DNA of 63,459 nt, counting the filler, from Asterionella formosa (taxonomy: Eukaryota): assembly GCA_002256025.1 (NCBI GenBank). It is 6 parts of 6 records of this genome, joined end to end, with 100 filler letters (N's around TTAATTAATTAA, not from the genome) between each part and the next. Parts side by side here need not be neighbours in the genome. Positions count along the whole stretch, not along the records: positions 31,795 to 42,284 come from NKIB01009456.1; 5 more parts are not named here. One strand, given 5' to 3'. The position numbers and the translations under genes were made by a program. Every line of letters starts with the position of its first letter. The first letter of the stretch is position 1. The notes beneath the pieces are model-generated. The model was not told the origin of the DNA. It was given only the letters and a program-made list of their open reading frames with translations, and did no database searches. Shown here one piece after another: positions 1-63,459 of this stretch.

Positions 1-652
1 AACCATTGTACATCAAGTAGACATATACTATAATATTAGTAGCTGAAAACAACAATTGGTTTATAATTCGTGATTGATCTGTTTACAATAGGCGTATCAT
101 CATTGTCATGATGTTGCCACTACTACCGGTACCAAACCGGCAAACATCATGTTCCAAGAACATACCGGCACATGCTTGTAGAATGTAGAGCTACAAAAAA
201 CCATATTGTATACTGACATAAATTGAATTGTACCAGGGTGTGGTATTCCAGTACCAGTATGAATCGGTAGTTGATACCGGTATGTTACAGGGATGCATGA
301 TGTATGTACTACGTCGTACTCATATGTATAATGCATACCGATATTTACCACAGCTGTTTGCACTTCTGTACATTCATACTGGGAGATAAATGCATATAAA
401 ATAGGAGATTTCTGGAACAAGGAATCTTGAAACTCAAAATTGTGATTTGGGGGAAAAACCCCAATCGAAAACCCCCCAATCGTCAAAGTTTGGAAACTGG
501 TTTTTTCAGAAAAATTTTCTTCAAAATTAGATTCTGATAATAATGAAATTGATTGGCCAGCGCGAAACCGTTAGAAATTTCTAAATTTCTAAGTAATATT
601 ACCGGGGAGTCGAATATGCATGAGTGCTTGATGGCGCCGCATTCCATTTTTG

Positions 653-675
653 GCAAAATGACCACAACTTGCAGG
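653..675. mobile_element. Single terminal inverted repeat of the CCTGCAAG-ended MITE/DNA transposon family
   Basis: gcaaaatgaccacaacttgcagg followed by TA matches the right ends of the MITEs at 33724-33821 and 33921-34022. The internal flank differs and no partner end was found. Confidence 0.6.
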
Positions 676-810
676 TACAATGATCATACATACTTGAACC
701 AGTACTGGTAATACTCCTCTGGGAGTTCACGGAAACTCCAAATTACGAAAGTCACGTACAAAAACTGTATTTTTAATCTCAAATCAACCTCGCATCACGT
801 TTTCCAACAG

Positions 811-929
811 GACCGCAAAAGAATGCGAAGTTCGCAAAGCAAAGAGCGCAAAAGAAAGGAGCAAAACGTCACATATCCGGGCTTTCCCTTTCTTTTTCGA
901 ACTTGCAAACTTCGCGTTCTTTTAAGGTC
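811..929. repeat. Imperfect inverted repeat (~120 bp)
   Basis: gacc..aaaagaatgcgaagttcgcaa is the near reverse complement of ttgcaaacttcgcgttctttt..ggtc, and the aaaagaaagg/cctttctttt blocks also pair. Confidence 0.55.
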
Positions 930-2169
930 ATTTTGTTCGATCTCCCACAGTGTGTTACATATTTGCCATTATCCATAGTTTCAACATTGCACCATTGAAT
1001 TTTCCGGGTTACTATCCCCACTCTCTTCAATTTTCTAGTACTAAGCCTACGTCTGCAGTCTGTAGCGCTGCTGCTGACACCCTCCTCATTCACCATGTCC
1101 TCTTTGAACACTGCCTCTCCCTTCGCTCACTCCTCCTCCACTTTTATTCACGCTCAACTTGCTCTGTTAGCCCTGCCGGTCACTCCACAGCAAAAATCAT
1201 TCAAATCCGCCCACTCTATCCTGAGAAAAGCAATTTCGCCTGGTTTGCACACTTCTCACAGCGATTTCTTCACGCAAATGCTTATTCTTCTACCCATGAC
1301 ACCTTCCTGTCTCTCTCTACCACTTCCAACTCTCTCATATTCACCTGGAAGACCCTCAGTAGACCCTCCGGAAATCCCAAGGAACTGCTTTCCATCACAG
1401 CTGTCACCCACACTCTTTGCCATCGCTCAGCAGGCACCAAAGGCAGCAGCCAGGAATAACACTTTTTCCTCTGATCTTGCTACTTCATTGGCAATCTCGA
1501 CTCCTAATATACCATCAGATCCATCAGATCCATCAAGTACTTCAATTTACTTATTGTCTAAGTCTGTCCCCACTCCAATTTCAGCTGATTACACCCCAGA
1601 ACAAGTCAATGCCAGCACTATCAAGACCGGCCTCTCTCTTGTCAAGCAAATATATACTTCCATCCCTGCATTTCTTTTATCCTTTTTATTACCCCCCAAA
1701 GAAACATACTGCCTTGCACAAGCTTCAAGAATTCCTTTCGCTTTCAATCCATTTTGACTGCTGCATTTTATTTATCTGAATTTTGATACCTTCTTATCAA
1801 TTTACCATCCACAGCTCCCATGCTATTCTTCTATCTCTGACACCACGCATAAAATATCTACTCAAGTTTTCTCAAACCCTGCTTCAAAGCTAATTATCAG
1901 CTTCTGTTGTCCATTCTATCACCTTCTTGCTAGTATACTTATTTTATCCCTCACTCATTGCCAGATACTATCTCACTTATGTCCACTGTACTACTCTAAG
2001 AGTCACTTGGGCTCCTTGCCTGACTCACCCTATTTACACTCTTAAAAAAATATCTCCTCAGTCCTCTAAGAGCCGCATGGGATCCTTGCCTGGGATCCCG
2101 GAAGGGATGACTGGGTGGGGTTTTTCCTGCAGGACATTGGGGATATCCTGGCCAGGGATTAAGGAGTAG

Positions 2170-3830
2170 TTGCCACCAGCAGCATTTGACAAGAGAGATT
2201 GTGCATGATGGGTTGTGCTTGAAGGTGGAGGTAACAGAGCATTTCGTCAGAACGCCATCAGCCGACCAGTAGAATACAGTCCATATCAACATGGGCAAAG
2301 AGGAGGGCCTATAAGGAGCGCTCACTCACATCAGAGGGGAGAAAACCCAAGGAGCGGCCAAGGATGGTAGTGGATGCGTGGAGGGCGACCGTGATGTGAG
2401 AAGACAACATCATATGTGGAGCAGGCATGGGTGGTGACGCAATTCAGTGGGCTACTAGTGGGGGCAGCATGGTGAAGGCGGAGATGGGTAAGCCGACAAC
2501 ATATAGCCAAGGCAGGGCAGGCAAAGGGGTGGCCAATGACTTCACCACAAACCTGGAGATCCTGGAGAGGACACTGAAGAAGAAAGGCTAATCGGTGGTG
2601 GCCAATCCAGAGCTGAATCTCTTGCAGACGAAACAGCTGGCATTGATTTAAATCCGGATGGGGGAGGCCAGCATATTCCCCTGGCTGCATGAGGAAAAAA
2701 TATGCAATGATGGCCATGTCAATGGTAGCACATGGGGAACGCAGGCTACTGTGGTGGGCAATTGGTTTCACTCGGGTGGGTGGTGATTCTCATTTGGAGC
2801 ATTATTTTTGTTGTTGAAGGAGACGGAAATCTAACGAACCAAATTGGTTGACTCGAGGGTCCTTGGTACCCAAGCTGGCGTATGTCTTTGCAACCTGCTG
2901 ATTCTTGGCATCCTCAACTGTTTGAGCCCTGACCGGTCATTGAGAGGGGGCAAATGACGCCATAACGTTATCGGAAGGCAAAAATTTGTAAGATGGGAAT
3001 ATTATCGGGAAGGTCTGAAAGGAGGGGTCAAGGTTGAGGGTTGCGCCGAAGGTTAGCCATGTTCAACAGGCCATGCGGGATTGATGGTGAAAGACCCCAG
3101 GAGCCACCGCCTCCTGCACAGCACGGACGAGGTCAAGGCGGAGCACATGTCGGAGGTGAAATGGTGCAGTTGCCGAGAGGAGGTCTGAGGAAAATTTGAA
3201 TAAAATGTGAGAGCAGGGCATCATTGGTGAGATGGAAAGCTTGGCGAAAGAATACAATTTTTCCATAAAAGTATCAGAAAATGCATGAACTGTCAGTCAG
3301 GGGAGTTTGTGATCATTTCTGTGATGCAAAGTTTTTATTCGCGTAAAGAACACGCAGTGCATTGTTGAATGGCTGAAAGTATGTCAATAGTAAACTGTCA
3401 AATGACCTTATCAAGATTCCATAGAACTATGGACCATGACAATTAGTGCTTACATGAAACTCACTTCAAAATTGACATAGAGGAATTTGTTGCGTCTTGA
3501 AATGTTGTACCCTCTCCGAGAATACTGTTGCTCAAGTTTTCTCACCTACTTCTACAAAACATGGAAAACCTTATCTAGTCAAAGTTATCAAGCTAATCAC
3601 CGCGGACTCAACACCATCTCGTTTTTGGTCATATCTTCAAAACTGATGCAACAAGTAGGCACAGGCTGGTGCGGTAGTTGTGGAAGACCCTTTGTGTTGC
3701 CATGCCACCGCAGCAATGTTGTCGCTTCCACTTCTGTTGGTGAGTTCAGCAGTGGAGTAGGTGGTGCCAAGTATGTCTTGGTGCTTAATTGTGGCCGCAA
3801 GTTCCACCAGGTCAGAGTTGGTTACTAAGT
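2170..3830 (-). mobile_element. Degenerate DIRS/Ngaro tyrosine-recombinase retrotransposon (RNase H and YR remnants)
   Basis: Minus-strand frames give RNase H motifs (VTNSDLVELAATIKHQDIL; GSDNIAAVAWQHKGSSTTTAPACAYLL) and YR motifs (TYASLGTKDPRVNQFGSLDFRL..PPTRVKPI; IIAYFFLMQPGEY; G*WRSDEMLCYLHLQAQP). Stops and frameshifts are frequent. Confidence 0.8.
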
Positions 3831-4514
3831 GCCCAACCCAAGGCATCGCAGGCCCCAACGAAAGTAGGATCGGTGGGAATGAGTTCTCTGAGGCGGGCAG
3901 GGTGAGCATGGAGGGTGTCAAAGATGTGCTAGAAATCCTGCAAAAATTCCTGAACTGGTGGCGTAAGTTTTACCCTACTGGCGGTGCCAGATTGGAGGGC
4001 ATGCTGGAGCAGGTTGAAACAGACAAGTCAAATGAATCTTGTTTGTGTCTCCAAATTAGCCCAGTGATGACCTCTTTGGGTCTAGTCATGAACATGAATC
4101 AATCTTTACTCATATTTGAATCAATCTTTGAGTCTTGTCATGAACATGAGTCGATTTACTCATATATGACTTAGTTTTGTTTGTTTGGTTTGCTAAAAGT
4201 TAATTCTATAAGCTCACTTAATTTGGAAATACCAATAGAGTCAGATCTATCCAATAACATTCTCCTAAAATCACCATGATCCTTCGATCCACTGCCCAGC
4301 ACCTATGTTGCTGAGTATATATATCGAGATATATATTCTATTTTTCAATAAGTCGAACTCCTTTCAGGTTAATCTATCATGACTTCTCTTTCAAGTGGTT
4401 ACAAGCCCAAAACGCTTATACCTGCGCATTCTTCAGTTAGTTTCTCCTGCTCCTTTGTTCCCAGAGCAATTTTCTAAAACCAGTTCATTTTCTTGTCCCA
4501 CCAGCGACAGTGTC

Positions 4515-4770
4515 AAAATTCTTTCAGCAAACTTCATTGCTTTTTCTTTCATTGCTTGTTACCCGGTATTTCCCCTTGAGACAATCGCCCGGTCCTTTTT
4601 TTCTTCTCTCTTTCTTCTTTCAGCAAACTTCATTGCATTTTCTTCATTTTTACCCATTATTGCCCCTTGAGAAATTGCCTAGTACTTATTTTTCTTCTCT
4701 CTTTCTTTTCTTGCTTTATTATCCAGTATTGCCCACTGAGACAATTGCCCAGTCCTTTTTTACTTTTCTT
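4515..4770. repeat. Degenerate pyrimidine-rich tandem repeat
   Basis: ctttcagcaaacttcattgc occurs twice and ccc(t/a)(t/c)tgaga(c/a)a(a/t)t(c/t)gcc-like blocks three times, 70-100 bp apart. Confidence 0.5.
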
Positions 4771-4970
4771 CACTCTCTTCTTTTATTGCTGCTTTCTGAT
4801 CTTTCCCATGCACTCCCACTTCCTTTCAATGTCAGTATCCACTACTATTACTACTATTCTAAAACCTACTGAGAGCAAGCAAGTCTTGAAATATTACTAG
4901 AAATTATATGTAGCTAGTCATTCATGCCTAAAAATCTTCTTATATAATGCACTGCTATTTACAACAGTAA

Positions 4971-5062
4971 AAAATTTGTCTTTGTGTTGACCAAATTTGG
5001 TAAGCCTGGTAGGCACCTCACCATCAGGTTTACCAAATTTGGTCAACACAAAGACAAATTTT
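4971..5062. repeat. Perfect fold-back hairpin with 33-bp arms
   Basis: aaaatttgtctttgtgttgaccaaatttggtaa (4971-5003) is the exact reverse complement of 5030-5062. The stem extends inward with G-T pairs. Confidence 0.95.
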
Positions 5063-5759
5063 GGGGTCATGGGTACAACAATTTGTGTTATAATACACAT
5101 GATATAATAATTTTTTAATATCAGAGTGCGCCCAATATTTTTAAATTTCGAAGCGCGCCCAGTCTCTTACTACTTCCCCGGACCCATAGAGTGCAGGATA
5201 ATGTTTCAAAGGTCATCTGGTATGATTTCAAATACATTGTAACCCAATATTTACTGCACAGAATTATATTTACAAAATCATAAAACAATTTTTTGTCATA
5301 CATATCCAACGATTCTGATATATTCACTATGACAGACAGGGGACGAGGACTGTTACAAAAAAGCGATCCAGAAAATTCTGAAATCATGCAATGCTTTCGT
5401 GAAGATGCGTTTGACGCCTCTCAGTTTCATGATCCCAGCCGTCCATTCAATTCAGAGAGTATCAGGACCTCGCAGGATGGATGGGCAGCCAAATTTTCTC
5501 TCGATGCTTTTCATAACAGCATGACCAAATTAGTTGACCAAATTCAGATTGATAACTGAACTGGTGGTGAGTCCTTTCTTGTTTTTTTTCATTTGCAATG
5601 ATATTATGAATACTTCTTCTAACTTGGTTGTCTTCCTAACATAACAGGGCAGCGCATCCGTACTTCACTTGAGCCAAATACCAATGTCATGAATTCACCT
5701 GCAGCTGGTGGCAGTGGCGAACAGGTGAAAAAGCGGTGAAACACCTGATCGCTAAACAA

Positions 5760-6860
5760 ACATGGTCCAAGGTACTTCGAGCGAAAGCCCAGCTTTTAAA
5801 TACTGGAAAAAGCGTCAAAAGATGAAGCACGCAAACCAGGCCACTCACCCCGGATTACAAGCCATGCGAATCATTGCAGAAATAGCTGATCCTGATTGGG
5901 GATGTACCACAGAGCAGATTAGTATCAAGATTACGCTTGCAGAAACAGAGTTGAGATAGGCACTAAGAGATTCTTTGAACCTTCGAAAACAGAAAATTGA
6001 AAACAACATTGCAAATCTTCAATGACATAGATCAAGGGAACAATCTAAGCAAAAAACTGAAGATTCTTAATGCTATTCTCAATGCAAAAAACCAAGGAAA
6101 GTGTTCAAAGAATCAAACAGGTATGCAAACCTAGTTCAGCAGGAGGATTTATCTTTAACGTTATCATCCCAGTACAGGATACTTCTGTTAATACTTTGTC
6201 TTGGATGACAGAATTTGCTTTACTCAGATAAATTAGAGTCGGAAATACTGAAGCACTGTCATCAACAGGAAGGTGGCAGAGTCGCAATTCGGGCATGGCA
6301 CAATGCAGAAATGACTAGGATTTAATGTATTGTTACTGCTGAACAAAGTGCTGACCCTTTGAAGATGATATCTCCTAAGGGATTACAGATTACCCAAGAG
6401 AACCATTGCTATCAGCTGCATCAATGCTCTCAATTCTCCAGAAATGTGCCCAGTTGTGGCAAAACTTATTGTTTGCTTCAGTTGGAGCATTGGAGCTTAG
6501 CAAGTACTATTCTTATTACAAAGTCCAATGGTATTGGGATTCTCAAGGATACCCTAGGATGCAAGAATTTCGCACTCACTTGGACAATCTAGGGGTACAT
6601 GATTTTGGAGGCGGAACTTACCAATCGATGGGAATTTATTCAGGAACAGATCATATGAAGAGTCCAGTTAAAAATCAGCAGAGTATTCACGCATGAAAAA
6701 AGTGACCATTTTGCTACTCTTACTATGGCCCATTCTCAACAGCAAAGGAGGGATGTTAATTTGTCTCATTGTATGAGTTTGGACACCACAACAGACATAC
6801 TTGTTTCCTATCATCAGTCTAGAACAAATACAATTGAAGGATATACAAAAGTTCATCTGC
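5760..6860 (+). mobile_element. Degenerate Ambal-like non-LTR retrotransposon fragment
   Basis: AQLWQNLLFASVGALELSKYYSYYKVQWYWDSQGYPRM matches the post-YxDD block of diatom LINE RTs (compare AQFWEQLLYTTGGVLASLEKCF at ~13080). The upstream WS..KYWK.R segment also fits. Heavily interrupted. Confidence 0.55.
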
Positions 6861-7139
6861 AAATAGAAAACATCTTATTTGTGTGATGCACCTTGTGATG
6901 ACAATCATATGTTCATATAATTTCAATATATATTATGAAATATGTATAACAATTATTGTCATAAATTAAATAGAAAACTTTTTGGATTATGCTTATTGTA
7001 CAATTATATGTATAATATTCATTTTTGTTCCTGCGGTTAAGCTTCCTTGTAGAATGATGTACCAGCAAAAGTATTGGTTTATTTGTCATCATCATCACTA
7101 GCTCCGCTCTTCACTCCATCTTCAACACTCAAACAACGA

Positions 7140-7660
7140 CAATGATTTGATTGATTGTATTGTTTCTCAAATCTTTATGATGTGATTGTTGTGTCATGAT
7201 CATGTTTCATTGTAATTTTTTATTGTAAATGCGTGGTGATGATGATTCCACCAAGAATTGATGTGACAACCGAATGGTGCCACTGACTGCACATAGCATA
7301 GACAGTTGATGATCCAACAATGAATCGACACCAACAACTTGAATGTTTGTCCAATAACATCCATCGTACACTGTCGCTCAAGCATTCATGATGTGATTGT
7401 TGTTCTGACATTATCATGCCTTTCCATGATGAATCCCTCAACAATTAGTCTCACAACCAAAGGCTGTCATGCAAATCAATTTTTGCCAGTTCTTATTTAG
7501 CCGACAATGGACACAACATTGAATAACGATACAACACCAACCAATTCTCATTATCATGCCAAACGGTCTTGATTCTAGCGAGTTTTTGCAAACCTACTGT
7601 GATAGTTCCCTCAAGAATTCACCTGACAACCAAAGGATGCCATGCATATCATATGATAAC
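7140..7660. repeat. Degenerate ~175-185 bp tandem repeat, about 3 units
   Basis: A caa(g/c)aatt...acaacc(a/g)aa(gg/tgg)..g(c/t)ca block recurs at ~7251, ~7436 and ~7609. Confidence 0.5.
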
Positions 7661-7937
7661 AATATAAGAAGTTGTTGATACTTCAAAATTTTGCTTAATT
7701 GATAACTTTTGGAACATATCCTAGTATGTAAAAGGTTAGATCTAATGGAAATTTAACTCACAGACTAACTTACACTTACTCCATATGTTAACACATACAG
7801 TCAGATGGTAGCAGGTTAAAAAAATTGCCTGTGAATACAATACTGATAATCATATTGCATGTATATAAATCTTCATACTTTAATATTTTGTGAATCAAGT
7901 TAGTCTGGAGTTGATTGTTTTGATTCGTAAATATTTC

Positions 7938-8061
7938 CTACACTTTTCTTGTTGAGGCTTTTCAACCCCAACAGCAAGAGTAAGTCTACACTTGTTCTGT
8001 GGCCTTTTCAACCCCAACAGCAAGAGTAAGTCTACACTTGTTCTGTGGCCATTTCAACCCC
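7938..8061. repeat. 46-48 bp tandem duplication spanning the sulfotransferase stop codon
   Basis: Units start ctacactt at 7938, 7986 and 8032 and share tttcaacccca. The first two units also share acagcaagagtaagt. Confidence 0.85.
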
Positions 8062-10335
8062 AGCAGGATGACTATGAGCTTCAGCTGTGGGAGCATCTGC
8101 TTGTTGCTGGGGCTTTCCTGTAACAGCAGAAGGAGCTTGAGATTGAGCAGTGAGCAGGGCATTTGTTTGTTGCTGTGAGTTTTCAACACCAGCATGAAGC
8201 GTTTTGGTAGTATCTGTTTGCTGGTGGGGCTCTCTAATCTCATCAGAAAGGTCCTGGGCTTGACCTGTGGGACCACCTTTTTCTGGCATATCTTGATGTT
8301 CTTGCTGCCATTGCACATTCCTGTGTTGGTTGATAGCAGCTGAAGCTGGTTCATGAATTATCAACATATTCATGAATTCACCAGCAAGAGGAGTTTGCAA
8401 ATCACGTGGAGAGTTTGTTTCCATTCCATTGGATTGAGGAGGAGGAACTGTGGAGGTCGCCTCTGACCGGGGATTTGTCGCATTCCAAGCTTCTTTGGCT
8501 ATAGGTAAATGCTGATGCTTTGTCGGCAGTTGTGCACTACTGGCCAACGACCCTTGATTCTGATTTACGGTGAGCGATGAAGTGTCACTATGAGGTTCAT
8601 TTGATAAGTTGGTGATTTCCACTTTCGGGAGGTTGTGTGCAAATGGAAACGAGGGTAAAGAACCTTGAGAGCTACTAATTGTGCTGGTCTTTGATTCTTC
8701 ATCTCGGGGTAAGTCAAACCCATAGGCAGCGCCCGTGTTAGACTCCATTCCTCTAAGTGTAGTCCAATTTACTAGGTCCGCATTATTTTCCTGCCTGCTC
8801 ACTGACTCCCTATCAGAGAAGTCTCCCTGGGCATTAATATTGTCTGTTGCGCTACCAGCCTCATCACCAGGTGCGGCATACTTGTTGTTTGCTGCTTGTT
8901 CCCCATTGACCTTCTCACCAAGTGTCAGTAACGCCGCAGTCAAGGCTGTTGATGTGCTCGCTTCTTTGACCAAGTCTTTGGTTAAATGTGTTTCTGCCAA
9001 CTTTTCGACAAACTGTAACGGCAGAGCATCAAAATTCTTGGCTGGAATTTTCTTTTTGGTGCGTTTCGCCTTTGTCCTATTGCCGGGAACAAAGAGTGAA
9101 TTGACTCTATCCATATCAAATGGACTTCCCTTACGATTCAAGACACTCCACTGCTCCACGAAAAGTTCCTTAGCATACTCATAAAGTTCAATGTCCAGGT
9201 TGTTGATTTGCCGCAAGGCGTCATATTCTGCAGAATCCTTCTCAATCAACTGATGATTGTTTTTGTTGTGCCCGCCTTTCTTGTCCGTTGCTGCTAACAG
9301 GCACTCTTGTGCGTCATCCATGTCGGCCTCGTCAAGTTCCCATCCTAGATAATGCATAAGTCTTTGCGTAGATACTGTCATTTCTTCAGTCAGCAAGATC
9401 AAGAACTTACGGCGCAGTAATTCTTTTGCAAAAGCTAAATCATCCCTTGTTAAGTGGGGTTCAGCATTTTTTCCAGTCAACCAACGCGTCATCCAGTTGT
9501 TCGACGTATCCGGCATGGCTGCATAATCTAATAAAGTCATTTCCTTGTATTCGGGTCGGTAATGACGCTCCCAGTACGCGTTTTGTAAATAATAGAACGT
9601 ACTGATTGCTCGTTCAATAGGATCACGCAGCAAGGTAAAGAGGCGGCCCTTGTGCTCAGCGTCAAAGAGTGTTACCGCATGCAGGACACGAGAACTCACT
9701 ACAACGTCAGCTATTCCTGATGTTACCAGTCCCATCTTTTCGCTACGTTGAATTCCAAGATGATCAGAAGGATCTGCATTAACAAATGTCCCCAATTTGG
9801 TATGGCAAATGGATAATTCATCCGAATTCATGTCACAATAATCGGCAGCTGCTCTTGAAGCTTGGACTCGTTTGAGACAAGTTCCAATTATGTGTTTCAA
9901 TGTGGTTCCTCCACAGCGAGGAACTTGCCAATAGAATCCCATGGTTTTCTCTTGCGTCAAAACATCACTCACGTCCAAGAAATTATTGAACGGGTATTGA
10001 TTTACATGTTCGGTAGTTAATGTCAGTAATGATCTATGAAATTGAATATCATTCCACTGCTCAGTTGAACCAACCAACATTGCTGTTGTCGCTAGCATGA
10101 TCAATAAAGGCAGCAGAAGATACGTCGCTGTTTTGGTGCTGTCTTTTGCAACCTTATTCCCTGCAAACTCTTCGGGGATTGAATCCATCGACAGGCCGCG
10201 CGTGTGCACAAATCGATTGCGCCGTCGTCTTTCTTGTGTTTTCCCTCGAGAAATAGACGGTGTTGGGCTTGTTTCGGAAGAGGGTGAAGGGGAGAAATCA
10301 TCTCCTTCTTGGGGGTGCGAACGGTGTTTCATCAT
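8032..10335 (-). CDS. Golgi type II membrane carbohydrate sulfotransferase (Sulfotransfer_2 / HS2ST-like) with a long low-complexity C-terminal tail
   Basis: Intact 767-aa ORF with an N-terminal TM (YLLLPLLIMLATTAMLV), a 5'-PAPS motif (YWQVPRCGGTT), a 3'-PAPS motif (TLLRDPIERAISTFYY) and NNLDIELYEYAKELF. Confidence 0.85.
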   Translation of the reverse strand: MMKHRSHPQEGDDFSPSPSSETSPTPSISRGKTQERRRRNRFVHTRGLSMDSIPEEFAGNKVAKDSTKTATYLLLPLLIMLATTAMLVGSTEQWNDIQFHRSLLTLTTEHVNQYPFNNFLDVSDVLTQEKTMGFYWQVPRCGGTTLKHIIGTCLKRVQASRAAADYCDMNSDELSICHTKLGTFVNADPSDHLGIQRSEKMGLVTSGIADVVVSSRVLHAVTLFDAEHKGRLFTLLRDPIERAISTFYYLQNAYWERHYRPEYKEMTLLDYAAMPDTSNNWMTRWLTGKNAEPHLTRDDLAFAKELLRRKFLILLTEEMTVSTQRLMHYLGWELDEADMDDAQECLLAATDKKGGHNKNNHQLIEKDSAEYDALRQINNLDIELYEYAKELFVEQWSVLNRKGSPFDMDRVNSLFVPGNRTKAKRTKKKIPAKNFDALPLQFVEKLAETHLTKDLVKEASTSTALTAALLTLGEKVNGEQAANNKYAAPGDEAGSATDNINAQGDFSDRESVSRQENNADLVNWTTLRGMESNTGAAYGFDLPRDEESKTSTISSSQGSLPSFPFAHNLPKVEITNLSNEPHSDTSSLTVNQNQGSLASSAQLPTKHQHLPIAKEAWNATNPRSEATSTVPPPQSNGMETNSPRDLQTPLAGEFMNMLIIHEPASAAINQHRNVQWQQEHQDMPEKGGPTGQAQDLSDEIREPHQQTDTTKTLHAGVENSQQQTNALLTAQSQAPSAVTGKPQQQADAPTAEAHSHPAGVEMATEQV

Positions 10336-10503
10336 CGTGGTCGTCGTTTAGATTATTCTGCGTCTCGTCGGACGATTTGGCCGGTATCATCATTAGTCAT
10401 CAATAACATTTTTCTACTGCGTCATACATAAAAGTATACAAAGATTATACCGGCACAAGTATCCGATGTCAATTGGGTCATCAACAGTCATTTCTTGCAC
10501 TCG

Positions 10504-10603
10504 NNNNNNNNNNNNNNNNNNNNNNNNNNNNNNNNNNNNNNNNNNNNTTAATTAATTAANNNNNNNNNNNNNNNNNNNNNNNNNNNNNNNNNNNNNNNNN
10601 NNN
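10504..10603. other. Artificial contig linker (N44-TTAATTAATTAA-N44)
   Basis: N run with a six-frame stop spacer. Identical linkers recur in the window. Confidence 0.99.
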
Positions 10604-10857
10604 GACGCTTTATCAGGTCTTGAGATCAATGAAGTAATCGCATATCATGACAAAATGGCTTTCTTGTACCGAAAGCTTTTAGCAATGGGCTAGGTGTTAT
10701 CTGGATGGGACATGTAAAAATTGGAATCAGTAGTGAAATCTTCGCTTCAGTGGAGTTGAAATCCCCCATTCTCATCGAATAGTCAGGCTGTAGTTTCACA
10801 TTCAGCTCATTGTATCACACCCAAGTTTTGAGAGTGTAACTGAAACAGTAATCTACC

Positions 10858-11480
10858 TTGATACAACTAAACATAGAATGATATACTCGTCCTGCCTGTC
10901 CATGTCATCTCTGTGCCATCCTATTGAATCGTCCCCGCTTCTATAAACCAGAAGGTCCACACCAATGTTCCAATCATCTATTTGGTGCTCTCTAGCTAAC
11001 CGCCTTAGCCAGCTCCTTCACATTGGGTACCTCTGAGAACGCGAATGCCTTCATTTGCGTATTGTTGCATCTGTAGTTTCTTCCATTGTTCGACGCCAAC
11101 GCATGGACTTGTGGTTCCTTAAAATTCCTAATACCTTTGTATATGTTTAGATGCTTGCAACCTCCTACCTCTCCATGTAACACTTTGCATTCCTAATCAC
11201 CAATTTTGTTCAACTACATTTTGACTGTTCCTCCTCGAAAAAGAATAAATGACCATTCATTGTTAGTACAGTAGCTAGCTGCAGATGAATATAATGGGGG
11301 TATATATTTATTCTCATAATGAATACCATGTGCTTCTGAGGATTCGAATCCTAGCGATCAATCATTCCATAGATTTTACAATTGGTTCAAGGTCAAAAAA
11401 TTTCTTGTACACTTCCTCAAGAGTACGAGAAAGTCCTCCAAAGGGAAAAGAAAAATGTTTCTTTGAACTTGAATTTGAAT
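10858..11480 (-). pseudogene. AlkB-like 2OG-Fe(II) oxygenase gene fragment
   Basis: Reads YKGIRNFKEPQVHAL...KELAKAV, then a frameshift near 10995, then REHQIDDWNIGVDLLVYRSGDDSIGWHRDDMDRQDEYIILCLVV (AlkB-type Y..G.DSIGWHxD). A probable intron with a TACTAAC branch point lies at ~11235-11325. C-terminal H/R motifs are missing. Confidence 0.6.
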
Positions 11481-13790
11481 TGATCTGCTGGTCCTATGCT
11501 GGGTGTGGGGGTGCCACAGCTTCTGCCCATAAGCCTGTATTTTTGATCGGCAATCATACAACTTCCAACCGTGCGAGGCACTCTCCGGGTTGGCAATTAA
11601 AGAGCCGTCCGAGGCCAAGACTACATGGCCAGAACCTAGGTTTTCCCTGAAAAGAACCAGGTCCCTGGGAAGAACAAAGTCCCCCATCGCCTATTCCAGG
11701 AAAGATTTGGAGGTGTTTGAGAAGTGTTGAGTTTGTGATAGCAGCCGTTGTTGTGATCCATAATATTGTCCAAAGGTTCGAGGAACTCCGCCTGTCCAGG
11801 GATATCCTGTTATCTCATAATACTTGGTGGAAGTTTTATGAATTGAAACTGGAATTAAATGTTGAGGTTGTGTAAAAGTCACATTATATGTACGAGAGTG
11901 AACTTGTGCTGAGTTGCATTGTGAATGAACCAAAAAGATTCCTTCCTCTGTTTGTCGGATTAAATCCATAGTTGTCCCATCCAAATGGAAACTCCATTTT
12001 TGATGCTTACAGGCTTGGGTTAGCCATGGTCCTAATGGTTTTCGAAGTTTATGCATTGCACTTGATGTACATAGCTAAGCATCTTAAAAGCATCTTCTTC
12101 ATAACCTCCATGCTAAGGGGGAAGGACGGTCCTTCTTAGTCCATTCCAACGTGCTTGTTCTATCAGGACAACACTGTCACTGGAGATAGTCCACAATGAT
12201 CTTGGTGCCAGAGCCATCTGTTAGGTCTGCAACGGTTATTACCTGTAGGAACAAGCGACATGCATTCAGTTGCTTTAATTATTTGGGCTGCAGATTTAGA
12301 TGTTTGCTGTGAAAAATGTCCATAATGCACTTGCAATTTGTCTGTTGTGGTTGTAGTTCCCAGGCATCCTCAATGTGGATCGTTGCCTTTATGTGCTTGG
12401 TGAAATTCCACAAGGATGTCAGCCAATTTGATTCAACTTATTTCAGGGGATACTCTATATTGGAAAGGAAAGGTTTTTTCGGAAACACCCATGTGAAGTT
12501 GCAGTTTTTCAAGTAGGACATGCACAAGCTGAGCGAGCTCGTTGTCATGGCGGAGTTGCCCCAAGAACATTTGAAGTTGTGCGATTCCTTGGTCGGTGTA
12601 TGTGTCAGTGAAACCAAAAGTGCCCAGGTTTGGCGGGCCGTAGAACAGAAATCATTTAGTCATTTTGTTAAAACCCATGCGCGTTAACAGAGTGGGCATA
12701 TAAGATCTGTCTATTTGTTGACACTGTTGAAAGGTGAAGGCTGAGGAGCACAAAGAGTATTTCATTGCTGGTTGGAGCATTGTTTGGTAGGCAAAGAGAA
12801 CCTCATGGCGCTTTTTTTTTCTTGTATTCATCTTGGTTGTTGCCCTCCGGGGATAACATTGCGCCGAGGTTACGGGGACCATCTTTAGCGTCTTTTGGGG
12901 GAATTTTTGTTAGAGTAGTATAATCATTTCCAGACGTTAGGTTGATTTCGACATTTCTTTCATCTTTACTCATTAATGAATATTCATCGTTATAAAACTT
13001 CCAATCCAGAGCCACAAAAAAGCACTTTTCTAACGAAGCCAAAACTCCCCCTGTGGTGTATAACAACTGTTCCCAGAACTGTGCTATATCCTCCATTTCC
13101 GCTGCTGGGTGATGTAATTTTTATTGTCAATGGCAAGGAAGAGCTCAGTGTCATCCACATAAGTTTCTGCTGCCCGTGATTGGCTTCTTGTTCTTCTGGG
13201 ATTGCTGAAAGACAAACCTGGAGACCGCTTAGAGATTGCTCCTAATGACACGCATGCAATTGCTAGCCATTGGCTTTGAGATGCCCCCGACCCCTGTAAT
13301 GTGGTGCCAAGGACCCAGTCCTGAACATTGTTGAAGGAATCTTCAGATATACCAAGAGCTGTCCTCAACCTGTATTTCATGTGCTCCAGAGAACTAAGGA
13401 GTGCTTTGTCAGAGTTTTCACTGGCACCCAGGCGTCTCAATGCTACAGCGCCAACTGATGGGATCATCTGGTCAAAAGCAGCTTTCCCATCATTGTTGAA
13501 AATTATCGCAACCTTCTTGCAGATCCGGATCCCATCATATGTCAGCCTTTTCATTGTAATTGCGTCCGAAGAGGATCGGTTGGGTCTTGATCCCCATTGT
13601 CAGGGTGATATTGTTTTCCGGTGGCCAAAGACTATTCGTAGTACCATGTTTAAGTCGGCCTCTATTGGCTGAATGTCCCTCAGCTTATTCAATCTGGGGG
13701 TCCCCATCAACTTCTCGAGCATCACCTGTAATGCATTGGTCCACCTTTGGATAGCGGATTTGTCATATCCCTTCCTTAAGACCAAATATG
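11480..13790 (-). mobile_element. Degenerate Ambal-like non-LTR retrotransposon (RT plus RNase H start)
   Basis: Motifs LQVMLEKLMGTPRLNKLRDIQPIEADLN, NNDGKAAFDQMIP, LQGSGAS, YVDDT, AQFWEQLLYTTGG and RNase H VLASDGS. Multiple frameshifts. Confidence 0.85.
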
Positions 13791-15050
13791 TAATGAACAA
13801 AATGATTATTGCCACAAGAAGATCTCTTGCAGTACACTATAATCACATAGGCACAGCCACTCAATATACAATGGGTGACAATTGCCGCTGTAAGTGTCTC
13901 CACCACAATCCATTCGTGGATTGTCATCAACATCCACAATAACAGCACTCACATTGGTTGGATGGAGTTCATGTGTTTTGAATCGAATGAGATTTTGAAT
14001 TGTTGGAAAATCCCAATATGAAAGAGATTTGAACTCCTCAATTTCTTTTTTGAAATGTAACAACTTATAAGTCTTTGCAGCATAAGTACAGACTTCTTGG
14101 GGAGTTCGAGAATAAAGTTCTTCCCATTGCTCGATTTGTGGCTTCGTTTCGGGAATGTTCATGTACATGAAGGTTCGAATAGGAGACATGAGTTGACGTA
14201 ATTGAAATGAAATTTTCTCTATATATGAATTGCCCTCGGGATTCTCCATGATGGAATTATTGACAGAATCTTTTTCAGTTTCATATGATTCAATAAAAAT
14301 AACATTTCGATCATCCCGGTCATGATTGGGCATAACAAATTGGGAAAGGTCCAACATAGTCTGGCTGATTATGGTATTTTTGTTCTTCAACAAATTGATC
14401 TCTTCCATAATATCCTGATCAGAAGTTTAATTTCGAAAACAGGTTGATCTTCAGTAGCATGAACAAAGATTCCTTTATTGTAATCGGGATGTTCCTCTTC
14501 ATGACCAATCCTTGAAGAATTATAATTGTCTAGAATCTTTTCATTACTTGATATTTTTGTCTTTCTTGGAAGAACCACAGAATCTATCTCCATCCATCAG
14601 GTAATCTGGGGTAGAGTTGTTGACATTTTATGTATTAGGAAGGTTAGCCTCTAAATGTAGAGGTACCCTTGTCTCATTACGGGACATATTGTGCATTATC
14701 TTGAGAGATCGACTGGCTTCTTCTTCTCGATTTGGTGAACAATCAATAAGAATAGCCCGCTGCTTTGCATTGGAAAAAATGGTTCAAATGTTTTGAACTC
14801 GCCATAGAAGATGACCTCTCTGATAAATGCATTGGGGCAACTATGGAATTAACATATGAACTCTTTTTTCTGGATAATTGTAAACCTTCTCGAAATCATC
14901 AGATTTGGAAGGAAACAGACATGTGCTGAAACCGATTCAATGAGTCGTTTCAATTTCTTCCTCGATGTTAAGACGTCTTCTAGTGTAAACCCAAATAGAC
15001 TGTCCTCTTTGTCATTCCGAATGTTCTTGTTATGTTACATATCAACTTTG
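13763..15050 (-). pseudogene. Fragment of an unknown repeated protein family (copy A)
   Basis: WEELYSRTPQEVCTYA..YWDFPTIQNLIRFKTHELHPT..YVIIVYCKRS..NNHFVHY is collinear with copy B at 22460-23800. Confidence 0.55.
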
Positions 15051-15083
15051 ATTGGTATTCATATGACGAGTCATGCAGTATGA

Positions 15084-18000
15084 TTACGCGAAATGATAAA
15101 CAATGCAATGAAACGGAGTTCGATTACTATCAATGGACGATGCTCCTGATGAAATATGTAGTATACTATGAATAGTAGCTCGAGCTGCATATGATGCAGC
15201 TGCAAAACATGTATCCACAATGTTCTGAGCTTGAAATTCATTGATTGGAGGATGAGCCTTTAACAAAACTTGAAGACTGTTACTGATAGATTGATGTAAA
15301 CATTAGCAGATAGCATTTGCTTGTGGATTCTTGACTGTATTAGTAGTCACATCTTTGATTCCATTCAACACTAAGCCAACATGTGTAAGAAAGGAACACC
15401 AGTGAATTCACCTCCATTTTCATGTATACCACGTTCTGGATGGGGATATCTGGCTGACCAATCATTTTCAAATTTCATCGCAATATATTCTGATGTTTAA
15501 TTATTGATACGTGAAATTTCTGCTAAATTGGTGACTGTGTCAATACAAGTTAGAGCACGAAATTCAATCGCTTGATCAGCCATTGTTATCTTTCATGGAT
15601 CAATTAGATCCACTACGACTTCTGACCATGGTAATAACAATGCATTCCTGGGTGGAAGTTCACCAAAACCAGGACCAGGTAATTTTGTATGTTGACATGC
15701 TTCACATATGCCTACAATATGTTCCACTCTTGCTTTTAATGTAGGGTGCTGATAAAAATGTGTAGCAATTGTAGCATTGAATCTTGTCATACCCACCACA
15801 TGAGCTAACATCTGATGATACCAATTAATAATAGGATCCAATAGTGATGTAGGAATAGCAATACGCCTAGTATCTCCTGGATTCTTCACAAAACATTTTA
15901 AATTTATTATATCATGAAAATTGAAAGAGGGAAATTTTAACGGATGTGTTTGCTGATTGAGAATCAATTGTATATCATGTATTGAATTATAATCCAGAGG
16001 ATATTGAATATTGTCTGCAAAGATTGGAAGATTGAGGAAACAGGTAAGCAAAGGTTCATCATCTAATTCAATTGAAAAGGTAGAAGTGGATGTTGATGCT
16101 GGAGATTTTGGTCCAATATCATCCCCCACCAAAGACTGAAGCCTCGGGAGGCGAGAGATGGAATCTGCAATAGCATTGTCAGTCCCTTTCACATAGTGAA
16201 AAGTAGGATGATATTCTTCAATATAAAGTCTCCACCGTAGAACACGTTGAGTGTTTAAAGTATTATAAATAAGATTTCGATGACCAGTGCGAACATATAG
16301 AACTGCACCCAATAACATAGAGAAAAATTCGTTGAAAGTTTCTACTACAGAAAGTAATTCTTTTTCAATAGTAGTATAATTCTTTTGAGCAGCAGATAAT
16401 TTGCGAGAATAAAAAGCAACTGGGAGATCATTTTGCATAATGACTGACCCTAATTGATAATCAGAGGCATCAGTAAAGATATGAAAAGGAAGATGATGAT
16501 CAGGATAACGCATGCATGAGTGTATCTGCAACTAACAATGCTTTCATTTAATCAAAAGCTTGTTGATGTATAGGTAACCAGACAAATGTACTAGTTCCAA
16601 TTAAATCCGTAAGTGGTCCAAGAACATGAGATCGTCTAGGAAACATGTCTCGAAAGTAAGTAACAGCACCGAGAAACGATCTGACTTTGTTTAAGATTGG
16701 TAGGTGAAGACATATTAATCAATGCTCAGACCTTCTTAGACCAAGGTTTCAGTCCATTAGGATGTAACCAATAGCCTAACCAATCTGTATCTTGGACTGC
16801 CCATTCACACTTAGATGGATTAATTGTAAAACAATTTGCCTGTAAACGATGTAAAATAGTGTCCAATAAATGAAGGTGATCCGAAAAAATTCATTGAAAA
16901 ACAACCCACACCATCAATATAAATTTCCATATCATCTAAATCACTAAGAACTTGTTTCATAGTTTCTTGTTCCACTATAGGGAGACGTAAATATTTATAA
17001 AAACCAAATGGAGTGGAAATAACGCACAAATTTTGACTCTTCACATCCAATGCAAAGGTATAATATTGCATAGAAACATCTAATTTGGTGAAAAATAAAT
17101 ATCCAGCACGTTTAGTGAGAATAGTTTGTATTCGAGGTAAAGGGTATATATTGCGATTAATGACTTTATTGAGTTCACGAAAATCTGACACTCATCGGAC
17201 ACTTCCATCCTTTTCAGGAAAAATAATTCAGTAAAAGGAAAAGTGGGAGACGCCCATTTAGAAGCACCACATTTCTGTAAGACTCCAATATCACACAACC
17301 GTTGTAATTCAGTTTTGAAAACTTCTAAATGAATATGAGCGACTGGATATGCTCGTTGATGACAAGGAATGGCATTTGATAATAATTCCAAGCAAATGTA
17401 CCTGTTTATGAAGATAAAATTTTAATTTTCCATAAAAAAATGTTTGATATTTTACCAATATAGTTTGCAAACATGATCGTTGCATTGTTGTCAAATGTTT
17501 CTGTTCACCAGCTTCAATTTCCAGCGCATATGAAGATTCCACAATCATAGGTGCATCAAAAAACAATAATACATCACGTAAACGTTCTCCATCATCAAAG
17601 AATGTGAGAGGATGCATATGTATCCATACAGGACATGGTTTTATTTACGAAATCAATGGTTAAACCAACTTGACGAAGGAAATCACGTCCTAAAATAGCA
17701 TCAAATGTGCATGAAATTTCCTGGTCAGATGTATTCTCGGTAGGATTGGCAGGTGGCACCACGGTTCCCCAACCGGATGGATGAGTATTATGACCCCATG
17801 CATTTAACATACAATTAAGTGGAACAGGCACAGGGTAAGCAGTGTCAGCATGGAAGTTTTCCGTGGGATTGCTGTGTGAGCCACCTACACGACCACCAAA
17901 ATGTCCTTGTCCATCGAAACTGGAACGGCCACATCCATTATGACGACCAGCCATGTGACCTGGTCAACCACCTTGAGTACGAGGATTCTGAAAACAATTG

Positions 18001-18200
18001 CCCCAAGTATGTGTACCTTCAGGATGTACCAGGCAAGGGCCACGATAATCATGGTATGTACGACTGATTTGTAGAGCTTGATGATGAACAGTCACTTGAC
18101 AATCCCATGCGCAACCGGCTGGGTTGACAATAGCACGCGCTCTTCCACAACCACTTGGAGTAAAATTATCGTTGTAGAATTGACAACTGACACGCTCATT
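15084..18200 (-). mobile_element. Degenerate Ty3/Gypsy LTR retrotransposon (gag knuckle, protease remnant, RT, RNase H, integrase)
   Basis: Gag-like CLVHPEGTHTWGNC; protease C-terminus DAILGRDFL; RT SDFRELNK..YPLPRIQ..FFTKLDVSMQYY with YIDG replacing YIDD; RNase H TDASDYQLG..VAFYSRKL..NYTTIEKELL; integrase HHCC and PWSEVVVDLI. RT-RH-IN order is the Gypsy order. Confidence 0.92.
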
Positions 18201-18229
18201 TTCTTGATGCATCACATGATTGCCTTCAG

Positions 18230-18560
18230 CAATTCCTTGTTGCTGTCGTTGTTCTGGTTTCAGCATCAACTGGAGTTGTACCTGTCTACGCATTTTCATT
18301 CCTTGTTGCTCCAGTTGTTCCGGTTTCCGCATCGACTGGAGTTGTACCTGTGCCCGCCTTTTCATTCCTTGTTCTTGTTGTCGTTGTTCCGGTTTCGGTA
18401 TCGACTGGAGTTGTACCTGTGCATGTCTTTTCATTCCTTGTTGCTCCAGTTGTTCCGGTTTCTGCATCTACTGGAGTTGTACCTGTGCATGCCTTTTCAT
18501 TCTTTGTTGCTGTCATTGTTCCGGTTTCCGCATTGACTTGAGTTGTGCCTGATGCCGCAT
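18230..18560. repeat. 63-69 bp minisatellite, about 5 copies
   Basis: Unit ttttcattccttgttgctccagttgttccggtttccgcatcgactggagttgtacctgtg... Unit lengths are multiples of 3 and the array is open in several frames. Confidence 0.9.
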
Positions 18561-19479
18561 TTTGATTGAAAAACCAAAAGCTACAGTGTTGAAATGCGTG
18601 CGAAAGGATTCTCTCATTCTCAGTGCACCACCAATACTGACAGTGGCATTGCCATGATCATTGGATGAAGATGTAGAAACATATGAGAATTCACTCCTCA
18701 CCACATACTCTTCATCACTACTGTCTTCATTGCGATTCTTCTTCATCGAAGAATTCATCTCAAATCAGAGGAGCTTTTCTGGTATACAAGTACAAGATGA
18801 AGGGCTGTGAGCACTAAATAGATTTAGTTGTGCATTGACTTCTATTGAAGATTCACTGCAAGTAGGTAGGTACACATGGCTACAGGTAAGCATTTGACAG
18901 GAGAGATTGCTATCACTTGCTCGTCCTGCTGCTATCTAAATAAATCTAAGTTTTGATAGAGAAAAGAGGTTTTGGGTGATTACCCAAAAATTAGATACAA
19001 GGAATCATGAGGGCTGCATCAGAAATATATTTACTTACAGCTTATTTATTTTAAAGAACAAAATTATTCACCAGATCTTGCGTGCTCCTATAATTTCAGC
19101 TGAAATGACGAATTTCACAACTCATGTACCTGTATGTGCTTATCACCGACACCAGGTACTCCCTCCCGGGAGTAATTAATACCGGGAAATACCGGTACTC
19201 TTTGGAAGGAAAACAGCGAGAGGCTGTGCACGACATACATCCGGCAGAAAAATTTATTTACTTTTCCGTCGAAACAACCAAATCAACTAAGTCAAGAAGT
19301 CGCTCAAATAAACAATAAACAACTTCAATTAAATTCAAGAGGAAATTGCCAATGCTTCACTGAAATTGGAAAGGATGTCGAACGATTGAATGAAAATGAT
19401 TCAAGTTTGACTTCATTTTATCTCTGGGGTAAATCAATAGATTACCATCCCAATGCACCACACAGATTCAAGCCAATTA

Positions 19480-19840
19480 TCGACCGGAGCTGGACACAAC
19501 GGCGGAGCTAAAATAGAAGGCATCCGCTATTATCAAGAGATGATTGGAGTCTTGCGGTGGGCGATAGAACTCGGTACTAGGATTGATATTGGCTGCAATG
19601 GAAGTGGCAATGCTGTCTTCTCACCTTGCGTTACCTAGAGAAGGACATCTTCAACAGGTTTATCATATCTTCGGATTCTTGAAAGCAAGACCTAAGCGAA
19701 CGTTGGCATTTGATCCCCAGCACCCTGATATTGATGAATCGAGATTTGTGAAATGTGATTGGCATGATTTTTATCGAGGGGCAAAAGAGCCAATTCCAGG
19801 GGATATGCCAGAAGCCCGTGGAAATGTGGTGTCAACACCG
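19480..19840 (+). mobile_element. Ty1/Copia (CoDi-type) reverse transcriptase C-terminal fragment
   Basis: GIRYYQEMIGVLRWAIELG.RIDI / MEVAMLSSHLALPREGHLQQVYHIFGFLK..FDP..DWHDFYRGAKEPIPGDMPEARG. It is cut at 19840 by a dispersed repeat. Confidence 0.9.
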
Positions 19841-20471
19841 TCTGCAAATAAAAACTATCATATTTCCATGATGCATCATAGGATTGTGATCATCTGATCA
19901 TAAATTTTCATTATATCATCTAATAATTTTGATAAATGCCTTTGTAATTTAAATAGTAACCCTTTTGACTACATAGCATATATTTAATTATTATATCTAT
20001 TGTTTCTATTTGATTCCTGTATTCGAATTTCTTGGTAGGATAATGTACCAGTTCAAGTAATGTAATTTGGCTCGTCATTTCCATCCGCCCCTCATCACTC
20101 CGATTTTTGCAACAACAACGAAATACTAGCGATGACAAGCGGAATGAAAGTTTGCGATAACGTGCGTCTTCAATTTGTTGGTCAAGTGATCTTTATATCT
20201 TCGAGTAATCGTCATGTGCAATGAACCTTTGTTCATAATCATTCAATTAAGAGTTTACAGGAGAGAAGAAACCATTCGAACTCGTAATGTTTCCGCACAC
20301 AGCGCACAAAGTATATCCGTTTCGTCCACTTCAGCATGACAATCTCGCCAATCAACCCGTAAACAAACACATTCTACTTGTTCTCGTTGACATTTTCAAA
20401 TCTCACATGATACTAAATCTACTATTGAGATTCAGCATAGAAGGAGATACGAAAATGTGCGTAACAGACTG
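19840..20471 (+). repeat. Dispersed ~630-bp non-coding repeat, copy 1
   Basis: Reverse-complement match along its whole length to 24821-25441 (e.g. aatcattcaattaagagtttacaggagagaagaaa), with scattered substitutions. Confidence 0.9.
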
Positions 20472-20820
20472 TTGGAAAAATGCGAGCTGACTGCCACAGA
20501 ACAGGAGTGAAGGGTATAGTAGACACGAGCGAGAACAGTACTACAGTTAAAACCGTACAGCCGCTACCAAGATTTACCTGGGCTGACGTGGTAAAAGGCA
20601 CAATGCAAGGAAAAGCAATCAGAGGTCAGGAAAAAATGTTAAAATGTAATGTGAGTAATAAGAGTGTTCGAGACCATTATCTCGAAACAATCCAGTTAGT
20701 AAAGTGAAAGTTTAAGTTTGACAACTTCCTCGTTGCTATCAATTTCATCAACTGTATTCGATTAACACAGTACTAGGTTCAAGGCCTACGATACAGTCGA
20801 ATACGGTAGTTGTTACAACA
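20470..20820 (+). mobile_element. Probable Copia-type LTR (351 bp)
   Basis: Begins TGTTG and ends CAACA. It cuts off the 630-bp repeat on the left and the PGRL1 frame on the right. No matching target-site duplication (cagac vs catat). Confidence 0.6.
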
Positions 20821-20822
20821 CA

Positions 20823-21102
20823 TATCTCGCCGCCATGCAGGCATACTTGAAAGGTGAACCGATGATGCCAGATGCTGAGTTTGACGCATTGAAGACGGAG
20901 CTCAAGGAAACTGGATCGAAGTTTGCAGTCTCAACATCTCCAAAATGCTAGATCGACACTGGAATTTGCACTGTCACATTGAAAGAAGACCAATTCAGAT
21001 CAAATCTTCTCTACCTTCCCGCCAATATTGTTCTCACAAGTGTTTGGCTTGGTATTGGTTTCGAACTCTTGTCGACTGTGTTGAGAATCAACCCGTTGTT
21101 CT
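20823..21102 (+). pseudogene. PGRL1: PGR5-like 1 (PGRL1) fragment with an in-frame stop
   Basis: YLAAMQAYLKGEPMMPDAEFDALKTELKETGSKFAVSTSPKC*IDTGICTVTLKEDQFRSNLLYLPANIVLTSVWLGIGFELL, with TAG at 20949-20951. The 5' part is replaced by the LTR and the 3' part runs off the contig. Confidence 0.75.
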
Positions 21103-21202
21103 NNNNNNNNNNNNNNNNNNNNNNNNNNNNNNNNNNNNNNNNNNNNTTAATTAATTAANNNNNNNNNNNNNNNNNNNNNNNNNNNNNNNNNNNNNNNNNN
21201 NN
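21103..21202. other. Artificial contig linker
   Basis: N44-TTAATTAATTAA-N44. Confidence 0.99.
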
Positions 21203-22459
21203 ATAGCACTGTTGGTCTTATGGTATCATATCTAGACAGCGTAAAATATTATATGTAGTGGCTGATGATTCATTTCATTGTAGCTAGCAACACCTGATTT
21301 TAAGATCATTGAACTTTAAGGAAGAGAACGACAACAGTTATCTAGTAGTACAATTTCTTAAAAAAACCATAAAGAGGTACATGGAACAAGCGACCTGTGG
21401 CAAATACTGCCGGTATGGAACAAAGAAGCAAGTACCAAAATGAGTTCACAAAAAAAAACGAATAGGCGATTATCCAAAGGAACCCAATCGGCGACAGGGA
21501 GTTAGTGGGGATACTACCCCATTGTCGATGGGGACACCATCACCTACTAGTACACAGGATCCCCTAATTAATACTGAAACCCACAATGACGTTTCTTTTT
21601 CAGTTGTTGATATAAGAAAAATGGCTCCTGTTGATGATACAATTAATAACTCCTGGATGCAGATGGACAACATGGTACTACCATATCATAAATTTTCTAA
21701 TCGCACAGACCAACAAGTACATGACAAACTGAGGGAAAAACACATTGCACTTGCCAAATGATATTATCAATTGGTCGATTAACTCAATCACTGCAAAGGT
21801 CGTAATTCGGTTTAAAACTCGTCCATACGAGGTTATCAAGAATCTTCTATTTCAGCAGCCTTATCAGAACATGGTCCTTCCCGCTCAGCTAAAATTGAAC
21901 CATCAATTGTCACAAACAAGGTTGTGAGTTATATTTTCAAGACCAAGAAGTTTTGCTTTGAACATGTAAGTTTGAGGTTATAGCTCGCGAATTGCAGGTA
22001 CTGTAAAACAGAATATCAATCTAATGTGCTTTTTTCTGGTCCCAAAAGAGAATCAAACATCCCGCCCTGCCTATCTGGTCCAAGTAGTTTGAAAGGCATT
22101 TCCAATCACAAACAGGATTGGTTTGCCCAATTTTGCCTAACTCAGCTATACACAATGAAACCGGAGTTACGCAAAGAAGTGGAGAGTGACCCAGAGCTTG
22201 CCGATTTCATATGGAATGGTTCTGATGCACTACTTCCGATGAATCAGACCATTGAACGTATCAACAAGGCATGTTTAGATTACATCAAATCAACATATGG
22301 TGGCATGTGCATTAAAAGGTTGAGAGAATGTCAGAATGTATTGAATAATCAATGTAAAGGGATCTTAGGTAAGTTCTTGCAGGGAGATGCTCTGAAAGCA
22401 TGATGCTTTGAGTAGATGATCAAATTCTTATCAAATATGTTTCAATTTAAAAATGCTAC

Positions 22460-23800
22460 TCTAAGGATAATGCACAAAATGGTTGTTTTCCTCCTCATCT
22501 GATCTTTTGCAATAAACAATTAGCACATAGTTACTGTCATGACAAAGTGGATAACAATCACCTTGGTATAAATACGGTTTGTTCTTACCTTTTTCTAGGT
22601 TCTCATCCAGATCAAATATAACCTTCCTTTACCTCAGTTGGATGAAGTTCATGAATTATATAATGGATCATAGAGGTAATTGTTTCAAGGTCCCAATATG
22701 CAATATCATTAAAATCTGAAGATGACTTTTTGATACCTTTGACTCCTCCATAAAATACAGAGGCATAATTGCATATTTCTTGTGGGGTATGTGTATGTGT
22801 GTACAAATCTTTCCATAATTTTAGTTGTCCATGCGTTTTCGGTAAACTCAAGGAAAATGCAGTTTGCTTTGGCATAATAACTCTACACATTTCACATGCT
22901 GACTCTTCACAAAAGTAAGCTAGCTGCCTTAAGGATTGTTCTCAATGATTTTACAAAGAAATTCTTTTTCTTCCACATTTCACATGCCGACTCTTCACAA
23001 AAGTAGCTGCCTTCGGGATTTTTCTTGATGATTTTACAAAGAAACAATCCTAATCGTTTTCTTCCATGTATGATTTGGAAAAAGATTCAATTTCCTGCTT
23101 CAAACTTTGTTCCCGACTCAGTGCATCAACTGTCTTAGCCAGCATCACATCTCTGTCTGCATTGATATTCTTGAATTCGTGGTCTTGATCTAGCTCGGAC
23201 TTTTTCTTGAATATCTTTTCTTTTAGAAATGCAGTAGGTTCTCTGCTTTCATGATGTTCATCTTGATGTTCTGGACGAATAATGAGACATTTCTTGGTTT
23301 TGAAACTTTTCAACCATTTCTTCTTCAGATGTGATGTCTCCTACATTTCCGCCGGTATTTTCATTCATCGAATGAAATTGATCATCAAATGAATGAGAAT
23401 CACTGAGTTCTTCTTCATTATCAGCGATGTCAGGAGAATGAGGAGCGAAATACAACACTGGAAGGAACTGTGACTCTGTAGGAATAGAGTCTTCATCCAC
23501 AAAGAACAACTGTTTGGGTTTCCTCTTCGAAAGCAATCTTTCCTTCTTTTCAATCTCTGCCACTATTGTATCAGCATCCTTCATTATTTTTTCTGGAGTA
23601 TTATGAATCTGATCAAATTCATCTGATCCCTCTTTGAGTGTATTCAAAGGAATCTTCGATTGATTTCATAAGTTTCTTCATCTTCTTTTCCGAAAACATA
23701 TTTTTAAGTCGGGTAGTGTAAACAACAGACGGATGTAAGTCATGTTTCTTGTTTGACTGATCCTTTCCATGAAATCCATGAAATGCCATTTGGAAAGCTG
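22460..23800 (-). pseudogene. Fragment of an unknown repeated protein family (copy B)
   Basis: VVYTTRLK..KKMKKLMKS..SDEFDQIHNTPEK ... WKDLYTHTHTPQEICNYA..YWDLETITSMIHYIIHELHPT..YVLIVYCKRS..NNHFVHY. Broken by stops, frameshifts and an ~85-bp duplication at 22886-23044. Confidence 0.55.
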
Positions 23801-23970
23801 TCAAAGGGCCAAAAGACTATGATGTAAAACAGTGGGTTGGAAATGCGGAGCTTTTCGCGGCGCTTGTGGTGGTACAACAGGTGTGATGTTGCTTGTTGTA
23901 ATTGTTGAACAGAAAACACAGTGTAATATGTATGTTGCGCCAGCGGTTATATATGTAGAGAGTGTTTACA

Positions 23971-24090
23971 CAATACAATACAATACAATACAATACAATA
24001 CAATACAATACAATACAATACAATACAATACAATACAATACAATACAATACAATACAATACAATACAATACAATACAATACAATACAATA
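23971..24090. repeat. (CAATA)24 microsatellite
   Basis: Perfect pentanucleotide array. Confidence 0.99.
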
Positions 24091-24820
24091 CAAATAACAA
24101 GGAAAAACGACACAACAATGAACATGATGGCTGGTTGTGGAGGATACCGGTATGTGATATGCATGCATCCAAATCACAAATGATATTACTATGGTGATGT
24201 ATATATCAATGCATCTGTTTACTACTTATATTCTATTCACAATATAATACTATCATATCAACTATATTCTTTTACTGTATACATTAAAGGTTGAATATAT
24301 ATATTAACTAGTATAACATCATTCAATGCTATGTATCATATGTTGGTGATGCATGTATCGAAGTAGCCCTATCATAATATCGCATTATCATCTTGTCAAT
24401 CATTCCTGGAACTGTATTCTGCATTGTACTACGCAGTATGATACTATAACACGCACTTTAGAAGCTAAGTCACTGCTATAGCTAATGTTTACAAGTCGAC
24501 AGTGTATGTTCACACACGCTAAGAAGGTTCGAGGGAACAAAGAGTTCCAACGAGCAAATGATGATACAGGTACCAATTTTTCCAGTGGCAAACCACAACG
24601 ATGAAGGACACTTGTCCCTCTATTGATGATGACACGGACACCGGCTTTTTCATGAGCAAACAACAATGACGAGGGCCACTTTCTGTCGCTCTCTTGATGG
24701 TATCAAAGATGCAGACAAGTTCAATAGTAAATACAAGTACAGCATGCCAAATGCAGAAACGAGCAATATGAAAAAGAAATTGTAATCAGAATCATTCTAC
24801 AACTTTAGCTATGTGGACTT

Positions 24821-25441
24821 CAGTCTGTTACATTTTCCTATCTCCTTCTATGCTGAATCTCAATAGTAGACGTAGTATCATGTGAGCATTGAAAATGTGG
24901 ACGAGAGCAAGTAGAATGTGTTTGTTTACGAGTTGATTGGCGAGATTGTAATGCTGGTGCTTGACGAAATGGATTTGCTATGTGCGCTGTGTGCGGAACC
25001 ATTACGAGTTTGAATGATTTCTTCTCTCCTGTAAACTCTTAATTGAATGATTATGAACAACGTTTCACTGCACATGACAATTACTCAAAGATATAGTAAT
25101 GATCACTGGACCAACAATCGAAGAAGTTATCGCAAACAATCATTCCGCTTGTCATCGCTAGTATTTCGTTGTTGTTGTTGCAAAAATCGGAGTGATGACG
25201 GATGGAAATGACGAGCCAAATTACGTTACTTTAGCTGGTACATTATCCTACCAAGAAATTCAAATACAGGAATCTAATAGAAACAATACATATAATAATT
25301 AAATATACATAGTCAAAAGGGTTACTATTTCAATTACGAGGGCATTTATTAAAATTATTAGATAATGTAACAAAAAATTATGATCAGATGATCACAATCC
25401 TATGATTCATCATAAGAATTTGATGGTTTTTATATGCAGAC
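24821..25441 (-). repeat. Dispersed ~630-bp non-coding repeat, copy 2
   Basis: Reverse complement of 19840-20471. Confidence 0.9.
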
Positions 25442-28095
25442 ATAGTTTATATTGATACATTCTGTAGAACACGATTCTCAAACCAATAAGACAAGCAATG
25501 CATGTTCATTCTTGCAGCTAGATGCTGTAACTAATCGCAAGATTGCTTGGCTACTCATACTTCCAGGAGTCCCTATTACTATGAGTAACAGGAGTTTACT
25601 TCATAGCAACTGAGCCGGCTGATCCTTCTCATTGTTCAGATTGATTGTTCGTTGTTGAAATAGGGAAACATTTGCAGAGTGAGTTGATGAGAAAACAAAA
25701 GTTGTGAAGCCATGATTTCGGTTTTGTTGTGCTCCTTACCATGTTGCCCATTGACCAACCCAGCCCTCATCAAATTGATTGTCTGCAATCAATGAACAAC
25801 AGTCGCAGAGTGAGTTCATGAACAAAAGATTGTTAGTACAAAGGAATCCAATTAAAAATGCGAAAGACAAATGATTGATGAACCTGCCTTACACAGAGCA
25901 CAACACATTTCATTCTTCCCAAGGTTAACCCTGCCCTGCCAAAAACAGTTTGATTGTTGTAGGAAAAGAACAAGGTTCGCAGAGTATGTTCATGACTGAC
26001 CACTGCTCCAATTCCAAACAGGAAAAAGAAGAGGAAAAACGAAATGGCGGTAGAGGAACTACAACCACAATAAAACATAGTTCCGAACACAAGTCAAAAA
26101 AAACACAATAAAACGTAGTTCCGAACACAAGTCGAAGAACACAATGGTGCAGAGCAACAAGAGGAAGAACGACAACAATGTAACACACAACCTATCTCCA
26201 TTTTCCAAAATATTAACTGCTTACCATATATTTCTCGAACTTTCAGATGCATCCTTTCTGCACTACTGACAAGGAATAGCAAAAAATTGCCTGTCTGTCT
26301 CTTCCAGAACTGGCCCACAACAGAGTCCTCGTTGCTTTTCTGGAAGCAAAGAACACGATTCACAGAGTAAGATCAGCCAGGATGGCTGCTTAAGCTCACA
26401 CAAGAAATTTTTCCATTTATTAACAAACAATGAATATTCAGTTCAAACGGAGGGCAAAGAACAAGTAAGAAAAGGGTATACAGCCACCACAGTAGCCACA
26501 ATGCACCACCAGCCAGCTCCTTGTTTCCAACAATAAGATCAAAAGGGATAACATTAGAAACAACAGTGATAGCGACAATGTCAAGAACAACAACGACAAC
26601 AACCACAATGCAAAATGCATTTTACCACGAAAGTGATATTTTGTTCCTTTACCATGTTCTAGTCAGCAGCTGTTTTCCATTAAAAGAAACCTGGCGCAGA
26701 CGGTCCTCCTCATATACCTTCGCTTTGTACTAGCCATGTGTACATTTTACATAACAAAAAGATGGCGCGCAGTCTATGCTTTGTCAGTATACTTTTTGGC
26801 AAGCAATTCAGAACTCACGAAAATCTGACTTACATGGTCAATCGTCAGGATTTTTAACGTTGTGATTTGCAATCGATTAGTAATGGTAATGCTATATGGC
26901 CCTAAATAGGATGTCTGAATTAATTCAACTTTTTTCCCACCTTTTCGGAGCGTCTACAAGCAAAACTACCGCTACAACAATGACTCTAACAAGGAAAGTT
27001 TCTAGGTTTGGGAAATCTATAGAATATGCGAATTTTGTTACACAGAAATAGCCGTTGCGTGTATTCGCGTCCATCTGATGATCATGTCATTGTCGTCAGT
27101 AGAAAATAGGAGCTGCAACCAAAGTTACTTTCTTTTCGGAAAGGCTATAATTTGTCTACAATGATTCATTTATCAAATAAAATTGGGTTAACAAAGCAAA
27201 GGATCAGAAACATTGGTAGATATGTTTTATATACTGGTACTACCCGGAGTTCTATAGAAAAAAGAGGCGCATACCGGTACTATATTAGTGTTCATCGAAT
27301 ATCGTTGTAGTCACTCGAAAATGAGAGGTATTTCCGAGATACTTCAAATAGTCAACAGTGATATCTCTAGCAAGTGGCTAGCATTAGGGAAAGTAGCAAT
27401 GGATGGCTGTGTAGCTGTGTTAAATCGAATTGAATGAGATAATTTATTTTGTGGTTTTACAAATGATGGGTCGAATATCTATATCGTTGTCTCTTGCTAT
27501 AAAACAAATACCAGTACATAATCGCTATTTAATCGATGCATAGCTACTGTAAGAAACATTCATGGTTTCGGGAGTCCACAGATTTTTAATGGAGGCCCAA
27601 TAGAAAAGAATCTTAAATTCTTGTGTAAATTACCAGCCAGGACCTCCCAGAAACGCAAAAGTGTGATGGATATTCAAAGTGGGGCGAGAATGGTGGAGAA
27701 CATGGTGATCGGAACCGCTTGTAGTCAGTTTCTTGGCGAAGATATTGAAGAATTACAGGACAAGTTGGAAGCTGTCCCAGTTGACATTGGAATTGTGAAA
27801 TCCAAAACAGGAGGTTCTCGATATTCTCTTTTGATCAAGTAGCATTTGCAAAACCAGTCGCAGCCGCTCTGCCTGAGCAATCCTGTTTCATTCTTGATTT
27901 GCTTGATGATATGATAGCATAAAGCAACTGATAAAAGAAATGTTTAAAAAAACTGGTAGATGAAGATGTGGAAATGATTCATATTACTACAAAAGAAACA
28001 AACAAGGGAAGTAACATGATATAATTATTAATTTTGATAGAACTCATTAATCTCCTCGATTTACTAGTAAGGTAGTAGGAGATGCTAAGCATGAT

Positions 28096-31000
28096 TTACT
28101 CATTTACTAACATTGCAGACGATTCATAGTCGGAATCATCCACTTTGGATTGGTCCTCCTCATCTAACTTGGAATCAGATTTTTCCCCACCAGTAGAGTT
28201 TTCACAACTAGTTGAGGACACAGCAGAAGACGAGGTTTCAGAGGAGGATTGTGTTGTAGATTGAGAACGTGAAAGATTCTCGCCATCAGCAGGGACATGG
28301 ATGAGAACTTTTACTGGGATGGAAACATTCTCAGAAAGAATAGAATATTTCTGAAGGCCTTTTTGGGGCATCGTATTATGTATTTCTTTTTTAGCAACAA
28401 TAATCTCATTCTTTGAAAAGACAGGTGGGATAGTAGGTTGGATTCGTTGTCACTACTTCTCAATAGACTTGAGAAATTCCAAAGAAGGAACATTCTCTGA
28501 GAAAATGGAGGAACTATCTTTGTCTTGGCTTTGCGTATTCGGTTTGTTGTTGGTGTGCTTTGTTGTAGACACAGGTTTCGGACCAGGTTTGACATGATCC
28601 TGCTGGAGGGGGGGGGGGGGGGATTTTTTTATTTTTTTTTGTTAGCCATGGTTTCCCCTAATGTTTTACCCCAGGCACCTTCATATTCGATTTTTTAACA
28701 GACTTGAGAGAAATTCTAAAGAAGAACAATCCTCTGAGACAATGGAAAATTCTCTGATTGAACTGCTGATTCAATAACTGAACCATGAGTAATATTTGAA
28801 GCATAATTCTTGGCGGTCGAGTCGAATCTCAAGTGGACAGGATTTTTGACTGGACTAGGAACATTGTTTAGCAAAGCTGGTGGAGTTGTGAGCATAGTAT
28901 CTTTGGCCTTTAAAATGTTCTTTTTCTTGGTGACCATGATTTCTTGCTCGATTTTTATGCCCCTTATTGTTAATGCTGTGCAAAGGTGGTGAAGGTAGGA
29001 CCGGAACATCAATAACTCTCTTGGAGTCATCCCTGTTGGAAACGCCAAAAGTAGGCGGGTCTGGAAAAATGTGCATCCACTTAGCACTTGCTCTCTTCCA
29101 CACCCTTTTTCCCGGTGATAGGCGTCTTGCTATTCTTTTTCGTCAAAACTTCAATTGACGATGGGGACATACTTGTTCTGCATACTACAAGCACTCCTGG
29201 CGAAATTGGTAGTAGGCTGCATCAGTCTGATAGAGCAAGCTTGAAATATTTGCTGTGTTTGTGACACTTTTTTTACTGCCTTGAGTGCTGAACCTTTGAG
29301 TGGTGATTGCTTGGCGTGAGCCAAGAGGTCCTCCTTGACTAACTTGCTTCGACCTTATTCCACGGTGGGACAGGATGAGTTCCAGCTTAATCACATTCTG
29401 GTTACTTTTGTCGAAATTGACAACAGAAGGTAGTTCAGGATTGACACAATGGAGGAGGTCACTCTTTGATACAGTTGCCTTTGCCTCACTACTATCATCA
29501 TCTGTTAGACTAATCACATCATGACATTGTCCTTGGAAGAAATTCGTGATCTCTTGGAAGTAGAACTAGAAGGGGGCCAGGACGCTTTCGACCATTTTGT
29601 GATTATTGGCACAGCAACTTGTTTGGACTCCGGTTTGGACACCATTTTGCTGGAAGTGGCAGCTGATTTGGAATCCGGTTTGGATTCATTTTTCCTGTTT
29701 ATGCCAGCTGGTTGAGAGTCTGGTTTCGATACTTTTTTGCTGGGAATTGCGGCTGGTTTGTAGTCTGATTCAGATTCTTCGTAAGGACTAGTTACAAGCA
29801 TTGATGCAACAACTAGGCTCCTGGCTGTTGACTTCGCAGCATTGTAAGCACTTGCCTTGTATGTGACGGCTTTGTTAGCATCTTGTTTGGTAGTAGCCTT
29901 GGCAGAAGGCTTGAGTGCAACAGCTTTCGCAGCAACAGTTCTTGGAGGAGCCTTCGCCCTCATCTTTGCAGCTTTCGTTGGAAAACCCTTCTGTTACACT
30001 CAGGATCGTGTTGATCCTGCTGTAGTTATAGATGCAGCCTTCTGTATAGTGCCTCTCTTCGCACGCTTTCCTAACGCATAAGAAGGAGTTTCGAAGCGGG
30101 CATACTCTGACCTGATAGCTGCCTTGTTCGCATTCATCAACTCTGTCAGGCGATGAATGCATAAAAAGAAATGTGTGAATGAATAAATGATACAGCATAT
30201 ACAGTAAACAAAAAAGCCTTTTGGTTGCTTGTAGATGAAACCCCCAATTGGAAGAAACATCGAGTACACATAGGCTTGCTCTTCCAATTGATAATCAAGG
30301 AGATCAGAATGAGTGGTTGAAGGAAGACTCCCAGCTAAATTTGTTCGCAAATGCATGATAGGGAATGTCTCGAAATTGGCTGGTTCTGGCATATCAGGTA
30401 CATAATTGTATGAATCAACTTCGCCATTGTTCTTGTTCCTCTCATCATGAAGAAGATCTTCAAGATGATGATTGATCCTGTCCATCCAAGAATGGGATTC
30501 CAGTGTCTAGCTAAAATCCTAAGGATTTATACCACTCAAACGCATCGCCCAGGACCTAGGCCAAAACTGGTTGATGTTGGAAAGGACATCCTGGGTATGT
30601 ACGCACAGTTCCAGCAGGCTTCCTCATCGATATGAAGACGAGTAGGAGCAGCTTGGATCATCAATAGACCCATGCCACGTTCTTTGTGCCTGTGCAAATC
30701 ATGGGTTGAGTATTGATAACTTGTCACTAGATATTGAATACAAGCAATAGGAGTTGGAAACTCTTTTTCCTCTACAACAACCATAGCTACGGGCTTGAAC
30801 TTCTTCTACAAGTTCTCCCTCTCTTCAATGGTAATGACGACGTTGGCATGACATTTCTTCTGCAGCTGATTTGCATATAATGCTTGGTTGGTAACAACGG
30901 AATTCCAATCATTACCAAACTATGATTTGGACAAGAAACTCATAATCTCACTGATTTCCTAAGGGATTTTAGAGGTGGCGAAGGTGTCAAGGGGAATTTG

Positions 31001-31677
31001 GGTAATCCTAGCTTAACACTTGTACTGCCTACTATCATCAGCATTAGGGTCATGTAATTTGATGCGACCAATGTACAATCTTCCTAGTAGGGGAGCCACA
31101 ACACTTTTACTCACATGATTGAAAAAAGCAAGAAAATAGAGAAGTGGATAATCCACATGAGTCCTGTATCCCTCGTGGATCAGACTCATGGACTCAGGGC
31201 GGCTGAAGGGAACCAACCAAAAGCGTCAAGGGATAAAGGACTCATTCTCATACACGTTGATCAATCGAAGAAAGAGTTCCTTCATGGACAATTCAGGATC
31301 TCTCTGGAAATCCTTGAGCATCCCAATCTCAAGTTACTTGTCCATACTGTCGCAAGTACTCTTAACCTGGTCAGCAGTGAAAAGAGCACTGAAGCTCTTC
31401 TTGATATGTTAATGAGGATACATAGTATCATCATCACCATAGTACTAAGCCCTGCGATCCTCGAAAGGATAGAAACCATCGGAAATCTTGGCTGGTCTGT
31501 TCTTGTGCGAGAAAGAAGTCTCGAAAGGAGAAAGGAAGGAGACAATAGGAAAATGAGGCAATTGTTGCGAAAACAATTAGAGAAACATAGAGTCACGTGA
31601 GGACGGCTGGCAAACAGGCAGCCAGTAGTTGCAATATTTTGTGTCCAAATCCTACCTGTACTAGATAAAAAATACAA
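28096..31677 (-). pseudogene. Long degenerate coding remnant of unknown family with K/S/A-rich low-complexity segments
   Basis: A chain of minus-strand ORF fragments (30000-30485, 29514-29963, 29185-29517, 28716-29087, 28096-28371) is linked by stops and frameshifts. No domain was recognised. Confidence 0.35.
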
Positions 31678-31694
31678 GACAAATTCTTGGAGTA

Positions 31695-31794
31695 NNNNNN
31701 NNNNNNNNNNNNNNNNNNNNNNNNNNNNNNNNNNNNNNTTAATTAATTAANNNNNNNNNNNNNNNNNNNNNNNNNNNNNNNNNNNNNNNNNNNN
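31695..31794. other. Artificial contig linker
   Basis: N44-TTAATTAATTAA-N44. Confidence 0.99.
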
Positions 31795-32878
31795 TAATAC
31801 TTGCATGCATTAGTCGACCTCTATTCAAAGGGTTTTAATTGGGGTCTGCTTAACATTTTTCTAATTTTAGTCCAAAAACGGGGTAATATAGTGGTCTTAA
31901 GCAGTTTTTGACTGGTACCAGGTACCTTTCATTTACCTAGCTGATACTACGGTGGTTATATACTGTGTAGTGTGTTTGTTAGTCTGCAGTGGTTTATTTT
32001 TGCCATGAAAATTTTCCCTTGCTTCCTCATGTTAATTAATTCTTAGTTCTCTTCTGCCCCCATCGCATGCCTACTGATGCGTGAATTTTGGTTTGCAATA
32101 AGCCGAGATGCCGGGATTCCTTGACTTGAAGTGAAGCGGTGCAGATCAGGACAATAACTCCCAGAATACTTGAACGAACAGCAATAGTATCTCCAAGTGC
32201 CAGCCAGATTCTAAAGCGTTGCAATTTATAATATGATCGCCGTTGATTCATCGTCCGATTGATGAAAGTTTGTTGAAAATAAAATGATAAAGTGAGAGGC
32301 GAGGTAGCTGGTGCCAGTGAGAGACACTAGAAGTACAAAGTAGTGCTTCAAAATTACAGAACTATTCCCTGAATTTTAGATATTATTGCATCTAGCCGTT
32401 CGCTCCTGTCCTGGATCTTGAACGGTGGCGGCGGCAAGTGTTCGCTTGTGCTTCCAAGTCGAACAAGCGTTTCAGCAGTGTTTCCCTCGGTTTCTTATGT
32501 TTCTTCTCCTTCATGTATTGTTAAATCCATCATTCTACTTGACTGGTGTTTTCGTAATATGACTCCTTCTTTCAGGCACATGTGCATTTCTATTTCGAGT
32601 TGTTTCGCCGGGAAAGAAGCCAACGAAAAGATTGCTTGGTGTAAGCAATCTAGAGTCACCTTGTTTCCACTTTGTAAGTATAGACAAGAAGGAAGTAACC
32701 ACAGCTATCCTATTATTGTATAACCATATCGAATTCTGCAATGACGAGATGGAGATTATGTCTGGAAACGTGCGCGACGCCCATTTATAACATTCATGTT
32801 CATCCAGGCAGACATGCGCTAAGCTCACATTATGTTCCTTGGAAACTGCCCTACCCAAACTTTGCTCATGAAAATTCA

Positions 32879-33478
32879 TTAAAGTTCCTCATTTCCCTTC
32901 TCCAACGCCTTCAAGATGTTGAGACGTTGGTGCAACCACTGCTTGAGCTCTGCTTTCATCGAGTCGCCCTTCATCTTATCGAGTCGTTCGATTTGCTTGG
33001 CACGAGCCTCCGACGTCGCGGCCTTCATCTTCTCGATAAATCCAATCTCCTTTTCGGTGCACTCTGTTGGGTTGTTCACATCACACTTGACCTCAAGCTT
33101 GTCCACCACATGCTTCTTGAGAGAGTCCAAGTCCCTAGGTCCCTGGAAATCCTCACCACTCATGTTCCCATCTACAAAGTACTTGAGGGTTGGATAGCCC
33201 TGAACTCCAAACTTCTCGCACAAAGATTTAGCCCCTTCTGTGCAATCGGCGTCCCCGATCAGCACGGACGATGAAGCTGCATACTCCTCGGCTAGCTTGT
33301 CCCAATCTGGCTTGATCGCCTTGCAATGACCACACCAAGGCGCAAAAAACTTGACAAAGCCGTTCTTTCCAGCCATTTTTTGCTCAAAGTTCTCAAGGGT
33401 CAGTTCTACTGCACCAGCGTTCGCCATGGAGGCAACAAAGGCGATCGTGGTGACAACGTAAAGTAGCTTGTTCATCAT
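32879..33478 (-). CDS. Single-thioredoxin-domain protein disulfide isomerase, ER resident
   Basis: Signal peptide, VKFFAPWCGHCK active site, GVQGYPTLKYF and a C-terminal NEEL retention-like signal. Intact and intronless. Confidence 0.92.
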   Translation of the reverse strand: MMNKLLYVVTTIAFVASMANAGAVELTLENFEQKMAGKNGFVKFFAPWCGHCKAIKPDWDKLAEEYAASSSVLIGDADCTEGAKSLCEKFGVQGYPTLKYFVDGNMSGEDFQGPRDLDSLKKHVVDKLEVKCDVNNPTECTEKEIGFIEKMKAATSEARAKQIERLDKMKGDSMKAELKQWLHQRLNILKALEKGNEEL

Positions 33479-33723
33479 GATTGGAATTGAATAACAAGAG
33501 TATTGTGTTTGTGGATTTCCTCGTTTCTATGCTGCAACCATATCTATCGGGTAGTATTATTTACCTGTATGTAATATAGGTACCGCTACCGGTATTTATA
33601 CTGGAGTAATAGTGCTTGTATGATTCAATAGCACACCGTCAGTTTCGTTGTGGGCCTTTTTTTTTAAAGGTTTCCATTATCACACCTGGGGGTCGTTCTG
33701 TCTCAGGTACCTGGTACCAGGTA

Positions 33724-33821
33724 GAAGCAAGTTGCGGTGATTTTGCTGAAACTAAAGGTTTAGCTATCTTTATCCCAGATTAAAATGTGTTAAGTTAAGC
33801 AAAATGACCGCAACTTGCAGG
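33724..33821 (+). mobile_element. MITE copy 1 (98 bp, ~24-bp TIRs, TA flanks)
   Basis: TA|gaagcaagttgcggtgattttgct ... agcaaaatgaccgcaacttgcagg|TA. The three outermost left bases are degenerate. Confidence 0.8.
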
Positions 33822-33920
33822 TACCGGTAGATATATGGATTGCCACCACAGCACATAACAGATACTCTATCAGTACCACTCCCCTGCTTTACAGTACTAC
33901 ATTTTACGGAGTACCAGGTA

Positions 33921-34022
33921 CCAGCAAGTTACGGTCATTTGGCTTAAATAAACAATTGAATTCAGGATAAAGATACCGGTAGCTAAACTTTTGGTTTCAG
34001 CACAATTACCGCAACTTGCAGG
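33921..34022 (-). mobile_element. MITE copy 2 (102 bp, inverted relative to copy 1, TA flanks)
   Basis: TA|ccagcaagttacggtcatttggct ... agcacaattaccgcaacttgcagg|TA. The interior is the reverse complement of copy 1 with an extra CCGGTA. Confidence 0.8.
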
Positions 34023-37000
34023 TACCGGTACCAGGTATGCGAAGTAACTTCGACACAATTACCGTCTCGTCCGTTTCGTCTTTCTCCATATGTAGTCTGT
34101 GTAGAAGCTTCGTAGGTACTTTGCTGGAATATTTTAAATCGGTCCATAGAATACTAAAGTAGCGAGCCAGGGATAGAGAGTTACTAAGTAGGAATAGCGT
34201 AATGGTTTTTTGGGTTCGGTGCTAAGTAAGAAACATGTCACGTTCCCAAATCCGTGTTCAAAAATCCGGATCCACTCTCCGGCTTCTGCGGCAGTTGAGT
34301 TGCGCTTTGCCATGGGAGGGACTTAGGGTGGGTGATTTAGACTATAAATTGCAAAAGGCTTGGCGATGCTTTAGACTGCTTCTCTGAATCGTTATTCAAA
34401 GAATTGTGTGCTCCCCCTGCACTAATTCACTGATGTTTACCTCGCGTGGTTGCTGTATTCTCCATTGCCTTAGCAGCCGACTCTTTAGTTGTTCGATTTA
34501 ACTCTAAAGCTAGAGCTTAATAGTCGCGTTGTTGCTACTATATTAATCTCTCAGCTTTGACTCCTTCGATTCATGTCACGTCGTTTATTCAGTCCGGTGC
34601 TCGCCTGGTATAACTCCATCGCGTCTGTCCTTGTCCGTAATATCAAGTAAACAGACTGGTGCCAGTACCACCTAAAATCTGAGAGCCAATGTTCACACTA
34701 CCTTACGTCTAAAATTATCGAAGTTTCTTAAATGAAAAATTTTGGACCAAGGACAAACGTTATTGTAGCTTAAGGTTGCGGCCCCAGCTTAACCCTAGTT
34801 TGGAGAAAAAATCGCTAGGGTTATTGCTATTGCAATTGTTTTCTTCACCAGTTCAATAAATTTCCCCGGTTACTCCAAACATTTTGGGAATCTTTGGTAA
34901 GTAGTCATGAACTACTTCCAGACTGGCAACCATGTCAGGAGTTTCCTTACATCTAGCCTTTGCTCTTGCTTTGGAAAGGGGAAAATTCGTGTCAAGCAAA
35001 TCCGATTCGAAGGACTCAGTGGACATAGAAACAAGATCATCCACACAAACCTGATGATCATTACTTGGAATAAAAATGGAAAAGAAGAACTTCGATGTAG
35101 AAATGGAGACCACATGACGCCGATGATCTTCAATTGGAATGACAGGAATGACTAGCTAATTCCATCGGCTTGTCAGGAAGGAATGCTTCCCAATTTTGAT
35201 ATTTACTCTCAAATGTATCCGAAATGGTGCTAAGAAGTTTATTTCTCTTTTCATCTGTATCAAGACCAGTACTAACAATTTTGTTAAAAATACATGGATA
35301 ATTAGAAACTCCCAAATAACAGAGAAGTTCATTAACATCATTGGACTCATTTTCACTTCAATTGTTGCTGTACTATGCATATTATCGCTGAATGAAAAAA
35401 ATACATTTATGTATTATGTATACTTACCTGTACCAATTTGTAAGGCATAAAACATATTATAATATAAATATCTTGCATGGCAATGAAGTTGCGACATAGC
35501 TAATGTAGTATACCGGTAATGCCTCTGACATTGTTGTTCATCAATTGTGAACATCCGCAGTACCAGGGTATCTGGTAGTAGTCTATTTCACATGCATGTA
35601 GAGATACATCATATGACCAATATATGAATATTTATTGTGCCGGAACTAGAATACTGGTATACCAGTATGTGGATTTATGGCACGTATGTACGTCCATGTC
35701 CTACTGGGTATATGTAGTAAAACACATTTGAAGTAGTTTACAATTGGCTGGTAGCTTTATTTCTCTGAGTCAGGCGGCATATTGTGTGATTCGCCATTTG
35801 TTAGCCTGTAAGGCGATTTCTCAAAGCAAATAAAATTATGATTGTCATTTGAAACTCGCTGTTAATTCATGATTATGAAAAGTTCAAATTCTATACTTTG
35901 CCCATGATCATACAGTTAAAGAATATAGTAAGAATCAAAGTTCATACTACGAATAAGCACTAAGTGGTTTGTGGTATCAACTTATTGTCTTGTACATCAA
36001 CTTCTAAATAGTGCCTCTAATATTGCCCGAAGGAATTATATTGCTTAAAACAATGGGATAATAAAAAACCTAATAAAAGGTATGATTGTCATTTCAAACC
36101 CACTTCTATTCATGATTCACGTGGGGATGCTAATTACTGATTTATTCTGCTGACCTGACACTGCTACTTCCTGATTCATGATGTCTGTGCGCTCAAGTCA
36201 GCAGCATATAAACAATCTCTCCAATCATCAATGAGAATGGAAGTCTCATGATTAAGGCCACAAGCAAAATACTGTGCCGCCATCTGGTTCATCTTCACTC
36301 TGATCCACAGCTCATCCTGACGAACAGATTCTAAATATGAATCAATGTCGGCCGCGTTAGGCAAATCATGATCAATAAATCATCTTCTGGATTTCATATG
36401 GTAAACGGGCGTGGCCTTCAATGGATTGTTCTCCCATTGGAGTAACAAAAAAATCTGACCTCGCCGGCGTGATTCCCATTCAAAATCGAAATGAGAAAAC
36501 ATTTGTTACAAGACTAAGATCTTCGTCTTCCCCATGAGAAGTTAACTTGTGAGGGAATTGACTAGCACACATGGCGTAATAGAAGGGAAGAAATACGATT
36601 ATTTGAATGGAGATACATGAAATGCAACAATGCATGTAATTTTCTGGTACATGTTTTTACATATGTGTAATGAAATCAGTGTATAGTCACAACCTGAGAA
36701 AAAATCAATTGATAGAACAGAAAAATTGGTTGACATAGCATAATTTTTCTCAAAAGAATAAAAGTTAAGCTTAATCAAAAACAAATTGGAACATAAACTA
36801 AATTAAATGTTAGATCAAATGGGGTTTTTATTCACAGATGTGGTGGAATAAGAAATTGCCCACAAAGGGACTGTCTCTTTGTCATTTATAAGTCTATATA
36901 TTTAGGAACTCATCTTGAAGACCCAGTAGTAGTAAAAAGTATATGCATCCTTTGCATGCAGTATCATTACATATTGCTACAGACTTAAATTTCTGAAGGA

Positions 37001-37635
37001 GAAAGTTGATGGCACTCTGCCAAGAATAACAATCAACTCTATGCATGATGTTGTCACTTGGTAGGCTAGGTCTCCTTGTAGTACCACATCTAAGCCTCGA
37101 AATACACACTTTTCGAAATTTCATCTGCATAGGAATGTTAATTAGAATGTGGTACTTCACATGAATTAACGCCACTCTTCCCATAGATAAGGTTACTTTT
37201 ACGGTTTCATGTGAAGTTTTCATGATGAACTTTTGACTCGATACTGAATTAGTAGAGGTTCAAATAATTCATTTCAGAGTTCAACTAAGATCCTGCTGTC
37301 GTGTATAATTAATTTAAGACACGCACCTTCATTTAAGAAAATAGTAACGATTTTTTTGGTGTCTAATTTCATGCATGGACAATCAACAATTTACGGTTGA
37401 GCACATCACGTAAATATGAACTCCTCTGGTCAAAAAGAATACTCTTCGTTGTTATGATTAACATTCATACAGTGAGTTCAAGACGAACTATTTAATATTA
37501 AAATTAATTAATTTCAAAGTTCAAGATATTCTCTATTTTACCGGTAGTTGACAAACCTTCAGATAAATGATTGAAGGACCTTCTGATTATAGTTGAATGG
37601 CCCTAAAGATAAATAGTTGAAAGAACTTTGCAAAA

Positions 37636-38008
37636 TAAAGTGAACTAAATTAATGAATTCCGTGAATATAATTAATACAATACGTAAATTATCTTATAGA
37701 ATTACGTGAACAAAATGGACATGTTACGTGAAATACAATACAGAATTATGTGAACAAAATTTGAAGGTTACGTGAACTTAATCACAAAATTACGTGAAGT
37801 ATTTCAAATAATTATGTGAAGATGATCACATAATATAATGATGATCAGGAATGCATGCATGATACTCTGATCAAATAATTAATGTGATATATTCAGATAA
37901 TATAGTTGATACATTCAAGTACGCATTTTGATGTATTCAATTAATTCATGTGATCCATTCAAAATCAACTAGGCACATTTACGTGAAGGTCATTTCACGT
38001 AATATGTG
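37636..38008. repeat. TTACGTGAA motif array with exact 22-bp period plus a terminal inverted pair
   Basis: Cores start at 37636, 37658, 37680, 37702, 37724, 37746, 37768, 37790 and 37812, with dissimilar 13-bp spacers. An inverted pair lies at 37979-37987 and 37994-38002. Confidence 0.85.
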
Positions 38009-38844
38009 GCTTAGATGTAGCCTGGCTGACACAAGGAGCAGGAGTGCTTCCGCCCACAGTTGTTGCTCCCACCAAACAACCCTGATCATTCCATTCCGAG
38101 TGAGCATGATTGCCAGGCTGCTGCCAATTGATTCTTCGAAATGCACTTACTCAAAAGGTCCTTTGGCTGGGTGCAATTTCTGGGGCCACGAGGTAGACCC
38201 TGTAGGCCTGCTAGTATCAGCAAAAACCCTGATCCTAGTATGGTATATAAAAGTTTGCGCCTAAAAATCCTATTAGTTAAAATCACATTGACCATGTTGG
38301 TATTATTCTGGTGGTTTACTCAACAACAGAACAACATCCTGCTCCTCTTGATTTATCAATATCTCCGCCATGAGCAGCGCTATCGGTAAACGGATCAAGC
38401 GGCGCGGGAGCACACAATTTCATTTATCTATGACCTATTTAGTGTTGAGCATGGCAAATCCACGCCTACACGAAAAACGCATTCATATGGAAAAGCTTTT
38501 GAGCTTTATAGTGGGCTATTTGGAGCAGAAACTGTACAGGACTACCTCAAATATGGTCCTATAGCAGTCACAACAAAGCTTCTATAACAATTTCACACCC
38601 ATTGCTGTGCAATGGACTTCGATTGCAAGTTCATCATGAATGAATTCAATCACAACAACAATGAGATCAGATGGTAAAATTATTTAAATGTATGCATAAA
38701 TTTATTAATATGAAAATGTTATTTATGATCAAAATTTTACTCAAGCTAAAATTATATTGTACTGGTAGCTATGGTGGCTACCTAATGTAGTTTCAGGATT
38801 CACCCAGCCATAGCTATGAGGATCTACAGTCATATGCTGACCAC

Positions 38845-38916
38845 GGGGGAATGATATAGTGGCTAAGCACATTGTCTTTGTAAATGAAGTTGTGGGTTTG
38901 ATTCCTGCTTCTTTTT
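38845..38916 (+). pseudogene. Decayed tRNA-like sequence (possibly Thr-TGT derived; tRNA pseudogene or SINE head)
   Basis: 72 nt with GGGGGAA/TTCTTTT acceptor, AGTGGCTAAGCAC D-arm, ATTGT-CTTTGTAA-ATGAA anticodon arm and GTGGG-TTTGATT-CCTGC T-arm. The anticodon and T-arm stems largely pair if TpG is read as CpG. Confidence 0.45.
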
Positions 38917-39424
38917 TGAGAAGCAATTGTTGGGTTCAATTCCCACACTCCTTATCATCCCACATGGTCTTGCACGGTGTGTAAGAAAAAGTGGGTTGCC
39001 CCCCCCCCCTACAAGCAAGGTGTGCTGCCTTCCTTGGAAGTCAGAGTTTCCCCTAACTGTTTCTAAGACTATCATCTTTTCCAGGAGGTGGTAGGGGACT
39101 CACCTACACTAACAAAACTAGGAAAGCACAGGTGTTTTTGGCAGGTTCTCCTATGAAAAGCCACTTGTAACCCAAAGTCTTAGAAAGTGCAACATAGGTG
39201 ATTTAAATTTCAGAACATATCAAGTGAGGCATTTATGTCTCCCATGAACAAACCATAGATTGCATACCCACAATTGCAATATGATGTTTTATGTTCACTA
39301 GTTTACTGGATGGTTGAGGGATGGTGCAATGAAAGTGTTATACAGGAATGCAAAAGAAATAACTTTCTTGAATTCAAAAAGGTAGACCAAGACAAATGAA
39401 TTCCCAATATCAGAAAGCCCCAAA

Positions 39425-40273
39425 TTAAAAGTCGACAAGGCCAAGGTTACTTCCAACTAAAGATATCTTCCGGTGGTCATCTTCCAAGTGGTCATTGTAC
39501 AAGCCATCATTATCATTGTACAAGTAATGTTGATCAAAGGAATTAGACCTGGGACTTGGGCGTCGCCATAAGTACCAAGCGAACATACCAAGAATACCGA
39601 TAGTACCAATCAGGATCAAAAAGCTCCACAAAAACGAAGCCAGAGGGGTTGAAAGAGCTCCCCTCTGCGTTACATTCTTGGACCAAGAGGTGATTATATT
39701 GCCGGCACACATCTTAGTGTTGGCACCACCTAGATCATACTTGTTTGGGTCCTTCGATGAATGGAAACCAATAGACACATAAGGAGAGAAGGCTTTATCA
39801 TCGGAGGAGCTGGAAGAACCCGATGAGCTACTCCAGTAAAATTGAGTCGACAGGGTATAAGAACCCAATGAAGAACACGAACTCCCGCTGGTAGACTTCA
39901 ATGTCCCTAGGTAGCAGAGGCGAGCATTTTTATAGACAGTGACCGTTTCATTATTTCCCGATGCTGTCAGTGTCAGCATTGGATCGACACCGTTCAAATC
40001 ATTAATAATATCGAATGTGATTGTGATCTTAGCCTTGTCTCCGGCTTTACAGGTTTCGCTGTCGCGGTACTTGCCGCTTCCGTAGTAGAAAGTTCCTGAG
40101 CTGTCGCATCCTACGGAAATGCTAGTAATTTGTATGTCGGAGTCGGAGCAGAGAGCGAAGGAGTTGTAACCATCTTGTGATGAGCTGCCACCACCTGAAT
40201 AGCTTCCGTCGTTTGCTAAACTGATCCTTGCAGTAAGCAGCAGTACGCTGACCTGAGAGAGCCTCCGAAGCAT
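39425..40273 (-). CDS. Uncharacterised type I membrane protein (signal peptide, Cys-containing ectodomain, single TM, short tail)
   Basis: ATG at 40273 gives MLRRLSQVSVLLLTARISLA. TM LASFLWSFLILIGTIGILGMFAWYLW followed by RR. Intact. Confidence 0.8.
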   Translation of the reverse strand: MLRRLSQVSVLLLTARISLANDGSYSGGGSSSQDGYNSFALCSDSDIQITSISVGCDSSGTFYYGSGKYRDSETCKAGDKAKITITFDIINDLNGVDPMLTLTASGNNETVTVYKNARLCYLGTLKSTSGSSCSSLGSYTLSTQFYWSSSSGSSSSSDDKAFSPYVSIGFHSSKDPNKYDLGGANTKMCAGNIITSWSKNVTQRGALSTPLASFLWSFLILIGTIGILGMFAWYLWRRPSPRSNSFDQHYLYNDNDGLYNDHLEDDHRKISLVGSNLGLVDF

Positions 40274-41968
40274 TGGCGTTGTTTTCGTTTTGATTAACGA
40301 TGAATGATCGTGAAAAACGTTTTCGGCTTGTAAAGGTATACAGGAGATTCGCGTAAACACTTAATCAGAAGCGATGAGTTGAAAAGCCTCAGTTTGCGGT
40401 CAACCGACGAAGCAAAGAATGAAATTGCCTTAGTGTCGATAGGTTTCGGCAACATCGACTGAAATCATCAAGCCACTGTTTGTTCATCTGCTGCCCCGTC
40501 TCTTCACTGTTTCGTTTCACTTATGTTCGGTTAAAACGGAGTTAAATTTCTCTTCATGGTCGTATACAATATTCCATGTATGGCGATCATTTGCAAACAT
40601 GCTGGCGCCCTTCCATACGTCGACCTCGTTTTCTTATGTGTCAACATTTATATATACACCAGTAAACTACCGGGTCAGAGTACCATGTAACGAGCGATAG
40701 CCAACCATAGCTAAATAAAGTCTGGATTAAATAAGTATACCGGTACTGCTACTGGTACTACCGGTAAAAAATATCATTCAGAACAAAACAATACTGTAGC
40801 TATACCGTACAGTATAGCTAGAAATAAGAATACAAGGAGGAGTAGAATGGAAGGACGTGGGACAGAACATGTACCGGTAAGTGGTATGCAACCTTGATGG
40901 CTGGGTCGATGGGTGAAGAGTGGACTACCACTGCCTAGTACGTACATGGTACTCCGTTGCTTGCAAACAGAAAACCTACCTTGTATATATATAGTGTACA
41001 GGTAGGCTAGGATTAATGTGGTAGACTACCTGGTACCGGTACTCCAGGTAGGAGACTACCGGTACTGCTATGTACCGGTATACACGTTTAACAGCGTCAC
41101 ATGCAACCTTCACCGTACATACCAGTAGTCAAACGTTTGTATTTTCCGGGTTGTTTTAGCATTTTCCGTATTGTTTTAGACTGTTGTTCCTGTACATAGG
41201 TAAAACTTCTTTTTTGAGTTTCACCGACATTTTCGTTGAGCCAGTCAACAAACTGCTATAGTACTTCATGTTGTTGCTCCTTGCCTGTTGCGGAAAAAGT
41301 GGTTTTGGCAATATTTTTGTAATACAGAGGCTGAGGATTTCCAATAACAGTAAAACCTGGCTGAGCGAAGCAGATCCCTAAAGGATTCAATACACAGCCA
41401 CTAGACATCAATCCAAAGGTCTTCCCAATTCCTACTAGCATGCCACAGGGCCACATTGGATTGTTTGCCATCATACACTGATGGTGAATTGCAGTCTAGC
41501 AAAATCAATTGCCCTTTGATGCTTCTATATGAGGGCTTTCATTTGTCATTGATCTCGCAGCCAAATATAGCACACACGGATGATGATCACAAGATAAGCA
41601 AACTCAGGTTTCGAAACTTGCTTGTTTCACATTCTCCAGGATCCAGGTAGCTTGCCTGCCAGCCAGCCAGCATTCGTATATTGGGCTTGTGTGACTTGTG
41701 ACTATGGTCATCTTTGCTGGCTCTGATTGCAGCTCTCCAGATGTGCACTCATATTGGCTATTTGAAAACCTCCAGTATCTAAAATCTTTCATCGTCACTT
41801 GTTTGTTATATCAGAAACTTTTTATTTTCATCTGCCCTAAGGAAATGAACCTGAGGACACGAAAAATTTACTACCAGTATACATCAATTGAATAATTTTG
41901 TTTAATTCACTTCCACAACATTGTACTACAATCTCAAAAGGTTCAGTCGACAATCATAATTTAAATTT

Positions 41969-42283
41969 TCATGAAAGGGCATATAGCTCATGGGTTTGAG
42001 GATCGAGGAGAACACTCTTGTCCTCGGTCTTTTGATGCAACAAAATCATGGCAAAGAAAGCAACCACTACCACAGTGCCCACGAGAATACCATAATTATT
42101 TCCAAACGTTCCCGCTTGTCGAGAATATAGAAAATTAATAGATCCTTCTGCACCACCAGCACCCTCCATGTAGTTATCGCCATTCTCAGTACACACGATG
42201 TTGATGCCTCCGAGATCGAAGTCACCGTCAGCCTCAGTTGAGAAACCAATCTCAACCAGGGGAATAAAGGTGGTTGTGCTGCC
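41969..42283 (-). CDS. 3' part of a paralogous type I membrane protein (5' end off contig)
   Basis: GSTTTFIPLVEIGFSTEADGDFDLGGINIVC shares F.P.V.IGF...DLGG.N..C with the 39425-40273 protein. TM YGILVGTVVVVAFFAMILL. Confidence 0.7.
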   Translation of the reverse strand, partial: GSTTTFIPLVEIGFSTEADGDFDLGGINIVCTENGDNYMEGAGGAEGSINFLYSRQAGTFGNNYGILVGTVVVVAFFAMILLHQKTEDKSVLLDPQTHELYALS

Positions 42284-42284
42284 T

Positions 42285-42384
42285 NNNNNNNNNNNNNNNN
42301 NNNNNNNNNNNNNNNNNNNNNNNNNNNNTTAATTAATTAANNNNNNNNNNNNNNNNNNNNNNNNNNNNNNNNNNNNNNNNNNNN
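42285..42384. other. Artificial contig linker
   Basis: N44-TTAATTAATTAA-N44. Confidence 0.99.
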
Positions 42385-44311
42385 AGATAAAATGGGAGCA
42401 AACTAACAGAATTAATGGTAGTCAGAGTGAAGAATATTTGTGAACGGAAATGTTGCGAATTGTCGAGAAAAGTACCGTATTATAGAGATTATTACTGAAC
42501 AAATTTTTCTTCGTGTCGCCAGAAAATATTGTCAGTTGGCCCCAAAAATTATGTGGGTTTCTAAAATAATTATGGAAGTTGTCGAAACTATTTAAGTTCA
42601 CTCCGTCCATATATATTGTATGATGCATCATATTTTTTTGTGATGTCATACCCTTAAATTATGTACGTAGCTAAATTCGTCATATTGGGCCACCCAAATA
42701 ATTAATTTGGGTGATCATATTTGACTAGCGTTTTTTTTGTGGCGGCTGTACCAGTAATCGGCGTTGTAGATGTACCTTGTTGGATTTCCACTGTGGGTAA
42801 TTACATTCCAAGTGAAAAGACAATGTGGCATAAAGTACTACAATGCCTTTTTTGCAGTAATAGTTAATGGAATAATACTGGCCAAGTGTTTGGTTATCAT
42901 CCTTGTTTTCCCCAGGCTCCTCTACACTAAACTCACAACTTGTAGTACTATCATAGGCTATTTGCCATAACCTCTGTACAACATCATGGAAATAAGTACA
43001 TTTTTGTAAGCATGGGAATGTGTCAGTTCATTTACTCTCCTGGTCAACATTGCTTGTTGCCATGCTGATGTTTAATTGTAATGATGTTCAAGTTTATTTT
43101 AATTTATGATGTTTTACCAGTAGTATAATCCCTCAACATAACATAACACAGCCAGTGCACCAGGTACACAGGTACAGGTACGAGTCGTGCCCAAAAGTAC
43201 TCACCAGCTACACATGCCTGGTACCAGGTACCAGTAGCAGCACTGTACCAGGTACCCTGTTACTGGTACCACTAGCGGCACTCCAGTACGAGGTACCAGG
43301 TACCCCTGGTAGAATTTCTTGGACAATACCATGGCATACTGCAGGGTTCCATCGGTCCGTTGGTAGAATATTCTACCAAAATGTGAAAAAAAATTCTACC
43401 CCCGGTACTACTGGGTAGAATTTTTGCCTTCCTCTATACCATATTTTCACCACGGTCAAGCAAGGGAGGGGGAACGGACAGTATTGACCTGTCCAGAGTA
43501 GAACACTACCGGAGCCCTACAGAAAAATACTACTTTGGTAGAATTTCGTCAATAATGTACCGGTATGTGTTTTGTACCTGGTACCCTGTACAATGTAACC
43601 ATCTGCAAAGCATTACTTATAAAGGTGTATGTCGCATAGAAAAATAGGGTTAGGGATTACGACCCATTTCCGGTACCGAAAGGTACCTGGTACCTGTCAT
43701 CCCGAAAGCAGACAGAGCATCAGGCCACCACATGCATCACATCAGCGAGTGAAAATGGAATCAACCTATTGATCGGTAAGTTTGGCGAACTGGGTTGATA
43801 GTCTCAGTTTTTGTAAAAGAACGTTGTAATGGAATGATTGAAGAGTCGCTTGAGGGTGAATTGCCAATGCTTTGCTGAAAGAAAAATTCGGGGACTTTGA
43901 TATGTATCGCCCATTGTCATTCTGCGTCGAACGGCTTCAGAAAATACACAGCGCGAAGCACTTACTAATATTATACTTGGGTTATTCAGTCTTGTATAAA
44001 ACCTGTATACACGTCAGCAATCTCTCCGAACGAACGCCGGTGTCAACCTTTTTCGTCGCTACTGCCTTCTTCATTGACACTCCCACTATCGTAAGATAAA
44101 TCCATACCCAAATTGCTCCCTTTGATCCGGTATCTATTTTACTCCTCCCTCTCACCGCGTTCTCCTTTTACAGACAAGAATTGAATGCAGTTGATCTCAT
44201 CTTGTCTCACCGAACAGGGAACACAACCATTGCGAATCAAGAACGTATCATTGAAAGCGAAGTTTGACTGTCAACCAAACGACCATTCCAAATAAGGCTT
44301 TTCCTATTTTC

Positions 44312-46328
44312 ATGAGACAAGAGACAGCAATAGCCAGGATATCCTCAACACGAATATCATCGAGAGCAAGGACTCAAAGCATTCCTGCTCTTGTCAACAG
44401 TGACCAAGACGAAAGGACCGACTCACCATCAAGTATGGCTGACCCCAAGCAAAACGATGGCTCGTCCTCCGACGACGACGACGGCAAGGGCAAGTCTCGC
44501 CGTGAGCTTCCCACCGGTGCAGTAGCTACTTTAAAAGCATGGTTGCTTTCTCCAGAGCATTTTACGCATCCTTATCCGACGCCACAAGATCAAATCATGT
44601 TAATGCAAAAGACCGGTATCGATAAGAAGCAGTTGAAAAATTGGTTTACTAATGCTCGTAGGCGAATATGGAAACCCATGCTCAAAAAGCAGTTGGAGCA
44701 AGGAAAGTTGACTCCCACCGGGGTAGGTGGTGGCGGTGTTGCGGGGCCTGGGCTTATGGTGACCAGCGTGCCTGGGCCACTCGCTCCTACCGAGTTGACG
44801 ACGCCTGAGTTGCAAGTGCATTATCAACAAGCGGTACAACAGCAGCAACCCCAACCTGTAAGATATTTTATTTCAATTCAAATTGCTACCCCTCATACTT
44901 TTTTCAAATCTAATAAGATTCAACATTCCTTTGTTACCACAGTACGACCCATATGGTGCTCCTGCGTTTATGCAAGCTCCCGCTCCAGTCATGGCCCCAA
45001 GTCCTGTGCAATACTATCAGCCTCAGTATAGTCAACAGATGGTCCCAGCTGCACCAAGTGGTTCTATTGGATCATTAACACCCATGTCCAACCCATCAGG
45101 CAATATCATGGCAACCACAATGAGTAAAAATGACAGTCACGCTGTCCTTATGGAACTATTTGCGCGAGACCAGGACCTCGTTAGACAGGCTACCGAGTCG
45201 GCGAATTTGAAGGCGGCAACAACTACGACTGATGCGAATAATTCAACTGCTCAACAAGTGACGAGCCAGCATCCCATGAAGATTGGATCGCAGTCTCGTT
45301 TTCTAGGAGCGGTGCCGAGTCTGAATTCTTGGCCGCATTTTTCTAGCATCTCTTCTCTGAACAATTTGGGAACAATGACTGGCGTCAAGTCCATTACAAG
45401 TATGAGCGGTGCGGATCTTGCCAGTCAGGGGAATTTGAATAAAATGGGAAATCTCGCGCAAGTGAAAAGCATGGAATCAATGACGATGGGAAAGAACGAC
45501 TCTTATGCCTTCTTGGAGGTATTCTTTGGAGATAGGAGCATGAGTTCTGTCAATATGGCGGGTTCTTCTGGGAAAGAGCACCGAGGAATGAAGCGGGAGA
45601 GAGACGAGGACAATGACGTAGGACTGTCGTTGGATGAAGATCAACCGCCTACGGCAACCAAACCGATGGACTCTCCTCTGTTGCGAGGAACTACTCCCTT
45701 GAAAGACGGTACCGGTGACACGGGCACTCTGAAGAGAGCTTACGATGATGCCTTAGCTGCACGTGGGCTCATGTCTGTGAGTCGAAGCTCCGAGAGACTA
45801 ACTGATCTTATCCTTCCTGCTAAGATGCAGAAGACGCTTTCTCAGGAATTTCTGCGCCAGCACCAAACGCAGGCTGCTCAGTATCAGCCGCATCTGCAAT
45901 CTCCCCTTGGACAACAATACATGTATAGTGCCCCGGCTCCAGCTGCTCTAGCTCATACCAGTCAGCAATATCCTGGACAACATCCTCAGCAACAAGACCA
46001 AGGATCTATCCTTTCATCGGATCCCAGCGTCTCCAATGCTTCGGTCGAGGTCAGTTCAGATGCCAAGTGCGTAATTTGTCAAGGATTAAGTGTGGACACT
46101 CAGTTGCGCCCTTGCGGTCATATGTTTCATGAACGTTGTTTGAAGCCCAGCTTACAGACTCCAATTGGTCAGCCTAAGTGTCCTATTGATAGTGTTCCAA
46201 TTCTGTCTGCGCTCTTGGCTGTTCCTACTGATGACAACGTTGCTGCTCCATCCTGGAATCCCAATCCCGAACCTTCATCTAACTCGTTTCCTGCTATTTC
46301 TAACGGCTCACAACGCTCCAAAGCATAG
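44312..46328 (+). CDS. TALE-class homeodomain transcription factor with C-terminal RING finger; two exons (44312 or 44435..44857, 44943..46328)
   Basis: Homeodomain WLLSPEHFTHPYPT..QLKNWFTNARRRIWKP. An 85-bp GTAAGA..CAG intron at 44858-44942 joins the two ORFs in frame. RING CVIC..CGHMFHERC..CPID. Confidence 0.88.
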
Positions 46329-46624
46329 TACTTTTGCTTACAACACTGTGTTTCCCGCCGCTAATATTACGACACTATGTTTAAGTAATCGCATTCGCTA
46401 AACTTCAATAGTGAACCCGAATGATCTAGTTGGGGTACCTCTAGTACGATTGCTGTCAGCAAATATTAGCTTGTATCCGATCAGTTTCTTGTGCAGATGG
46501 AGGATGATGTTGATTCAGCTGTATCTATAAATACCGATCTTTGAAGCTACAGGAGGTGGTAAATGATTCAACACATTTACAGAAATGTAATATATGAAAG
46601 TATCACAAGCACAGATCACTTTGA

Positions 46625-48316
46625 TCACATTATCTTGTGTTCTCTTCGTGCCGGAATTCCATGTTTGCGCATATGTTCCTTAACAGCTATAATTTCAACT
46701 TCCTTTCTGTGGAACATTCCAGCAGCCAACGCTGCTTGAACTCCCGTCTTCTGGAAGACCTCTGAAAAATGCCCCTCATTACCTGCACCACTGCTTGCAA
46801 TCACAGGAATAGTCGTCGCTTCGGAAACCGCCTTCATGAGAGGGATATCATATCCTTGACATTGGCCATCCATGTCGATGCAGTTGAGCATTATTTCGCC
46901 AGCTCCAAGCGCCTCTGCTGCCCTGCAAACAGTCACGGCACAGATGTCTCTCGCTTCCCGCCCACCTTTTATGGTACACTGATACCAACAGAAGCGCTCT
47001 CCGTTAGGACCCGCTTGAGTGTCATCAAGATCCACAACTACATGCTTCGGGTCTACTTGATCTTTGGACGTTGCGTAAACGCGCTTTGGATCTATTGAGA
47101 TAACGACAGCTTGGACTCCATAAACCTTCGATATCGTTTCAAGAGATGTTTCTCCGGTCTTGACACCCCCACTGCTCATATATGCTTCAGCCGCAGCCAC
47201 TGTATCACTACCAATACTGACTTTGTCCGCTCCTGCTCGAAAGTATCGAGCAGCAACCTCCAAAGCAGTGTAAGTCAAACCACATTCGGGATTCGTATAA
47301 CTTCGAATACCTCCACCAACTGTGAGCGGCACAAAAATACTTCGAGATGCTTGTTCAAGTACCTGAAGCATCGGCATGTCATCAATGACACATTGTCGAA
47401 AGCTGGTAATGTTGAGAAACGCAATCTCATCAGCCCCTTCGTTGTAATATCGTCCCGCCAATGACACGGGTTTACCCAAGTTCCTAACTCCACCCCTTCC
47501 TTCCGTAACGCCTTCCTTTTCGTTTTCACGTACATCATACTGGTCTCCTTTAGTGACAACTAAGTCCCCATGATCGTTGGATCTAACGTCTAAGGCAACG
47601 ACCACACGCTTGGTAAGTTTTGTATCGACAGTCAAGTCAGGTGTCAATATCATCGTGTTGCTTAGAGTTCCATCTTCAACCGCCTCCAAGAATCCCTTCA
47701 ACACATTCAGTCCAGTCACTCCACTCTTTTCTGGGTGGAATTGAGTAGCAACCACAGATCCCCTTTGAACTGCACTTATGAATCTTTGCCCAGAATACGT
47801 GGTACTCGTTAACACCCATTCCTTGTTCTCCTCTGTAATGGGAGCATAGTAGGAGTGGACAAAGTAGGTGTCTTCTTCTTCTGAAATCTCATTGAACACA
47901 GGACTCTCTTGGTGGATAGTTCGCCCGTTCCATCCGATGTGAGGAACCGCCATCTTCGTCTCGTCAAACTTGATAACTTTGCCAGGAATCACCCCTAGCC
48001 CAGGGATGGCGTCTTTTCCTAGTTCGTGTTCATCGGACGACTCAAAGAGTGTCTGCATACCAAGACAAATACCAAGAAAGGGACGATCATAATTCGCCAA
48101 ATACTTGCGGAGAGGCTCATCGTAGCCTTGATTCTTCAAGACGCTCATGGCGCTTCCATACGAACCAACACCAGGAAAGACCAAAACTTTGGCATCGTCA
48201 ATCTGCGATGGATCAGTAATGTCCTCGACCTCGTAACCGTTGGCCATAATGGCATTCCGAACGGATCGGACGTTTCCAGCACCGTAGTCCAGCAAAGAGA
48301 CCTTGAAGGAAGGCAT
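46625..48316 (-). CDS. HIS7: Bifunctional imidazole glycerol phosphate synthase (HisH-HisF fusion)
   Basis: [21 protein letters not shown] and TQFHPEKSG in the amidotransferase domain. [29 protein letters not shown] and [10 protein letters not shown] in the cyclase domain. Intact 563 aa. Confidence 0.97.
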
Positions 48317-48905
48317 CGCAAAGTACTTCTTGAAAAGTTAAGATAAATGAGCAGAAGCAATGAGCGATGATTGTCGTGGGCGCGAAAGGGTGTGCGATGC
48401 AGACTGATAACAAAAGGTGCATGTATGAACGATACGTTTCACGTGGTCCGTACGCACACACAAAAAACCTATGGTTTGCTTGTAGACCATTCATGTCTCC
48501 ATAAATTAGCTAAGAAATAGATAATAGGAGTACCAGTACCAGGTACTACTTATGACACTAATAGACGTACGTACCGGTAGCCTGCTTGCTCGATTTCAGG
48601 TATGGTATTTTCATCCCAGAACCAAATAGAGCTGCTCCTTTTCATGAGCAGCAAGGTCGACAATGACCAGTGAGTAACAGGTACCAGGTACCATTGGATG
48701 ACTCTAGAGTTATAGGTTTCGTCCTGGCTTCCTAGACTTGAGAAACATGTCAACATACATAGAGCCAAATGCACAATAGAATTCATGTAATGCTCTTGAA
48801 TCACATTTATGGTCACATATGTTGACCATTGCAGGGTTCAATGAATATGGAACGGTCTTCTGGGATCACAATGTCATGTTCTGAACCCGAAGTGTACCAG
48901 CAGAG

Positions 48906-48971
48906 TACCGGTACCAGGTACCAGTACTCAGACTACCGGTACCAGGTACCAGTACTCAGACTACCGGTACC
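48906..48971. repeat. 28-bp tandem repeat built of stacked TA-bounded palindromic motifs
   Basis: (taccggtaccaggtaccagtactcagac) x2.4. Confidence 0.9.
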
Positions 48972-48986
48972 AATAAAAATTTACTT

Positions 48987-49517
48987 TTAGGGGGGTGTTT
49001 TTACATTCCTGGGAGTTCGCTTCGTCGTCGTTTTTATCTCATTCTGCCCCCTTCGATATTTTGCTACCTTCGCGGTGCACTTTGCAATGACCGGCTCTTT
49101 TCGGATCTGTCTGCCTTTTCTTCTTTCAGCCTTTGTTGCTTTTTCCGAAACAGCAAGAACACGACAATTTACTTCCTTGACACGACACTTGACAACCTCA
49201 GTGACGAGGTCGTAAGGGATAGGCTGCGAAAGTGGAAACTTAAGGTTACGTTTCGGTCCAGCGTAAACCGAAAGTTCCTGGATCAACATCGCATTATCCT
49301 TGTCCCCCGGATCGGCTGAAATAGGTGGATAGATACCAATGTGCGTTTTGAAGGCAGCAAAATAAATCAAAGGTTTGTTGTGAAGTTGAAATGCTGGCAT
49401 TTTGTAGCTAATTGTCTCATGGGCTTCAGGGGGTGCGGCTTGTTTTATGGTTTGACGGATCATGTGAAGGATACTCTGAATGTCATCTGGAAAGGTGGCA
49501 ATGTAATCATCGATCAT
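48987..49517 (-). CDS. DUF1801/YdhG-like protein with basic C-terminal extension
   Basis: IDDYIATFP..IRQTIKQAAP.EAHETISYKMPAF...LIYFAAFKTHIGIYP...LKFPLSQPIPYDLV. The start codon is uncertain (ATG 49517 or upstream). Confidence 0.8.
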   Translation of the reverse strand: MIDDYIATFPDDIQSILHMIRQTIKQAAPPEAHETISYKMPAFQLHNKPLIYFAAFKTHIGIYPPISADPGDKDNAMLIQELSVYAGPKRNLKFPLSQPIPYDLVTEVVKCRVKEVNCRVLAVSEKATKAERRKGRQIRKEPVIAKCTAKVAKYRRGQNEIKTTTKRTPRNVKTPP

Positions 49518-49931
49518 GCTGAATTTTGCATTACTGCAGCTTTTTGTCGGATGAAATTCGTTCTGTACTACCAGTACCGTTTCCAAGTGTATCTTTGTGA
49601 GCCATATATGTACGTTCATATGCATCTGCAAGTCGAAATCACTTGCTGGGATCATTCTATATTATTTAATTAATTTTAATTAAGCAAGCCCTGTTCTCTA
49701 CCATAAATAATTGTCGTGTACATAATATGATATGTAGCGACTACTGCACAGTTTCGTATGTATATCTACTGGTATACGTCCTAATATGATTTTAGTACTG
49801 GTACGACAGCCTCAAGGTAGAATTATTCCGGGGTACATCATGAATGTACCGGGTAGGGAGTATTATTACCGTAAACATACACATTTTTTAAAACGATAAC
49901 AAAAACCCCTCAAGACGAGACTCGTCCACAA

Positions 49932-51251
49932 ATGATCAGATCTATACCTGTCATGAAATTCATTGTTCGAGGTTGTATTTTGAGCTTTCTCCATCTTCCC
50001 ACAGGAGAAGCCTTCTCAGTCGACCGGTTTCATGAAAACTCGGGACTATCGAGATTGACGTCCTTGCGGTTGCACTCCTCTACGGCTCTGGTGCCAGAAG
50101 AAAATCCAACCGCCGATCCAAATCGACTGTCGCTCTCTGGTGTCAAATACCTCAAAGTCCTCGAGGGTCTGCACGCGCTATACCCGCCCAAAGATTTGGG
50201 TCGACGCAATGCTGCTAGTCGAACAGATGGGTATTGGCCTTTTATAAATAAGGGAGAGGATCCTCCCGCACAATTCACATATGGAGAGTTCGATTTCTAT
50301 TTTTTTGCTGAGCTTCTGGACAAAGCACATGAATACTATTTCCAAGGAAGGGAGGACAGCGACAAGCCTAATTCATGGGATGACAAGGTATTTGTCGATA
50401 TTGGGAGTGGAACTGGTAGGTTGGTTCTAGCAGCTGCCGCTCTGCATCCTGGTTGGAAACGTTGTAGAGGCATTGAAGTTTTGAAAGGCATTCACGCTGT
50501 TGCTGAAGATACTTTAAAACAATGCAGACCCCATGCACCGATCGAAGCAGAAGAGGACGAAGAAATATGGGTGCCAGTGAATGGAGTCTTTCGACCATCC
50601 GTCGCTGTGCTCCAGGGAAACACCTCTGCTAAAGATTACAACGAGAAAGTGAGCGCGAACGGCTTCGACAATTTAGAGCACTACCTTCCCAATCCAACCG
50701 CAGAATCGCTCGAGGATCGCCTCAAACTTGCTCCAGTGCATCTGTCATGTGGTTCGTTCGAAGACCCGTATCAATACTTCGGAGATGCTGATATCGTCTT
50801 CGTATTTTCAAGTTGCATGTCAGAAGGTATGATGCAAGGCCTCAGCAAGTCGTTTGGTCGACAATGCAAACCAGGAACTATCATTATTACAACAGAATTC
50901 CAATTACCCCTTGAAGGAACGATTGAACCGACTGAAGATGATCCACAGCTTCGATCAGGAAGCTACAAGCTAGAGCTAGTCGAATCAATAGACGGCTACT
51001 GTTGGTTGACAGGTGGAGAATCGACTGCTATCATCCATCGTATGGTAGAGTCACTGTGGGAAGAAGGGGAGGACGAAAGAACACCACCAGAGGTAACATT
51101 GGAGGATCAAGCCTATCGTGCCATCAAATTCGCAGAGGCTCAAAATTCGGCAATGTTTGTGAGGACGATCTACAACGACATGGTTTTCAATGACTTCCCT
51201 GATCACTGGCTACCAAAACTACAAAATAAAGACGACATAAATGAAAAATGA
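49932..51251 (+). CDS. DOT1-like class I SAM-dependent methyltransferase, probably plastid-targeted
   Basis: TYGEFD, FVDIGSGTGRLVLAAA, CRGIEVL and ADIVFVFSSC. The N-terminus MKFIVRGCILSFLHLPTGEA-F resembles a diatom bipartite signal (ASAFAP type). Confidence 0.8.
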   Translation: MIRSIPVMKFIVRGCILSFLHLPTGEAFSVDRFHENSGLSRLTSLRLHSSTALVPEENPTADPNRLSLSGVKYLKVLEGLHALYPPKDLGRRNAASRTDGYWPFINKGEDPPAQFTYGEFDFYFFAELLDKAHEYYFQGREDSDKPNSWDDKVFVDIGSGTGRLVLAAAALHPGWKRCRGIEVLKGIHAVAEDTLKQCRPHAPIEAEEDEEIWVPVNGVFRPSVAVLQGNTSAKDYNEKVSANGFDNLEHYLPNPTAESLEDRLKLAPVHLSCGSFEDPYQYFGDADIVFVFSSCMSEGMMQGLSKSFGRQCKPGTIIITTEFQLPLEGTIEPTEDDPQLRSGSYKLELVESIDGYCWLTGGESTAIIHRMVESLWEEGEDERTPPEVTLEDQAYRAIKFAEAQNSAMFVRTIYNDMVFNDFPDHWLPKLQNKDDINEK

Positions 51252-51308
51252 AATCTAACATACATTTTTGGTTCAATGAAAGACAATACAAGGAATCCAC
51301 TTGCATTT

Positions 51309-52582
51309 CTACTGAATCGAAGCAACTTTTCGAGACTTATAGATGACAGCGACGATAGACATCAAACTTGTAGACCAGAGCAATACCAACAAGGGTGCAA
51401 ATTCGAGACGACCGTGTCCTGGGAGCTGATAATAGGGATGATTTCCCCTAGACTGTCCAATACAGCAGCTCCATTGGTGCTGTCGACGCAAACAGGACTT
51501 GTATCGGGATTGACACAAGGCACCCATTCTACATCAATGAAGGTAACATACACTTGGGAGCGACCATAATACACGTATGGCATGATGAAGTAGAAGAGCT
51601 TGAATTGCCAGAACATATCTTCCAGAGGGATCAAGAAACCTCCGAACAAGAAAGAAGCAACCGCAGGTTCATGCCCAAGATCGGGTCATCCAAAGCTACA
51701 GCTAATAGTTCAGCGGTGCATTCAAATAGGTAGATGAGGGCGGAGAAAAAAATGATTGACCAATAAAATGATTTAATTAGGAAAATTTGAATTGCAACAC
51801 CGGGAACTCCCAATGAAAAGATGTCAAAGATTGACATGATAGCAATAACACGCACTGTTTTCGCGAGTAAGGAGGAAATGGCAGACACCATACAATTCTT
51901 CGTTTCTCCTGTAATGGACTTGAATTCGTCGTTGAGACCATGTACAGCCACAACTCCCATGTCCGATGGTACACCCACATACCAAATGATCGACCACATC
52001 TTGTTTGTTGCTTGGTCTTGAGTGAACGCACTAGCATTCCAATAAACAAATCCAACGAAGGTGTTCGCAAAGAAAAAGATGAAATATCGTCCGAAGCACA
52101 AGACGGGGTCACGAAGAATCAACAAGAAATGACGAGGAAACATGATGGATATTTCGTGCAAGAATGATATCTTCAAAGGATCAACAATGCCTTCTTGGGA
52201 GTCGTCACGGATCGAATCACTCAATTTTCCATGTGAGGAATCCACTCCCTCTGGTCTGTTCTCTTTCCATAGGTCGAGAATTCGGTCCACTTTTGAATTG
52301 GACGAGAAATCAGCGTTGACCAAATCCAAGAAGTCTTCGGCAGGTTTATTAGCAGGAGGAATGGGATGACCAATACCGCTGAAACAAGCGGAAGCATCTT
52401 CCATGTCTCCAGAAAATGCCTCGCGGCCTTTGCAGAGGAGCATAACTTGATCAAAGCCTTCGGAAACCTTGGAGGAAGGCTGGTGGATCGTTCCAACGAT
52501 GATGATTCGTTATTCCTTAGCGACCCGGATTATTTCTTGCATGATGTTTGAGGCTGCCGCGGCATCTAGTCCGCTTGTTGGT
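51309..52582 (-). pseudogene. ABCG (White-type) half-transporter pseudogene, 3' portion
   Basis: PTSGLDAAAA..TIHQPS after a splice acceptor, in-frame TAA at 52510-52512, KPAEDFLDLVNADF and ABC2 membrane helices. Further frameshifts near 51650 and 51400. Confidence 0.85.
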
Positions 52583-52873
52583 CTAAACAAAATTCAATTG
52601 GAAAACCAAACGTGAGCATTAGAAAAATGTAAAGAATTCTCCTTGTCACAGATCAGATATATTCGCCGAGGTCAATTCATCCTTTACCACACACAAATCC
52701 CCCGAAGTACGATGTTATCAAACGGAAGTCGAAAGGTCCCTGATGTTGTTGGAGAAAATATTTTAGGAAAGAAAATCCCGGTATAAATTACCTACTACAT
52801 ATTGAATCGAATGAATCAAGAAAGAATATGGTACCAGAGAATTCGAAAACAATCTACGCCAACAGTAAAAACC

Positions 52874-52973
52874 NNNNNNNNNNNNNNNNNNNNNNNNNNN
52901 NNNNNNNNNNNNNNNNNTTAATTAATTAANNNNNNNNNNNNNNNNNNNNNNNNNNNNNNNNNNNNNNNNNNNN
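52874..52973. other. Artificial contig linker
   Basis: N44-TTAATTAATTAA-N44. Confidence 0.99.
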
Positions 52974-53902
52974 TTATTTGTTAATCCTTGTGTGTAACTC
53001 GTTCTCCAAGTCGACACCAAAGTATACAATGAGGGTTAGTCGAGTTCTCTCATTATTGAGTTCTGATACATATATGATATAACACTAACCCTATATACAT
53101 CTGTATTGATGCGCAAGATCGCTCACCTGTTACCAGGTACCAGGTACCAGGGTTTACTAGGGGAGTTGGCACTGGCACATTTGTCCATATTAAAAAAAAC
53201 AGGAAACCGGTACTAGTTGATCGAGTCGGGAATTGAAAACGGCCCCAGGCTGGTGTAGAATATCAATAAATTCCTACCTGGTACTGCGCTACTGACACTG
53301 TACGTCCACAAAGCACACCCCGATAGTTGAAGTGGAAAGTATACACTTGAGTGTATACTTTTGTACGGCTACCTTAAGAGAATCGTGGAACCTGGTACGT
53401 GAGAGGAATTGGGTAGAGTCTAAAAGTATCAAAAAGTGTAGACTAACCACCAGATAACTGCCGTTTAGTTTATACTATTTGCGGGTATGTACCGGTAGTT
53501 CAAACACGACCAGGACAAAGAAAAATCATGAGGCAAATAGAAGCATGTAAAATTCGGAGGAGGTCTCCAAGACCAAGTGAAACGGTACCGGTACCTGGTA
53601 CCAGGTATTGGGCAAGACGAAAAAGAATTTCAGCCAATCCCCAGCTGTGCAGCACGGGCACGATCGAAACACAACACGAAAACCACCATGGAACTCTTTG
53701 CAATTGAGAATGTTTTCATCCAGACATTCTTCTTCGCAAAAAGAATCTGTTTGGAGTTTGGACGACTGTGCGAGACAGCTGCCCTTTATGCGATCGTCTG
53801 AATACCAAAGGGCCTACTTCTCCAGTGACTTCTTTGCCAGCAACCCAAATTCAAACCACTTCAAGTTCGTCTCCGATTGTTGCAACTCTTTCAAAGACGC
53901 AA

Positions 53903-56900
53903 ATGAATGAACGGAATGTCATGAAGACAGAAACAGAATGGAAAAGAAATGTCAAACGGTTGAAAGCGAATGATCCAAGTTTGACTACACTTAAACTCGT
54001 AGATTATTCAATTGGTGATGACGGAGCCAAGGCCATTGCAAAGGCTCTCAAGGTCAATACTGTCTTGACTGAACTTGATCTCGATGATAATTCAATTGGT
54101 GCTTACGGAGCCAAGGCCATTGCAGAGGCTCTCAAGGTCAATACTGTCTTGACTATACTTTATCTCGGAAGTAATTCAATTGGTGTTGACGGAGCCAAGG
54201 CCATTGCAGAGGCTCTCAAGGTCAATACTGTCTTGACTGAACTTGATCTCGATGATAATTCAATTGTTGTTGACGGAGCCAAGGCCATTGCAGAGGCTCT
54301 CAAGGTGAATACTGTCTTGACTAACCTTTCTCTCAGTAATAATTCAATTGGTGTTGATGGAGCCAAGGCCATTGCAGAGGCTCTCAAGGTCAATACTGTC
54401 TTGACTACACTTGGTCTCTCTAATAATTCAATTGGTGATATCTTACTTAATAAAATTCAAAGAACAGTTGAGATAAGCAAGGACTTTCTCAAACCGGAGA
54501 ACATTGATGATATTGTTTTTAAATATTACAGGGATCTAGCAGCAGCCCTGATCTGGGGGAAAACAGCCCTGACCAGGGTGGATGATATTGAAGCCCAGAT
54601 GAAAGCTTGTCCTGAAGCTGCAAAGGTGCAAGATCGCCATGGAAACACTCTGTTGCACCATGGAATAGAATTAGGGGCCGATGTGGTGGTTATCAAGGTC
54701 CTTCTGGATGCCTGTCCTGATGTCATGATGATGAAAGACAACAAGGGCAACACTCCACTGCACCTTGGCATGAAAGTCCGGGCTCCAGTGGAATGTATAA
54801 ATGCCCTTTTGGAAGCTTGCCCTCAAGCGGTGACAATAAAGGCCAACAATGGTGAGACTCCTCTTGACTGTGGTCTAGGAGGGGAAAAGCGAGTATCACT
54901 TGAATCCATCCAAGCTTTTGTGGACAAATGTCCTGATGCCAAGAAAATGCCCTTTATACCACTTCATTTAGCAATTTTTCGAGGTGGAAAAGCTCCAGAG
55001 ATCGAGCAGATCATAACAAAATACCCAAATTCAGTTGCAAACTATGGCACTCCAAACCTGCAGTCACCTCTTCTTCTCGCTTTGCAACAAGGAGATTATT
55101 CTGATTTTGAGGTCGTCTGTATTTTGATTGAGAAACACCCAGATGCGACTAACTCTCTTGACAATGAAACGGGTTATAATCCATTTACATATTGTGTTTC
55201 CAGGCTCCTTCAATCCATAAAGAAATATGCAACCCTTGATCTTGGAGATGACCAGTCGTCTTTCCAACAGTACAAGTTAAAAGAGAAACTGTGGAGTCTT
55301 ATTAAAATTTGGTATAAGACTTTGCGGCTTTTGTGTGCATCCCTCAATGATGTTGGGGACCTCAAGCAATTGTGCATGCTAGACACACCCCGAGCAAAGA
55401 AAGTTTCAGATGGGCTGGGCTTTTTCTTTGGGGTGCTCGCCACCAATGAATTCAATCCATTCAATCGAAACAGGACTCTCCCATGCCTCGATTTGAATCA
55501 CAAACCAATAACTAACTGGACTGTTTTGGAAATCTTGGTGGATCTTGGAACAGATGATGCGGCCAATATATTCTTCCAGATAGAGGAACAGCTGAGAGGG
55601 TCCGAAGAACAGGATCAGCTGGAAATCTCCATTAATAATCATATCGCAAAGAAAGTAGCGTCATTTCAGTCCATTGCTCAAGTTAAAAAAGAGACATGGC
55701 AAAAGGTTGCTGATAGGGCAAAGTTGTCCAAGCTTGACAAGCTCAAAGAGTGGGGTGATAAATATGGAAGGTTTCTTGGAAAATATCTAATACAGGAGGA
55801 GAAGCATTTGTCAGATACCTGTGTGGTTTATTTTGGAACTGAATTTAATTTTAAATCTGAAAACACAAAAGAAACCAATGTAGCTCTCAAGTTCTTTACA
55901 GACAGTTCCGCCTTCCTGCGTGAATTGGATAAGCGGTACAAGATCAGGAGCAAAGTTTCTGCAACCCAATTTGTAATTAATGTGAGAGCTGCATATTCAG
56001 ACAGCAAGAAAGGGCTGGATGCATCTGATTATCCACATGTTGAGTTTGATAGTAACCAGACAATCGAATGGAAAAGAGGAGACCTGAAAATCGAATGGGA
56101 AAAAGGTTACATTGAATTCAATCATCTCCTAGTCATGGATTGTGGGAATAAGATGACCTCAGTGATGTTATATCACGTCAAAACATTGCAAGCAAGGACG
56201 TGCATGCAGTGCGTTCCATTGCAATCCAAATTGCCAAGTGCCTAAAGTTTCTTAATGAAACGTGTGAAGTCATTCATGGAGATGTGAAGGCTCGAAATTT
56301 TGTGTCTCGTGGTGAGGGTGTTGGATATGCTGCAATCGATCTTGACAATGCGGCATTAATTGGCTTGGAAGATGCTGTTCAGAAGCGAACAAGCTCTGGA
56401 TACTTGCCTCCCGAACAGGCTGCTGTTGAGTACCATTTGCGGATAGGGCAGGTTGCTACAAAAAGAGTTAAAGCCAGTCCCCAATATGACATGTGGTGCT
56501 TCGGAGTCCTTCTTTATTATCTCTGCACTGGTGAACAACTTTTTCATATGAATATTCGTGAAGAAGTATCATCGCCGGACGAGCTACGCAAAATAGTAAA
56601 TTGGAGTGATGAAGATTGCGTTAAAAAGCTCAATTCCTATGTGCGGGACAACAATGACTGGAATCCCATGAAACCTCTGCTAAAAAAATTGCTCAAGAGA
56701 GATCCAGAAGAGCGCCATCGTTGTTGGGCGGATATCATTAGTAAACTTCAGGACGTTGGCAATCCTGACATTCACCATCTAATTGAGGCAAATATTCAAA
56801 AAATGCAAGTTCAGCCTATTGAGGCTAGCACTCTAGAGACAAGTCTCATGGTCCTTCAAAACTTGGCTGAGATTGACAACCAGGATGAGATTGCTGGAAG

Positions 56901-58444
56901 AGGAGGTATCTTTGTTATTCTGCCTGCAATGAAGACTCATTTAACCAATGCTAATGTGCAATACCATGGTTGTGCATTACTTTTTAACTTGGCTGTTAAT
57001 AATGAAAACATCAAAATGATGATTGCTGCAGCAGGAGGTATCACTACAATTCTTGATGCTATGATGAGTCATTTAGACAGAGCTGATGTGCAACACTATG
57101 GTAGTGCAGCACTTTGGAACTTGGCTGTGAATAATGACAAAAACAGGGTGGCAATTGCTGATGCAGGAGGTATCGCAACAATTCTTTCTGCTATGAAGAC
57201 TCATCTGAGTAATGCTGATGTGCAACAAAATGGTTGTGCAACACTTTGGAACTTGGCTGTGAATTATGACAAAAACAGGGTGGCAATTGCCGAAGCAGAA
57301 GGTATCACTACAATTCTTTCTGCTATGACAACTCATCCCTCCAGGGCGGATGTGCAAAACTATGGTTGTGCAGCACTTTGGAAGTTGGCTGAGAATGACA
57401 ACAACCAGGTGGTGATTCATGACGAAGGAGGCACTAAACTGATTCTGTCTCGGATGAAACATCATCCATATAATGCCAATATACAACACTATGGTTGTGC
57501 AGCACTTCAGAACTTGGCTATGAATGAGAAGAGCAAGACTACAATTGCTGAAGCAGGAGGTATCACTACAATTCTGTCTGCAATGAAGACTCATTCCTCC
57601 ATTGATGATGTGCAAGAGTATGGTTGTGGCGCACTTAGCAACTTGGCTGTTAATCATGACAAGAACAGGGCGACGATTGCTCAAAAAGGAGGTATAAGTA
57701 TGATTCTTTCTGCAATGAAGACTCATTCATCCAATTTTCATGTGCAAGAAGCTTGTTGTGGAACAATCTTTGTCTTGTCTTACAATAATGACAAAAACAG
57801 GGTGATGAATACTGATGCAGAATGTATTGCAATGATTCTGATTGCGATGAAGACTCATTTATCTAAAGCTTAAGTGCAAGAAACTGGTTGTAGAGCACTT
57901 TTTGTCTTGTCTTACAATAATGACAACAACAACAACAACAAGGTGACAATTGCTAAAGCAGAAGGTATCACTACAATTCTGTCTGCAATGAAAACTCATT
58001 CATTCAATTCTAAAGTTCAATACCTTTGTATTGCAGCACTTTCAAACTTGGCTGATAATAATGAAAACAACAAGGTGATGATTGCTGCAGCAGGAGGTAT
58101 CAGTACAATTGTGTTTGTGATGAATAATCATTCCTCGAATGCTTATGTTCAACACTATGGTTGTGCAGCACTTTCAAACTTGGCTGATAATAATGAAAAC
58201 AACAAGGTGATGATTGCTGCAGCTGTTTGTGATGAATAATCATTCCTCTAATGCTTATGTTCAACAATATGGTTGTGCAGCACTTCAGAATTTGGCTTGT
58301 AAGAATGACAATAACTTGGCAAGAATTTCCAATGCTGGTGGAAAAGTTGCAGTTGAGTCTGCTATTCAAAATCATCCTTCTAATGCTGATGTGCAGAAAA
58401 AAGGTCATAGTGCACTTCTCACATTGACCCAACATGAGAAATAG
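53903..58444 (+). pseudogene. LRR (RI/NLRC3-type) - ankyrin - protein kinase - armadillo repeat fusion gene, disrupted
   Basis: About six 84-bp LRR units; ankyrins (GNTLLH, GNTPLH, GETPL); kinase VALKF, HGDVKARN, IDLD, GYLPPE, DMWCFG; about twelve 126-129 bp ARM units. Lesions are a 1-nt frameshift near 56150, TAA at 57871 and a small deletion near 58222. Confidence 0.85.
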
Positions 58445-58647
58445 TCAATATGGTTTTGTTTATGAGGATCAATTAATATTTTTTTGTATCTATTAAAAAA
58501 AGTCAATTAAATTTTATAGTACATTAAAGCTATCCAATAACATATTGTATCAGTGTAGAAAAGAAGAAGAGTCAAAGTCAGATCATTTTTTCTAAATGTC
58601 TGACATCTTTCTCCATACGATCTTCTTTATCAATCATCACATCATTG

Positions 58648-59460
58648 TTGGAAGTTGGCTGAGAATGACAACAACCAGGTGGTGATTCATGATGAAGGAG
58701 GCACTAAACTGATTCTGTCTCGGATGAAACATCATCCATATAATGCCAATATACAACACTATGGTTGTGCAGCACTTCAGAACTTGGCTATGAATGAGAA
58801 GAGCAAGACTACAATTGCTGAAGCAGGAGGTATCACTACAATTCTGTCTGCAATGAAGACTCATTCCTCCATTGATGATGTGCAAGAGTATGGTTGTGGC
58901 GCACTTAGCAACTTGGCTGTTAATCATGACAAGAACAGGGCGACGATTGCTCAAAAAGGAGGTATAACTATGATTCTTTCTGCAATGAAGACTCATTCAT
59001 TCAATTTTCATGTGCAAGATGCTTGTTGTGGAACCATCTTTGTCTTGTCTTACAATAATGACAAAAACAGGGTGATGAATACTGATGCAGAATGTATTGC
59101 AATGATTCTGATTGCGATGAAGACTCATTTATCTAAAGCTTAAGTGCAAGAAACTGGTTGTAGAGCACTTTTTGTCTTGTCTTACAATAATGACAACAAC
59201 AACAACAACAAGGTGACAATTGCTAAAGCAGAAGGTATCACTACAATTCTGTCTGCAATGAAAACTCATTCATTCAATTCTAAAGTTCAATACCTTTGTA
59301 TTGCAGCACTTTCAAACTTGGCTGATAATAATGAAAACAACAAGGTGATGATTGCTGCAGCAGGAGGTATCAGTACAATTGTGTTTGTGATGAATCATCA
59401 TTCCTCTAATGCTTATGATCAACATTATGGCTTTTCAGCACTTTGGATCTTGGCTGAGAA
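58648..59460 (+). repeat. Near-identical tandem duplicate of the ARM block 57378-58190
   Basis: Constant 1270-bp offset. It carries the same TAA (59141 corresponds to 57871). Confidence 0.92.
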
Positions 59461-60238
59461 TAAGGACAAAAAAAGGAGGAGTGATAGCATTCTGCTGAAT
59501 CACTTGCATCATTTCAATAATTGCCTCAATGGGATTTCTTCTATATTGTGCTGATGGCAATAAAGGATGTTGCTGAGAAATCATTGGACCAGGAGGTGCG
59601 ATAAAGGCAATACTATTATTCTGTTCTTAACAGTTCACTTGTTGAGTAAGTTCTATAGATTAGAAGGCAATTACTCTATCTAAATATATTGACAGAGTTA
59701 ACAAACTGTTAGGGTTAGGGTTTTACAAGGTTATCTGAACCTGTACTGAGTGGTACAATTTTAGAACTTCTTGAACATGGTACCCTGGTAACGAGGAGGA
59801 TGTCAAGAATATAGCATCAATGGCTATAATGAGTCACAAGGACTGTGGACTCGACTATATTCCAATGAGTCAAATGGTGTGTTCCAATGTCAAGAAGCTT
59901 GCTTACGAGATTGATGTCTTAGATCAATCAGAAGAAGGTTTACATCAACGAAAAGGGAACACGAAGAACAGGTTCTCGAAGTGTGATGAATGGGATTGAA
60001 ACTTAGTTTTAGTTTAAGCTTATAAGTAAGAAACAGTGAGAATTGACAGAGTAAGGTCAACAGCGAAAACTAGCACGAAGGCTAGCAGCAGAAAGAAGAT
60101 AACAATACTAGTGGTATATGACATCATGAAACCTATCCCTATCCCCAAATTTGAGCGGATTAGGGTTAGGGTTTCACAATATCTCCACAACCGGTTTTAT
60201 TACATCACTAAGCGTGCTCCACAAAACCCGAAAAGTAC

Positions 60239-60880
60239 GTGGAGATATTAAGAGGTTTACGGTATGTTGAGGATGCAGATGACCAGCTAGCAATTGCCCA
60301 CATACACAACAATCATTTAAACAAAGTGCGTACATTCAAGTCTATATTTGTCAAGGTGACTACAGCTACACTAGTATTAAACCTACCATCGGTGGTTTTT
60401 CAGTGCGAAATTTCGGAGCTTTCTACAAAGGTACTCTATGAACACGATCGACTGAATGTCCCAAGGTCACACCCGAGCTCCTTCAGTCCTGTGCACATAT
60501 GTACCCTTGCTATGAGCTACGTACGGCTGCAGAATGCCAATGAACAGCTCGAGTTATTTTTGAACGAGCTAGCTACCCCTCGTGCAGAAAAATTACGCAG
60601 CCTGATCAACATTGTGGTACATGCACGAGTTATGAAGAATGAAGAAAATCGGATGTATTCTAATGCTATTGCTGCTACTACAAGTTATCAAGATTCAACA
60701 AAGGAAAATGGTTCTACTAACACAGTTTATGCAATTGGAATAACGGATGCTGCTACCATCCCCACAGTACCAAAGAAAAACCGGAAAAGTGGGTCCAATT
60801 GTTTCTCATTCAATTCTTGTCCAAATGGCAACGTCTTTACTCGATTCAGTGAACCCAACTCATCTTCAAATATGACATGA
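60239..60880 (+). pseudogene. Possible RhoGAP-like remnant
   Basis: FLNEL..P..EKLRSLI...ARVMKNEENRMYSNAIA resembles the RhoGAP C-terminal NxM..NLA block. No ATG start and no clear arginine finger. Confidence 0.25.
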
Positions 60881-61468
60881 ACATCTTTTTCGTACCGACA
60901 CCAATTACATTTTTCAAACCATATCATCATGCCGCAACTGTTGCTGTGCCCACGGAATTGCAAAACCATACCAAAAAGTAATAAAAAATATTGCCACTCA
61001 ACCATGTCATTCAGGACGCACCCGCAAATGCGAATTATATATATATATATGACATGCATAACATTATAATAATGTGTAACATTTTTACATGGCCATCACT
61101 CTGGTAAGTACAACACAGTGCACTTCTACATATTGATATCAAGAGACAAACAACAGGTACTAACACATTCATTCTCATAACAGTTTCCATCTATAGGATT
61201 AGTCATACTGCATGATTTGCCCTAACCCTTACAGCTTGCATTGTAGCAATACTACAGATCCATGCCAAAGATGAATCTCCTTCAGGCAAAAAGTAACATA
61301 AGTCTCATCATTTTTTTCAACTTAAGTAGTCACCTCATGATTTCTGGATATTAGTCATTGTAGCCCTCATTCTCACCTAAACCTAAACATATGGATGACA
61401 CTAGAGGCGTCTTCCCTTTTCCCTAACCCTAACAGGCGTCTTCCCTTTTCTCTAACCCTAACCGATTT

Positions 61469-63088
61469 TTAGTTTGCTCCTGTGGCATTTACCGCCATTA
61501 TAGATTTGAGGCTTCCTCCACGAAGGAAGTAATCACCTGAACACCAGGCATGACCAAGGGCACACCAACCATAAATGCTGCAACAAGATTTGGGATCTGG
61601 GCACTTTCCATTGCCTCTGTCACCATTGCCACATGAACCAGGAAAATCAAAATCTGCAGGTACCGAACCAGAAAAAGAATTGTTGCTCAATGTTAGTGTT
61701 CGGAGACTTGTGCTAAGTCCAGGCCATATCTCAGCTGGCACTGTATTTGAAAATGAATTAAATGAACAATCTAAATAATGCAGACGTGTCAAGAGTCCAA
61801 TCTCTGAGGGAAGTGTTCCAGTGAAAATATTGGAGTTCAAAGATAGACTAGTAAGACTTGTCAAACTTCCAATCTCTGTGGGAAATGTGCCATTGAAAGC
61901 ATTGGATTCCGAACCAAGATAATTGAAAAAAAGATAATTAAGACTGTTCAAGAGTCCAATCTCTGTGGGAACCTTGCCAGTGAAAGTATTGGAAGTCAAC
62001 GACAGATAATCAAGACTGTTCAAGAGTCCAATCTCTGTGGGAAGTGTGCCATTGAAACCATTGCTGTCCATTTGTAGAATAAAAAGACTTGCCAAGAGTC
62101 CAATCTGTATGGGAAGTGTGCCAGTGAAAGTATTGGAAGACAAATCTAGATAAGTGAGACTTGTCAAGAGTCCAATCTCTGTGGGAAGTGCACCAGTGAA
62201 AGAATTGTCATACAAAACTAGATAAGTGAGACTTGTCAAGAGTCCAATCTCTGTGGGAAGTGAGCCAGTGAAAGAATTGTCATACAAACATAGATAAGAG
62301 AGACTTGTCAAGAGTCCAATCTCTGTGGGAAGTGTGCCAGTGAATCTATTGAAAGACAAACTTAGCGTAGCGAGACTTGTCAGCAATCCAATCTCCGGCG
62401 GAATGGATCCTTCAAAAGAAAGGTCCATACCACTATTTAGAGAAAATAAGGTGATAGATGTCCTGTCGATATTGCAACCAACAAACCACCAGTCACAAAA
62501 TTCATATTCAATATTCAACCAATGATAAGAATTTTGCAAATCAAATTGGTTAGCAGAATCAGCTGAATAATAAATCACTGCCAAGGCATAGTATTGCAAC
62601 AAAATATAGTCTCTGGCACTATTATATAGTGTTGTTGAATTCTGCACCCATGCCAATGCCTTTTGCTGTGAGGAGCCAGGGGTTAAAAGTGCTGTTCCAT
62701 TGTCCATTGAATGTCCAGCAAAAAACAAAAACAAACTTTGAAGCGAAGGGGGGTTTGTGGGCTGGATGGTAGGTGACCTAGTTGGCTTGCGGATTGGCTT
62801 GCTCTCAGGCTTGATGGTAGGAAACCTAGTTGGCTTTTTCGTTGGCTTGATGGTAGGAAACCTAGTTGGCTTTTTCGTTGCCTTGATGGTAGGAAACCTT
62901 GTTGGCTTTTTCGTTGGCTTGCTCACGGGCTAGACAAGAAAACCGCAAAGAATGTTAATTCTTGTTTTCGCAAACTGATGGTAAAAAGAAATAAAGTATA
63001 ATAATGAGCTTACCAACTTTTGTTTTGCAGTAGCTTGAACCAAGAGTAGGGCCAATGCCACATCAATGATTGTGTTTCTAATATTCAT
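61469..63088 (-). CDS. Secreted leucine-rich repeat protein with PT/K-rich stalk and C-terminal hevein-like (CBM18) chitin-binding domain; exons 63088..63014 and 62929..61469
   Basis: Exon 1 encodes the signal peptide MNIRNTIIDVALALLLVQATA. An 84-bp GTAAGC..TAG intron at 63013-62930 keeps the frame. PTKKPTRFPTIK repeats, about ten 24-aa LxxLxLxxNxFTGxLPxEIG units, then CGNGDRGNGKCPDPKSCCSIYGWC..C. Confidence 0.88.
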
Positions 63089-63392
63089 TTGAGTTTTGTT
63101 TTCTCAGATGTTCTTTTTCTTTAGAGACTGTTTCAAACTTATGAGCAGAGAGAAATTGATTTATATACAGCATATGAAAGAACCACGTGTGATTTTTTTG
63201 TAACAGAATAGGTATAAGAATTTTTATTACTGTATGTAGAGTAGAAATACAGGCATACCAATAGTTCATTCTTACACGTGCCTGCTGAAAATCAAGGCAT
63301 GACGATGGTGAGCACGTAGTATTTCATGAAGAATCAAGTCATGAAGTTAGTACATAGTAAATCATGAAGAATCAAGTCATGAAGTTGGTAAA

Positions 63393-63459
63393 TAGGGTTA
63401 GGGTTAGGGTTAGGGTTAGGGTTAGGGTTAGGGTTAGGGTTAGGGTTAGGGTTAGGGTT
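63393..63459 (+). repeat. Telomere (TTAGGG)n
   Basis: Perfect TTAGGG array running to the contig end, G-rich strand pointing outward. Confidence 0.97.

Follow-up and report, generated by a model that had tools for sequence, protein, structure and literature searches.

The window, by which we mean the whole 63,459-nucleotide stretch of Asterionella formosa DNA that was analysed (filler included), is a diatom chromosome end. Among its ORFs are a thioredoxin-family ORF (minus strand, start at 33478), an ORF at 39428-40360 (minus), a homeobox ORF (44255-45028, plus), hisHF (minus, start at 48316), a DUF1801 ORF and an LRR/ankyrin/kinase ORF. For hisHF, the commonest taxon of the nearest protein-atlas cluster is Mucoromycota; this affinity was rejected as misleading, and a HMMER search leads to diatoms. 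Two short palindromes, TACCGGTA and TACCWGGTA (together the strong motifs), and two relatives of the first, TACCAGTA and TACTGGTA, recur along the window, and two full copies of a MITE lie within stacks of them. Features are given below without strand unless one is named.

Distribution of the TA-flanked palindromes

TACCGGTA occurs 24 times in the window, compared with a mean of 0.24 and a maximum of 2 in 100 dinucleotide-preserving shuffles. The earlier note had counted at least 24 copies, and our recount returned exactly this number at the same positions; the excess it reported stands, but its expectation of about one copy was too generous. TACCWGGTA is found 20 times against 0.30 expected, and the TACCAGTA/TACTGGTA form, with both strands counted, 20 times against 1.14. 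When all TA-X-TA words found six or more times are ranked, with X ranging from 2 to 6 nt, these three have the top enrichment, one telomere-derived word excepted. Viewed from the core of the motif, TAs flank 24 of the 109 CCGG and 20 of the 123 CCWGG in the window. The spectrum of the strong motifs is sharp, with 4 or 5 nt separating the TAs; the TA flanks are invariant and the bases outside them vary. Many motifs read aTACCGGTAt when the outer bases are included, GTAC is found on 23 of the 48 motif sides, and TACCGGTA is extended to GGTACCGGTACC in only 2 of 24 copies. Because three TACCGGTA lie within a single 28-bp tandem duplication (48906-48969), about 22 of the 24 copies are independent. 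In the literature, the bare word TACCGGTA matched primers and barcodes only.

Of the 24 single-base variants of TACCGGTA, the two commonest are TACCAGTA and TACTGGTA. These two CpG-transition variants have 12 and 8 copies, and every other single-base variant has at most 5. CpG o/e stands at 0.63, TpG/CpA at 1.26. Because of the top two ranks and the CpG o/e, TACCAGTA and TACTGGTA are better read as putative CpG-transition products of TACCGGTA than as a separate class of footprint.

Solitary copies of TACCGGTA lie at 33587-33594, approximately 110 bp upstream of the thioredoxin-family ORF start, and at 37539-37546; a solitary TACCAGGTA (31916-31924) falls where contig depth is very high (bin 31795-32144). 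At 35511-35667, one TACCGGTA (35511) is accompanied by the adjacent pair TACTGGTA and TACCAGTA (35652-35667). At 124-282, TACCGGTA at 124 and 275 and TACCAGTA at 252 are located within a 154-aa ORF without family support. Scattered singles occupy a repeat-rich stretch (19190-27516): three are TACCGGTA (19190, 24145, 27272), and two have the TACCAGTA/TACTGGTA form (27232, 27509). Clusters are found at 40738-41127 (six TACCGGTA, one TACCTGGTA and two TACCAGTA/TACTGGTA), upstream of the ORF at 39428-40360; at 43115-43692 (five TACCWGGTA, one TACCGGTA and three TACCAGTA/TACTGGTA), upstream of the homeobox ORF; at 48531-48969, between the hisHF start and the DUF1801 ORF; and at 53131-53607, in the divergent intergenic region before the LRR/ankyrin/kinase ORF.

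Neighbouring motifs can be chained through a common TA. Among 73 hits, a TA is common to 12 adjacent pairs (the TAs of the motifs make up about 146 of 3095 non-ORF TAs), which is a roughly threefold excess of sharing. The chains described by the earlier note are present, but some of the stacking goes back to secondary tandem duplication: at 48906-48969, in the cluster between hisHF and the DUF1801 ORF, a 28-bp unit that contains a stack occurs 2.3 times in tandem, and 53131-53152 reads (TACCAGG)x3. The last cluster also contains the stack TA-CCGG-TA-CCTGG-TA-CCAGG-TA (53586-53607).

None of the 44 strong motifs lies inside a Pfam-supported ORF, and such ORFs make up 27.6% of the window. As the 44 reduce to just 12 independent clusters, P for the coding depletion is about 0.02. 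The earlier note had seen no TACCGGTA within intact CDSs; this holds for the Pfam-supported ORFs, but 15 of the 44 lie within ORFs of at least 100 aa without family support. In five gene-upstream regions, those of the thioredoxin, 39428-40360, homeobox, hisHF and LRR-kinase ORFs, motif clusters are positioned 100-1100 bp upstream of the starts. No motif is present in two short convergent 3'-3' spacers (46325-46628 and 51248-51634).

MITE copies inside motif stacks

MITE copy 1 spans 33724-33821 (98 bp), with TA at 33722-33723 and 33822-33823. Copy 2, inverted relative to copy 1, spans 33921-34022 (102 bp), with TA at 33919-33920 and 34023-34024 and the ends CCAGCAAG...CTTGCAGG. The terminal inverted repeats of copy 1 have arms of 36 nt that are 81% complementary, and copy 1 pairs with copy 2 at 87% over 38 nt. 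A truncated third copy (645-675, plus strand) preserves the right end only, followed by TA and ordinary flank with no stack; the sequence there continues as GGTACA. Both full copies have TA at either end, and the truncated one has it at its sole preserved end. The consensus ends are TA-CCTGCAAG...CTTGCAGG-TA, that is, CC(T)GCAAG...CTTGC(A)GG, backed by the right ends of both full copies, the truncated end and the loose-end consensus of 36 contigs of the public run X1. Copy 1 carries CTTGCAGG at its right end and GAAGCAAG at its left end, so its first three nucleotides, GAA, differ from the family consensus CCT, a point that we count against the excision reading proposed below.

The element is small and contains no ORF. 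From the putative TA duplication we infer that it belongs to a Tc1/mariner-type, Stowaway-like group of non-autonomous elements. No DD(E/D) transposase domain was found by Pfam among the 89 stop-to-stop ORFs of at least 100 aa in the window (77 covered in one scan, the other 12 as near-identical ORFs in another), and the sole mobile-element Pfam match in the window is an RT/RNase H fragment. A scan for terminal inverted repeats of further TA-flanked elements returned 166 candidate pairs, nearly all of them chance pairs or located within a long inverted repeat. The same scan contained a possible 103-bp unit at 43301-43407 (CCCCTGGTAGAATT.../...AATTCTACCCCCGG).

Both full copies are situated inside motif stacks, with 4 of 4 flanks adjoining a motif; the truncated end does not adjoin one. 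At the left end of copy 1 lies the stack TA-CCTGG-TA-CCAGG-TA (33708-33723), a 16-nt perfect palindrome, and at its right end lies TACCGGTA (33822-33829), whose first TA is the putative target duplication of the MITE. Copy 2 is bordered by TACCAGGTA on the left (33912-33920) and by the stack TA-CCGG-TA-CCAGG-TA on the right (34023-34037). The inner bases of the motifs are the terminal bases of the MITE, CC(T)...(A)GG.

Contigs of the public runs X1-X4 were placed on the window, and stretches that they leave uncovered do not count as evidence. X1 contains two haplotypes, each with roughly half of the depth, as at 32099 (T/G, 483.7 of 905.6). In X1, the summed contig depth, which is not a copy number, reaches 554,130 in the MITE bins, compared with about 1,000 in the bins beside them. 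The number of contigs that terminate at MITE positions ranges from 36 to 163, and the sequences past the MITE left end are unrelated among them. In run X4, 27-30 contigs carry the stack at 33708-33723 with unrelated flanks. In these contigs, MITE-like sequence with these ends is present in many unrelated contexts. Among the joints listed, 31922-33736 and 31925-41025 were considered as alleles and rejected; both are carried by high-depth contigs and resemble copies from elsewhere in the genome. Matches to a 15-mer of the MITE end at 119 metagenome loci were also discarded as chance: the query is too short, no MITE alignment exceeds 29 bp and a motif is present at 1 of the 119 loci.

Alignment of copy 1 with the inverted copy 2 provides a before/after comparison at a TA. 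Where copy 1 has a single TA (33765-33766), copy 2 carries CCGGTA as an exact insertion of 6 bp and reads TACCGGTA (33974-33981); this bears out the before/after pair proposed in the earlier note. This is the only direct case. Self-alignment of the window gave 39 non-trivial pairs, mostly coding tandem repeats, of which the MITE pair alone is informative; among the indels shown for the repeat pair 19840-20471 and 24821-25441, none is of the footprint type.

Proposed excision footprints and other explanations

We propose, with a probability of roughly 0.6, that the motifs are donor-site scars of a Tc1/mariner-type cut-and-paste family, represented here by the non-autonomous MITE of about 100 bp. 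The MITE, with its ends CC(T)GCAAG...CTTGC(A)GG, would insert at a TA and duplicate it. Upon excision, the transposase would cut the non-transferred strand 2-3 nt inside each MITE end, leaving flanking DNA with TA+CC(T) on one side and (A)GG+TA on the other. End joining would then yield TA-CC-GG-TA (2+2) or TA-CC(T/A)GG-TA (3+2 or 2+3), and more rarely TA-CCTG-TA or TA-CAGG-TA. Counted by the number of nucleotides kept from the left and right ends, the window contains 24 words that fit (2,2), 20 that fit (2,3) or (3,2) and 9 that fit (3,1) or (1,3); for (3,3) and all longer remnants of the MITE ends the count is zero. A C-to-T transition at the CpG of TACCGGTA would convert it to TACTGGTA or TACCAGTA. 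Each scar would supply an extra TA in a GG-TA-CC context, and further insertion and excision at scar TAs may have produced the TA-sharing stacks, some of them enlarged by tandem duplication. Scars would build up where insertion is tolerated, in gene-upstream and intergenic DNA.

An origin by excision of a TA-targeting element had been suggested in the earlier note and is partly supported, by the TA flanks, the match to the MITE termini, the product spectrum, the one insertion, the stacks and the many contexts of MITE-like sequence. The derivation of TACC(A/T)GGTA from CCT...AGG ends agrees with the inner bases of the motifs, which match those termini. The part that falls away is a second family with CCG...CGG ends behind TACCGGTA; it is unneeded, as TACCGGTA is the plain 2+2 product (CC + GG) of CC...GG ends. 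Against excision we count that CCT and AGG ends have no microhomology, so that a dominant 2+2 product would require a 2-nt stagger or trimming before joining.

The location of the clusters upstream of genes also counts against excision, as a regulatory motif would be placed alike. The palindromes could be cis-regulatory sites, with TACC/GGTA half-sites for a dimeric factor, under promoter selection, and the MITE ends would carry or mimic a half-site and insert beside existing sites. The five gene-upstream regions, the empty convergent spacers, the palindromic form and the lack of strong motifs in Pfam-supported ORFs are all in keeping with such a role, which we nevertheless consider unlikely. 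Spacings of 4 and 5 nt are enriched about equally, and overlapping copies that share a TA are awkward as independent binding sites. One copy interrupts a MITE as an exact insertion that duplicates the TA, others are located in the repeat-rich 19-28 kb stretch away from supported genes, and the motif core equals the first three bases of the MITE end, for which the chance odds are about 1 in 64. Putative CpG-decayed forms reach the frequency of intact ones, which argues weakly against purifying selection.

If the motifs had grown mainly because GGTACC(W) units slipped in replication or were duplicated in tandem, starting from a small number of MITE junctions, they would be a microsatellite-like class rather than the product of many excisions. 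The (TACCAGG)x3 array at 53131-53152 and the repeated 28-bp stack unit at 48906-48969 are what such growth would produce, but many motifs are solitary and have ordinary flanks (124, 275, 19190, 24145, 27272, 33587, 35511, 37539, 40872, 48572 and 53490). In addition, slippage does not make a lone TA-CCGG-TA at a MITE-internal TA without a local repeat, and the scarcity of the GGTACCGGTACC extension among the TACCGGTA copies argues in the same direction. As the main source of the motifs, we regard slippage as quite improbable.

It is very improbable that GTAC or GGTACC, rather than TA, is the palindromic target that the element duplicates, and that the motifs are two retained targets or the target itself rather than element-derived. 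Both full MITEs do allow the parse GTAC-CTGCAAG...CTTGCAG-GTAC as well, and GTAC is read at nearly half of the motif sides. However, two retained GGTACC predict GGTACCGGTACC, which only 2 of the 24 TACCGGTA form, and two GTAC predict GTACGTAC, which is not among the words observed; many motifs have the outer bases of aTACCGGTAt, and the truncated copy runs into GGTACA. A target duplication of 4 or 6 bp was rejected as a model. Also rejected, and hardly credible, is an origin as P-nucleotide scars of a transposon that forms flank hairpins (hAT or Transib type): the scars and stacks are indeed palindromic, for example TACCTGGTACCAGGTA, but hairpin opening on a TA-ending flank adds TA-derived bases and not CC/GG, the MITEs are without 8-bp or 5-bp target duplications, and the inner bases equal the element ends.

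Comparison with known elements and implications

The mechanism proposed for the excision scars is a known one; their density is unusual. Tc1 and Tc3 have a 2-nt stagger and four-base footprints. The putative diatom scars resemble Tc1/mariner footprints in having a TA duplication on both sides with 2-3 terminal bases per end between them. Unlike those cases, the diatom ends CC(T)/(A)GG have no microhomology, the products are mainly 2+2, and the scars are stacked and reach roughly one per kb. Excision of the rice mariner-like element Osmar5 has reportedly been followed in yeast, an experimental system in which the transposase is known.

For Sleeping Beauty, a passage of PMC5224488 gives the canonical footprints as 'cag' or 'ctg' between TAs, and the A/T centre of TACC(A/T)GGTA parallels this pair. 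For Stowaway MITEs, passages of PMC1925063 describe footprints in Triticeae beta-amylase and DMC1 introns as TIR fragments of 1-4 bp beside TA duplications, together with re-insertion at a TA beside an older footprint and current elements enclosed in footprints. The diatom element is similar to the Stowaway case as presented in those passages (PMC1925063): a non-autonomous, TA-targeting MITE, with TIR fragments next to TA and elements within footprints. The account given there follows one or two loci across species, whereas the diatom would have dozens of scars in one 63-kb window, and its TIR sequence is different. Such an accumulation of scars in diatoms was not described in the literature searched, which includes few subscription journals, or, by term search, in one recent preprint on diatom transposable elements.

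We also offer a further and more doubtful proposal, that one MITE family, by re-inserting at its own scar TAs, wrote self-extending GGTACC-based palindromes into most gene-upstream regions of this diatom genome at about one per kb. The genome would then keep a ledger of cut-and-paste turnover far larger than the number of elements still present. Such scar arrays may now be promoter architecture, as structure-prone palindromes, CpG methylation targets or factor sites. Self-extension is a suggestion drawn from the threefold excess of TA sharing and from the motifs at all four flanks of the full MITE copies, not a demonstrated property, and any preference for scar TAs is to be read as tentative.

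Cut-and-paste transposons leave few traces, so that their past activity is usually invisible. If the palindromes are scars, this diatom genome directly records excision events. The scar density would then allow estimates of excision rates relative to insertion rates and the study of end-joining outcomes in a stramenopile. A bias of scars on later insertions, and a role of transposon scars as raw promoter sequence, would become testable. For annotators, there is a caution: a palindromic 'promoter motif', even one with very strong enrichment, can arise as a by-product when elements transpose.

Abundance of TA-flanked palindromes and their relation to a MITE

Three classes of short word flanked by TA are over-represented in the window. 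TACCGGTA (TA-CCGG-TA) is present 24 times, where an earlier note on this DNA counted at least 24, and has a mean of 0.24 in 100 dinucleotide-preserving shuffles of the window; TACCWGGTA occurs 20 times (0.30 expected) and TACCAGTA, on both strands, 20 times (1.14 expected). With enrichments of approximately 100-fold, 45–100-fold and, for the TACCAGTA class, 13–19-fold, they are the top TA-X-TA words when X is 2–6 nt and at least six occurrences are required. The sole further strongly enriched word is telomere-derived. TA lies on both sides of 24/109 CCGG and 20/123 CCWGG sequences, the next flank class reaching at most 4, and the sequence beyond the TAs is variable.

Two full inverted-repeat elements of ~100 bp, MITE copies 1 (33724–33821) and 2 (33921–34022), have TA on both sides. 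Copy 3 is represented by its right end only, at about 645–675, followed by TA and ordinary sequence. The right ends of all three read CTTGCAGG-TA; the left ends of the full copies are GAAGCAAG and CCAGCAAG. At 33727, the loose ends of 36 contigs from X1, a public sequencing run, read TA-CCT preceding GCAAG. This consensus indicates family ends of TA-CCTGCAAG...CTTGCAGG-TA, in agreement with those proposed earlier. The tip of copy 1 (33724–33726) is GAA, three adjacent differences from the consensus CCT, and could be an aberrant repair product. In the MITE bins the summed X1 contig depth, which is not copy number, is 554,130 versus ~1,000 in neighbouring unique bins, 36 to 163 contigs end at positions in or beside the element, and contig agreement beyond its left end is low (0.4). 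MITE-like sequence is therefore present in many contexts. In X4, a run from a separate study, 27–30 contigs carry the 18-nt stack GGTACCTGGTACCAGGTA in unrelated flanks, and thus the motif class is not peculiar to the MITE locus.

The relation between motif and element was analyzed by placing i left-end and j right-end bases of the MITE between two TAs and counting each resulting word. The (2,2) remnant is TACCGGTA, with 24 occurrences. The (2,3) and (3,2) remnants, TACC(A/T)GGTA, occur 14 and 6 times (20 in total), and the (3,1) and (1,3) remnants, TACCTGTA and TACAGGTA, 5 and 4 times (9 in total); the (3,3) and all longer remnants have no occurrence in the window. Thus, the motif consists of TA, two to three terminal bases of each MITE end, and TA, with a sharp cut-off. 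The odds that the first three bases of an arbitrary TA-flanked element agree with the motif core by chance are ~1 in 64. A separate CCG-ended family, suggested earlier, is not needed, as TACCGGTA matches the 2+2 remnant of CC...GG ends. The before-and-after case drawn from the two full copies was confirmed in an inverted alignment: copy 2 carries exactly six extra bases, CCGGTA, at a TA (GCTA-CCGG-TA-TCTT versus GCTA-TCTT in copy 1). The difference amounts to four inserted bases and a duplicated TA, and local repeats on which slippage could act are absent. This pair is the only comparison of its type in the window; the alignment of the other long repeat pair, 19840–20471 and 24821–25441 (87% identity), contains no CCGGTA-type indel.

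TACCAGTA and TACTGGTA are the C-to-T products at the CpG of TACCGGTA, one per strand. With 12 and 8 copies they are the commonest of the 24 single-base variants of TACCGGTA, followed by the (3,1)/(1,3) products TACCTGTA (5) and TACAGGTA (4). The observed/expected ratio in the window is 0.63 for CpG and 1.26 for TpG and CpA. The ranks and the CpG depletion suggest that the third class is decayed TACCGGTA, in which case ~44 of the 8-mers would originally have been TACCGGTA. Direct formation of TACCAGTA/TACTGGTA is also possible.

Placement and stacking

Pfam-supported ORFs (27.6% of the window) contain none of the 44 motifs of the first two classes, and long ORFs without family support contain 15. 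Because the 44 motifs make just 12 clusters, the depletion from supported coding sequence is modest (P ~0.02). Five ORFs or ORF groups have clusters at a distance of 100–1100 bp upstream of their starts, and the two convergent 3'-3' spacers (300–390 bp) have none. This placement fits insertion into tolerated or open DNA, and it fits a regulatory palindrome, the main alternative, equally well. We nevertheless consider the latter unlikely: the two spacings are enriched equally, copies overlap with TAs in common, one copy within a MITE is a TA-duplicating insertion, single copies occur in the repeat-rich 19–28 kb stretch, and decayed forms are as frequent as intact ones.

Adjacent motifs have a TA in common in 12 pairs among 73 motif hits. 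Scar TAs make up ~146 of the 3095 TAs outside supported ORFs, from which random re-hitting would give ~3–4 shared TAs; a 28-bp tandem duplication, to which 3/24 TACCGGTA also belong, generated two of the 12 pairs, and the excess is approximately threefold. Each full MITE has a motif abutting it on both sides. Copy 1 lies in TA-CCTGG-TA-CCAGG-TA-MITE-TA-CCGG-TA and copy 2 in TA-CCAGG-TA-MITE-TA-CCGG-TA-CCAGG-TA; no motif abuts the single flank of the truncated copy. Tandem structure is seen in a (TACCAGG)x3 array (53131–53152) and in the 28-bp duplication, which holds a stack (48906–48969). Slippage or tandem growth accounts for parts of two arrays but leaves many solitary copies unexplained, and is improbable as the general origin. 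Three other candidates were rejected: a 6-bp GGTACC duplication predicts GGTACCGGTACC, found for only 2/24 TACCGGTA; the words expected from a 4-bp GTAC duplication do not occur, and GTAC is read at just 23/48 motif sides; and hairpin-type scars would add bases from the flank, not from the element.

Host genome and neighbouring repeats

The window ends in ten TTAGGG repeats (63398–63457) and is therefore a chromosome end. Interstitial telomere-like dimers lie in its last 4 kb (59709–59720, 60160–60171 and 61421–61432), and single TTAGGG hexamers, of 32 in all, are dispersed across it. Five evenly spaced 44-N pairs (10504–10603, 21103–21202, 31695–31794, 42285–42384 and 52874–52973) resemble masks rather than assembly gaps. 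The ORFs are long and eukaryotic, and include hisHF, DOT1-like, TALE homeobox, RING, thioredoxin-family and LRR-ankyrin-kinase-ARM proteins. The hisHF protein has matches at 100% and 91% identity, and its best named relatives are diatoms (Bacillariaceae, Fistulifera, Pseudo-nitzschia; ~78%). For a 10-kb stretch, 0.87 of the words are found in one 'algae metagenome' run and 0.05–0.20 in freshwater metagenome runs. The single-copy site 32099 has two letters in X1, each at approximately half depth (483.7 of 905.6). The DNA thus most probably comes from a freshwater diatom that is diploid and heterozygous. In the kinase-ARM gene region (56854–59564), which contains tandem ~132-bp units (ARM repeats), blocks 57378–58225 and 58648–59497 are 96.7% identical, indicating recent internal duplication.

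Several other repeats were observed. The ~630-bp inverted repeats at 19840–20471 and 24821–25441, which start GTCTGCAAATA, bound a 5.6-kb unit, with a third, diverged copy of its terminus at 6856–7139; the ORFs inside the unit have no Pfam match, and possible identities are a large DNA transposon and a rearranged retroelement. An ORF fragment on the minus strand (15596–16531) with a reverse transcriptase RNase H domain (E 1.6e-23) is a retroelement remnant. Upstream of the homeobox ORF, GGTAGAAT is present in six copies within 240 bp (43308–43544), and again at 49816. Among these copies lies the palindrome TTGGTAGAATATTCTACCAA (43360–43379), whose core, GAAnnTTC, may resemble a heat-shock element. 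A candidate 103-bp TA-flanked unit with CCCC...GGGG-type ends spans 43301–43407. A 92-nt near-perfect palindrome at 4971–5062 (87% self-complementary, arms of ~33 nt) may be another hairpin-type MITE. Summed X1 contig depth is 10^5 to 1.7x10^6, versus ~10^3 in unique bins, at 37745–38094, 37045–37394, 38795–39144, 34245–34944 and 31795–32144; several further high-copy repeats are thus present in the intergenic DNA.

Excision as the probable source of the motifs

The best-supported reading is that the motifs are transposon excision footprints, with a probability of roughly 0.6. The interpretation in the earlier note is thus kept, minus its second, CCG-ended family and with the third class read as CpG decay. 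A Tc1/mariner-type transposase would mobilise the MITE; no transposase domain was found among the 89 ORFs of at least 100 aa in the window. After staggered cleavage the donor flanks would retain CC(T) and (A)GG, and end joining would give mostly 2+2 and 3+2 products, the former then eroded by CpG transitions. Fresh insertion and excision at scar TAs would build the stacks, together with local hopping and, at times, tandem duplication. The MITE ends have no common microhomology, and the 2+2 product therefore needs a 2-nt stagger or a trimmed 3-nt overhang. In Tc1 and Tc3, cleavage falls 2 nt inside the element ends and gives 2+2 scars.

A metagenome scan with a MITE-end word, which is too short, returned 119 loci, all attributable to chance. 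In the mainly open-access literature searched, we found no account of footprints accumulating in diatoms, and a recent preprint on diatom transposable elements does not contain the terms MITE, mariner or footprint. In a study of Triticeae Stowaway MITEs, TIR fragments of 1–4 bp lie beside TA duplications, and present elements sit inside older footprints (PMC1925063). The flanks of the full MITEs here, each abutted by a motif, match this single-locus precedent (PMC1925063). The canonical Sleeping Beauty scars are 'cag' or 'ctg' between TAs, and the central A/T ambiguity of TACC(A/T)GGTA is the same (PMC5224488). The mechanism is already known; the novelty lies in the density, in the stacking and in the host.
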